A DNA stretch of 64,000 nt, from contig NC_068982.1 in NCBI RefSeq assembly GCF_001194135.2, positions 155,631,039 through 155,695,038 of the forward strand, given 5' to 3'. The notes under the pieces are model-generated. The model saw only the letters and a list, made by a program, of their open reading frames with translations, had not been told where the DNA came from and ran no database searches. This stretch comes from Octopus bimaculoides. Lineage: Eukaryota. Position numbers and translations under genes: made by a program. Positions 1 to 64,000 of the stretch are shown piece after piece (within the stretch, counting starts at the first letter, position 1; each line of letters starts with the position of its first letter).

Positions 1-172
1 ACTACACTCTCTGAGTGGTTGGCGTTAGGAAGGGCATCCAGCTGTAGAAACTCTGCCAAATTTAGATTGGAGCCTGGTGTTGCCATCCGGTTTCACCAGT
101 CCTCAGTCAAGTCGTCCAACCCATGCTAGCATGGAAAGCGGACGTTAAACGATGATGATGATGATGATGATG
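1..172 (+). mobile_element. (GAT)n-tailed short retroposon, a 5'-truncated RTE 3' end; one of about 20 copies
   Basis: GAAGGGCATCCAGCTGTAGAAACTCTGCC...CAACCCATGCTAGCATGGAAAGCGGACGTTAAAC(GAT)n. Close copies at 1507-1648, 7960-8093, 9448-9624, 16573-16670, 25501-25637, 28965-29078, 34545-34829, 57440-57758 (+) and 21907-22048, 30355-30485 (-). Diverged copies at 20398-20680, 46622-46915, 47265-47420, 51500-51720, 62590-62760 (-) and 63125-63217 (+). Confidence 0.9.
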
Positions 173-178
173 ACAGAA

Positions 179-393
179 GGCAGCAAGCTGGCAGAAATGT
201 TAGCATGCCGGGCAAAATGCTTAGTGGTATTTCACCTATCTTTACATTCTGGGTTCAAATTCCACCAAGGTCAACTTTGCCTTTCATCCTTTTGGGGTAG
301 ATAAATTAAGTACCAGTTGCATACTGGGGTTGATCTAATTGACTGGCTCCCTCCCCAAAAATTTCGGGCCTTGTGCCTAGTCTAGAAAAGAAT
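179..393 (+). mobile_element. tRNA-derived SINE family B (central block resembles the Meta/MESC domain, by recollection)
   Basis: A-box TGGCAGAAATG, B-box GGGTTCAAATTCC, then TTTGCCTTTCATCCTTTTGGGGTAGATAAATTAAGTACCAG. Further copies at about 21290-21530(-), 24425-24640(+), 24768-24990(-), 28040-28205(-), 52675-52850(-). Confidence 0.8.
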
Positions 394-518
394 GCTGTAT
401 GACAGAAAACATTAATACAACTCAATATTACTTATGAGGGATCAATGTTTTTTTAGCCAGGTTTTCCACCTCTTGTTTTCTATTTTATGGTGGCATTTCT
501 CAATTATGTTTTCTCCAG

Positions 519-647
519 GCAGCATTAGATGTCCTGCAAATGGTAGTGCGAGGAAGTAAGGCACCATTGAGTGATGCACTAGTCCAAGATTGTTTCCCTG
601 CTTCGGTACAATGTATTTTACAAACAGAGGATAATTCCACTATGCAG
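519..647 (+). CDS. IPO9: IPO9 exon (AALDVLQ...NSTMQ)
   Basis: ttctccAG acceptor, GTaagg donor, 129 nt, phase 0-0. Confidence 0.93.
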
Positions 648-3600
648 GTAAGGAAATAATGGTTTAACATTATTCACATCTCTCTCTCTCTCTCTCTTTT
701 TTTTTTTTTTACCTTGATATGATCACCGTCATTTTTATGCTCATTGTCATCCTAATGTCCAAATTTCCATAGTAGATAATGTAGTTTAGTCTTTTAGAAA
801 GTTGCCTTATTAGATGGAACACAAGATGGTGATATATTGAAAAAATCTCTTGTATTACAATAGCTGCTGCTCTTCTGAACGAGGTAGCTACATACTTTAC
901 TTTTTGTGTCCACTCAACACATTAGTTTCTTCTCTCATCACTTCTCTGATTAAATACTCCACTCAATCCTTCTTGTCTTGAGCTGGAATTTTTTCTTAGT
1001 TCATGTTTAGTTTTGAAGATATTAATGAATGATCTAACAGAATATGAAGCGTAGTGTGAGAGGACATGCAGAAGTCATAGGCACTGCTCTGCCACCTCTG
1101 GCATTTTTCAAATGATTTAGTCAGGAAGAAGGAACTGATGAGATTATGATTGATTTTCATGTTTTTAGCTTGTATAAACCGACATTGGCCACAAAAAGTA
1201 ACCAGGAAAGATTAGATAAGTGAATATTTAAAAAAAAAAACATTTGAAAAGACCCTGCTGAAACAAATACTGTTCAATATTATTATGGAGAATTGGGTAT
1301 CACTGCTACGGTGCCAGGAGTTTAAATGCTTGTGTGACAAATAAACAGATAATACAAAATAATGAAAAGTACATTAAGGTGATGAGATGAGTTTTGAGAT
1401 GTAAAGCTTATCTGACTGATGCTAATGGGAATTCCAGATTTTATATGAAGTAAAATATTTAGCCATTTCAAAGTTTTGAATATTTATGAGTATTTGTAAA
1501 TATTTAGGCGTTAGGAAGGGTATCCAGCTGTAGAAACTCTGCCAGATTAGATTGGAGCCTGGTGCAGCCATCTGGTTCGCCAGTCCTCAGTCAAATCGTC
1601 CAACCCATGCTAGCATGGAAAGCAGACGTTAAACGATGATGATGACGATTTACTGCTTTATGAAGTAAAGATGATTCTCAAGTAGTAGCACTTCGATTAT
1701 TTTTGTAGTTTTTCAAGTCTTAGCTTGAAACAAGACAGTTGTCAGTCAAAAGGTTTACTACAGAGATAATTCATTTTATTTGCAGAGTGGTGGAGAGTGT
1801 CTCCGAGCATTTGCGTCTGTTGGACTGGATCAACTCATGGTTTGGCAGGATGATCATGGTAAGATATCATTTCCTTCATCTCCATTGTCTGATCTCTATT
1901 GTCTTCATCATATCCTGTCAGCTACAAAAAACTTGCACTTGTGCTGAGCAAGATGACATACCACATATACCATGCTATTACCAATGACCTAAAGTTATCA
2001 ACAGTCACTGTATGTCTACTCCATCAGTCGACCATAGTTTTGGAAGTATGTCCATGGTTCACCCTTCCATGGGTCTGATCTTAGTAACTTGGTTGACAGG
2101 CCAAGTTACCATCTATAGATATGCTATTAAAATTTAGCTGAAATAATACTAATCTAACACAAATATCTTCTTTCATGCAGCATTAAAGGTAATGGCTGTT
2201 ACCTTTTTGTCTCTGATGAAACCTTAAAATATTTAAAGGTATTAAAAATATAAAATAAACAGTTTTCTCTAATCCTTTATTTCTTGTTAATCTTGTGTTG
2301 ACATGTGCTTTTATTATAACTATTGGGTTGTCTGGAAAATTTGTGCTGATTTTCGAAAAGGTTGTACCTGACTCTAAAATTTGTGGTCTTGTGCCTATGT
2401 TAGAAATTGTTTTATATATGTTTATATATATATATTTCTTTGTTTCCCTCCTAATTTAGGTAAAAATGGTTTGTTCTACATCATCCAGGTGATAGCCAAA
2501 TTACTTGACCCCAAGACTCCTGAGTTTACTGCAACATTTGTTGGCAAACTAGTCTCAGTGATTATCAGTAAAGTTGGTAGTCAGCTTGGAGAAGATCTCG
2601 ACTTGATGCTTAGGTCTGTCTTGGGCAAAATGCAACGTTCAGAAACTTTATCTGTCATACAGGTAAATAATTTAAGACCAAATTTATATTTGTATTTATT
2701 CAATTTTTTTTGCCACACCCCTATTTTTGACGAGAAGGTAATATTGTTTGCAGCCATTCTTTTCTTGCCATGGTGTTGGACAAGTTTTTAACAGTTCAAA
2801 AACCTCTTAAATTTATTAAACATGGCAATTTGTCAGCCCCCACTTCAATTCTCAGCCTATTTCCCACCCCAACTTGCAGTTTTCAATCTTCTTTTGATAA
2901 ATTCTTTAACCTTTACTCTGTTAAATGCAATGCATATTTGTTCACATTGCTTTGAATTAATCATGCAGTGTCTCCTAGCTTTGAGATTTTGACGGTGTGA
3001 TTGTTTATTTTTAGAAGGCATGACAGGGTAAGTGTGAGAGGCTGGATCTCCTCTGTCTAAATGTAAAACAGGTAGAATGTTTTGGCTGGATATGGTTGGT
3101 TTAAATGCTAAAGGGTAAAAAATATACCTCTAATAGTGTGATATACATCAGCTATAAAACATGTCAATACTTCAGATGATAATCCTCATTTAATGTCCTT
3201 TTTGCATGTTGGCATTGATGGACATAATTCTCTAGCTTACCACCTCCTATCAAACCATTCCGACCATATCTGCTTTGGCATGGTTTCTATGGCTTGATGC
3301 CCTTCCTAATGCCAACCAATTTATAGTACATAGTGTACTGGATGCTTTTTACATGGCACCAGCATTGGTATGGTCACCAAGTAACTTGCAAAGGCTATTT
3401 AGCCGCTTTAAACTATATAAAGGGACGGAAACACAAGCGTCTTGCTGCAGAGGAGATACATAAATACCCCAGTCGGAGAGAGAGAGAAATATAGTGGGAG
3501 AAAGCCAGAACATACTTGTAAGGTACAGGTGGATGAATGTAAGTAGTAGTGAAGATTGAAGAGGGTGAGTATGGAGGGAGTTCACGAAAGTGCAAAGTGG

Positions 3601-6600
3601 GAGAGGGGAGAGAAGGAATACAGTAAGTGGTATATTAGGGATCAGAATAAAGCAAGAGAGATGACAAAGTAGCATTGGGCTGCTGAAGCAGTCAGAGATA
3701 GATGAGCTGCATGGTGTATGAAGAGAGGTTTGGTTCATTGGGGCGGGGTGTGTGAGTTAAACATGTGGGTGAAATACATAGTGCTTCCAGAACTTAGTTT
3801 TGCTGAGGTTGGGCAGTTCTTCCCAAGAACCTTGTATCACCAGACATCTTGGTCCTTTGTCATCTCTTCTATGTGGCTCAACATCTTGAAATCAGCCCTC
3901 ACCACTTCATCCTGTGTCTTCCAGGGTCTCTCTCTTCCACAGGTTTCATCCACTCTAAGTGATTGGCTCTTTTTTTGATACAACTGTTTTCAATCTCAGC
4001 AAAAGAGATGTCAGATTAATTGCATAATATCTGTATATTTAACCTGCCAAAATAGACAAGTGTTAATCTGTGTAGACCTGTGACATCAAAATAATGTTCT
4101 TTTAGGTTGATGATCTCTGGTAAAATGTACTGAACATGGCCATGTCTGGGCATGGTGTTTAAAAGTTTGTTTCACGATCATGTGGTTCCTGGATCGATCC
4201 CACAATGTGTCACCTTGGAGATGTCTTCTATCATAGCCTTTGTTTGACCTAAGCTTAGTAAGTAAAATTGTTTTGAAAGAAATTGTGCAGAAACCTGTCA
4301 GGCTCTACCTATTCTTGTGTAGTAGACTTAATCCAATTTGTTCAATGACAACATAAACACCATGAACTGGCTCTTGCGTGTCTGTTTATCAGAGTCCACT
4401 TTGGGTGGTAAGTAGAACTCCAGTTTAAGAATAACTTGATATATCTAAATGTACTGCTTCCTATTACAGCAATTTGTGTTGTGATTTCTCTTTTTTTTTT
4501 TAATTATTATCAACTATGTCCTGTCCTTCAGTTCATTATATTACACAAGTTTGAAAAGATATTCTTTTACTTGTTTCAGTCATTTGACTGCAGGCATGCT
4601 GGAACACTGCCTTGAAGGATTTTAGTCAAATCGGCCCCAGGACTTTTTTTAAAGCCTAGGACTTATTCTATCAATCTCTTTTACTGAACTGTTAAGTTAT
4701 GGGGACTAAACACATCAACACTGGCTGTCAAGCAGTGATGGCGGAACAGACACACACACACACATAGATATGTACATATATATATATACAATGGGCTCCT
4801 TTCAGGTTTCTGTCTACTAAATCCACTCACGAGACTGGGCAGTCCGAGGCTATAGTAGAAGACACCTGCTCAAGGTGTCCCATAGTGGAACTGAACCCGG
4901 AACCATGGGGTTGGAAAGCAAGCTTCTTACCACACAGCCGTCTACATCTATGGAGACTAGACTTTAAGAAGAAAAAAAATTTTTTAAGATTTTTGATGAA
5001 ATATAAAATCTGAATATGTTTAGGAGATAAACCATGGGCATAAGTACTACAAACATATTTACTGTAAGCAAAATCTCAATATTTCTTGAAGAAAAGTGTT
5101 GTGTTATTTTTATTAAATTTTTGGATAGCTATTTAAAAGAAAGGAATGGGAATTGGGGATTATTTGCTAAAATAGATCACTATAAAAGATTAGGAACTAA
5201 TGATCTATATTCATCTATTTGGTTATCTCTAGCTAGTAGACTTAACTATTTAATTGATATTGTCTATTATCATACTGTTTCTTAATTCAGAGTTTGGTGA
5301 TGATTTTTGCACATCTCACTCACACACAAATGGAAGCCTTATTGGCATTTCTTTCCAATGTACCTGGACCAACAGGCAAACCAGCATTACATTTTGTTCT
5401 TACTGAATGGTGTTCACGCCAGCATCTCTTCTATGGTGCCTATGAAAATAAAGTCAGGTGAGTTCTTTAACAGTTGTTGTCTATCCCCAGGTCGGTTATG
5501 AACCAAGAAACCTATATTCAGACCTCTTTTGTTCAGGCATATGTATTGAGTGCTGTATTATCCAGTGTAGCCTATTTTAAAACCTGATTTGAAGAATTGG
5601 CTATTTTTAGTCCGTTCAGCCACTCCATTAGTTTTTTTTGTTTGTTCAATTTCACAGTTGCTTTTGCTCAGAAAGCAGTTTGTAAAACTAAAACTTAGGC
5701 ATTTTGTATGACTAAAACTAATCTTCTGTAATGTAAACTAAGCCACTCAATTGGGAATAGTTTTCATGCATTTGTGTTATACTGCCCATCTTCCAGCACT
5801 ACATTTGTTTCATGATGCTAGTATGTGTTACCAACTAAGGCAATCCTTTGTCATCTCCCCTGTGAGATGCAACATTTTCAAATCAGTCTTCACCACTTCT
5901 CCGGTCTTCTTTAATCTAACCATAGTGCATCAGCAGAGATAAATGTCAGTGTCATGCAAGTCAAGACTGGTCTAAGCTTTATTATCATGTATAGTGTGTG
6001 TGTGTTCATTTATTTGAAACTGAAGCTCAATTTCATTAATACTACATGTACTTTTGATACATACATATTAATATTTGTTCTTTGTTTTACAGTATTGTTG
6101 CTCTAACCAAACTTCTACAGCATGCTGTTAATACCAATGATACACGTTTTAATGAAATTGAAGTTACTGGAGATGAGATTATTGATGACAGCGGTATTCG
6201 AACACGATCCCAAAGAAATAAAAGTAAGTGGATTTTTTTGCATATAATGGTTTTTATTTTAGTGTAATGTTTAATAAAATAATTTTCATTTTCTCTAAAC
6301 CTCCTTTTAATTTTGGTTACCTTTTTAGTTTTTATTATTAAATGTAACTAACTTTGTGATAAAGCAGTTGACTTTGTAATTGTGTAGCTTCTGGTTCAAC
6401 TCCACATTGTAATACCTTGGGTTAAATATTTTGTGAATTTTATGTTACTTTGTTCAGCACAACTATTTGCTGTATAGATTCTTTTTATGCAGTTCAGTCT
6501 GTTGGAAGCATTCAACTTAGGTTCTTGTCTTGATGTTAACTTCTTCCCGCCTGTCCCATACAGCCTCAAAAAATGGTTGTTGGACTTGAAAATGCTCCTG

Positions 6601-9600
6601 GTTGAGCCATAAAAAATTAAAATACACAGCTTCAGGTTGACTTGTGGTGAAAGTCATTTACATGTTTCTCTAATATTTTGTGATATTTAAATCCATAAGA
6701 GTTCATTTTATAAATGGATGAAAATCAGATGAACTTATTCTGATAATCATTTTATTGGTCTCTACTAATTGTATGGCTGAGTGCTGTGGTTGATATAATG
6801 GACTAAAACATTGACGGCTGTGCTCCAGCATAGCCCCAATCCAGTAACTGAAAACAATGAATGATTAAAAGGATATTGAATGTAAGATTGTAGTCATGAG
6901 GTTTCTTGGTAAAGTCTGTTAGGTGGTAACTCAAGCCTTATCATTTCCACCTTATTCTAGTTGTAGCAAATGTGCTTCCAAAGATACCATAGATGTTAGG
7001 TAGATTAAATATACAAGTTTGGTTGTGTGTTTAAGAAGCATTTTTAATAGGTAAGAGTAAGAATATTAATTCAATTCATTAGAAAGGAAAATTAAAAAGA
7101 TCTAGACCTTAGTACAAAATGCAGATTCTAACAGGAAAAGTGGTCCAGCCATTTGTAAATATTAACAAAAGGCAAGCTAGATTATTTGGAGGTATGTTGT
7201 TCACAATTGAAGAGACTATTAAAAACGTTATAATTAAAGTGCTTTGGTATATTGATTGTAGTAATCTAGACATAATTTAAAGACAAGCAGATTAAATGAA
7301 ATGATTCGAATTAATGATAGATCAGAATGCCTTAGAAAGTTAATTTCAAGTCATTTTGCAGATTTGTTTAATCCTTACCAACATAAATGAACAAAATTGA
7401 TAATTATATTTAAATAGGAAATAAAAGCCCAGAGTCTGAGGGAACTAGTGATAAATTGCAAATTAGAATGAATTTATGTCTCATAAAGATGAGAATAGGG
7501 ATGTTTTGCAAACCACATTTAAAGCTAGTCATTAAAGGAGTAGTTTTCCTTTTTATATGTAACTTAGGAATGTTTAATGTGTATATTGTCTTAAAATAGT
7601 TTAGATTTTGTAATATTTTAGTATTTTTTATTTTCATATAATATATTGAATTATAATTTTTTCAATGTATTCTGGTCAGATTAATTAATAAAATATCTTG
7701 GCTTTGTTATTCTTAGCTCCAACTCAGTGGACACGGGTACCAGTTTTAGTTAAAATTTACAAACTGATTGTGAATGAACTTTCAAATCAAATGGAAACTA
7801 ACATGGCAAGCAATATTCCTGATGAAGATGAATTAATTGATGTAAGTATTTTTTTTCTTTCTTTTGTTGACTAGACCCATATAGTTTAAGGTTCAATCCT
7901 ATTGTGTGGCGTTTGGGGCAGGTTTTTTTTTAATTTTTTAAAAAATTTATATATATATAGGAAGGGCATCCAGCTGTAGAAACTCTGCCAAATCAGACTG
8001 GAGCCTGGTGTTGCCATCCGGTTTCACCAGTCCTCAGTCAAATCGTCCAACCCATGCTAGCATGGAAAGCGGACGTTAAACGATGATGATGATACTATAT
8101 TCCTTGGATAACCAAAGCCTTGTGGAGTGAATTTTGTATACAGAAACTGAAAGCACACTTGCATGCATACATACATACACTCATACACTTGTTCTTTCAT
8201 TTTTGTCTGTTTTCCTATGTTGAATGGCTAGTTCATGAGAAGACATTACAATGGTGAAATTTGAAATTTGGCCAACCCATGCCAACCAGTGTGTAACAAT
8301 GATACTAAAATTGTCTTTTTCCCCCTTTTTTTGTAAGAGTATAATTTATTATAATTCCAACATCTTGAATGGTATTTCATCAAACTTGGAAGAATGAAGG
8401 GCAGAGTTGAATTGCTGTTTGATTCTCTTTACTTTCTGTATTCAGATCCAACCAGGTTTATAGGAAGTGTGTTTGAAACTAGTAAAAGAAATAAGAGAAT
8501 CAGGTGCAACTAAAAGATTGCTAGACATTTTGTTCTCCATTCTGCTGTTCATTGACCTGATGATGGTGCTGAATATTGTTGAACATACCGTAATTAAAAA
8601 TATGTATTTTAAGAACTTCTAGTGTTATATCTCTATACTTTAGTGAAGGATATGATTGGCTAGATTCTTTTAACTTAATTTAACCCTTTAGCAGTCAAAT
8701 GTAATGCTTATATATTCACATTGTTTTGAATTGACTATGAATTATCTTGTAGCTTTGAAATTTTGATTATGTGATTATCTTTGGAATGACATTGTAGGAT
8801 GTGTGTATGAGGCTGGAACTGATCTGTTTGAACATAAGAGCCAGATAGAATATTTTGGCCTGATTTGGCCGTCTTAAATGCTAAAGGGTTAAACCTGGAA
8901 ACCGATGAATGGCTTCTGAGAGCCATATAAGCAACGTACAGGGTTGCTGTCAAAATGATGGGAATTAGAAATTAGCTCAGCAGCAAATTTAGTGTACAGG
9001 TGGCAGTTCACTTGGGCTAGTCATTGTTCTTCTGGCCATAACAGAAGAATTTTAAGCCTAGTTTCCTTTGGGAACTATTGTATGCTGATAACCTTGTTCT
9101 TGTAAGCAGAATCTGTAATAGAATGAGAACAGAAATGTAGTTGTAAAAGCAAAACCTGGAATTGGAGGTCCTTACTGAAGTTCTAGAAAGCAGGAAAATG
9201 GACAGGATTCTACTCTCTTCATCTTCAGGAAAACAATCCTGCTTGATAAATAGAAATGATATAGATAGAAATTCCATACTGGTCTATCCAGTGCAAGCCA
9301 TGGACACCAGAAGTGCAGTGGAATCACCAAGTTAACAAAGCAAATAGGCTGTTTATTGTTCCTGTGCATCTACCACACCAAGACCATACAGGATGTATAA
9401 GATTTTTTCAAATGCTCAGGAGACTTCCTAGAGTAGTAAATAGTTTGTGCCGGTGGCACGTAAAAGCACCCACTACACTCTGAGTGGTTGGCGTTAGGAA
9501 GGGCATCCAGCTGTAGAAACTCTGCCAGATCAGATTGGAGCCTGGTGCAGCCTTCTGGTTTGCTAGTCCTCAGTCAAATCGTCCAACCCATGCTAGTATG

Positions 9601-11848
9601 GAAAGTGGATGTTAAACGATGATGAAGTGAGTGAGTTAGTAGTAGGGGAGAAATCTTTGAAAGTATAGTTACTAGAGTAAGATTAGAATGGAGAAAGTTC
9701 AGAGAGTTATTACAAATGTAATATAGCAATTTATTTGGTTGTGGAATTTTTGAACTGTGTAACTGATAATAGAATTAGTCAGATTGTCAATCAAAATGAA
9801 AATACCATGTTTTGTCCTTTTTATCGATTCTTCTCACCCTCCTCTCAATTTTTTTTTTTTTTAACAGGAGGATGAGTTTGAAGAAGGTGATGATGATGAA
9901 GATGAAGTATCTGATGGTACAACGTTGAGTAGTATATTAGAGGATTATGGAGGTGATGGTTTAAATGGTAAGTGTATTACTTGTATGGGGGTGGGGAACT
10001 ATTTTTAGGTTCAAAATAATGAGAGAGCCATTGCATAATTGCTTAACATATTAAGAATAGTGGCTAATTCTTGCTCTTATTACACTAGTCTTTAATAAGA
10101 ATGAACATGGTGGATAATATTATTTAAGATAAACTGAATTTAAAAAAACAGGGTTATCACTGCAAGTTTTTAGTTTAATTATATGAAAATACAAAAGATT
10201 GTAGAATCAGTGTCTCTATGAATAACTGCCTTCTCTCTTTTCTCTCAATATTTGTCTTTCTGTTAGCTTCCATTCTTTAGAAAGAAGTGTGTATGACAGA
10301 ATTTAATAGTCTCTAAAAAAAAAAGATACCTCAGGGTATTTGATTATCTCCCTTCGCGTTTTTCAAATTCAACTTAGATCAGCTTAAATCTTTCATCCTT
10401 CAAGGTCAGTGAAAATAAGCACAAGGACTAACGTTGGTATAATTAACTATAACTTTAAAAGCAATGTCCTAACATGGTGTCAGTTCGATGCCTGAAACCA
10501 GTAAAGAAAAAAATATATAAAGAAAAGCTGAGAGTGGGTTGTTTCAATAAGAACCTCTTAAAAAGTTGTGTGGGATCATAGTATTGCTCTGTCATGTTTG
10601 GCATGTTTCTAACAGACATACAGAAACAGACTGGACAGTGGGCAGAGTAAGACCTGCCCAGACTATTGCATGTCATAATGTGCAGTATGGTTTTCAACTT
10701 GGCCAAACTGTAGAAAATATGGAGTTGTGAGATTGAACCTAGTTGTTCAATTCAGAGCTGACCTGGAATTAAAACAACCTAGAGTATTTAGTTTCGCCTC
10801 TGACCTGATTTTAAATACTACCAACCAAATATTAGTTCCAGGGCCCTTTACATAAAAATATGTCCAACCCTTGTCAGCATGGAAGGTTGGCGTTGAATGA
10901 TGATGAAATATGTGGCCTTATGCCAAAATAAAATTAATATTGTCTTTCTTGGTGTTGATTTAATCAACTATATGCTTCCTTCAGATTTGTTGTGCCAATG
11001 ATAGATAGAAACCAGTATTTTTTCCTGGCAAATGTAGAGTACAATCATGTTCTTGCTAAATCAAGTTTGTGACCTGCAGTCAATTAAGCTACTGATAATC
11101 CCCCCTTGAGGAGAGTCAGGAGAGGGCATAAATATTACTAATTTCTTTTATGAGAAAAAAACTCACTCTTGTGAGAACTTCATGCACCATTGCAGATAGT
11201 CAGTTGGATGATCTTTTTTTGTTGCTAGGGGTGTCTATCTGTGGGTGATCATCTTGATTTTGGATGTTAGGGAACAGTTTATTATATTGACTAACTCCTG
11301 TTGTATGAAAGGCAAAGTTGACCTCAGGAAGACTTACTTTGAGCATAAAAGGCTGTACCTCAAAGCATTTCAGCTGATGTACTGATCTTGTGACATCTAA
11401 CCACCTTTTTCTGTTTTTAATTACCTGTTTTTATTTTATTTTTTTCTTCAGTTCTAAAATCTGGGCTGGATGAAGACGAAGATCCTGATGCACTGGCTGA
11501 CCCAGTTTATCATATTGATCTGCAGGTAATGACTTTCACTTATTCTATTATTTCTTAGGAATACCTAGTTTCTTTTAAATTTTAGTCGTTTCTTAAAATT
11601 TCTGTTTTCTATGTCTAATATTCTAGGTACTCTTGATATTTGACATTGTTGAAAATTCCATATTACCAATGCATTTAAAAAAAAAAATTTTTTTTTTTTT
11701 ATATATAATACCATTTTCTTTCTCTTCCCAGGCATACTTATCAGAATTCTTGCAGTCTTTGTCACAGCAAGCATTTTACAACATGTTTAGCAGCCATCAT
11801 ACCCCAGCTGAGCGACAAGTGTTACAAGCCATTGGTATCCAGTGTTAA
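519..11848 (+). CDS. IPO9: Importin-9, 3' part: nine coding exons 519-647, 1786-1858, 2460-2662, 5291-5457, 6093-6223, 7717-7841, 9868-9967, 11452-11525, 11732-11848 (5' exons lie outside the window)
   Basis: All introns are GT-AG with compatible phases (0,1,0,2,1,0,1,0). The spliced translation ([12 protein letters not shown]...[16 protein letters not shown].../[17 protein letters not shown].../[25 protein letters not shown].../[23 protein letters not shown]...LQAIGIQC*) follows the recalled IPO9 C-terminal half, including the acidic loop. Confidence 0.96.
1786..1858 (+). CDS. IPO9: IPO9 exon ([25 protein letters not shown])
   Basis: tttgcAG acceptor, GTaaga donor, 73 nt, phase 0-1. Confidence 0.93.
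2460..2662 (+). CDS. IPO9: IPO9 exon (KNGLFYIIQ...ETLSVIQ)
   Basis: aatttAG acceptor, GTaaat donor, 203 nt, phase 1-0. Confidence 0.93.
2910..3115 (+). mobile_element. Second, decayed copy of the 8684 MITE
   Basis: Shares the internal sequence (ttcacattg.tttgaatt...agctttga.attttga...gaggctgga) and the right end taaatgctaaaggg. Confidence 0.75.
3180..3990 (-). mobile_element. RTE 3' end (coding terminus, purine-rich UTR, conserved tail) in an IPO9 intron
   Basis: [21 protein letters not shown] on the minus strand at about 3960-3860, continuous with the tail-motif homology at 3180-3390. Confidence 0.7.
4566..4935 (-). mobile_element. SINE family A copy in an IPO9 intron
   Basis: Reverse-strand homology to 36471-36834 over its length. 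Confidence 0.8.
5291..5457 (+). CDS. IPO9: IPO9 exon (SLVMIFAHL...YENKV)
   Basis: aattcAG acceptor, GTgagt donor, 167 nt, phase 0-2; coding frame not shown in the ORF track. Confidence 0.93.
6093..6223 (+). CDS. IPO9: IPO9 exon ([10 protein letters not shown]...RTRSQRNK)
   Basis: ttttacAG acceptor, GTaagt donor, 131 nt, phase 2-1. Confidence 0.93.
7717..7841 (+). CDS. IPO9: IPO9 exon ([22 protein letters not shown]...)
   Basis: ttcttAG acceptor, GTaagt donor, 125 nt, phase 1-0. Confidence 0.92.
8684..8888 (+). mobile_element. piggyBac-like MITE, 205 bp
   Basis: TTAA|CCCTTTAGCA ... TGCTAAAGGG|TTAA: perfect 10-bp TIR and TTAA duplication. Confidence 0.85.
8895..9730 (+). mobile_element. Old RTE RT remnant interrupted by a younger (GAT)n-tailed copy at 9448-9624
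   Basis: DEWLLRAI..., [10 protein letters not shown] before the insertion; [13 protein letters not shown] resumes after 9625. Confidence 0.65.
9868..9967 (+). CDS. IPO9: IPO9 acidic-loop exon ([13 protein letters not shown]...)
   Basis: poly-T tract then aacAG acceptor, GTaagt donor, 100 nt, phase 0-1. Confidence 0.9.
11452..11525 (+). CDS. IPO9: IPO9 exon ([24 protein letters not shown])
   Basis: cttcAG acceptor, GTaatg donor, 74 nt, phase 1-0. Confidence 0.92.
11732..11848 (+). CDS. IPO9: IPO9 terminal coding exon (AYLSEFLQ...GIQC*)
   Basis: cttcccAG acceptor, TAA at 11846-11848, AATAAA cluster at about 12150-12187. Confidence 0.93.
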   Translation, partial: AYLSEFLQSLSQQAFYNMFSSHHTPAERQVLQAIGIQC

Positions 11849-12589
11849 TTAATCACCTTATTACACATATTTTATCCTCTTAGCCTTTCTTTTTTCCATA
11901 CCACAAACTCCAACTAATACAACACTGATTCCTCTCTATTGCCAAATACCTGCCAATTGACTTGCAAACAAAGAAAAGAAAGGAAACAATCAAGGCTATG
12001 ATGTAATTAGGTGCTGTCGTTTTAATTTCCTTGCTGCATCTACCTTTTAAAACCACGTATCTTGGTCAATGCCATCCAAGCGAATTGTTACATTCACTCT
12101 CTTCCCAACTTAATTTTATATATCATAAAACATTTTCTTTTTAAGATATTTAATAAAGGCTTGTAAATAATAAATAATAAAAATAAACAGTTCCAAATTT
12201 CTTTTTTAGAATGATTTTTGTTTAAATTTGGTTTTATCTTCATATTGTTCCTCTAGTTAATTCAAGCACTGTTTATAGATCTATGTCCTTTCTAGTCAAG
12301 CAAACATGTGATCAGAGATGTTCCAGCTATGAGCAATCTCCACTCCATCTCACCTAACATTATTTATTTCTTACTTTATTGTATTTAACTTCAGGTCAGT
12401 CCCAATCCTGTAAACTTATGTCAAAGACATTTTAAATGTTACCATCCCAGTGTTTATTTATAGTTTATGTAGCACTACATTAGCTGTATGCCTTTCTCTG
12501 TTGTTGTTTATTCCTAGATCAACTCTTTGATCAGTTACTTTCCAACTGTGGAGATTCAAATTTTTTTCCCTATAGACATAGTGTATCTA

Positions 12590-14240
12590 GGCACCCAGAT
12601 ATCTTCCATGGGGACATGGAATTGGTTCCTGGAATGAAGAGAGTACAAGGCTGATGGAGTTCTGTGACACAAATGACCTAATGATCTGCAATACTAACTT
12701 CAGAAAGCTGGCCAGCCACTTGATAACCCATAAATCTGGTGACCATGCTAGCCAGATTGACTACATTCTCACCAAAAAGCAGGATTCATGGCTACTCATA
12801 AATGCTAAGGCCTTTCCTGGAGAAGAATGTACTCCACAACATAGGTTATTCATTGGGGACTTCAGGCTACTGGCTTGTAAGATTCCAAGAAGCAAGTCAG
12901 TTTGGAACAGAAGGGCATGAAAGCTTTAGGATCCTTTCATTAGTCAGAGATTTAGAGACATCCTGAATGAAGCATATGATGAGGAGGTGAAGTTACAGAC
13001 TTGTAGCATATAGGATAAATGGAAGTTCTTATGGGACAACTTGCTAGGTGCTGCGGACCAAATTTGTGACTGGTGCAAAGAAACAGGCTTGGAAGCAGGT
13101 GTACTTAGCCAGATGTGAAACAGAAAGGGAGAAATTTGCCAATGTCTTACAGTGTGAGGACCAGAGACTTGAAGTGTTTTGTCTTGCAAGACTGTGCCAG
13201 GGAAAATTGTGACATGGGAGAGAAATGTGTTTGCATGAATGATGGTTCACTTGCAGTTTGTGACTCTGCAAAAAATGAGGCTTGGAAGTGTCACTATGAA
13301 AGGCCACTAAATGTAGAGAATGCATGGGAGAAGGAGTCTGCCTAAAGTGGATCCAACATAGGGACCAGCAATCTGAAGAGACAGTTGCATGGTAGATAAA
13401 GCCAAGAAGGATATGATCAGGAAAGCCCCTGACCCACCACCAGTCACTACTGAGATGCTTAAAAAACCTGGGTGAGATACAGTTTGGTTTCATGCCAAGG
13501 AGAAGCACTACTGATGTTCTATTTCTGGTATGACAGACTGTATGATGCCTGTGTGCGAACAGTGATGCTACATGGCAGTGAAACCGGCTGTGATCACTGA
13601 GGATATGCGAAGGCTTAAAGAGAGCTAGTATGCTTCATTGGATGTGCAATGTTAGTGTGCATATAAGACTGTGTAAGCACTTAAGAGAAAAGCTGGTCAT
13701 AAGAGGCATCAGATGTGGTGTGCAAGAGAGATGATTGCATTGGTATGGTCATGTCAAGCGTATGGTTGAGGACAGCTGTGTAAAGAAGTACCAATCTCTG
13801 TGGGAGGGGTAGACCTTGGAAGACATGGGACAAAGTAGTGATGCATGATCTTTGATTGTTGGGCCTCATCGAGGTGATAAGTGACCGAGAGCTCTGACGA
13901 TATGATGTGCATGAGAAGACTCCTCAGACCAAGTGAAATTGTAGTGATTGTGCCAGTGTTATGTAAATGGCACCCATGCATCATAGTCATTGATGCTACC
14001 ATGTAAATGGCACTTGTGAATCCTCGTGGTCGATGTCGGTGCCACATAAATAGCACTTGTGAGTTGCTGGTGCCATGTAAATAGCAGCTATACATTGTGG
14101 TCATTGCTGGTTCCATGGTACATAAAAGCACCCATTACACACCATTGCTGGTGCCGGCAGCACATAAAAGCTCCCATTACACTCTTAGAGTGGTTGGTGT
14201 TAGGAAGGGCAACCAGCTGTACAAATCAGCCTGGATCCTG
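12590..14240 (+). mobile_element. Internally deleted RTE-clade LINE remnant with its 3' UTR
   Basis: APE endonuclease end (NDLMICNTNFRK...SQIDYIL...ECTPQHRL), FGFMP..STTD, the thumb region (RLYDACVRTVMLHGSE...LHWYGHVKRM), then a 3' UTR ending in GAGTGGTTGGTGTTAGGAAGGGCA. Confidence 0.85.
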
Positions 14241-14249
14241 GACTGGAAT

Positions 14250-14856
14250 CCTCTTCAGAAATTTGAACTTGAATCAGCCTTCTCAAAGCTTCCATGTCTT
14301 CTTATGCTGCTGCACCTGTACCTCCATTTTTTCCTTCTGAAGTTGAAGTTGTTATGTGAGCAACTTTATCAGGTCACCGCCTTGTTCCACCATTGTTGTC
14401 AGGTAAAAATAGCTTACAGTAAAACTCCAACTATATTAGATAAAATAAAGTATTATATTCTGTAAAACTCTTGACAGAACAATAATTTAACTGATACTAG
14501 AAATACAGGAAGACAGAAACTTATGTGCAAAACTGGTCGTTTACCTTTCAAATAATTGTATCATCAATGTCAAGGTAAAAAGCCCACTCAGCAAGGATAG
14601 TCTTTCTTATCCTACTGGCGATGCCAATTTGTTGTGCTTCTCTTGTTCACTTGCAAAGAAGAACACAGTGATACTCCAGACAGGTTTATTATCTGTCTCT
14701 CAAACAATGTATAACAAGAAAAGACAGACAAAGGGAGAAATGCCCCTCTACCCGCTCTACTTATACAACAGTAAGCTATTTGAACATTCGAGAGAGTTCT
14801 GCAACTTTCTATTCGATTCTATTGGACAGATTTAGATGCTAACAATCTCCACAACA
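14250..14856 (-). mobile_element. 5' end of an LTR retrotransposon: 227-bp LTR (14856-14630), PBS (14626-14609), leader and start of a decayed gag-like ORF (ATG at 14393)
   Basis: LTR termini TGTTGTG...CACAACA with internal TATAA and AATAAA. After a 3-nt spacer comes TGGCATCGCCAGTAGGAT, resembling a decayed tRNA-Ser-type PBS. Then MVEQGGDLIKLLT*QLQLQKEKMEVQVQQH, a coiled-coil-like start. Confidence 0.7.
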
Positions 14857-17064
14857 TGTATATACACACACAAGAGGTACAGTGGAATAATAGGAAGATT
14901 ATAAGAGAAAGTAGTGTTTGTATGTGGCATTCTTCATCCTCCAAGAGGGTCCTAAACCTTATGTTGATGCCTGCCAAAAGTGCATTGACCAAGGGGCTGC
15001 AGTAGACGAGTCCCTTGGATTTCAAGTCCTTGAGCCTAAAGATCATCACAGTGACTTGAGTCAATGGAAGTTAATTCAAGCAAACTCGAATTAACAGAAG
15101 TTAAATGTTACAGAAATTAATTAGTCTGATAATGATTGCCAGAGTTAACTTTGTTGATCCATGTCTTCACTGGTTTGTCACTTCCTCAAGTTTTATCCAC
15201 TTTAAGTGCTCTACACGTCTATCTATAAAGGTCTCATGTTGAATGACTTGTCAGTCTTATTTTGTCAAGTATTTAAACTTATACAGAAATCCTAACAAAA
15301 AAAGAAAATCAGTCATTTGTGTAGCTAATCATTATGGTATCAGCAGTTACGAGATTTCCTAATACCCTACACGGATAAAGAGTTCTCGGTACCTTATGTT
15401 GCCTCCATCCATTCTAAGTAAGCTGAGAGAGTCAAACACACCTAACTCTATCACTTGGAACGTAGAGCATAATCCTGTAAACCAAATTCTAAAGTCTTCT
15501 TCCTTTGTATTTCTGCGAAAAGTGCAATCCTATTTAGCACCTACAATATCCTCGACCTAAAAACAGCTCATCTCACATTTCTGGCACAATAACTCCATTC
15601 TCTTGAAAACGAGACCCCCACCACACACACAAATTTCCGTCTACTTGAACCGACCTTTATTATTATTATATGTAGAATGATTCACTCCTCACCAAGTTCT
15701 TTATACTTTTATTTATGTAGTTGTAACTGTTCTAACTCTCAGCTGCTGCAAATACCTTTATACGTTTAAACAATTGGTGTCTGTACATCCCCATATTTCT
15801 ATCTCTGAATGGATATATATATATATATATATATAGTCCTCATTAGGGATTATATAATCCAGGGTATTCCACTGGTTTAATACGTATCATATAATGGTGA
15901 AGTCATTGGTATATGTTTAGGATTACTGAAATTTTTAATGTTGAAGGAAAAATAAGGAGCAGAAAATGAAGAATAAATGGATGTAATTACTGATTTATTT
16001 TGCATGTTGTAGAAAAATGATGCTTTTTTTTTTAAAAAAAAACATTACAAATAAATAAATTAATTAATTAAATATTGATTTATTTATAATGTTTTTTTAA
16101 AAAAAAACACCATCTTTCTACAATATGCAAATAAATCAGTAATTACATTCATTTTTTTATCTTTCTATTAGGTGAAATATGTATGAATCATAGAAAATAT
16201 ATATATATATATAGATAATTGCATAGCATATAAAATACAGAATACATGTATATTTTCGATATGTATATATCATAATTTTCATATGACTAATATCTCTGTG
16301 TGAGTACGTGTGTTTTAAAATATATGCATATGTACATATATATAGAGTATATGTATATATATATATATAATATACATATGTGTGTGTGTATGTATTTATG
16401 TATGTGTGTATATGTATATGTATCTCTCTTCCTTTCTCTCCCTCCCCCTCTCTCTCTATATATCTATATATATATATATGTGTGTATGGTCATTTGTTTT
16501 CCATGCTAGTATGGTTTAGACATTTGTGGAGCATAAACGTGTAATATATGTGTGTGTGTGTATATATATATATTGGAGCCTGGTGTAGCCATCTGGTTTC
16601 ACCAGTCCTCAGTCAAATCGTCCAACCCATGCTAGCATGGAAAGCGGACGTTAAATGATGACGACGACGATACACTCACATATGTATGCCTATGTGCATA
16701 CTTGATATTTTCTTTTTGCACATGTAATTTTAGCTCCCCTGTAATGTTATTTGGAACCACCTTTTCTCCCTCACACACTCCCACACAACTACATCAACAT
16801 CAACCTATTCAGCGATCCCTTCCCATGCCACACATCCTCTCACAATAAAGGCATTCAAGCACCACTTAATGACCCCTATTTCACCTTCAAATAAAAAGTA
16901 CTTCATTCTTTCTTCCTATTAATTATTAACCTTAAAATGGTGTTATTAATATTAGTGCTACGTTTAAGATGGTGAGCTGGCAGAATTGTTAGCATGCTAG
17001 GTGAAATGGCTAGTAGAATTTTGTTTGGGACTGAACCCAGAACTATAGGTTCGGGAAACAAACT

Positions 17065-17400
17065 TCTACACAGCCATGCCTATGGCTAAGAAGTTTCCTG
17101 ACCAAAGCCTTGTGAGTGAATTTGATAGACGGAAACTGAAAGAAGCCCTTTGTGTATATTTGTGTGTGTGCATGACTTTGTGTATGTGTTTGTCCACCCC
17201 AAACTGCTTGAGAACCAGTGTTGGTGTGTTTATCCCCTGTAATGTAGCAGTTCAGCAAAAGAAACTGATAGAACCCAACTTTACAAAAACATAATAAGTA
17301 TTGGGGTCAATTCATTTGACTAAAATTCTTCAAGGCAACACCCCAGCATGGCCACAGACTAATGACTGAAGCAAGAATAATAAAAAGATAGAAAGATAAA
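17065..17400 (+). mobile_element. SINE family A copy, partial
   Basis: ACCAAAGCCTTGTGAGTGAATTTGATAGACGGAAACTGAAAGAAGCC ... AATGACTGAAGCAAG. Confidence 0.75.
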
Positions 17401-17754
17401 AAGATAGTTTCAATCATTGGACTGTGACATGCTGGAGCACTATTTTGAAGGCTTTTCCTTCATTATATTGATTTGAGTACTTTATCTGGCATTTGTTTTA
17501 TTGACCTTGGTGCTGAGTGGAAGGGTAGATAAGCAAAATGGGGAGAAATTAGATGTGTGTGAGTGTGTGCATGCGCACACAAACACAGTCTCTGTTAAGT
17601 GGTTGGTGTTGTAAAGGGTATATAGTCAGAAATCAAACCAAAAATGACAATTATGAGCAATATATGATTGTCCAATGCATCTAAGAATAATTCCAAATAA
17701 GAACGGACTCAGATTGTAATGACCCGTCCAATCGAAAGGGGACATAAAATTATA

Positions 17755-17792
<38 letters not shown>

Positions 17793-18085
17793 ATGTACTA
17801 TACCATGAAAGAGATTTAAAAAAAAAAAGCATGATATATGGTTTGTGTCTGAAGAATATTTTTAATTATTTCTAAACATATGAAACTATTAGTAGCACTT
17901 AAAGACATGTATTGTGCCTTTTAAATAAATAATATATATATGTCTGTCTGTATATATGCCAATAGAATAAATATATGGCTTACATAAAAGTACTGGGTAG
18001 TGATTTGTTCAACTAAAACCCTTCAAGGTGATGCCTCAGCATAGCTACAGTCCAATGACAGAGAGAGAGAGAGAGAGAGATAGAT

Positions 18086-18116
<31 letters not shown>

Positions 18117-19011
18117 TAGATGGAGATAGAGAGAGAGAGAGAGACACAGACTCTGATTTGAAATTGTTTATTGTGCAAGTAAGCTGTAAAAATTGTATCT
18201 TTACTAAAACTTTAAATAGATTATTTCACAATATCTCTTTGAATATATTAATGATTTATTATAAAAAGAATAAGTTACTGAGTCTAAAACTATAAAGTCT
18301 TCTCTTTTGCACTCACACATTGTGGTTATATATATAGCAGACACAATGCATTGAAAAAGGACAAACATATAACTATTTACAATTATAATCACAAACTCAA
18401 GGCACGGAACTCTTTCATGCTGGTGAAGCTTTTATGAAAGCTATAAATTTCTTAATGAGATTCTAGCCAGGTACAATATTAGATTTAGTGAAACTATTAA
18501 CCTTTCAATTACTGTAAACCCAATGGTGAAAGTAAATAGGCCAGTGTTGCATGCGTAACATCACTTTGATTATATGTGATTTTATTGATTTGTTTGAGAG
18601 TTTAGAATATTGATTTCTAACATAGACAAACAGCCGCAAATTGTAGGGGAAGAGTTTCTTTCGATTGACTTGATTAATACTTTATCGATCCCAGAAGGAT
18701 GAGATGTAATGTCAGCCACTACAGGACTTGAACATAAAGACCACAAGATATTTGCCTTACACTACTGGTTTCTGCAAGTCCACCACCCTTTGAATATTGT
18801 AATTTACTTGTAATATTCTCATTCTTGGTCCAGGGCTTTTTTTTTTTTTTTTTTTTTCAATATTAGAAAATATTTCAGATTTAAACAGATGGTGACCATT
18901 TGCATTAATGTATGCTGACCGTTAATAAATGTGATTCTGTAAGTGGCTGTGTGTGTGTATGTGTATATATATTGTGAGTGTGTGTGTATGTATATACATA
19001 TATATAGCTCT

Positions 19012-20310
19012 TGTGGTGGGAGGGACTGTCTAACACAGCTCCTCCACCACTTTGATGACATCTTAAATGCACTGAGGGCTCCAACGCAGATGTCATATAC
19101 CTTGATTTCAGCAAGGCCTTTGACAAAGTCAACCACAATATTGTGTTAAGAAAACTATCCAATGCTGGAGTCGGTGGAAAGCTACTTCAATGGATTAGGC
19201 ATTTCCTAACAAAGAGGACCCAGCATGTTGTGGTTGATGGCAACCACGCAAAACCAGCAAAAGTCATCAGTGGAGTCCCGTAGGGTGCTGTGCTGGGTCC
19301 ACTTTTTTTTTATTGTCTGTATCAATGACATTGCAGATTCCATTGAACATAGCACCATTAAAATATTTGCAGATGACTCTAAGCTCCAGAAAGTCATTAA
19401 GGGAGCATATGATCAAACGATGCTTTAATTGGACCTATGCCCAGTGGGCACAAATGAACAATATGCAGTTAAACGAAGAAAAATTTGAGCTCATCCACTT
19501 TGGAAAAGAGGGCACACTCAAACAACCATATACATTACCGTTGGGAGACCTACTTGAACCGTCAGATAATATCAGAGACTTAGGTGTAACTGTCGACAGT
19601 AGCCTTAGCTGGAGTGTGCACATCAACGAAAAAGTCAATGTTGCCCACAAAATGTGCTCATGGATCCTCAGAACTTTTCAATGTAGGGGTCATGAAACCA
19701 TCATCCTTCTCTTCTCCACATTCGCTAGGCCCCACCTTGAATACTGCTGCCCACTGTGGTCCCCCTACAAAAACAAAACATAATGAGGATAAAAGTGCCA
19801 CAAAGATCGATCACAAAAAAAATAAATGGCATGATGGGACTTGATTATTGGGCTCGACTTAAACAGCTGAAGCTCTATTCTCTGCAACGTCGCCATGAGC
19901 GATAAATTATTTGCACCATGTGGAAAATATTCCACCACTATTATCCAAATGATATCGGTATTATGTTTACAATTCACCCAAGACTAGGCCCCCATGGAAT
20001 GTGTCCCCTACAAAGGTCAAGATCACATCACATAGGAACACTGCGACACAATTTCTTCACTACAAATGGTCCTGCACTTTTCAATGTTATCCTGAAAGAG
20101 ATTAAAGTAGAAAAAGACCCCACAACTTTCAAACGGTACCTGGACAAATTCCTCCAGGAAATACTGGATAAACCACCTACACCTGGATATGTCTCAACTA
20201 ACAACAACTCACTGCTTGAGTGGTCCATGGTGTCCCGAAATAATTAACTAAAAGACTTTTCCAGGTGGTGCTATTGAGTTAATCATGGCCTGGGCTGTTA
20301 ATGGCCGAAA
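19012..20310 (+). mobile_element. 5'-truncated CR1/L2-group LINE (RT domain to 3' UTR), frameshifted
   Basis: CLTQLLHHFDD, YLDFSKAFDKVNH, SGVP*GAVLGPLFF, IFADDSK, RDLGVTVDSSLSW, FARPHLEYCCPLWSP. Confidence 0.9.
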
Positions 20311-22048
20311 CTAATGTAAGTTATCTTCTAGGTTATAACTTACATTAGAGAGAGAGAGAGAAGGAAAAGAGGGAGAGAGAGAGAGAGACATATACATCAT
20401 CATCATCATGTAATGTCTGTTTTCCATGCTGGCATGAGTTAGATGGTTTAACAGGAACTGGCAAGCCAGAGAGCTTAGGAAGAGCATTCACTTTATGGCT
20501 GAATGCTCTTCCTAATGCTAACCACTTTATTGAGTATATTGAATGTTCTTTATGTGACGCCAGCATGGGTGCTTTTTATGTAGTGCCAGCAGCACAGGTG
20601 CCTTTTATGTGGTGCCAGCACAAATTTTTTTCCACTTGGCACCAGCACTCATAGGGTTGCTAAGTAACTTGCAAAACAAGGATGTACCTACTGAGAGAGG
20701 AAAAGAAACTGAGAGAAATGGCTGTGTGCCAGGTGAGAAGTTGGAGTATTATTGAGGGACAAAGATAGTGGTCTTACTACAGAGGACAAAGAAAGAGAGG
20801 AAGATGAGTGACAGAAAGAGACAGTCAGAGAGAGAGAGAGGGGGGGAGAGAATGAGAACCTAACCACTTGGAACAGATTGGTGGACTATAAGTAGTACAG
20901 AAGAGATAGAGGAGATGTTCCATAAGAGTGTGAGGTGAGATATTTGGAGATAGTAAGAGGAACTGGAGGAGCCTGCAGTAGGTGGTGGTGGTTTTGGGAA
21001 GATGGGTTGTAGGTGAATCCTTTTAATGTCTACTTTTCCATGCTTGTATGGGCAAGACAAAATTTTGTTGAGGCAGATTTTCTATGGCCAGTTGCTCATC
21101 CTATCCCCAACCCTCACTTGTTTCCAAGTAAGGTAATATTTCCCCATGTCTGGACATGTTTTCACAGAAGATTAGGAATGAAGGACTCTGCTTGTATGAC
21201 AGAGATATTTGTTTATGACTATTGTGTGATGTCAAGGGAAAGAGAGAGTAACACACACACAAGATGGGCTTCTTTCAGTTTCTTATTTCGTTAATCCCCA
21301 GTATGTAACTGGTACTTAATTTATCGACCCCGAAAGAANNNNNNNNNNTTCAGTTTCTTATTTCGTTAATCCCCAGTATGTAACTGGTACTTAATTTATC
21401 GACCCCGAAAGAATGAAAGGCAAAGTCGACCTCGGCGGAATTTGAACTCAGAACGTAACGGCAGATGAAATACTGCAAAGCATTTTGCCCGGTGTGCTAA
21501 TGTTTCTGCCAGCTTGCCAAGCTTCTTTCAGTTTCTGTCTAACAAATCCACTCACAAGGCTTTGGTTAGTTTGGGCTATAGCAGAAGATACTTGCTTAAG
21601 GTGCCACATGGTGGGACTGAACCAGGAACCATGATGATTAGTTTAAAATAATTTCAAGAAAAACACGTTTACTGATGAGGAGGAGACTCAATACTAAAAG
21701 TAGTAAAATTTATAATAAAATTCAGTTTCACTGTGATTTAGAGTTTTATTAAAGTTTTACCTGACAGCTTATTCAACCAGTCAACTCATTGAATAAGTAT
21801 TGAGGCAAAATCGAACCCACTGAAAATGAATTTTATAATTATATATGTGAGTGTGTGTGTGTGGTCTTACTCTTGTACTTACAATGTGGAATGAGTGTGT
21901 TTTATTGTATCATCATCATCATCATCATCGTTTAACGTCCGCTTTCCATGCTAGCATGGGTTGGACGACTTGACTGAGGACTGGTGAAACCGGATGGCAA
22001 CACCAGGCTCCAATCTAAATTTGGCAGAGTTTCTACAGCTGGATGCCC

Positions 22049-22740
22049 NNNNNNNNNNNNNNNNNNNNNNNNNNNNNNNNNNNNNNNNNNNNNNNNNNNN
22101 NNNNNNNNNNNNNNNNNNNNNNNNNNNNNNNNNNNNNNNNNNNNNNNNNNNNNNNNNNNNNNNNNNNNNNNNNNNNNNNNNNNNNNNNNNNNNNNNNNNN
22201 NNNNNNNNNNNNNNNNNNNNNNNNNNNNNNNNNNNNNNNNNNNNNNNNNNNNNNNNNNNNNNNNNNNNNNNNNNNNNNNNNNNNNNNNNNNNNNNNNNNN
22301 NNNNNNNNNNNNNNNNNNNNNNNNNNNNNNNNNNNNNNNNNNNNNNNNNNNNNNNNNNNNNNNNNNNNNNNNNNNNNNNNNNNNNNNNNNNNNNNNNNNN
22401 NNNNNNNNNNNNNNNNNNNNNNNNNNNNNNNNNNNNNNNNNNNNNNNNNNNNNNNNNNNNNNNNNNNNNNNNNNNNNNNNNNNNNNNNNNNNNNNNNNNN
22501 NNNNNNNNNNNNNNNNNNNNNNNNNNNNNNNNNNNNNNNNNNNNNNNNNNNNNNNNNNNNNNNNNNNNNNNNNNNNNNNNNNNNNNNNNNNNNNNNNNNN
22601 NNNNNNNNNNNNNNNNNNNNNNNNNNNNNNNNNNNNNNNNNNNNNNNNNNNNNNNNNNNNNNNNNNNNNNNNNNNNNNNNNNNNNNNNNNNNNNNNNNNN
22701 NNNNNNNNNNNNNNNNNNNNNNNNNNNNNNNNNNNNNNNN
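22049..22740. other. Assembly gap (others: 21339-21348, 44160-44169, 57770-58555, 62254-62290)
   Basis: Runs of N. Confidence 1.
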
Positions 22741-22769
22741 ACATGACAGAAACAAGTAAAGCAATAAAA

Positions 22770-22813
22770 TCTATGCCATTTTCATCCCAAGCAAAGCCGG
22801 GTATCTCTGCTAG
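22770..22813 (+). mobile_element. Helitron-type 3' terminus (possibly a 44-bp minimal Helitron)
   Basis: CCCAAGCAAAGCCGGG decayed hairpin, 8 nt, then CTAG|T; A|TC lies 44 bp upstream. Confidence 0.55.
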
Positions 22814-22891
22814 TATATATATAAATGTGTGTATACATATATGTATATAATAAAAAATATATGAAGCATTATGAATAGTAAGAGTACTTAC

Positions 22892-23040
22892 TGCAGGCAA
22901 ACCAGGAGGAACTTTGTCAGGTGAAGCCTGAAATATACTTATCAAGGTTGGTAAGAGACGCTGCTGTAAAGGGGTAGTACAGTGGGCATTTTCAGCCAAA
23001 ACTTTTACCATATCCTCCACCAAACTGACAATTAATGGGT
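22892..23040 (-). pseudogene. IPO9: Isolated, inverted IPO9 exon (DPLIVSLVEDMVKVLAENAHCTTPLQQRLLPTLISIFQASPDKVPPGLPA): duplicate or misplaced exon
   Basis: Open frame matching the recalled IPO9 segment (DPVVASLAQDIFKEL...[24 protein letters not shown]) that immediately precedes the exon at 519. Canonical GTAAGT donor in phase 0. The expected acceptor position reads ctctTG rather than AG; an alternative in-phase AG lies at 23066-23065. Confidence 0.8.
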
Positions 23041-24192
23041 CAAGAGTTGTCTCATGTAGGAGGACTAGAAAGTCCCTTTGATTGTATATCAGTTCATATT
23101 CAGTTACTATTCTCCTAGATGGGTAGATTGCATTGTTGATTGTAGTGTCTATATGTCTTGTTCAAATGTTTTCATTTTGGTATGGTTTTTGTTGTTGGAT
23201 GACCTTCCTATGACCAAACAAAGTAGTATTGGATCTACTTTATCTATCACTGGTAATAGGGAGGTTATCACATGCAAGGAAAATAGTCAAGCTTGATCAA
23301 TGTTGACCTTGGTCTATACAACAACAATAACATCAACAACATTCCAAAATAGCAATAACAATTTAATTCTTCCTCTTTCTGATACAAAGCAATATAATTA
23401 TTTATAAATCTCTTACAAACTAAATCATCATGATCATCATCATCATCACTATCATCATCAACGAATGTTAAATGATGATAATAATGATGATGATTAAGTT
23501 TGTGATAGATCTATGAGTTGCTAGGTGTGTTGGTGGAGGGGCACAGTAGCTTGAACTATAAAAATAACTACAGTGTAATTATTACTATGGCAAATATTTT
23601 GTTAATAGATTTGTGGAAGAAGACAATAGTTACATAGGAAACACTAGGTCAAAAAATATAATGAAAAGTGTGAGAGAAAGAAAAAGTGAAGCTGAAAATA
23701 ACATTGTTATGAGGGGGAAAAAATGATTGATCAACAGGGAAATAAAATATACAATCCCGATCATTATTTTACAAGAATAAGAGTAATATTACATCCTTAT
23801 GGATAAACAAACACACTGCAACAGTGTAATAACAATATAATTGAAACAAACAGTAGTAACCACATGGAACATAACAACTATCTTTTAAAAAACAGCAATT
23901 CAACATGCTAACTCAAACTGTAAAATTTGAACTCCAACTTTGAACTATCAACCTCAGACCGCTACTATTTATATATAGTGGTCCAGTCCATTCTCGCCAG
24001 GGGGCATCATACTCTCACACAACAAGTAATTAGTATTACAGCGGAATGTTGTATTTCTGACCACTAAACCATGAAACGGTAGGTGGTGGTGGTGGAACTT
24101 GTGATGAGCTTTGTCAGATGGTTTGCCCAGAGTTACAATACAGAAAACTGAAGTAAACCTGACATTATGAGGTCAGTTGTCCAGTACCTTAA

Positions 24193-24373
24193 TCCTTTTA
24201 AAGCCAACCTGCCTGAGACTACCTCTGCTTAAAGTAATCTAAATTAAAAACTTTCCATTACAATTTCATATTAATTTATGTTTAAAATACCATTTTAATA
24301 ATGGCAAAATTATTTTAATAAATTCTTTACTATTTTCAAAATTAAGTGAAATGAAGGCATGGTAACAAAATGG
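24193..24373 (+). mobile_element. Degenerate TTAA-flanked MITE of a different family
   Basis: TTAA at 24189-24192 and 24374-24377, with weak terminal complementarity. Confidence 0.45.
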
Positions 24374-25325
24374 TTAACATCAATCACACTCATTTTGCTT
24401 CTAATTTGAATTAAATACATAATAATAATGGGTGAGCTGGCAGAATCATTAGAGCATTGAAAAAATGCACTGCAGTATTTGTTCTAGCGCTTTATATCTT
24501 GAATTCATATCCTGCTGAGGTCAACTCTGCCTTTCCTCTTTTGGTGTTGATAAAATAAATTATCAAGTACTACATTCAATGATTTTGATCACCAGCCATC
24601 CCACAATTTCCAGGTCTTGTGCCCAGAATTATTATTATTATTAATTCTAACACAGACACCAGGCCAAAAAAATTTGTGAGGGAAGAACAGTTGATTACAT
24701 TGATCCCAATATAATTGGTGCTTCATTTCATTTACTCAAGAAAGATGAAAGGCAGAGTGAACCTCAAATAATAATGGTTTCAAATTTTGGCACAAGGCCG
24801 GCAGTTTGGTGGGGAGGGGCTAAGTTGATTACATCAGCCCCACTGTTCAACTGGTACTTATTTTATGGACCCCAAAAGGTCGAAAGGCAAAGTTGACCCT
24901 GGTGGCAGTTGAAATTGGAATGTACAGATGGACAAATGCTGTTAAGCATTTTGCCAGGTGTGCTAAAGATTCTGCCAGCTTGTCATGTAATGAACCTCAA
25001 ATAATAATAATAATAATAACTCTAGCATGAAGTTGTAGTAGCTGTTGTGTGGTGCATTTTTTTACTCACAAGGATTAGGTTGACACAGAGCACTCACAGA
25101 AGACATTTGATGCTATGCTGTATGATTGAATTCAGAATCTCATGTTTACAAAGCAAACTTGTTAATAATTTAGACATGCTTGCATCCATCAAATAATGCA
25201 CTTGCACACATCCTAGTACAGGCATATATATATATAGATAGGGTGATAAAGTGAATATTAATTCAATTTAAAACCAAGTGGCCTAGCATATAAAAAAATC
25301 TGAAAATTCAGAAAAAATTGTATTC

Positions 25326-25462
25326 CACGTGTATAAGGGATGACCACTAGGTGGACATCCAATATGCTAGAAAGAGGTCATCAACGACCCAACCACAAAG
25401 AAAAATAATGTTCTCCAGAAAAATTTTGGATGTCCACCTAGTGGTCATCCCTTATACATGTG
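25326..25462. repeat. Long inverted repeat: 33-bp perfect arms (25330-25362 and 25426-25458), 63-bp spacer
   Basis: TGTATAAGGGATGACCACTAGGTGGACATCCAA and its exact reverse complement; extends 4 bp further with one G-T pair. Confidence 0.95.
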
Positions 25463-25464
25463 TA

Positions 25465-25503
<39 letters not shown>

Positions 25504-26149
25504 AAGGGCATCCAGCTGTAGAAACTCTGCCAAATCAGTTTGGAGCCTGGTGTAGCCATCTGGTTTCACCAGTCCTCAGTCAAATCGTCCAACCCGTGCT
25601 AGCATGGAAAGCGGACGTTAAACGATGATGATGATGATATATACACATATATATATAATACATACATATACACAAAAAAATATTGGTATGATACATGGTA
25701 TATAAATGATACTGAATAGCATGGAGAAAGAGATACTGATTTAAAGATAAAACTGTAACAATAAGCATTATGACTTCCAAATTTGGTCTAAAGCTAGAAA
25801 TTAGTAAGGGAGAGTGTACAGTTGACTGAATGAATCTCATTATATTACCTGCAGTTATTTTATGAAGCATAATGGAAAGATAGGTAAAGATGAACCTAGT
25901 AGGATCTGAACTTTGAATACACAGATTGAAAGATAACAGTCTGCTAGGTATTGAGTACCAAGATGCTACTGTTTGTGCCATACTTTTGCTTTAGATACTG
26001 ATAGTTAAATCCACTGATACCACAGTGCACACTGGTTTGGATTGAATCGATCCCATGGAATGTCACTGTTACTTATTTTAATGCCACTAAAAGGATGAAA
26101 GGTCAAGTAATCCTGGTAGATTCAAATACATACTGTAACAAATAATATA

Positions 26150-27910
26150 AGTGGTACAGAGGAGATAGAGAGAAATGTTTCATAAGGGTGTGAAGAGAGA
26201 TGTTTAGAGATTCAGAAGAGGTTAACTGCAGCAAGTGATGGTGAGAGAAATTGGAGTGGCTTGGGAATGCTATGGTAAATATATGAGGACACGGAGAGTG
26301 TGTATGGGTAGGTACATGAAGGTGTGTGGAGGGGCATGCAGGGGATGGTGCAGAGGAAAGGGTAGGAAGTTGAGTTGTGTGGGAGTTTTGATGGTGGGGA
26401 CAGATTGTGAGTGGCCTCAATTCTACTTACCTTCACATGTCTTCTCAAACAAAACGAACTGTCAATTGTCTCGGTCTGTTATCATCTCCTCTGTAAAGCT
26501 CAACATCTGAAGATCATTTCTGCTCATGTCTTCCTGGGTCTACCTCTCCTGCAGAGATCAACACTTCTTTATACAGCTGTCCTCATCCATATGCATCATA
26601 TGACCATATCAATGCAGTCTTCCTGGCACAAAACCAAACTGCATCTCAGCTAAGCTCTCTTCCTAATTGGTTGAACTATGACTCTTTCATGACCTGATCT
26701 AGTAATCTGATACATTTGTAATTATTTCTGTCTAAGGTATTACTTTTACCTTTGTAGCAGTTGACTATAGTGTTGCTACAGCAGTCATTGGATATGATAC
26801 CTTCCAGGACTACTTGATTAAATATACAGGTGACTAGGCCATATCCAACTCTGCCAGATATTTTAAAGCATCTCAGCAGTGATTCCTGATGGGCCAGGAG
26901 CTTTCACTGTCTTCATACCCTTAATTGCATTATCTATTATGCTGCTATCAATTTGGATTGCTGGCCCCTCTGTTGGGTCCACAAGAGGAAAATTCTCCTT
27001 TAATGCATTCTTCAAATTTAGCAGCCTTTCATAGTGGCACTTCCATGCTTTCTTTGCAGAATCACTAAATGCAAGTGTACCATTGTCCATGCAAACACCT
27101 CTCTCCTAGAACATCAAGATTTTCTCTGACATGCTGTCTTGCAATCCAGAACACCTCAAGCCTCTGGTCCTCATGCCACAGAACAATGCCTAACTTCTTC
27201 CTTTCAGCTTCTCCCCAAACTAAATATACCTGTTTTCTAGCCCCCTGATATAGTTTTCTTCGACTGCCACTCTTCCAGTCCTGTTTCTTCACGCTAATGG
27301 CCCTGTCTACTACTCTGTTCCACAACCCTGTTATTCTAGGTCTAGTTGGAACTTTACATCAGCTGCAAATTTGGTCTGGAGCACCCACTAAGTTGTCTCG
27401 TAGGAATTTGCAGCTGTCCTCCATTATATGTCACTATCTCCTCCTCTTCTTGCCAAATGCTTCAATTAGGATACCTCCAAATCTCTGACTATTCAAAGGA
27501 TTCTTAACCTTCCAAATCTTCCTTTTCCATACTGGTTTGCTCCTTGGAATCCTTATAGCCTAAAATCTGAAGTCATAATGAATAACCTATGTTGAGTATG
27601 CACTCTTCAATAAGGAAGGTTTTTGTGTTTATAAGTGACTATCTTTCCTGCTTTTTAGTGAGAATGTAGTCAATCTAGATTGTGCATTCACCAGATTGAT
27701 AAGTGAGTAGATGGCTGGCTGGTTTCCTGAAGCTAGTATTGCAGATCATTAGGTCATTTGCATTGCAGAACTCCATAGCCTCCATGTACACCATGGAAGC
27801 CACTCAGATGCTGCTCAACACACCCATAGAAGTTACCAGCCACAAAGATAAGGTCACTGTCATTTGTTATTGAAGTAGTCTGCAAAAGGGTGCCATAAAA
27901 TTGATCTTTT
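26150..27910 (-). mobile_element. RTE-clade LINE remnant with purine-rich (+ strand) 3' UTR
   Basis: Reverse-strand homology to 12590-13930 (KAWKCHYERLLN, KAPGPSGITAEML, QFGFVP). Confidence 0.8.
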
Positions 27911-28595
27911 GTTAGTCTGGCAGTCCCAGCTGAGGAGCATAGGTAGAAATAATAGTTACTGTACTACTTTGGAAAACTAATCTAAGCATAAGGATCCTAT
28001 CACACACTCTGACTACCTTGATCACCTTAGTCACCCATTTTTTGGAAGAAGTATGCTCACAACACACTTGATAGGTACTTATTTTATTGACCTTGAATGG
28101 ATGAATGAAAGGCAAAGTTGGTTCCGGAAGAATTTAACTCAGAATGTAAAGAGCTGAAAGAAATGATACTAAACATTTTGTCCAACGTGGTAATGTTTCT
28201 GCCAGTTATAACAATAATAATATCAACAACAACAATAATAGAGCCATGCATGTGTGTATGGATGCATACATATGTACATACATTACATATATATGTTAGA
28301 GTAATTCAAATAATTAAAACAAAAACGAGCCAAGAGAAATAACTTGACAACAGCATAAATTTAGATAACAAGGTGAGAAGAGAAAGGGTATACTGAATAC
28401 CATAAAAGGTGAATTCTTGATTTATTGAAATTATCTTTGCCATTTGAGAAAGTAAGCAATTACATAGTAGCAGTTGCAACCAACTCTGAAGAAGAAGGGG
28501 ACATAATTTCAGGCTATTAACAATTCTCTGAAATTAACAAGCCAGCGTATACATTTATATATCTATAATATGTGTAAGTGTGTGTGTGTGCTGAT

Positions 28596-29236
28596 CTTTT
28601 ACTTGTTTCAGTCATTAGACTGTAACCATTTAGTCGAATGAATCGACCCCAGTACTTATTATTCTTGTTTATCCTGGTACTTATTCTGTTGGGTCCCTTT
28701 AGCTGAACTGCTAAGTTATGGCAACATAAACACACCAACACCAGTTGTCAAGTGTTGGGGACAGACACATGCACATAAATATATATATATACATATCTGC
28801 AATTATTTGCTAAGTGGTATGAATTTTACAATTTGTAAATAAAAATATTTTTTTATACGTTTAAAGCTTATAAGTGATCACTGTGTATTGACTAAGTTAA
28901 ATAGTCTAATATTAGGGCGTATAAGTCCTTGGCAGAAAAAAGTAGGATTTGCCATATATATAAATTTAGATTGGAGCCTGGTGTTGCCATCCGGTTTCAC
29001 CAGTCCTCAGTCAAATCGTCCAACCCATGCTAGCATGGAAAGCGGATGTTAAAAGATGATGATGATGATGATGATGATAAAAGGCTTCTTTCAGTTTTTT
29101 TCTACCAAATCAGTTTGCAAGGCTTTGGTTAGCACTGAGGTTATAGTAGAAGACACATGCCCAAGGTGCCATAGTGGAACTGAACTCAGAAGCATGTGGT
29201 TAAGAAGCAAGCTTCTTACCATATAATCATGCCTGC
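28596..29236 (-). mobile_element. SINE family A copy split by nested insertions, including a (GAT)n element (28965-29078, +)
   Basis: 3' half at 28596-28776, 5' half at 29081-29236. Confidence 0.75.
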
Positions 29237-30156
29237 ATCTATAACATATATAAAATAAAAATTTATATGTTCTCTTAGCATTCAGTTCTATTTCTCCTGG
29301 TTGTTCACCAAACCTGTATTTTCATTTTTTTTTCTTTTTGTTCTTTTACTGCAGAGGAAAACTAGTGCCCAGGGCCCATTACATGGCTTCTAAGACTAAT
29401 GGAAGGTATTGTCTAACTGGCCTGAATGATTGCAACAGAAGACTGTTAAAGGCATTCAAAGTATCATCAGATGGAGTCTTCCATCAAGTTGTTTTTTTCT
29501 CCTGTCTTATTGAAAGTCTACATGTGTGTTAAATATATATATACATTTTTTAAATCTGAAGAATCTATTAGAGTAGATGCAAGTGCTAATATATGATTTA
29601 TAAAAACATGTGACATATTAATAAAAATCTGTAAATGTACAACCATCCAGATCTCTGAGTACCTTATTATTTTTTCTAATATATAATACCTGTACATCAC
29701 CTCTAAACCTTCTAATATATATATATATATATACATACACATGTACATATACACACACACACATATATGTATTTGTTTATTTATATATGTATATAGCATA
29801 TGTCACTGCATTGATTCTGCCTGTAGTTTTATCTCCTTTATATGTCATTATGCTTTACTTTTAGTTTTTGTCTACAACCTCAGTGATATTTCCTATATCA
29901 TAAGTATAACTAACTAGAAGAGTCGTCTTGGACTTTATACATCCAGAGTCTGATTTCTCTGGTTGATAAGGGGGATTTCCATGTTTATTTGTCCTTTGTA
30001 AATCTGTAAATCATTTCCTTACATTCCACACACACATCATGTAATATATGTACATAAATAAAACAGGGTTTGATGGAATTAACAAAAAAAAATAGAACTC
30101 AGTACTGAAGAGCACATATGTGTGCGCTCTCTCTCCCTCTCTCTTTATATATATAT

Positions 30157-30500
30157 ATTCTTTTACTTGTTTCAGTTATGCTGGAGTACCACCTTGAAGG
30201 GTTTTAGTTGAACAAATCAACTCAAGGATTTATTTTTTAAGCCTAGTACTTCTTCTATCGGTCTCTTTTGCCAAGTTGCTAAGCTATAGGGATGTAACAC
30301 ACCAACAGCAGTTGTTAAGGAGTGATGGGAGGGACAAACATAGATACAAAGAAATCATCATCATCATCATCATCGTTTAACGTCCGCTTTCCATGCTAGC
30401 ATGGGTTGGACGATTTGACTGAGGACTGGTGAAACCGGATGGCAACATCAGGCTCCAATCTAATTTGGCAGAGTTTCTACAGCTGATATATATATGTATG

Positions 30501-30571
<71 letters not shown>

Positions 30572-30712
30572 CGGGCTTTTGTCAGTTCCCGTCTACCAAA
30601 TCCACTCACAAGGCTTTGGTTGGCCCAAGGCTATAGTAGAAAAGACTTGCCCAGGGTGTCACGTAGTGGGACTGCACCCGGAACCATGTGGTTGGGAAGC
30701 AAGCTTCTTACC
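30157..30712 (-). mobile_element. SINE family A copy split by a nested (GAT)n element (30355-30485) and a long (TA)n
   Basis: 3' half at 30157-30354, 5' half at 30570-30712. Confidence 0.8.
30486..30569. repeat. Long (TA)n microsatellite; others at about 15815, 17750, 25470, 44170, and (GA)n at 18060, 57172, 62221
   Basis: Direct reading. Confidence 0.95.
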
Positions 30713-31876
30713 ATATGTACATATGCATACGTATATTTAATACCATGGTAGAAATGAACATTTTATTTGGGTTGAATCATCCTGAGGCAAGTTGTGACAA
30801 CTGAAGATCCTGTATACCTACAGAGTAGCAAGAAGCTGACTTGACCAAAATAATATATATATATATACATTTTCATCATCATTCGACGTCCTTTTTTTCT
30901 ATACTGGCAAGGTTGGGCAGTTCGACAAGAACTGATGAACCAGAAGGCTGCAATGAGTTTCTACAGCTGAATGCCCTTCCCAATACCAACCACTTTACAG
31001 AGTGTACAGGGTACTTTTTTTTAGTACATATATATATATATATCTAATCGGCAGGAAGTTACAAAACTATCACAGAGGTCGAGAGTTTCATGCATAGCAA
31101 GTGATAAGTGACATACTCATATACACATCTGTTTGGAATCAAAAGAAACGAGTACTCAGTGAATTTATGTGCAGCATAAATTTGAAAGACACGGTGAATG
31201 AATTATAAGTTCGATACTCAGAGTTTGAAAGGCACGGGGGCATGCTTTTAATCGATCAGATATCATGGATATTTCATCAATTAGACATGTTCATTTAAAC
31301 CTGTATATTATTTAGCTGTATAGCTACGTAACTGACTTAGTGTGCGTGTGTGTATGTATGTATGTCTGTCTCTCTGTATGTATGTGTGTATAATATATAT
31401 ATATACACACACAGACGAGTGTGTGGTGTGTGTATAGATATGTGTATGTCTGTAAAAGATAATATAAACATCAAAAAAATTTGCCGTTAACTTTAATTAT
31501 ATATACAAATATATATACACGCACATTTCTAAAACTCTAATTCTACAAAAGAGCCATATATATATCTGTGTTTTCTTTATCAACAAAATGTTAATATTTT
31601 AGTGGGTGGAGTTTGAAATTTTTAATATGCACATGCACGTGTACGTGTAAATAACAAACAACATGCACAAAGAAACACTCCAACACACACTGCGTCAGAA
31701 AACAGAAAATAAAGATGCTGCATGAAAAGTGTGAAAAAGAAATGAATATATATTTGTTTGAGGTTCAAGTAAAAATCTAAGAGAAGCTGGTTTCAAGATA
31801 CCATACCAGCTTAGAAACTATTTCACTGGAGAAGCAATGAGACATAGTTGGGAAGTTTGTTGAAAGTTTATTCGGT

Positions 31877-32449
31877 TTAATTTCTGTTGTTATTGTTAAC
31901 TGCAATAATTTGTTCGGTGAGCCAGCTAATCCCTTCACTAACACCATCACCGGTCAGTGCGTTACTAGAACAGATATGCCACGCTCGGATCTTAAGTTGG
32001 TCTAATCCTAACAGTTCGACGCATTTCAGCTTGGAAATGGAATCTCTCATATCCATCTTATTAGCATAAAACAGCAAAGGGACGTGGCGGTTCTTGATAT
32101 GTTGGTGTGTGAGTAAATGATCCAGTTCATCTTTGGCCACAACCATTCTTAAGAGGTCACTACTATCGATGACGAAGATAATACCATGGCAATCCTTGTA
32201 GTAATGTTCCCATAGACTACGATAGCGACCCTGGCCTGACATATCAAAGGCCGAAAACGACAAAGATTTTGTTTGAAATCGTTCCACATTAAAACCAACA
32301 GTCGGGACAATATCCTGAGATCTTATGTCCGAAGGTTTAAGATAGTTTAAAATTGTACTTTTACCACTGTTATCCAAACCGATGACTAAAATATTAGCCT
32401 CTTTCCGTTTCAAGCCGAACCATCGAGCAAGTGTATCTAATATTCCCAT
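31877..32449 (-). CDS. ARL6: ADP-ribosylation factor-like 6 (BBS3) small GTPase, single coding exon, 190 aa
   Basis: N-terminal MG, P-loop GLDNSGKS, switch-II FDMSGQGRYRSLWEHYY, NKMD, and ARL6-typical MVVAKDELD; uninterrupted ORF. Confidence 0.96.
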   Translation of the reverse strand: MGILDTLARWFGLKRKEANILVIGLDNSGKSTILNYLKPSDIRSQDIVPTVGFNVERFQTKSLSFSAFDMSGQGRYRSLWEHYYKDCHGIIFVIDSSDLLRMVVAKDELDHLLTHQHIKNRHVPLLFYANKMDMRDSISKLKCVELLGLDQLKIRAWHICSSNALTGDGVSEGISWLTEQIIAVNNNNRN

Positions 32450-32700
32450 AATTAACTTTCAAAGGGAGAGATAAAACAGATTTCATATATTATAAATTTC
32501 TTATAGACGATATTCCAGAAAACTGTCGATTAAACACACAATTCAACAGTTCCATTAACCAATCGTAAGTAGCACAGTAGGAAGTATCAAAGTCACTCCT
32601 GTAGCCATATGATGCTACTTTAAAGTTCGTTACTAAGCACCAATAAACAGTCCCGGGACGATCAACATATCAACAATAAGTTGGAAAATTGTAATCAAAA
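32450..32700 (-). promoter_or_regulatory. Putative ARL6 promoter/5' UTR (CpG-retaining)
   Basis: CpG-containing stretch with CCCGGG and GGAAGT upstream of the ATG; not quantified. Confidence 0.35.
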
Positions 32701-34544
32701 CCATTAAAATACCTTTGAAAATTATTATTTTAATTTTTAATTAATATTAGAGTTATATTTAAACCCTTTCTAAACTTATTTAAAACTTTTCAGAGAGTTT
32801 AATTGTTTGTTGATTTTACATGAGATTATAATTATTACCCGACATTCTTCAGTCGTGACCTCTGTGTGTCAAGTTGTTATTGTTGTTCTGTAGTCCTAAG
32901 TCACCTCTGGCACACATGTCAATCGAACTTCTAGGTGCGTAAAACAAATTCTTATGTTCTATGTAATGTAGAGGTAAGATCTCTCCTACACCTATGAAGC
33001 GAGATCGCAATCTGGTTTCGATTCTTGGTTATAATTATTTTATTCCATTTACGTCATAAATATCTATGAGTAGTATAAGGACAACAAACAATCTATATCC
33101 TTGTCTGTAAACCTGAGGTTTATGTAAAAAGTTAATTATTATATTAAATATTTTTTAACAATACTTTTCGAGGTGTCTTTGAATTATATTTTGATTTTTT
33201 TTTCCAATATGAAACCAATGTTTTTTTTTCTTTATTAAAAATATGAGGTAAGGGAAATCAAGTGGACCAATGGCATGAATATGTTAAGTGGGGATATACT
33301 GCATGCCATACGTAAAAAAAAATACTCGATAAATTAAAATTTGCTTGTTTTAGTTCGAGAAAGAAAACGAAAACCAAGCGGTAACGGTTTTTTTTTTACC
33401 TGTCTCTTATTATCTAATCCTTTGGTTATCATTAGCATCCAGTGTCCAGTGTATACAGACCCTCCTCATCACTGAGTCTTACATTTATTCGTTGAAAGTT
33501 CTTTATTTCATTAAATTACGCATCAATTTCTAGTACATTCTGCGTTACTGTTGACTCGTTTCATATCGGCTATCTCGCCAAAGAATAAACAGAGAATGGG
33601 AATGTGAAGATATTGTCCACTATGCAATACGAACTTTCGAGTCTAATTTTCATCCATGGTAGCTAATTTCATTTCCAAGTATTGAATAGAATCCAGTCCT
33701 TTCTTTACTTCTGTCGCCATTATCAAGAATACCATCCCTCGTTGTCACTAGACCCTTTAGAAATAGCAGTAAAGCCTCCCTTAAATAACACCCAACCTTT
33801 AAAAAGAAGTAAGGACATATGAAGTAACGTAGTCTTACTCCTAAAAAAAAAAAAAATACACGATTTTATCTGGAATGCTTTTTATCATGGATCTGCTATG
33901 ATCCTTGTTTAACTCCAGTCTTGAATGAAGTTAAATAATAATTTTCTTTTGAATGTACATAATCAGCCTTCTCATCATTCATTAAAAAAAACTGATTTTC
34001 TTAAGGCTTAGTTGGAAGCAATGTAGTACATATGGCCTTCCTCAAGGCCCCTAAAACTACTGGGAAGAAGGGAGGAAGTTATCCTCAGACCAGCAACTTG
34101 GCTGAAATACTTACAACTGACTGGATGGACTCTGCTACAGGCATCTAAAGGCTTGATGCTTGCGTTAAATTTGGTGATGGATAAGACCTACCATTTAGAA
34201 CAGGTAGGACCCTTTCAATAAGCTTTCATGTAGTATCTAGTAACTAAATTTACTCAGATCAAACCCTTCCATCTTAAAAAAGGGACACATTGAACAATGA
34301 AGTATTAGATTCACAAGATAAGATCATCACAGATGGATTGCTTTTGATTATGTCAAATCAGGGCTAATCTGGGTTTAAACAACAAGAACAATACACACAA
34401 AACTGCTAATTTTATATCATATATTGCACAAACCACATTCACAATACCGAAATGTACAGCAACTGGGATATGTGAGGGGCAGAGTTTGCTATCACAAGCA
34501 TTTCAGCCAGCCATTGCCATGACATATATATTTAAATTTGCAAC

Positions 34545-34829
34545 ACTACGTGAAAAGACATTCGAGCGAGATTGTTGCCAGTGCAGGTGGCATGTAAAAT
34601 ACACCATTTTGAGCATAGCCATTGCCAGTACCGCCTGACTGGCCTTCATGCCGGTGGCACGTAAAAGCACCCACTACACTCTCGGAGTGGTTGGCATTAG
34701 GAAGGGCATCCAGCTGTAGAAACTGCCAAATCAGATTGGAGCCTGGTGTAGCCATCTGGTTCACCAGTCCTCAGTCAAATCGTCCAACCCATGCTAGCAT
34801 AGAAAGCGGACGTTAAACGATGATGATGA
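34545..34829 (+). mobile_element. Longer copy of the (GAT)n-tailed retroposon
   Basis: Near-identical to 57440-57758, including the 5' extension TTCGAGCG...GTTGCCAGT...AAAAGCACCCACTACACTC. Confidence 0.88.
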
Positions 34830-35159
34830 TCCCACTCACTTAGTCCAGAAAACCACAAAGATAGCAGCACCAACAACTTCATTAGCTCCATGTTGTGCTG
34901 GTATGCACACTTCAGTGAAAATTTCAGAATAACAACTGTTGTACTCTGAACAAGCCCATTTCCACTGTGACAATTATCAGAATCTTCAGACAGACTGGAC
35001 AATGGAGAAGAAAGTGTGTCCATATTAACACACTGCCCTACATTCAAATAAATCACTATGTCAGTGTGTGCAATATGGTCCTCTCTCAGAGACATAGTAT
35101 TTCTGAAGCATTGGATCTGTTGATTAGACATAATCATTCAACTAATTAATTTTATGAAT

Positions 35160-36165
35160 AGGATCATAGCTCAATTAGGACCAGAATTAGATTAAATGAG
35201 ATGCAGTTTGGGTTTGTGCCAGAGAAAAGTAATATGGCTTGCCATCTTCCTAGTGTGACAGCTGCAGAAGTATCTAACCAAAAGTAAACCATTGTACTTA
35301 GCATTCATTGACTTTGTGAAAGCCTTTGACAGAGAGAGTTGCTCTGTAATCTGGTTGTTTCCAAAGAAGTTAGGTGTAGATAAATGGCTTGTTAGAGCTG
35401 TACAAACCATGTATAAAGGTGCTGTCAGTAAGGTGAGAGTCAGCTATAAGTACAGCGATGACTTTAGGAGTTCATTAGGGCTTGGTTCTCAGTCCCCTCT
35501 TACTTCTCCAGGCCATAACAGATGAATTTAAGACTGGCCTGTGGGAACTACTATTTGCTGATGACCTCACTTATAGTGGAATATGTAACAGAAATGGAAA
35601 AGAAATTCCAGGTACAGAAGCAAAATCTGGAATGAGAGGGCCTTAAAATTAACTTAGAGAAGACCAAAGTTGTAATTAGCAAGAAAGTAGATAAGAGTAT
35701 CTTTCCATATGGTAAATGGTTTGGCTCAATATGTACGAAAGGTGTTGGAAGGAATTCTATTTGATTACATGGTGCAAGCTATGGACACATAAAAGGTGCA
35801 GTAGAATCAGTGGAAGTTTAACAGAAAGTAGTCTTTGTATGTGGTAGATGCGCAAGTACAACAAAAATATAAGGATGCATGGCAATTAGATTTTTTCAAA
35901 TACCCAGAAGACTCTCTAGTGGTTGTAGATAGTTTTTGTTACCTAGGTGACCTAGTTAGCAGTTGAGGAGGATGTTCTGAAAGAATAGTTTGCTAGAATA
36001 AGAATAGGATGGAGAAAGTTCAGAGAGCAAGTACTTTTGTTGTCAATAAAAGGCCTTTTAGTGTGAAAGGGAGATTGTATGATGCTCGTGTAAGAAATGG
36101 CTATGCTCCATGGTAGTGAGACTTGGGCCCTGAATGCAGGGGACATGTGAAGACTGGGGAGGAAT
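35160..36165 (+). mobile_element. RTE-clade LINE RT remnant
   Basis: MQFGFVP, YLAFIDFVKAFDR, KLGVDKWLVRAVQTMY, WELLFADDL, FCYLGD, YDARV. Confidence 0.85.
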
Positions 36166-36470
36166 TAACAAACAAGAGTAAATGTTTAAAAATTTATCCT
36201 TTTCACATTAATTCCATATATATAAAACTAAAAATAAATTTAAAATTACAAAAATACTTTTATAATTTACTACACCCACCATAGAAATCTCTTCTTTCCC
36301 ATATACTCACAACAAATTGTGTACAGAGAAAAAAATCTAAATGTAGATTCATTAAATTGCTGTGATGAACATATTCACGACAGAAAAGCAATGAAACCCT
36401 AAGCATTAAAATGATGACTGTTCTGTTCTTGTAATAGTTAAAAATTTTTTTAAGATTATTGCATATAGGG

Positions 36471-36834
36471 TGCAGGAGTGGCTGTGTGGTAAGTAGCTTG
36501 CTTACCAACCACATGGTTCCGTCCCACTGCGTGCACCTTGGGCAAGTGTCTTCTACTATAGCCTCGGGCCGACCAAAGCCGTGTGAGTGGATTTGGTAGA
36601 CGGAAACTGAAAGAAGCCCATCATATATATGTATGTGTGTCTGTGTTTGTCTCCCCCAACATCGCTTGACAACCAATGTTGGTGTGTTTACGTCCCTGTA
36701 ACTTAGCAGTTTGGCAAAAGAGACCAATAGAACAAGTACTAGGCTTACAAAGAATAAGTCCGCAGGTCGATTTGCTCGACTAAAGGCGATGCTCCAGCAT
36801 GGCCGCAGTCAAATGACTGAAACAAGTAAAAGAG
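36471..36834 (+). mobile_element. Near full-length tRNA-derived SINE family A (CORE-like central block; probably octopus OR-type)
   Basis: A-box TGGCTGTGTGGT, partly deleted B-box, ACCTTGGGCAAGTGTCTTCT core-like block, internal (TA/TG) spacer, GAAACAAGTAAAAGA tail, TATAGGG direct repeats at 36464-36470 and 36835-36841. Confidence 0.85.
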
Positions 36835-38264
36835 TATAGGGAGTTAAATTATTAGTTTATTAAGTAAATATAGTACATGGACAGGACGTGTCCTGTCTGT
36901 ACTAGATTGTTCTATATATTATGTTTGGACAACTTTACAAACCAGCAAGGAGTCATATTGTTTTAAAAGAAAATGCTTAGTTCTAGATGAAGCAGACTTG
37001 TGATTAAAGGCCTTCAAGCCATGACCATCAAGTTTGTCCAGACAGTTTATCTTGGAAAACATTACCAAGTGTTTTTCCTTTTTAAAGACAGTGTGATTCG
37101 AGAGATTTGGCTATTTCTAGCAAAGTCAGTAATAACATTAGCTTGAAGAGAAAATGTTTCAACTTTTAATTATAAATCATGAATTGATAGGATTGTTTAG
37201 GGACTGCTTTTTCAGAGCTGTTTAAACTGATTGAATAAATCTACAATCAAAAGCACCCAGGGGACTCTTTTATCCATTGGGAATCTATTTTTTTTGGTAG
37301 ATTGGGCAACCACACAAAAACTTCCTCAACACAGCAACTGTACTGGATTTCTTTACATCAGCAGACTTTAATTTTCAACTAGATAAACTGTAATTTAAAA
37401 GACATTATGACTATTCAAATCCATGAACGCAATATTAACTTTTGAAATATATTTCTCAGAAGAGGATTACTCAAGTGATAGAATCCATTTTCTGGTCCAT
37501 GGGTGTCTTTAGTAGAATTCACTGTTGCAAGTTACCAGGATTCACTATATTGGAGGCCTTTGTAAAAGATCATAAGCACTGTCCTTCTTCCATTAGCCAC
37601 AAAAAGGAAGCATAAATAATTAGTTTTTTTAATGGTAAGGTTTCAAACTCTTCTTAGCCCATCTAATTGCAATGTAATTACAACAGGACCAACATCATAA
37701 AATTCCTTAATTCAATATGTTCATGTTAATCTGTTACCTATTTTAGCCTCGTTAATCACATCTATGTCCAATTAGATGTTAGCCTACTTACTAAAATTTT
37801 GACACAATTCAATAGTTTAACTTTAGTGCAAGGAAGGGGAGGAAAAATGTCAAAGCATTAAATGTAAAAATGTTCAAAATAAAGATATAACAATTAAATA
37901 TTTAAATGTGTATCTTTTCTTTTGTTAAAACATATCAATCATAATTTCCTTCCTATATCAACTGAATTATTTGCGCTTGTATTGCCATAGAATGAGACCA
38001 GTAGCCTGATCAGTCCTAGGCAAAAGTAGGAACGATACAACTTCTGTTGGATCATGAATACTGAACAAATGAACAAGATGGATTTAAAAAAAAAAAAAAA
38101 AGACAACACGATGTAAACAAACAATGTTACTAAAAGTGCATTGATAGAATTTTCGGTACTGAAAGGATACCCAAAATTAAATGAAACACACAGACTGTTT
38201 TATAGGAAGAGTTAACTAAAGGAACATAAAAAGGACAATATTGTAAGCATTCTTATTTATTTCA

Positions 38265-39608
38265 TCAGGTTTCAGATAGCTTTAATATAGAGAATTCAAA
38301 GAGTTTGTTGTTGACTTTCTTAACTTGTTTCAATTCATCTTTCAGTTTCTTAATCAGTTCCGTTTTCTCATATTCGTTCATATCACTGTGTCCTTCTTCA
38401 TAAGGAATATCCAAACTTGTTCCGGTATTCTTTACGGCTCTATTGTATGCAACAATTACATCACCGTTTTCTTCGGTGTAAGGTTCAAATATGCAAGATT
38501 GTGGTTGATTTTTCAAGAGGACAGTTCCAACAGTTTCACCTTCTTCGTCGACAGACTGAAGGTTTCGTTTCAGCTGGCCAAGTAGCCGCGTCGGTTTGTA
38601 GTTAGGGTTCAACATAGCTGGTGTGACAGGGCTAATCAAAACGTTGGTGACAGCACCTTTGTGAGGTAAGGTTCGTATACACTGGCCACTACTGATGTCC
38701 CAAATTTTAACGTTGCAGTCATCGGAACCAGAAATTAATTTGTCGCCCTCTTTTGACATTGCCAAACATGTAACTTGCTGATCGTGTCCATTAAAAGCAG
38801 TAACTCGTTTTATCATAGCTGTATCACTCGCCACATGTCTCTGTCGGCTATTTGTGTTTTCAAAGAGATCCACCGTATAGATATGTCCATTTTTAGCTCC
38901 TGCGAATAAACAACTATCTGCAGCATCCATTACAACCGACGATATCCCCACTGGGAAGACGAAGTCACATAACAACTGACCCGAACATAAATCCCACATT
39001 TTACATGTTTGGTCAAGGGAAGCTGTTACGATTCGCGATCGAAGTCCTCCGGCACCAACGTGTATGTCAGTAATTGCCAATGAATGATCTTTCCATGTAA
39101 ACAGAGGCTCAGGTTTCAAGCAGGCATCTTTCCAAATGCGTACGACATCAGTTAATGACCATACCACTACTAAATTATCTTCGCCTCCACTAACAAATGT
39201 GATATTATCAACAAACTTGACACATGTAATATTTTGATAGTGTTTTTGAACAATGGCTAATAGATCACCAGAACTGACCTGCCAAACATAGATCTTTTCT
39301 TCGATTCCAGCCACGCAGAAGCAACCATCCGGTGAAACAGCAAGGGAAGATATTTTTTTCGGAAATACAACTTTGCTCTGCATCTGTTCCCGCCTTTGTA
39401 ATGTCCACACGTGTAACACAGACCGGGCATTATTAGCAGCTAAAAGATATTCGCCAGCAATCAAAGCCAAGCCTCTAGAGGTTGTGCTACCTCCCTTGTA
39501 GTAAGACAAACTGGTTCCTGAATGGAAATCCCACATACAAACATTCCAATGTTCTCCTGAAGTGTCTGTTGTAAACAGAACCTCATTACTTTTCTTTGTC
39601 GTCGCCAT
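38265..39608 (-). CDS. WDR18: WD repeat protein 18 (Ipi3, Rix1/PELP1 complex), single coding exon, about 447 aa; start probably the second ATG (aaaATGG), ORF track starts at 39626
   Basis: N-terminal W..C.WDFHSG...YKGG...RGLALIAGEYLL, HYQNITC...FVSGGEDNLV.VW, several WD40 repeats and a C-terminal coiled coil, as recalled for WDR18. Confidence 0.92.
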   Translation of the reverse strand: MATTKKSNEVLFTTDTSGEHWNVCMWDFHSGTSLSYYKGGSTTSRGLALIAGEYLLAANNARSVLHVWTLQRREQMQSKVVFPKKISSLAVSPDGCFCVAGIEEKIYVWQVSSGDLLAIVQKHYQNITCVKFVDNITFVSGGEDNLVVVWSLTDVVRIWKDACLKPEPLFTWKDHSLAITDIHVGAGGLRSRIVTASLDQTCKMWDLCSGQLLCDFVFPVGISSVVMDAADSCLFAGAKNGHIYTVDLFENTNSRQRHVASDTAMIKRVTAFNGHDQQVTCLAMSKEGDKLISGSDDCNVKIWDISSGQCIRTLPHKGAVTNVLISPVTPAMLNPNYKPTRLLGQLKRNLQSVDEEGETVGTVLLKNQPQSCIFEPYTEENGDVIVAYNRAVKNTGTSLDIPYEEGHSDMNEYEKTELIKKLKDELKQVKKVNNKLFEFSILKLSET

Positions 39609-39629
39609 TTTCAAATTATAATGCAATGT

Positions 39630-39800
39630 TACATTAGTTATCTCCCTTAGCTACTTTACGGAAAATACCGAAGTTAACTCGGCTTTTTAATCCAATAAAG
39701 AGTATTGCAGACGGAACCTATACAAGGTCGTTCGACTCAGCAGAAATAACAGTCAAACCACACTTTACTTTCTTAAAAAAGGAACGACACATTGGGCAAT
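39630..39800 (-). promoter_or_regulatory. Putative WDR18 promoter/5' UTR (CpG-retaining)
   Basis: Visibly more CpG than the flanking AT-rich DNA, directly upstream of the ATG; not quantified. Confidence 0.35.
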
Positions 39801-42469
39801 ATGTTCTGAATAAAAGATGTAAGAGTTACTGCTGGAACACTTGAGAGTAAGGGATGACTGGCGCAGGGTGGTAGTAAACAACAATAAGTATTTTATTCCT
39901 CAGTGATATACAACTTTTATTTTTTATTTTTGTGTAATTATACAGAAATTATAAATTTTAACAAATTTAACAGTGTTTACATATATCTTTAACACTAATT
40001 ATTAGAAATCTATAAAGGACCGGCAAAGTCCCAATTAGTCTTTAAATGATGCAAGCATTCGGTAATGGGCTCACTATCATCTCGTAGAATGACCATTTTT
40101 GCATCTTTTTCCTTAAAGTTTTCGCAATTAAGCACCCTCCTTTCATCCAAACCATCCTAATTTATGGATTTTTAAAAATAATTAATTAATAGCAAAACTT
40201 AAAATGTTCAGTGATATGAAAGTATAGAGTAACTTAGGTGGGAGGATGATATTTAATTGTGGTTATAATAGTCACTGTTAGCAAAGTGTATAATTTTTTG
40301 TCTATATAAAAATCTATACATTGGAACCCATGGTTGACAATGTATTCCAAGCTGTTGTTCTCTGTTTATGGAAGTTTCATTATTAACTATTCAGTGATTA
40401 GAATGAAATAACATTTTAAAATCTGAAGGTAAGTGAAATGAAATGAACCTGAGGGTATGCTTGTGGTAATGCCAAAACAAAAAAATTTAAACGTTTCAAG
40501 AACAGCATTTAAAAAAAAAATTTATGCGCACACACACATTACGAAATCCTGGCTATAATTACAGCAATGAATTCATGTGATGTGTTGTTGGACGTAGAAA
40601 ACGGGAGTGAGAACAGCAGAAAAGACTGCTATAGTTTGTTTCGTTAAATAGAGAATAGAGGAGTCGTACTTCCCCACAAGCCCTGAAACACCTATTTGGT
40701 ATTTAGTATCTACTAAACCCGAAGTTGGAGACATGGAACCTAAGCATTTATGCATTCAAATAAGTTAACATGGTCTTCGTCATTAAATTAAATCTATTTT
40801 CCTTAAATTAGGATGTCTTTTCTATGGTATGTGTGTGTTTGCCAAAATTTATGGGGAAATCGATTATTAGATTAAAATAACGAAAGTAAACATGCAAATG
40901 ACAGAACCCATGGTGTATAGTTGCAGTAGGGATTTGAAACCTAACTGCTAGATCATGAGTGAACCACCACGATTTCATGTGATCAGTCTGTAAGTTGACC
41001 AATCAGTGTAAGGTTTTCTCAAATGTTCTAAAATTCGACTTCTTGTCCCCAATAAAAATTGTATTTGGCTCTCAATCAGTGTTGAAGGCAGCTGATTGAC
41101 TCATGCCTCCATCCACTCTTGCCATGCAGATGACCAATGACCACTGACACCACAAGTGGCCTCAGAGGTTTGTGCAGATGGCTGTATTTTTGGACTGACT
41201 GCTTTCTATATTTTTAGAACAGTTTTTCTCTCCTTTTATTTGGTAATTATTGATATTGTTCATTGTAATTTGCCAACGTGAAATGTTTTTATGTCCAGCA
41301 ATAAATATTACAGCTAAATGTTCATGAGTTTGTTTCAGTTATTATTTAAGCAGCCAACATGTCTTCATTGACCGGCTCAGCATTTTCCATTCTGAGATTC
41401 CAGACAGTTAAAATAGTTATTCTCTCTCCATCTGCAACTTTTAGAGATAACATCTTTCTCTTTCTCTCTGCCACTAGCAGACAACTAACATGTTGCAATG
41501 GCAAACCTCATTGTAGCCTTATACCATTACCTTTCTCCTTTCACACAGTAGTAAATCCCTACCAGAGGTTCTCCATTAACTAATATTTGTATTTACTTCT
41601 AAATCGTAGCAGTTCTGATCAACTTTATAATTGTTGAATAATATTTATAATGAGTATAAATTATTTTGCATCAGTTTCTCTCAGTTATGCAACATGCAGC
41701 TTTTCTTCAAATGCAACCTTTTCTCTATGCCACAATTTACTGGTTACAATTGGTGACCTCTAACATGTTACATCATAATCATTACAAGTGGAGACCTCTA
41801 CTAATTGCATTCAACCGTTACTTAATAGTGAAGTCCTACATCCATATATTCTTGTGAACTAGGTCATCAGCATACAAGAGTTCCCACTAACAGCCTGTAT
41901 TAAACTCCTCTGTTATGGTTTGGAGAACAATAATTATCAAAAGGGAGCTAAAAATTAAGTTCCGATGGACATCCACCTGCACACTATATACCTTGTTGGA
42001 CTCATAGCCATTTATCTTTTTGCTGACATTATCTTTGTATATAACTTGCATGGCTCATAGAAACCAGTTGTCTACATCTGGTTTTCTTAGTGATTACAAG
42101 AGTACAGAGTGCAGTGGCCCTATCAAAGGCCTTCATCATGTGGATAAATGCTCAGTATAGTGGCTTGCGTTTAACTAAAAATTCACCTGAAAATCTGGGA
42201 GAATTCAAAAATCTTCTTCATATTCACCAACACTCTCTAAAGGGGACTCTCCACTCTTGCAACAATTTATATTATTGGCACACATTATGGAAACCAGTAC
42301 CACTAATGATCTAACTGGATATTTAAGTTGTTTATCATTGGTTGAAACATGCTGATTCACATCCTCACAATAACTGTTCAGGTAGATTATTTTGATGAAA
42401 AGTTCTAAGACAAAAGACAAAATTCCAAACCTTATCAAAGAATTTGAACTGCCACTAGCACTCCACACA

Positions 42470-42880
42470 TATTACAACTGAAAGAGGTTGTGGTATATTT
42501 TGTTTGCAAGCTGTATTCTAATGAATCTTGCATGGATGATTCCAATGTTGAACTTCTGAGAATGAAAATGTTTTGTTACAAAATCAGGAATGTGCTGAGT
42601 ATACCCCAATGACTGATATCTATGAAGAGCATTTCAAAAGAATTGTTATTCAAGCAAGTATTAGAATTTGAGAGTGAATGACACCTGTGGAAGGCTTCTG
42701 CAATTGTGGTGGAAAAGAGAAGAAATTAGTTCTAGTTTGAATGATACTACCATTAGCAAAAGATGTCAATCTTGAAATAAAATGCTCCTGTTCAAACATG
42801 TTCATTGTGCAAGTGCAACAATGTAAAATTGAGATGTGCATCATTTAACGTCTTGTGCAAGTGGAAATGTATGGAGGAAT
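42470..42880 (+). mobile_element. Decayed C-terminus of an Academ(X)-like DNA transposon protein (end of XPG-like region plus Cys-rich finger)
   Basis: FVCKLY...VELLRMKMFCYK...PMTDIYEEHFKRIVIQAS...LEIKCSCS/CKCNNVKLRC...LCKWKC with stops and frameshifts; family assigned from recalled motif pattern only. Confidence 0.55.
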
Positions 42881-43959
42881 GACAATTTCTAAGCTAACAG
42901 GCATTGATTAATATTTGTATGTTAATCACAAATATTAAAACACTTTCTACAAATTAATGTGGCTCTTTTTCAAATTTGGGCTGTTTGAAATCTGATTTGA
43001 AGGTGTGGTCTTTATAACTCATGTTAATAATATAAACTTCTGTTTAATTTTAAAGCATTTCTGTATTTTATTGCTAAAATAACCTGATGTTAAAGGATTT
43101 ATTCTCATCTCATAAACACCACATTATTTAATTAAAAAAAATGTAAATATAATTGCAAATTTTTATTTGAAAATAAATGGCACTAAATAGGTTCAGATTG
43201 GACCATCGACTTGAATGTTAAAGTTGTTTGAGTATTGTCATTCATCTCCAGGTTCCACATGTCCCCTTTTGGGCTGATCATTCTCTAATCAGGCTGATGT
43301 TGTAATTTAGACCTCTTTTAATGTAATACCAACATCTTTTGCATTAATTTGAAATGATTGATGGCTAGGACATTCCACTAAGAACTATTTGATGCACCCA
43401 CCTACTCCTGGGCCCAATAAACTTTGATACCACTAATTCACCTCTGGGCCCAATACACTTTGACCATTGAACCAAATCTCCCTCAAATTATACTCATTTT
43501 AGAAAAGAAGGTAACATTTGATAATTTAGTCCCAAATGTATTGTTTATGGGAAAAAAAGACAAGATGGTCAGTACTGGAATGTCTTTGACTGTAGGCCAC
43601 CTCAGTCAGGACTGATATAGGGCTAAATAGAACAATTATTTATCTATCTTCCTAGGTTCTGTAATATGTACAAACATTCATTTGTGAACTTGAATTTCTT
43701 TATATTTCTGCCTCTACATTTTCACTTAACCCTCAATCAGATGCAACAATTATCTCAGTAATCTTAATCTATGAATTGATGAGAAACTATTAAAGACTGT
43801 CAACATAAATCAATATTTTAATCCATCATCCAGTTTAACATTACTGGTCCTTAAGTAATTTTTATGGTGTTTTCCAACCTCTTTTGTCCTATGCCTCACT
43901 TTGATTTAAAAACAAAGCAAAACAAGAGAGTACCCCTCCGTGAACAAAGTTAGCATGTG

Positions 43960-44159
43960 TGTGTTTGTGTGTATAAATATTCTGATTATATGTCTGTGCA
44001 CACGTTTGAATGTGGTGTGTGCCAGAGGGTTTGCAAATCCAATGGGGGTCTTAAAAGACATGTTAGGATCCACAATGAGCAGAACTTACCTGCAGGTATT
44101 GGTAGTACAAATCAGAGGTGCAATCTGTGTGGGTGTTTTTTCAAAACATTGTCTGGTTT
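43960..44159 (+). other. One complete and one gap-truncated C2H2 zinc finger
   Basis: FECGVCQRVCKSNGGLKRHVRIH, then RCNLCGCFFKTLSG up to the N-gap; no TGEKP linker. Confidence 0.6.
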
Positions 44160-44169
44160 NNNNNNNNNN

Positions 44170-44213
<44 letters not shown>

Positions 44214-45360
44214 GAAAGAAATTTTAATTAGAATTTTATTGCAAGTTTAATCACTTGTTACTTACATCCAATTCTCTAGTTATCCATAACCACCATAATA
44301 TTGTCACACCTTACCTTTACCTTGAGAAACACTAACAGTATCAGACAAAATGCCTGCAGTATTTATCTTTAAGTTCAAATCTCACCAATGCTGACTTTGC
44401 TTTTCAGTCTTATCTAATCTATAACAACAAAAAGGCTTGAAAGGACTGGAAGAAAGTGGGTAGCAGAGAACAATAGAACATACCTGAAAGAGAAGCTAGA
44501 CATCAAATATACCTTGCAAGGGAAGAAGCAGAAAACAGTGGTTGGTGCATTAAAGGAGACAAGAAAGGATGCCCTTCAGACTAGTTGAAGACAATACAGC
44601 CTCTGAAGTGTTGGTTCCACAATAAAATGCTCTTAGACTCTTTAAAGTGGTTTGTAAACTTCTGTTCACATCCAGTCATAGAAATCATAATGGAATGTAT
44701 GAGTGAGACATGGTTTTCTTACTTGTCTAGTTGGGCAGTAATTTTGAACAAGAAATCACCCATACCAGCAAAGGAACTGGCTGTAAATGATGATGATAAT
44801 GTTATATATGTATGTGCTTGTGTAGGCTTCTGAATTTGATACACTGTTTCAGATTTTATATTGACTGTAAAAAATGAGATTCAGTGACAATAATACATCA
44901 ATTATAAAAGTGAAATAAGTTATAAATAAACACCCAAAAGAGTTAGTTCAGGTTCTGAAGATCACAGGTTTGCTCCATTAGGGCTGACCAGGGTTAAGTA
45001 ACAATTAGCATTCTACCCATCCACTGCACACTAGCTCCATCAGTCAGAGGTCAACACTAACTTGATAAGCCAGTTTCTTTTAAACTTAAAGATATATGCT
45101 ATAATAATTTCTTGGTGGTTTATGAAAGGGGATTATTTCACAAGGGTTTTGTATTGCTGGAATTAATTTAACCAAAATTATTGAATTATTACTCTTTAAC
45201 TCTTTTCTCTGTACCAGTTGAAATCATTTCAAAAATTTTTTATTTGAATGAAAAAAAAAAAAAATCAGAAACAATAAAAATAAAAGAGAAATTCAAATCA
45301 AATGAAAATGTTAAATAAAATTTAATAAAAAAAATTTTTAAAGCATTTTTGTATATAATA

Positions 45361-45677
45361 CTATTTTTTAAAATTTTCCCTGAGAAATTTTGGCCAACTC
45401 AGAGGCCATTCATATTCATTTGGTACAATACCATCACATTTGGATTCAAAAAATGAGAAAAGTGGAAACCAAATTTTCGTTCTTTTGGAGTCTCTTTGCA
45501 TTAAAGCACGGTTGTTGGCTAATGTGTGATAGTAGAGAAAGAGACGGGTAGTGATGTAAAAAGCAATAAAGACATCAATTGAATAGTGTTCATGGGCTGC
45601 AAGGATGAAAAAGATGCCGAAAAGATTCAAGACCCAGGTGATAGTATGGATGTAGTAAAACCGCTGCCGGGATGTAT
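45361..45677 (-). CDS. SAMD8: SAMD8 terminal coding exon
   Basis: ttattacAG acceptor; contains [23 protein letters not shown]; stop codon at 45363-45361. Confidence 0.94.
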
Positions 45678-48600
45678 CTGTAATAAACAAAGAACAACAA
45701 CATTATTATCACATGAAAGTGGTGTGGGAAACAGTCGTCTTCTGAACAGGTTTTCAACAAGGATGAAGCAAGTAAATATATATTTTGACAGCCTGTAGAC
45801 ATGATACACTTTCTGTTCTTTTCCTCCTCAATATCTAACAGGGAAATATAGAGAGGGTGAGAGTGTGTGATGTGTATGTTTGCTAGTATACTTTTTTATT
45901 ATTTTACTATCATCATCATTTAATGTCTGTCGTTCATGCTGGTATGGGTTGGACGGTTTGACCAGGGCTGGCAAGCTGAAAGCTGAATCATTGCACCAGA
46001 CTCCAGTCTGAATGCCCTTCCTAATCCCAATCACTCCAAGAGTGTAATGAGTGCTTTTACGTGCCACCAGCATGGGTGCCATTTGTGTGACACCAGTGTC
46101 TGCCACAACTGTGAATTTACTTGGCTTGATAGGTCTTCTTCTCAAGCACAACATAATGCCAAAGGTCTTGGTCATTCATCATTACCTCCATAAGGCCCAA
46201 CACTTGAAAGGAGCTTTTCACATGCTACTGGTATCAGCCACTTTGCCTCTATGAGGTCCAGTGCTTGAAAGGTGCTTTTTATGTGCCAGCGACATGGGTG
46301 CCAGTTCTTCTCAAGCAATGATTTCCCTTGGCTTGACAGGTCTTCGCAAACAATATGATTTCCCTTGGCTTGATGGGTCTTCGCAAGCAATATGATTTCA
46401 CTTGGCTTGATGGATCTTCTCAAGCATGTATTTTTAATATCCTTTGAATATAATTTTATTATTTGGTATGGAGTACCTAACCACATCTGGTGACACAGTA
46501 GTATACTATGTTGCAATGTACCATTTGGAGATCAATGGTGTAAGACATTAACAAATTACGCTGGATTAGGGAAAATAAATTGCATCAACAAATAACAGAA
46601 TTTTAAGTCCCTCTTACCATGTCATTATCATCATCATTTAACGTCTACTTTCCATGATGGCATGGATTGGATGGTTTGACAGGAACCGGTCAAGTAGAAG
46701 ACTGCACTAGACTTCTGTGTCTGTTTTGGCATGGATTTTATGGTTGGATGCCCTTCCTAACATTAACCACCCAGCAGAGTGGGCTGAGTGCTTTTTACGT
46801 GGCACAAGCACAGGTGAGGTCAATTTTGGAATGGTTTTTACAGCTGGATGTCCCTCTAAATGCCAACAACTTTATAGTGTGGACTGAATACTTTTTAGAT
46901 GGCACCAGCACTGGATGACAAAGTAGGGTTTTACATTTTATAAGTTTCATAAGTATAGTATGGTTGAATGGTTCAGGAGTCTACTTTGCAATCAGGAGGT
47001 CTGTTTTAATACCACAGCATAGCATCTTGGGCAGGTGTCCTGTACTACAGCCTCAGGTCAACCCATATTTTGTGAGTAAAATTGGGCAGACAAAAACTGG
47101 ATAGAAACCTGTCAGACAAATTGTACAAATGGTACAGGTCTTGTCACATTGGTTCTGCCCGAGAATTACATTTGAGGTACACATGCCAGTGGAATACTTG
47201 ACCATTTATATGCTAATTCAGTGAGTTTGGTAGTTTAGTTTAATGAACAACTGAACATACCAACATCATCATAATCATTTAACATCCATTTTCCATGCTG
47301 GCATGGGTTGGATGGTTTGATTGGAGCTGGTAAGGCCAGGGGCCACATCAGTCTTCATTGTCTGTTCTGGCATGGTTTCTATGGGTGGATGCCCTTTCTA
47401 ATGCCAACCACTCCACAGAGTTTAAAATTCTGACTGAGATCCATTTTTAATTTAAAGGATATATAATCAAACATCTTTTAAACAAGCATCCAAACCACTC
47501 TTAAATCACATCCTACTGAGCCCAGGTCTAAAACATCCAATTATAGGGATGCTGGATTGTAGTTGACCTGAGCTGGAGGAATGACAATATAAATGATGAA
47601 ATGAGAATTTGTAGAGTACTTACATTCAGAGATGAAAAAATTTAGCATTGTGATGCAAACTGTATGGCCACTGAACATATAATCACCACATGTACGTACA
47701 CCTTGGAGTGTCATACCAAATCCAGTAGCAATTTCTAAAGTACGTGTCAACTTTGCCCAGATATCATTGTCCTGTACCAAGTAAAGAAATAAGTCTACAT
47801 ATTTACAATGTATAATCAAAATAGTTAAGTTAGTCTTAACTGTATTAAGTATATACAGTTAGTAATAAGAAGCTAATTATAAATATTAAACAATATCAGT
47901 TAAGGACTAATATCATTTTAATTATTCCAGTGAGTACAGATGACAAACCCAGATATATTTCAATCCTATTAGACAACCTCAATGAAGTACAGATTTCCCT
48001 GTGCATGTCAAAATAGCGATGAAAGAAAAATAAGCACTAATACAATATTGTACACTAGTTGGCATACAAAATTATTAGTAATATTTTTTAGAGAATAAAT
48101 AACTCAGAGATTCTGTTTGCATGAAAAGTAATGATTAAGTTAGTTCTAATATATCTAATGAAATTAAAAAGCGAATTGGACATAATTATGAAGAGAGGGA
48201 AAAAACAATATTAGTCAATGAGTAATACAGGCTGCAACAGGTATTTATAAACACAAGCTATAAATGTACCAAAGCTTAATTTGTCTTCTTTTTTTTCAGA
48301 TGTACCAACAGTTTCAGCATGATAGATTTCAATCTGACATATTGTGCTCATATTCTAGCTACCAACCACAGAGAATGAGATATTAGCTTCTTGAATGTAG
48401 CTGAGTCCTTTGAATTTGAGATTGGGTAAGAGCCAGGAATCTCTGGCAATGATGTATTAACTGTGACAAGAGAAAGATACATTCTCAGTTGTCAGGATGG
48501 CTGATCTCATACAACAAGTCCAAGACATCATCAATGACAATCCCAGCAGGTTAATGAAAGCCATTACCAAGTAACTCAAGGTGGCAATGTCCAATATCAG

Positions 48601-51600
48601 ATGTATGGTACATAAAGACATCAGGTACTTGTCCTACATGATAAGGAAACAACAGTTTCACATTCATCAAGAATCAGGAGAACTGCCTGATCATGTGACT
48701 CCAACATCACATGGTCAGCTAACTCACAGGATTTGAATCCCTGATTGCTACTGCTACATCAGAAGTGTTGTTGGAGGTTAGGTTAGGACTACTGCTGTGG
48801 GTGTGATGGATGAGAACCACCTAATCTTTGTTTTGCATCAGAACTGAGGAGGGTTTCATTGAACAGCTCCTTTGACAAATCTAAATGAATGTCCCTATTT
48901 TGTGGGAGTATGTTACTTTTACTGACTGGTGTTTTATTTTCCTTCAATTTTTATTTGTTCATGGTTGCCTGGTGCATCCTCTATGTCTATATATGTGGGG
49001 TCAGAATTTGACAGTATTTTGTGGAACTAATTCAGATATCTACAATTCAGCAGAGCATGCAAGGTCTTTGGAAATACAGACCATTTCATAACACCAAAAT
49101 TTATATTTTCTGTATTGCTGCATGATACAAAATCATGGACAAATCTGTAGTGATTTAGATATTTTGGAAGTCTTTCAAATGAAATGAATCACAGAAGGAT
49201 TACAGATTAAATTAACCATCTCAAGAATGATTACATTTGACAAACTAGTTTTTTCAGTTGATCATTTCTGATTTTATATGGAAACAGAAGTTATGCAGTT
49301 GCAAAAAGTCATGAGAATAAACACCCACCAAAATCCTAGAGATGAGGCGAGATTAAAGAAACTATTTTTCTAAGCTATAACCTTTCTAGTTCTGGTGGTG
49401 TAATAAAATGTAAAGCGGTTAGTGTTAGGAAGGTCATCAAGTGTAAAAATCATGCCATTAAAGGAAAGAATAAATTTGGCAGACAAGCAGGCATGGATTC
49501 CAGAAGACCCAATGCAAGCAACCCATCTAAAAGAAAAGCAATTCTAAATAAAAATACTGATTCATACCAGAGAGGACTCTTTTGTTGTACAGCAGACATC
49601 CTCTTTAGTTTCACTAGCATAATAAACTGCATAAAGTCTGCATTGTAAAATGGTTGTTGGTAATTGAAAGTACATCTAACTTGCGCAAGCATGGAAAAGT
49701 GGACGTTAAAAGGACAATGATGTTCTAACCATAACTATTCCAAAAAAAAAAGTGACATGTACAACAAAGATAGTTGTGTGTATCTGTTTACTGTGTGTGC
49801 CAGATGACAAAAGCTATGTGACAAGTAGCAAGATGCTAAGAGACACAATCAGTTCATGCCAACATGAAATATTTGTCAAGATTTTTCAGTATTAAATGTA
49901 AATTCCAATAAAAATTAGCTGTCTTACTCCTAATTATGTACAGAGTATATGAGAGTATTCCAGCTAGAAACCATTATTTTTTAAAGTATGGGTAAATAAT
50001 GTTCTTTCCAAAAGGCCTGATCTAAAGATGAGGTTAGTTTGAAAAATCAGACTTATTGAAAACCCCTCATTTTGGATATTTACACATTTAATTAAAATGG
50101 ATAAATAGGAAACTAAAAATGATATTTTTGCCTTAAAGAGTAACCTTTTCTCTCTCCACTATTTTTCCTAGTATGTTAGAATGGGAAATGAAGACAGCTA
50201 AATCTATAGGTGTCGAGTTAAGAAGCTTGCTTCATAATTACATGGTTCTCAGTTTGATTCCACTATATGACACTTTGGGCAAATGTCTTGTGTCCACTCA
50301 AATCTTGTGAGTGAAACTGGGTAAATAGAAATTATGCAGAAGCCTGTTGAATGGACTGTACCAGTTCTTTGGTGCTAGACTTAATCCATTGCTCAGTTTA
50401 ACACCACCACTAGCTCTTGGATGCCTTTACTGGATCTGTCCACTCTGTTGCAAATATTCAGATCAGGTGTCCAGTCTGAGGATAACTAGACATCTTCAAG
50501 TGTTGCTGCTTTCTACTGCAGCAATCAATGAATCATGATTTCTCCTTCCCATTCCCTCCAACTGGCTTTTGAGGTCTTGCAAAATATGGTCCCTGTCATG
50601 AAAAAAAAAAGGAAAGCAAAACAAGAATTAAAAAAAAATAACTGAGGAACTTGGACAGGTTAATTAAAGAATTCTAAGTGAGGACTCAAAATATACCTTA
50701 GCTTCACACTGCAGGTGTACTCCAGGCACAGATAGTGATGTAATAAGCATTGTAACACAGCGTAACAAGAATACAGTACCCATCAGGGAAAACATTCTTC
50801 GCATTAAAATAAACCTGAAAAAGAAATAAAAAACCTAATAAAAATCAAGTGAACTGAGCAATCAATGATTAAGCAAAACCAACTTCCATAAATACTTTCT
50901 CCATATGGTCTGTACTCTTACATTGTTGTTTAATCCCTTGTCAGCACCAATCAACAAGATCTATCATCAAAAGCATTCCAGCTGTGATCATCTCATCTCT
51001 TTGTATATAAAAGACTACATTGTGTTATGTAACCTTCTTTATTTAAGATAGTAGTGTATGATTTGAGGGATTTAGTTGCTATTTCTAGTGTGATCACTAT
51101 GGGTTCCCTCACTGGCTTGTATGGTACCAGTGTTTGTGTGTGCAGTGTAGTAAATAGATAAGTCTGCTTTGCAGTCAAAATTCTAAGTTGTAACCTATGT
51201 AGGTGATGGTGGAAAAGAGTTTTCTCATTTAACATTGGGTTGATCCTAGCCTCTTAACTGAAACTGAATAAACAATAACTGTGTGGAAGCCTACCAGCCA
51301 GACTGTATTTATGAATTAAAGTCCTAGCCTTGTCATAAATTCTGCATGAGGTTAAAGGTACAAGTATCAGTAAAATTCTGAAATTTGCAGTCATACATAA
51401 GAGAGTAAAGTTTTTGCATGTTAGGTACCATAAAATAACAACTGAGATAAAGGGGTTTGAGGTGTGTATTAAAAACTGATGAGTGTGTGTGTGTACATAT
51501 CGTTTCATTCAATGTCCATATTTCATGCTAGCATGGGTTGGACGTTTGACAGGATTTGAAGTGGCAGAAGGCTGTACTGGCTCCAATGTCTGTTTTTGGC

Positions 51601-54600
51601 AAGGTTTCTATGGATCGATGCCCTCCATAATGTCACCCACTTTACAGAGTATACTGATGTATTGAGTGCTTCTGTTGTGGCACCAGCACAAAAGAGGTTA
51701 CCAAGTAACAGGCAAGACAAGATTCCTGTAATAGAGTAAGGGGTTCAGTATCAAGGGAAGTGGATTTGTGCCAGGTGTTGAGAGGCTAAAGTATGACAGA
51801 GGAGATACATAGTTACATCAGCAAGAAAAGAGGAAAGAATGGCGAAAAGATGTCAGGGCATAGCCTCATGGTATAAGAAGGAGAATAAAAAGAGAATAGG
51901 GAGTAAGAATAGAGGGTGATGAGAGTGTGAAAGAAAAGTGACAGACTGTAAAGATGAGGACAGAAATGAATGCTGTGAATGATGAACATGGATGGAGGTG
52001 CAGACGATGGTGAATCTCAGTTTAGGGGAATGTGAGGAAAATAGGAATGGATTAGTGAAAAGAAGATAGGTGGAATAAAAAAAAAAAAAACGAGAAGTGT
52101 TGGTGGAGAGCAATAGTATAATAAAACTAAAACGAGAAGTGTTGGTGGAGAGCAATAGTATAATAAAACTAGGTAAATGAGAAATAAGGAGATTATGTAA
52201 AATATGGGTGAAAGAGAAGTTGAAGAGACAAAGGTCAGAGGCATGCAGGACTGGATATTGAATAATAACAGAGATGGGGCATTGATGGCAGATACGAGAT
52301 GGTGCTCAGTGGAAATAAAGTGGTAAGGGATGTTGTTAGGAGAATGGGATGATTGGTAAGGGAAGTGGTTCCAAACAGAAGGACAACTGGCAGAATGAAA
52401 AAGTGGAATGGAGTATGTGCACTTCAGGTCTCATATAATTACAGCAACTAAGGAAATAGTGCCATGGCTAGAAGATTAATGAAGGATGAGTGTTATGAAG
52501 ATGATTTTCAGGAAAGGTACAAATTGGGTGTAGGGGTATAGATGTGCACACATAAAAAAATCAATTTTAAAACAAGGATTATATATATGTGTGTGTGTGT
52601 GTGTGTAAAGTAGCAGCACATCAAATGATGGTTACATATGAGGGGAGAGAGGAGAGAGTGAATGATATTAAATATATTGGCTTCAAATTTTGGCATAAGG
52701 CCAGTAATTTTAGGGGAGAGGGTAAGTCAATTACATTGATCCCAATCCTCGACTGGTACTTATTTTATTGAGGATGAAAGGCAAAGTCGACCTCAGTGGA
52801 ATTTGAACTTGGACGAAATGGCGCTAATAATTCTGTCAGCTCGCCACTCAAGTGATATTAAATATATTGAAATGAAAATTAATTAAAATATGGAGTTATC
52901 TCCCCTTATGTGACATATCAATAAACAAAGATTATTATTGTTAAAAGAAATAATTATACTGATATATCTAAAAATTGAGCTTTATTTAGTTTTCCATTTA
53001 GTCATTATGAGCATCTCTATATTTTGCAGAGTTTCTACAGTAAAAATTAGTTAGGTACTATGTACAATACAATTAACATTTGTTTTTCTGCATCAAAACG
53101 TCAATTACCAAATGGATTTTGTGCAGAAACAGTGATGTCAAATCACTAATACCAAATTGCTTGTGGAAAAATGTCCATAACCATGAAAACAGAGATGGTG
53201 ATAATGATGATATGGAGGGTACTATAGCAGTGTAAATGAAAATATACAAAATAAATGGGTGCAAGTATGTACTTGTGTTTGAGAAGTTCACTTTCCAATC
53301 AGGTTAAACTGTATTATGTGGTACCTTTGACAAAGGTCTTCTACAATAATACTGAAAACATCTACACTTGGTGAGTAAAATTAGGAGGATGGTCAGTGTG
53401 TGGCAGTCTGTAAAATAGATTGTATATGTTCTTCTGTGGTAGACTTCATCTATCTCTAGGTTAAACACTATCATCTAGTCTTTGTATGCTTTTAATAGAG
53501 TCCATTCAGTTGCAGTCACAGTGGACAACAATTCAGTCAGAGAATTACTCAATATTTTGATGTGCTATTCACAACTATTGCAACCTATGTGTTGTAGCTT
53601 TCCCTTCTTTTATACCAATCTTCAGTTTTCTATCATAAAATCAAGGAGACTACAGTACAATAAAGGAGTGAAATCATTACAAATGTAGTTGTATATATTC
53701 GAGGTACTGACTTTACAAACCATCAAGTCATTTCAATGTTTTTCCAATGTCTCATTGAAGATCAAAATATGTTTATAATCAACAATTTACATGATACTTA
53801 TATAGGAAAAATAAAACATGCACAAAAAATATACTACCTTAAGGAAAGTTCTAGATTAAAAAAACCCAAACAACTGCACCAATAAATCTACTAATAATGC
53901 AGATTATTCTGATGCAATGGATCAACTGCATTTATAAGGGTCTTCAACTACTTCATTTTAATTGTATTTTAATCCTTGAAAGTCTTTTATGGGCCAATGA
54001 TTAGATCTGGAGTGAGAGCATAAACCAGTTGAAAAAGATTGACTCCTGGATAGGATACCAGAGTTTGAAAAATTTAAATTTTTCATGCTCTAAAATTATG
54101 AGTTAAAATTAGTAAAAGCTGAACATTAAGAGTATAAATGAGCTTCTGGTTAAGCATGTCTAACTCAGCTTTTCTATTTCATCTTTCTGGGATCCATAAA
54201 GTAAAAGTACATCTCCAGAAGTGTGGGTTGGAACTGTTGGGGCATTGCACAAAATGTTTAACAACATCTGTTCAGCTTTCAGCATTGAGTGCCTAGGGAA
54301 GTGTGGTGACCTTGTCTGTATTAAACCAACAGGACAGTATTTTGTAAAAAAAACAAAACAAAATGCTTGAAAGACATGTAACTTTTGTATTCTTACATGA
54401 AAGTTTCATGACAAGAACACAGTTTTTATTAAGTAATTCATCAGGTGATGTTCACAAACTGATAGCTCAAAAAGGAATATTGAGCATATATGTAACCAAA
54501 ATAGTTAATCATTTATTACCATCAAAGCAAGGCAGTTGAATGATAGAAAAGATAGAATACCAGCCAAAATGCTACTATAGTATTTGTTTTAGTCCCTTGT

Positions 54601-55992
54601 TATAATTTCATTCACATCTCAGACGGTTTATAGGAATACCAAATTGGCACTAGTACTTGTTTAGTTTATTTATTGACTTCTGGAAAGATGCGTGAAAGTT
54701 GATCTCAAAAAGTAAAGGGTCATTTCTAAATGCTGTAGGCATTTAGTTTGACACTCTTTTGTCTCTCTCAGCCTCAGCATGAATCCTGATGTCAACTTTG
54801 CCTTTGTTTCTTTCAAGGAGTTGACAAAACAAGTAATAAATATTTAGTGAAGTTGATTTCAATTAACTACACCCTCACTCCCACTATAAGTCTGTAGCCG
54901 AGTACTAATATCAAAAATAGAATTTTGTCTTTTACTCTCTCATGTTAAAAACAGACTGGTTGTATTTGACAGTGAACTTAATTAATAAAAAAAAAAAGCT
55001 GAATGGAAATAATTATTCAATGAGAAAGAAAATCGTTAGTCTTTTACTTATACTGTTTTGATTTGTTCAACATGTACAGGAGAAATCTTCAGACATATTT
55101 TGATTTTGCTATACCTTTTTGGGGAATCTCTAAACATTCATATGTAAAAAAAAAACAATTATTATAGAAGACACTAGCTGACAGAGTCCACAAAAGTAGA
55201 AAGGAAACTTAAATCACATGGTCCTCAAGCTGACTTCTTAACCACATAACTATATCTCTACTACATGCATACATACATAAATTGCAGCTGAAATGGCAAA
55301 ATGGACATAGATTTAAGATAATAAAGGCTTTTACTGACAGTGTTAAAAGAAAGCTGAGGTAGTAGCACTTACCTGTGTTTGTGGAAGAAAAGAACAGCAC
55401 ACCACATACTGACAAGGATTATTCCAATCATTTCACAGACTTCAAAGGCCCATGGAACATAAGGCATATTATCCAGAAATATATCAGGAAGAGGAGGATA
55501 TTTACGCATATCAGGAACTCGTTCATGGACAATGACCATCACAAATGACGTAATTAGAAAGACGGTGAATATATAGAAAAAACTTAAAACTGTTTTCCAA
55601 ATTTCTGGATCAAGATGTTGTGACTGAGCTCCTGACACTTCATCACAATCTTCAAACAATGATGTATCAGACTGGCTTTCTACAGGACTAGGCAGATTCC
55701 GTCGGCGTACAGTCATTCTGCTGCTGTCCACCTTACGGACATAGGAATGGTTGCAATTTGTTAAAGAGTTACCTGCAGTTACTTGTAAGTGTTGTACATG
55801 CAGCATAAGGCGTTTAATATCACCAAGGACTGGAATTGCTATTGGTTCCTGCTTCAGGTCATTCTCACTGAGTGTTAACAGCACCTGCCCATCAATGCGA
55901 TGAGTCTCGGTCAGTAGATACACATACTCACCAAAGCCATTTTGTGTAAGCCAGTCTGCTACTTGGACACAATTCCATTTAGCAACATCCAT
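45361..55992 (-). CDS. SAMD8: Sphingomyelin synthase-related protein (SMSr): exons 55992-55373, 50814-50697, 47771-47624, 45677-45361 (400 aa from this ATG)
   Basis: N-terminal SAM domain (W...QVADWL..NGF..Y...[11 protein letters not shown]...DL), then [20 protein letters not shown] and HEHYSIDV catalytic motifs. GT-AG introns with phases 2,0,1; exon lengths 620+118+148+317 = 1203 nt, in frame. Confidence 0.95.
45908..46425 (-). mobile_element. RTE 3' end with a tandemly repeated terminal-coding unit, in a SAMD8 intron
   Basis: GACCTTTGGCATTATGTTGTGCTTGAGAAGAAGAC terminus; three roughly 35-bp repeats at 46315-46425; (ATC)n tail at about 45909. Confidence 0.75.
47624..47771 (-). CDS. SAMD8: SAMD8 exon (DNDIWAKL...[10 protein letters not shown]...FISE)
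   Basis: ggtacAG acceptor, GTaagt donor, 148 nt, phase 0-1. Confidence 0.92.
48228..48760 (+). mobile_element. Older internally deleted copy of the same maT family, in a SAMD8 intron
   Basis: TA|CAGGCTGCAACAGGTATTT TIR-like start; translation ...[43 protein letters not shown]... and NSQDLNP parallels 59671-60679. Confidence 0.7.
50697..50814 (-). CDS. SAMD8: SAMD8 exon ([39 protein letters not shown])
   Basis: ttttcAG acceptor, GTatat donor, 118 nt, phase 2-0; absent from the ORF track. Confidence 0.93.
52087..52170. repeat. Perfect 42-bp tandem duplication in a SAMD8 intron
   Basis: AAAACGAGAAGTGTTGGTGGAGAGCAATAGTATAATAAAACT, twice. Confidence 0.95.
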
Positions 55993-56009
55993 CTCTCTTA
56001 AATATTCAT
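55373..56009 (-). CDS. SAMD8: SAMD8 SAM-domain exon (acceptor at 56011-56010, internal ATG at 55992)
   Basis: ggtttttAG acceptor, GTaagt donor; encodes the SAM domain and first TM helices. Confidence 0.93.
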
Positions 56010-56034
56010 CTAAAAACCATAGAAAGATAATATT

Positions 56035-56740
56035 AATAATAATAATAATAATAGTTTCAAATTTTAGTATAAGGCCAGCAATTTCAGGGGAGGGGATAAA
56101 TTGATTACATTGACACCAGTACTCAATTGGTACTTACTTTATCAACCCCAAAAAGACAAAAGGCAAAGCTAAGCATTTTGTCTGGTGTGCTCACCACCTT
56201 AATAATAATAATCCTTTCTACTAAAGGCACAAGGCCTGAAATTTTTTGGGGAGGGTCTAGTTAATTGTATTGACCCCAGTATGCAACTGGTACTTATTTC
56301 ACCGACCCTGAAAGGATGAAAGGCAAAGTTGTTCTCGGCAGAATTTGAACTAAGAAGATAAAGATGGACAAAATGCTGCTGTTTTGCCTGGCTTGCTAAC
56401 ATTTCTGCCAGCTTGCTACCTTAATAACAATAATGGTTTCAAATTCTAACACAAGGCCACCAGTTTCTGAGGGGAGGGGGCTAATTGATTACATCAACCC
56501 CAGCACTTGACTGGTACTTATTTTACCAATCTGAGAAGAGTGAAAGGTAAAGTTGATCATGATAGAATTTGAACTCAGAACATAAAGATGGATAAAATGC
56601 TGCTAAGAATTTTGCCCAGTGTGCTCATGATTCTGCTAGCTTGCCACTTTCATAACAACAACAACAGTAACAATAACAACAACAATCATAAGGTTTTCAA
56701 ATTTTGGCACAAGGCCAGAAATTTCGGAGGAGGGGGTTTG
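56035..56740 (-). repeat. Head-to-tail stack of about four SINE family B copies separated by (AAT/AAC)n tails
   Basis: Units begin (+ strand) at about 56035, 56200, 56422 and 56655, each with tttc..a/t....cacaaggcc and gtacttatttt; the last is truncated. Confidence 0.85.
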
Positions 56741-56920
56741 ACGGCAGATACAACAAAACAGAATGACTAAAATGATACCAGAAACATCAAAAACCTACAT
56801 AAAGTAAATCTAATGTAGCATACAAACAAGTCTTCATTTCCAAAAGACAATACTGTACACACCTCAGGTGTGAGAGCCTAGTAGTGTGAATGTACACCAA
56901 GTAATATGATCGAAACTCAC

Positions 56921-56939
56921 ATGAAATCGATGAAAACAT
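56921..56939 (-). CDS. SAMD8: Probable SAMD8 first coding mini-exon (MFSSIS-), adding 12 aa in frame (412 aa total)
   Basis: gtcATG TTT TCA TCG ATT TCA T|GTGAGT strong donor; splices in frame to 56009 ([12 protein letters not shown]). CpG-containing context with GCGCATGC at about 56963. Confidence 0.55.
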
Positions 56940-57169
56940 GACAATAAAGAGAAACAATCCAGGCGCATGCAGTAAATAAATTGTTAACAAAAGACCTCAA
57001 ATGTAAAAATATTTTTACAAAAAATACTTACTTACAAATTTTTACATATATATATATTTACTTACAAATATATATATCTTAATATATAAAATGCTAAGTC
57101 ATGTGTAGAGTTTTGGTTGGCTTCCCTCTTCTGTCAAGCTGGAAGGAAAAAGCAGTAGCTGTGATAGGT

Positions 57170-57209
<40 letters not shown>

Positions 57210-57439
57210 TAAAGTGTTATAAAGACAGGTAGATTAGATAGATAAATAGATAAGTGAGAGACTGATGGAGATGGTCAGTAGTTTGTGATGCAAGCAGTAA
57301 TTAAACTTTGGAAGAGGTGGTTAAAAAAGAGTTAAAGTGAAACAGATAGTGTAAGAGAGAAGATGGAAACATATAAAGTTCAGCAATAAGGAGGTGAAAT
57401 TAGAGGTGATGTTGGGAAATGAAAAGAATGGTAGAATGC

Positions 57440-57758
57440 TCCCATGCTGGTGGCATGTAAAAAGCACCATACGAGCGTGATCATTGCCAGCACTGCCTTA
57501 CCAGCACATGTGCCGGTGACATGTGAAAAACAACATTCGAGCGTGGTCGTTGCCAGTGCCGCCTGACTGGCCCTCGTGACGGTGGCACATAAAAGCACCC
57601 ACTACACTCTTAGAGTGGTTGGCGTTAGGAAGGGCATTCAGCTGTAGAAACTTTGCCAGATCAGATTGAGCCTGGTGCAGCCTCTGGCTCACCAGTCCTT
57701 AGTCAAACCGTCCAACCCATGCCAGCATGGAAAGCGGACATTGAACAACGATGATGAT
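57440..57758 (+). mobile_element. Longer copy of the (GAT)n-tailed retroposon with a duplicated 5' unit
   Basis: See 34545 copy; followed by (TA)n and a gap. Confidence 0.88.
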
Positions 57759-59552
57759 TATATATATATNNNNNNNNNNNNNNNNNNNNNNNNNNNNNNN
57801 NNNNNNNNNNNNNNNNNNNNNNNNNNNNNNNNNNNNNNNNNNNNNNNNNNNNNNNNNNNNNNNNNNNNNNNNNNNNNNNNNNNNNNNNNNNNNNNNNNNN
57901 NNNNNNNNNNNNNNNNNNNNNNNNNNNNNNNNNNNNNNNNNNNNNNNNNNNNNNNNNNNNNNNNNNNNNNNNNNNNNNNNNNNNNNNNNNNNNNNNNNNN
58001 NNNNNNNNNNNNNNNNNNNNNNNNNNNNNNNNNNNNNNNNNNNNNNNNNNNNNNNNNNNNNNNNNNNNNNNNNNNNNNNNNNNNNNNNNNNNNNNNNNNN
58101 NNNNNNNNNNNNNNNNNNNNNNNNNNNNNNNNNNNNNNNNNNNNNNNNNNNNNNNNNNNNNNNNNNNNNNNNNNNNNNNNNNNNNNNNNNNNNNNNNNNN
58201 NNNNNNNNNNNNNNNNNNNNNNNNNNNNNNNNNNNNNNNNNNNNNNNNNNNNNNNNNNNNNNNNNNNNNNNNNNNNNNNNNNNNNNNNNNNNNNNNNNNN
58301 NNNNNNNNNNNNNNNNNNNNNNNNNNNNNNNNNNNNNNNNNNNNNNNNNNNNNNNNNNNNNNNNNNNNNNNNNNNNNNNNNNNNNNNNNNNNNNNNNNNN
58401 NNNNNNNNNNNNNNNNNNNNNNNNNNNNNNNNNNNNNNNNNNNNNNNNNNNNNNNNNNNNNNNNNNNNNNNNNNNNNNNNNNNNNNNNNNNNNNNNNNNN
58501 NNNNNNNNNNNNNNNNNNNNNNNNNNNNNNNNNNNNNNNNNNNNNNNNNNNNNNNCACACTTCCTGCTTAACACAAACTTTTAACCCTTTTTTTAAACCT
58601 AACACAACTCTCAATTCTCATGCATCCTTATTTTTCCAACCATTATATACATGAACTACCATTGAACTTCAAAAGCTCAAAGACAATATAATGTATTGGT
58701 ATATATATTTTTTTATATAATATTTTCTTCATTTTGTACTTCTTTGTAAAAAACATTTTCATTCTCCTTGAAAATTTGCTTCGCAATGAAAGCCGGTTAG
58801 AAATCTTTATTAAAATATACTTCCAGTTTAGCATTCTGCTTTATTCTTCATTTTCCTATTATTTCTCCACGTGCGGTTAACACAACCCCAGTATTTACTG
58901 ACATATATATATTTATTTGTGTGTCTGTGTTTGTCCTCCCACCATCGCCTGACAACCGATGTTGGTGTGTTTACATCCCTGTAACTTAGCTATTTGGCAA
59001 AAGAGACTGATAGAATAAGTACTAGGCTTACAAAGAATAAGTGCTGGGGGTCGATTTGTTTGACTAAAGGCAGTGCTTCAGTATGGCCGCAGTCAAAAGA
59101 ATAAATATATACATACATGAAGAGTGTACAAAGCTAGATTATCAAGGTGGGTATTGTAAGAGCTCTCACATATAGTCAAAGTTCCGGCTAACTGCATCAA
59201 GTAGAAAGAAGCACCAAGGATCGCTTAAGCTGAGCAATCCCACTGTAATTCTTCTGAAGGGTAAATCGGGGTTCGCTTCACCGGATTATGAATATTTTTA
59301 CGAATATAAATCCAAAGCAATTACAGAGAATATGGAGATTAGTACATTTTCAAATTTTCCCTTCAATTTTGACAGCATAATTAGTTAAATGACAACACGT
59401 GTTTCTGCTGCATAGAGAAAATGAAGTTGCACATGCAACCCACATTATTCTGCTATGCACCTTCATTCAGAGCTTTGCCACAGGTGTGGTCTGAAGCAAA
59501 CTGAAATTATTTATGTGTGGGTAGCTTATATCTTTATTTTACTATGATTTTA

Positions 59553-60787
59553 CAGGGTGTGTAAGGTATTTGAGAACATACCTTTTTTGGGTCATTGCTG
59601 CATTTTTGCTAACTCTGTATAATCTTTGTTTCAGAAAATAATAATAGCAGACCCTCAGCTTACTTAAGAAATGAAGAGGTATGCTGTTATTGTGGTTATA
59701 AAGGTTGAACACAGTGATTTAGAAATATCTTGAGCTTCAAAAGTTGCCAGATCTTTTGCCTACAAAGTTTGTAAGGAGCTAGAGACTGAAGATAGAAACA
59801 TATCAGTATTAAAGCACAAAAAGCATTCTAAATGCTCTGAAATCATCAGAACACCTGAATTTATCCAGCAAGATCAACAGACCATTGATTACAATCCCAG
59901 AAAGTCCATGAGGTCAATTGCAAAAGATCTCCATGTGTCAGAAGGAACAGTTAGAAATGTTGTCTACGAAGACATCAGATACAAGTCTTATATGATGAGG
60001 AAAGGTCAATTTGTCAGAAAATGCAAAAGAAAATCACTACATCATATCTAAAAGGCTCTTAAGCAAATTGAAAAATCCAGCAGGAGAAGATTTGATTTGG
60101 ATTTTCTCAAATGAAAAAAACTCTGACCAAGTTAACAGAAGAAATGACAGATGGTTATGTGCAGACCCTTCTGAAGTTCCATGTGTTATGCATACAAAAC
60201 TTCCTGCAACTGCCATCGTTTTAGGGGGTTGTCAGCAATGAAGGACATGCAATGCCTCCTTACTTCTTTCCACAAGGCTTTAGAATTAACTCTTCTGCCT
60301 ACATTGAAGTCCTGGAAATAATTGTTAAGCCCTGATAGACAGTGTATGCAATGGAAGGCCATATGTGTTTCAGTAAGACTCTGCACTATCACACATGGCT
60401 CTATTTACATAGCAATGGATAGCTGAAAATTTTCAAGATCACATAACCCCTAACATTTGGCCTCCTAATTCCCAAGATCTCAATCCATTGGACTATTACA
60501 TGTGGAACGTTGTTCAGAGAGAGGTCAATGAACACGCCCATAATGCCAAAAATTCTTTGAAAGCTGCCGTAGTCAGAGTAATGTCCAAAATGAATCATGA
60601 CCACTTGATTCGAGCATGTAGATGATTTAGATCTCGTATAGAAACAGCTGTTGAAGCTGAAGGTGGCTTTATTGAATAACATTATAGAAAAGAAGGTTTA
60701 CTTTTATCCTCATAGCATTTTTTGATAAATAAAGTTATGTTTTTTTTTATAAACATAAATCTGACCACAAATATCTTATGCACCCTG
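59553..60787 (+). mobile_element. Full-length decayed Tc1/mariner transposon of the DD37D (maT/Bmmar1-like) type
   Basis: TA|CAGGGTGTGTAAGGTATTTG ... CAAATATCTTATGCACCCTG|TA imperfect TIRs with TA duplication. Transposase 59671-60679 has stops and frameshifts. Motifs IFS(N)EKN, Q*DSA and NSQDLNPLDYY, with exactly 37 codons between the second and third Asp (60377, 60491). Confidence 0.92.
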
Positions 60788-61624
60788 TAGAAAGGAAAGT
60801 GAAGGGAAGATGTTGAAACCTGATATGGTTATAAAATTTACATCGTATTTAACCTCATGATAGCCAAAGTTCAGTGGGCGTTACTGCCTCAAACTTGTAT
60901 TTTATGAAAATTTGAAAATAAAAAAACCCTGCTGTTTAACCACATTGAATTAGCATAGTAGTTAGGCCAACAGAGCTACCTTTTGGTGGTATGTAGGATG
61001 TTGGAAAATGAAGTTATATATAGAATTTATTGTTGTTTCCCCACAAATTATTTTCTACAAATGTAAGAGAAAAAAAACCCACAAAAAATAAAAAAGGAAA
61101 GACAATACTATAATACTTAAAGTACACAAAGCTGTAATGATAATAGAAATAAGGAAAATAAATATTCATAGAGGTATAAGAAGAAAAAGATAAAGGTGAG
61201 ACAGCCACTGGAGAAAACATATATAGGAATAAATCACAGTAATTGTTTTAGTTCTTATTAAATAGATGAATGAAGCAAGTCAACAAGAGTGACCATGCAA
61301 GACCTGCTACAAATACCAGCAGCATCACCCTCAAATATCACTCAAGTTGTATTTTTATACTAAGTAAAGCCTTGCAGAAGATACAATTTCACACAAGTGT
61401 TTTTAATTTACCTACACATCTGTAAGGGTGTCTCTATACAACTTTGAAAAACATTAGTAGATTTACATGAAAGTTAATAGAAGCTGTTACTGAAATGTAG
61501 TTACAGGTGACAGAAAGTGTGTTGAAAATCATGTGTCTTTAGATTGATCTGGCTGCAAAACCACTTTGGCAAAGTACCTGCTGCCATGATTTCAAGTAGG
61601 TGAAACTGTACATGCAGGAGATCT

Positions 61625-61910
61625 TAACCTTTTATCTTTTACTTGTTTCACTCATTGGATTGTCACCATGCTGGAACACTACTTTGAAGGGATTAGTTGA
61701 ACAAATTGACTTCAATACTAATTTTAAGCTTGATACTTATTCTATTAATTTCTTTTGCCAAACTGCTAAGTTACAGGGGCATAAACAAATGAACACCAGT
61801 TGTCAAGCAGTGGTGGGAGGCAAACACATGGATAGACACACACACAGGTGTGTGTGTGTGTGTGTGTGTGTGACAAGCTTCTTTCAGTCCCTGTCTAACA
61901 AATCCACCAA
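61625..61910 (-). mobile_element. SINE family A copy, partial
   Basis: cttttacttgtttca...gcttctttcagtccctgtctaacaaatccac. Confidence 0.7.
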
Positions 61911-62217
61911 TAAGGATTTGTTTCTTCTGATATAACAACACAGACCCTATATTCCATACAATGCAGTGATGTTTTAAGAATTTCATTTCACTTCTCAGAA
62001 GTCTAATCACTGTTGTTTGAAAGCTGATAATGTTTGATAGTTTATTAATGTTGCCTACTAACTACTATTATTTGATTGATATTATTCCTATTTGACAGCT
62101 ATTATTTTGTCTCCAAGGGCAATTTGCTTCTAAAAACTTACATTACAATGCAGAAGTGAAAGAGTAATGATTAGCAAGTCTTCATAAAAAAAAAAAAAGA
62201 GAGACCAGATAGTAACA

Positions 62218-62253
<36 letters not shown>

Positions 62254-62291
62254 NNNNNNNNNNNNNNNNNNNNNNNNNNNNNNNNNNNNNN

Positions 62292-62335
<44 letters not shown>

Positions 62336-63911
62336 TAAAAAATAAGGAGAGAAAAACAGAGGGGAAAGAAAGATATATATAGAGGGAAATGCTCTGCATA
62401 TATATGTCAGAAAAACTATCCAACATTCCCCAACAAAAACCTAACTTACTCATTACCAATTATTGAAAATATGATGGAAAGTCTAGTAGCTTCAAGTAAA
62501 CATTCACAATAGAAAGATGAAAATCAATACACACACAAATCATTTATATTATATGGAGCATGTGCACACGCACACAACACACAAAATTTATCACCATCAT
62601 TTACCATCTTTGTTCCATGCTGGTATGGGTTGGATGGTCTGACATCATCTGATGGGTCCAAGGACTGCGTCATGCTCTGTTGTCTCATTTAGAATGGTTC
62701 TATTCTTAGATGTCCTTTCTAATGCCAACCACTTTACAGCATGTATTGGGTACAAGTAAGTCACTATGAAGCTTGTAAAACTATGAACTACTAGTCTTCC
62801 AAATCTTATAGAGGAAACATTCAACTCAATTGTCCATAATACTATACAACAAGCTAATAAATATTTTTTATTTAAAATTAACACACATTTAAACATTATC
62901 AAAGAATTATTTTAATAAAATTTAAATATAACAAATATAATAAAACACACTAATACTAATAATAAATATAATAAGCAAACCTTAGTTAGAATATAGGTGA
63001 AAGGTTCAGCAAGCAGTGAAATGACTACACCTAAAAGAAGCCATCTGCATCTAACCAACATGCATTTAATGCATAGGATAGTTCAATCACTGGACTCTGC
63101 ATAGGAGTCATAAAACAGTTACAGAAGTCTGGTGCAGGCTTCTGTCTGGCTGGCTCTTGTCAAACCATCTCACCCATGCCAGCATGGAAGGTAAATGTTA
63201 AACGATGATGATGATGCTAATATATAAAACATTAAGATAAAAAGCTCACAATATACATATGAATCCAGTATGTATCGATAAAATTTCTACAATAACTTTC
63301 TAATCTTTCCTTTCACAAAAATCCCTGAAAGCAAGCATAACAGCAGAAATTGGTTGTTAGTGTACTAATGGACTAATAGCTGGAGTAATATGGTCTTACA
63401 TAAATATCAATAGGAAAATCCTAATAACCGTTGTAATTGTTTTGTTGAAGAGGATTTATGATTGTTGAATAATATAAAAGATATTGGCATAAAATGGATG
63501 TGTGTTTATAATTTTCTTTATGACTTGATCATGAGATGACCTTTTGCCAAACTTCTAAGATAGGTTAGAGGAAAGTAGGAATTTGTCCTCAAACTCAAGA
63601 CCTAACCTGAATGCTTGCTACAGAGTGGTCTCTGCTAAAAGCACACAAGGGTCAGGTAGTAGCAGTTAAACCAAGCCATCATTAAGTCTACCAGGCACAC
63701 AATATATGCATGAATATATATATATATATATTTATTTATTTATATGCATATAAGCTCTGATTATTTAAGTGTTCAGTCAAGTAATCTATTAAGAACATTA
63801 ATCAGGTTTACTAATAAGTATACACCAACACTTGAGCAGAATTACAGCCATAATACCATCTAAGCTAGCTGTATAGAGGTACAGAAATTAAACACACATT
63901 TGCAATGAATA

Positions 63912-63948
<37 letters not shown>

Positions 63949-64000
63949 GTACAAGAGTGAGAGAGATATAATGAAGACAAAGCAGGCAGTCCAATTAATG

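What the first reader, a model, noticed from the sequence alone, without database searches (positions are those of the whole stretch)
22892..23064. Orphan IPO9 exon: the exon expected just before exon 519 sits inverted 11 kb downstream of the stop codon
Seen: a stop-free 149-nt minus-strand exon encodes the IPO9 segment that directly precedes AALDVLQ (519). Its GTAAGT donor is phase 0, matching the phase-0 acceptor at 518. Where the acceptor is expected it reads ctctTG, not AG; an in-phase AG 24 nt upstream would add 8 non-homologous residues. I found no other IPO9 exon on the minus strand in 23100-64000. Inference, in order of likelihood: a recent inverted single-exon duplication, a scaffolding error next to the 22049-22740 gap, or a real rearrangement needing trans-splicing or giving a natural antisense transcript.
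Basis: partly seen in the sequence, partly recalled or inferred. Interest (0 to 1): 0.7.

Follow-up and report, generated by a model that had tools for sequence, protein, structure and literature searches.

The report
Dead inverted copy of IPO9 exon
A stray, back-to-front copy of one importin-9 coding exon lies 11 kb past the end of the octopus gene; it is most likely a recent, non-working duplicate made during DNA repair, not part of the working gene, so it is a minor curiosity.

Summary
Window 23040-22892 (minus strand) encodes the 49-50 residues of importin-9 that directly precede the exon at 519. It has a GTAAGT donor but TG where the acceptor AG should be.

The window is Octopus bimaculoides GCA_001194135.2, a Hi-C rescaffolding of the 2015 short-read assembly.

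- An outgroup octopod contig carries both exons co-oriented, 1.5 kb apart, with a normal acceptor.
- Gap-free assemblies of O. sinensis and O. vulgaris are colinear with the window across this spot and have no IPO9 exon there (an "empty site").
- Homology to those species stops abruptly at about 23059, inside unique sequence and inside a contig. A 19-nt filler follows, then the exon and 151 nt of its intron, then a 692-N gap.
- Across the gap lies an old SINE shared with the sister species. Here its sequence is 100% identical to the SINE in the IPO9 intron at 32-171.

Best reading (about 0.72): a real, recent, O. bimaculoides-specific, non-functional inverted partial duplication, probably a templated repair event seeded by SINE homology. 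An assembly artefact remains possible (about 0.2). Trans-splicing is very unlikely. The parent exon upstream of position 1 could not be seen. Low to moderate interest.

The parts
22892..23040 (-). Orphan copy of the IPO9 coding exon (human residues 619-668), 149 nt, with an open frame
   Evidence: Against outgroup contig L001 there are 8 nt differences in 150 nt: 6 synonymous codons and 1 non-synonymous codon.
22741..22891 (-). Copied start of the intron that follows this exon. The GTAAGT donor is at 22891-22886. The piece runs into the gap.
   Evidence: The first ~64 nt align to the L001 intron start. The donor is conserved in L001, L004/5 and L007.
23041..23059 (-). 19-nt junction filler CTACATGAGACAACTCTTG. 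It occupies the place of the acceptor, reading TG instead of AG with no polypyrimidine tract.
   Evidence: It has no homology to the sister species, to the IPO9 intron of the outgroup, or to anything else held. Pyrimidines in -20..-3: 10/18, against 12-15/18 at the real IPO9 acceptors in the window.
23060..23784 (.). Native intergenic flank ('B flank'), orthologous to O. sinensis and O. vulgaris. Homology ends abruptly at its left edge.
   Evidence: blastn 90% identity to L008 15145-15842 and L009 15135-15831. The alignment shows an abrupt break after ...TTTCTAGTCCTC. The last 200 nt are 93-95% identical.
22049..22740 (.). 692-N scaffold gap that hides the interior of the block
   Evidence: The sister species have 407 nt between the breakpoint and the SINE position equivalent to window position 32. 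The window has about 1010 nt, gap included.
21909..22048 (-). SINE_b. The insertion is old and shared with the sister species, but its sequence here is 100% identical to SINE_a (32-171).
   Evidence: This is the only 100% pair among 11 copies (next best 95.8%), and the pair shares 2 private variants. Orthologous SINE_b in L008/L009 differs at 9 positions plus 2 indels in the first 80 nt, while the A flank is 96-97% identical.
21709..21908 (.). Native flank on the other side ('A flank'), orthologous to the sister species. It starts right after the (GAT)n tail.
1..171 (+). SINE_a, cut at its 5' end by the window start. It lies in the IPO9 intron 347 nt upstream of the exon at 519 and is the presumed homology seed and template.
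   Evidence: It is absent from the outgroup intron, whose homology to the window begins at window position 391.
519..650 (+). IPO9 exon that should follow the orphan exon (human residues 669-711). The rest of the gene runs to the stop at 11846-11848.

Best explanation
The orphan is a real, recent, O. bimaculoides-lineage-specific, non-functional inverted copy of part of the IPO9 gene. It lies in the space between the convergent genes IPO9 (+) and ARL6 (-). The working exon is predicted to lie about 0.8-1 kb upstream of window position 1, as in other octopods.

Proposed mechanism (inferred):
1. A double-strand break occurred next to an old SINE (SINE_b) 10 kb downstream of the IPO9 stop.
2. The broken end invaded the similar SINE in the IPO9 intron (SINE_a), which lies 21.7 kb away in inverted orientation.
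3. Repair synthesis copied out of SINE_a through the upstream intron and the exon.
4. Synthesis stopped at or near the polypyrimidine tract in front of the exon.
5. The new end was joined to the other broken end by end-joining, which left a 19-nt filler.

This one event would explain the inverted orientation, the nearness to the parent, the rewriting of SINE_b to SINE_a sequence, the loss of the acceptor and the filler.

Shown: the sequence identities, the breakpoints, the empty site in sister species, the missing acceptor, and the canonical arrangement in an outgroup.

Inferred: that the parent copy exists upstream, the repair mechanism, and what lies in the gap.
For: - The window is byte-identical to GCA_001194135.2 CM046602.1.
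- The canonical arrangement is seen in one 3065-bp contig of an outgroup octopod. It has both exons co-oriented, a 1482-nt intron and a ttttAG acceptor.
- The acceptor AG is conserved at the same base in three other lineages. Only the window copy has TG.
- O. sinensis and O. vulgaris loci without any N are colinear with window 42-20 kb and have no IPO9 sequence at this spot.
- Homology to them ends abruptly at about 23059, in unique sequence about 157 nt from the SINE start and inside a contig. A 19-nt filler with no source follows.
- SINE_b is shared with the sisters, so it is old. Yet here it is 100% identical to SINE_a, including 2 private variants. It differs from the orthologous SINE_b at 11 sites in 80 nt.
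- Of the 8 nucleotide differences from the outgroup exon, 6 fall in synonymous codons and 2 in the single non-synonymous codon. The copy therefore left a constrained exon only recently.
- The assembler did not merge a perfect 65-nt contig overlap at 21339. It is therefore a conservative joiner, and a seamless chimeric join in unique sequence is unlikely.
- The flank carries ARL6, WDR18 and SMSr on the minus strand, so it is not an IPO9 intron.
Against: - The parent exon upstream of window position 1 was never seen, so 'duplicate' rests on inference.
- The assembly is short-read based with Hi-C only (PMC9068888).
- The copy sits 151 nt from a 692-N gap.
- The SINE side of the block shares at least 57 identical bases with the true SINE_b. 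That is the kind of stretch where a k-mer assembler can take the wrong path.
- Two identical 140-nt stretches in two contigs show that some assembler step writes the same sequence twice.
- The start of the copy coincides with the exon's first base to within 0-1 nt. This is unexplained by chance and only loosely explained by polymerase stalling at a pyrimidine tract.
- No reads were available to confirm either junction.
Confidence: 0.72

Rival explanations
1. Assembly artefact. The exon fragment is the genuine and only exon, or a second write-out of it. The short-read assembler or gap closer placed it in the wrong gap because read pairs anchored in the intronic SINE were attributed to the near-identical SINE at 21909-22048.
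For: - The copy is 151 nt from a 692-N gap.
- Across the gap, the SINE copy is 100% identical to the intronic SINE and in the orientation expected from the true locus.
- The local structure comes from the 2015 shotgun assembly with only Hi-C added (PMC9068888).
- Other gaps in the window lie in repeats, and one is an unmerged 65-nt overlap.
- True SINE_b and SINE_a share at least 57 identical bases at the tail end, enough for a k-mer path error.
Against: - The junction at 23040/23041-23059 is inside a contig, in sequence that is unique in the window and orthologous to the sister species right up to the break.
- The junction carries a 19-nt filler that occurs nowhere else. A k-mer chimera needs shared sequence at the join, and there is none.
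- A misplaced genuine exon would keep its AG acceptor and pyrimidine tract. This one has neither.
- The pipeline did not even merge a perfect 65-nt overlap.
Confidence: 0.2
2. LINE-mediated retrotransposition of an IPO9 pre-mRNA piece, primed at the tail of the intronic SINE ('5' transduction'), giving a new SINE plus upstream sequence elsewhere.
For: One end of the block coincides exactly with the end of the (GAT)n tail of the SINE. The copy retains intron sequence.
Against: - The SINE at this site already exists in O. sinensis and O. vulgaris with the same 3' flank, so it is not a new insertion.
- There is no target-site duplication (sequence).
- Landing 22 kb from the source in a genome of over 2 Gb would be a very unlikely coincidence.
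- The sequence upstream of the exon is not the preceding exon: alignment score 15 against a shuffle mean of 19 +/- 3.4.
Confidence: 0.03
3. This is the only, working exon. It is used by trans-splicing, through the AG 24 nt upstream, or after a real inversion of the 21.7-kb segment between the two inverted SINEs.
For: The frame is open and the donor is perfect. The AG at 23066-23065 is in phase, with a CTGAT branch-like motif upstream. Whether a second copy is present was not shown.
Against: - There is no acceptor at the conserved site, and the pyrimidine tract is weak at both candidate sites (9-10 of 18).
- The upstream flank is ordinary intergenic DNA, orthologous to the sister species, followed by ARL6, WDR18 and SMSr on the same strand. 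No IPO9 exon for residues 1-618 occurs in 41 kb.
- IPO9 exons on both sides are under purifying selection, and the canonical arrangement is ancestral.
Confidence: 0.02

Closest known systems
Templated insertions and ectopic gene conversion with copied flanking sequence at repaired double-strand breaks (SDSA/MMBIR-type events seeded by dispersed repeats such as Alu or SINEs)
   Same: - The donor lies nearby in cis.
- The orientation is set by the repeat.
- One end lies inside repeat homology and the repeat is converted to the donor's sequence.
- The other end is an end-joining junction with a short filler.
- The ancestral 'empty' state is kept in sister taxa.
   Different: The mechanism is inferred from one assembly. 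The interior lies in a gap, the donor exon is outside the window, and no reads were checked.
Gene-fragment duplicates (pseudo-exons, unprocessed partial pseudogenes)
   Same: An exon plus flanking intron was copied at the DNA level. It lacks a splice signal and the other exons, and there is no evidence of use.
   Different: The copy is very small (about 0.3 to 1.1 kb) and inverted. It lies just downstream of its own parent gene, inside what O. vulgaris annotation treats as the parent's 3'UTR.
Small-contig misplacement or inversion next to repeats in short-read scaffolds
   Same: It is next to a gap, a SINE sits at the contig end, and an identical repeat is written in two places.
   Different: The decisive junction is inside a contig in unique sequence, it has a filler, and the splice acceptor is missing.
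Inverted-repeat editing-site complementary sequences for ADAR in cephalopods
   Same: An antisense copy of a coding exon within the same transcription unit would pair perfectly with that exon.
   Different: Known complementary sequences are usually intronic and near the edited exon. Neither transcription through this copy nor editing was tested here.

Membership tests
Working IPO9 exon in its gene | AG acceptor at the conserved position, preceded by a pyrimidine tract | tested here: not met
   The window has TG. L001, L004/5 and L007 all have AG at the same base. Pyrimidines: 10/18, against 12-15/18 for the real acceptors.
Working IPO9 exon in its gene | Same strand as the next exon and directly upstream of it | tested here: not met
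   It is on the opposite strand, 22.4 kb downstream of the exon at 519. The outgroup has both exons co-oriented 1.5 kb apart.
Working IPO9 exon in its gene | Open frame, GT donor, and coding sequence under purifying selection | tested here: met
   This is also expected of a recent copy.
DNA-level partial duplication / templated insertion | Site is empty in close relatives, with flanks colinear on both sides | tested here: met
   L008 (O. sinensis) and L009 (O. vulgaris) contain no Ns, are colinear with the window, and have no IPO9 hit.
DNA-level partial duplication / templated insertion | Parent copy present elsewhere, with high identity to the copy | not testable with these tools
   The parent exon would lie upstream of window position 1. 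Three look-ups found no record near the window start. Only the SINE part can be compared, and it is 140/140 identical.
DNA-level partial duplication / templated insertion | Junction supported by sequence reads | not testable with these tools
   There is only indirect support: the junction is inside a contig and in unique sequence.
Processed retrocopy | Introns removed and neighbouring exons fused | tested here: not met
   The copy retains the donor and at least 64-151 nt of intron. The upstream frame is unrelated to IPO9 residues 541-618.
SINE/LINE retrotransposition with transduced flank | New insertion flanked by a target-site duplication and absent from relatives | tested here: not met
   The SINE and its 3' flank are present in both sister species. 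No duplication is seen at the two ends.
Scaffolding / assembly artefact | The anomalous join coincides with a gap or a repeat | tested here: inconclusive
   The right side meets this: a gap plus a SINE. The left junction does not: it is contig-internal, unique and has a filler.

The most novel reading that the evidence does not exclude
In O. vulgaris the annotated IPO9 gene range runs on for many kilobases past the coding exons. It reaches within 1.7 kb of ARL6 and covers the orthologous insertion site.

If the O. bimaculoides transcript is similar, this inverted copy lies antisense inside IPO9's own 3'UTR. The same RNA would then carry a coding exon and its perfect reverse complement. That gives a 149-bp duplex in the mRNA, and possibly up to about 1.1 kb in the pre-mRNA if intron and SINE were copied as well.

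In a cephalopod this would be a newly born ADAR substrate that could recode or hyper-edit importin-9, or trigger an RNAi-type response. It would be a natural example of how an editing-complementary sequence for a coding exon arises.
Probability: 0.1. Interest if true: 0.6.

Novelty: new member of a known kind. Interest (0 to 1): 0.27.

Why it matters
For annotation: this exon copy should not be stitched into an IPO9 model or read as evidence of trans-splicing. The region around the 692-N gap in CM046602.1 should be flagged for checking.

For biology: if the junctions are confirmed, it is a clean, datable example of a SINE-seeded templated repair event. The ancestral state is preserved in two sister genomes. 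The event copied a coding exon, in inverted orientation, into the gene's own downstream region. SINEs are very abundant in octopus genomes, so such events may be a common source of small inverted duplicates and of new double-stranded RNA structures for the editing machinery.

As a single dead fragment it is of limited importance.

Tried and rejected
1. Reaching the sequence upstream of window position 1. Exact-product look-ups of three window ORFs near the start (540-659, 2381-2791, 5300-5461) found nothing on record. Protein searches with the exon peptides returned only short ORF fragments from other species and no O. bimaculoides IPO9 model. The representative search gave no full-length octopus IPO9. 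The parent exon therefore stayed unseen.

2. Spliced-retrocopy idea. It is rejected because the 40 in-frame codons upstream score below shuffled controls against human IPO9 541-618.

3. 'Whole 21.7-kb segment flipped between two inverted SINEs' model. It is rejected for three reasons. The flank beyond the orphan carries ARL6, WDR18 and SMSr on the same strand. No IPO9 exon for residues 1-618 occurs in 41 kb. The flank is ordinary intergenic DNA in the sister species.

4. Independent insertion of two identical young SINEs. It is rejected because SINE_b is shared with the sister species, where its sequence differs.

5. Source of the 19-nt filler. None was found in the window or in any held locus.

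6. Literature. The SRA run numbers were not found in any paper. The 2015 genome paper is not held, so assembler details rest on my own recollection and were not used as evidence.

7. ARAGORN found no tRNA-like head in the SINE.

Full report
**What is there.** The minus strand of window 23040-22892 is a stop-free 149-nt segment, or 150 nt with the G at 23041. It encodes DPLIVSLVEDMVKVLAENAHCTTPLQQRLLPTLISIFQASPDKVPPGLPA and is followed by GTAAGT. Joined to the plus-strand exon at 519-650, it aligns without a gap to human importin-9 residues 617-711 (PDB phmmer E 1.1e-24). I confirmed that my human IPO9 probe is identical to the PDB chain. With it, tblastn places the 3' part of the gene on the plus strand from 519 to the stop at 11846-11848. 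The only other hit is the orphan exon at 23041-22892 on the minus strand. Nothing matches residues 1-618 on either strand.

**Where the window comes from.** The intronless ARL6 ORF at 32449-31880 is on record in Octopus bimaculoides GCA_001194135.2, chromosome CM046602.1. The returned 20.6-kb locus is byte-identical to the window, gap included. Window position x corresponds to record position x + 155,631,038. That assembly is the 2015 shotgun assembly rescaffolded with Hi-C (PMC9068888), so the local contig and gap structure is short-read.

**The normal arrangement.**
- A 3065-bp Logan contig (L001) from another octopod carries both exons on one strand. They are separated by a 1482-nt intron with a ttttAG acceptor and a long pyrimidine tract.
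- That species is about 87% identical to both O. bimaculoides and O. sinensis/vulgaris around ARL6, so it is an outgroup.
- The acceptor AG and the GT donor are at the same bases in two further cephalopod or mollusc lineages (L004/5, L007). Only the window copy has TG.
- Both candidate acceptor sites of the orphan have 9-10 pyrimidines out of 18. The six real IPO9 acceptors in the window have 12-15.
- Homology between the window copy and L001 starts at the exon's first base, covers the exon, and continues about 64 nt into the intron. Upstream there is none.
- Of the 8 nucleotide differences from L001, 6 fall in synonymous codons and 2 in the single non-synonymous codon. The sequence therefore evolved as a constrained exon until recently.

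**The surroundings.** To the right of the orphan, the minus strand carries three genes. ARL6 matches at PDB E 1e-75, WDR18 at 5e-93, and sphingomyelin synthase-related protein in four exons at 6e-120. The orphan therefore lies in the space between the convergent genes IPO9 and ARL6, not in an IPO9 intron. This rules out the idea that the whole 21.7-kb segment between two inverted SINEs was simply flipped.

**The empty site.**
- The ARL6 protein of O. vulgaris and O. sinensis led to 20.6-kb loci from both assemblies, neither containing any N.
- Both are colinear with window 42 kb to 20.4 kb at 90-97% identity, and neither contains any IPO9 coding sequence.
- In both, the flank ...GGGACTTTCTAGTTCTC continues with GCATACTTTTCC.... 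About 157 nt of non-SINE sequence follows, then a full SINE (SINE_b) ending in (GAT)6, then ACAATAAAACACAC....
- In the window the same flank is 93-95% identical up to ...TTTCTAGTCCTC (about 23060).
- Then comes a 19-nt stretch, CTACATGAGACAACTCTTG (23059-23041), that matches nothing held. After it come the IPO9 exon, 151 nt of its intron and the 692-N gap.
- The break is thus inside a contig and inside unique sequence, and it carries a filler. These are marks of a real end-joining junction and are hard to get from a k-mer assembler.
- That assembler also did not merge a perfect 65-nt overlap at the 10-N gap at 21339.

**The other side.**
- Left of the gap, 21909-22048 is SINE_b with its native 3' flank, which is 96-97% identical to the sisters.
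- Its body, however, is 140/140 identical to the SINE in the IPO9 intron at window 32-171 (SINE_a). The identity includes two variants found in none of nine other copies, and a (GAT)7 tail.
- Against the orthologous SINE_b of the sisters, it differs at 9 positions plus 2 indels in the first 80 nt and at none in the last 57 nt.
- An insertion old enough to be shared by three species cannot be identical to another copy by chance. Sequence was transferred from SINE_a to SINE_b, either in the genome or by the assembler.

**Most likely mechanism (inferred).**
1. A break occurred near SINE_b.
2. The end lying in the SINE invaded SINE_a, 21.7 kb away and inverted.
The geometry gives exactly the observed orientation.
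4. Synthesis stopped at about the pyrimidine tract in front of the exon.
5. The end was joined to the other side with a filler.

This accounts for the orientation, the proximity, the converted SINE, the filler and the missing acceptor. What lies in the gap is open. It could be the rest of the intron plus the 5' part of SINE_a (replacement), or the ancestral 407 nt plus about 285 nt more insert (pure insertion). Also unexplained is why the copy starts within a base of the exon boundary.

**Rivals.**
- An assembler artefact (about 0.2) is supported by the gap, the short-read origin and the duplicated SINE. It does not explain the contig-internal junction in unique sequence, the filler or the lost acceptor.
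- Retrotransposition primed at the SINE tail is contradicted by the pre-existing SINE_b, the lack of a target-site duplication and the 22-kb distance.
- A spliced retrocopy is contradicted by the retained intron and by the unrelated upstream frame.
- Use as the working exon, by trans-splicing or the upstream AG, is very unlikely.

**Limits.** I could not see the parent exon upstream of window position 1, and no reads were available. 'Duplicate' and 'real' are therefore well-supported inferences, not observations.

**A possible consequence.** The O. vulgaris annotation has UTRs built with Iso-Seq and PASA (PMC10700109). It gives IPO9 a gene range that reaches within 1.7 kb of ARL6, with no coding hits in its last 8.3 kb, and this range covers the orthologous site. 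If the O. bimaculoides transcript is alike, the copy lies antisense in IPO9's own 3'UTR and could pair with the coding exon. That would be of interest in an animal with heavy A-to-I editing. It was not tested.

**Verdict.** This is a new instance of a known kind of event and is of low to moderate interest.

Noticed in passing
window 31880-32449 (-) and 38268-39608 (-): ARL6 (190 aa) and WDR18 (447 aa) are each a single uninterrupted ORF. ORFs of the same length are called in O. sinensis and O. vulgaris, so both genes appear to be intronless in Octopus, side by side on one strand.
   Followed up: partly
window 45364-55992 (-): A complete sphingomyelin synthase-related (SAMD8/SMSr) gene in about four coding exons: roughly 55992-55372, about 50.8 kb, about 47.7 kb and 45.7-45.4 kb. 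PDB 8ijr, E 6e-120.
   Followed up: partly
window 21274-21338 and 21349-21413: A perfect 65-nt duplicate lies on either side of a 10-N gap. It is an unmerged contig overlap, a small assembly artefact that adds 75 spurious bases.
   Followed up: yes
window 1-171, 1507-1649, 7958-8093, 9472-9625, 16566-16671, 21909-22048, 25500-25638, 28962-29085, 30354-30485, 34673-34830, 57601-57761 and weaker copies: A very abundant SINE with a (GAT)n tail, at least 15 copies in 64 kb. Its 5' region is built of ~66-nt tandem units. ARAGORN finds no tRNA-like head. Several contig ends and gaps fall in it.
   Followed up: partly
L009 12272-20573 (O. vulgaris), equivalent to window ~29950 down to ~20000: The annotated O. 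vulgaris IPO9 gene range extends to within 1.7 kb of the ARL6 stop. It has no coding similarity in its last 8.3 kb, which implies a 3'UTR of well over 8 kb, possibly about 18 kb.
   Followed up: no
window 19313-19783 (+): A 156-aa ORF that looks, by eye, like a fragment of a LINE reverse transcriptase. It was not checked against any protein family. Colinearity with the sister species is lost just to its right (window ~20378), so it may be a lineage-specific insertion.
   Followed up: no
window 172-391: A second repeat family directly follows SINE_a. Other copies are at 21371-21517, 24789-24982 and 56212-56646. Like SINE_a, it is absent from the outgroup's intron, so this IPO9 intron gained at least two elements in the O. 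bimaculoides lineage (or the outgroup lost them).
   Followed up: no
window 35600-36840 versus L008 5318-7139: The order of matching blocks differs between O. bimaculoides and O. sinensis/vulgaris: 36470-35879, then 35879-35612, then 36836-36476. This suggests a small local duplication or rearrangement involving a repeat.
   Followed up: no
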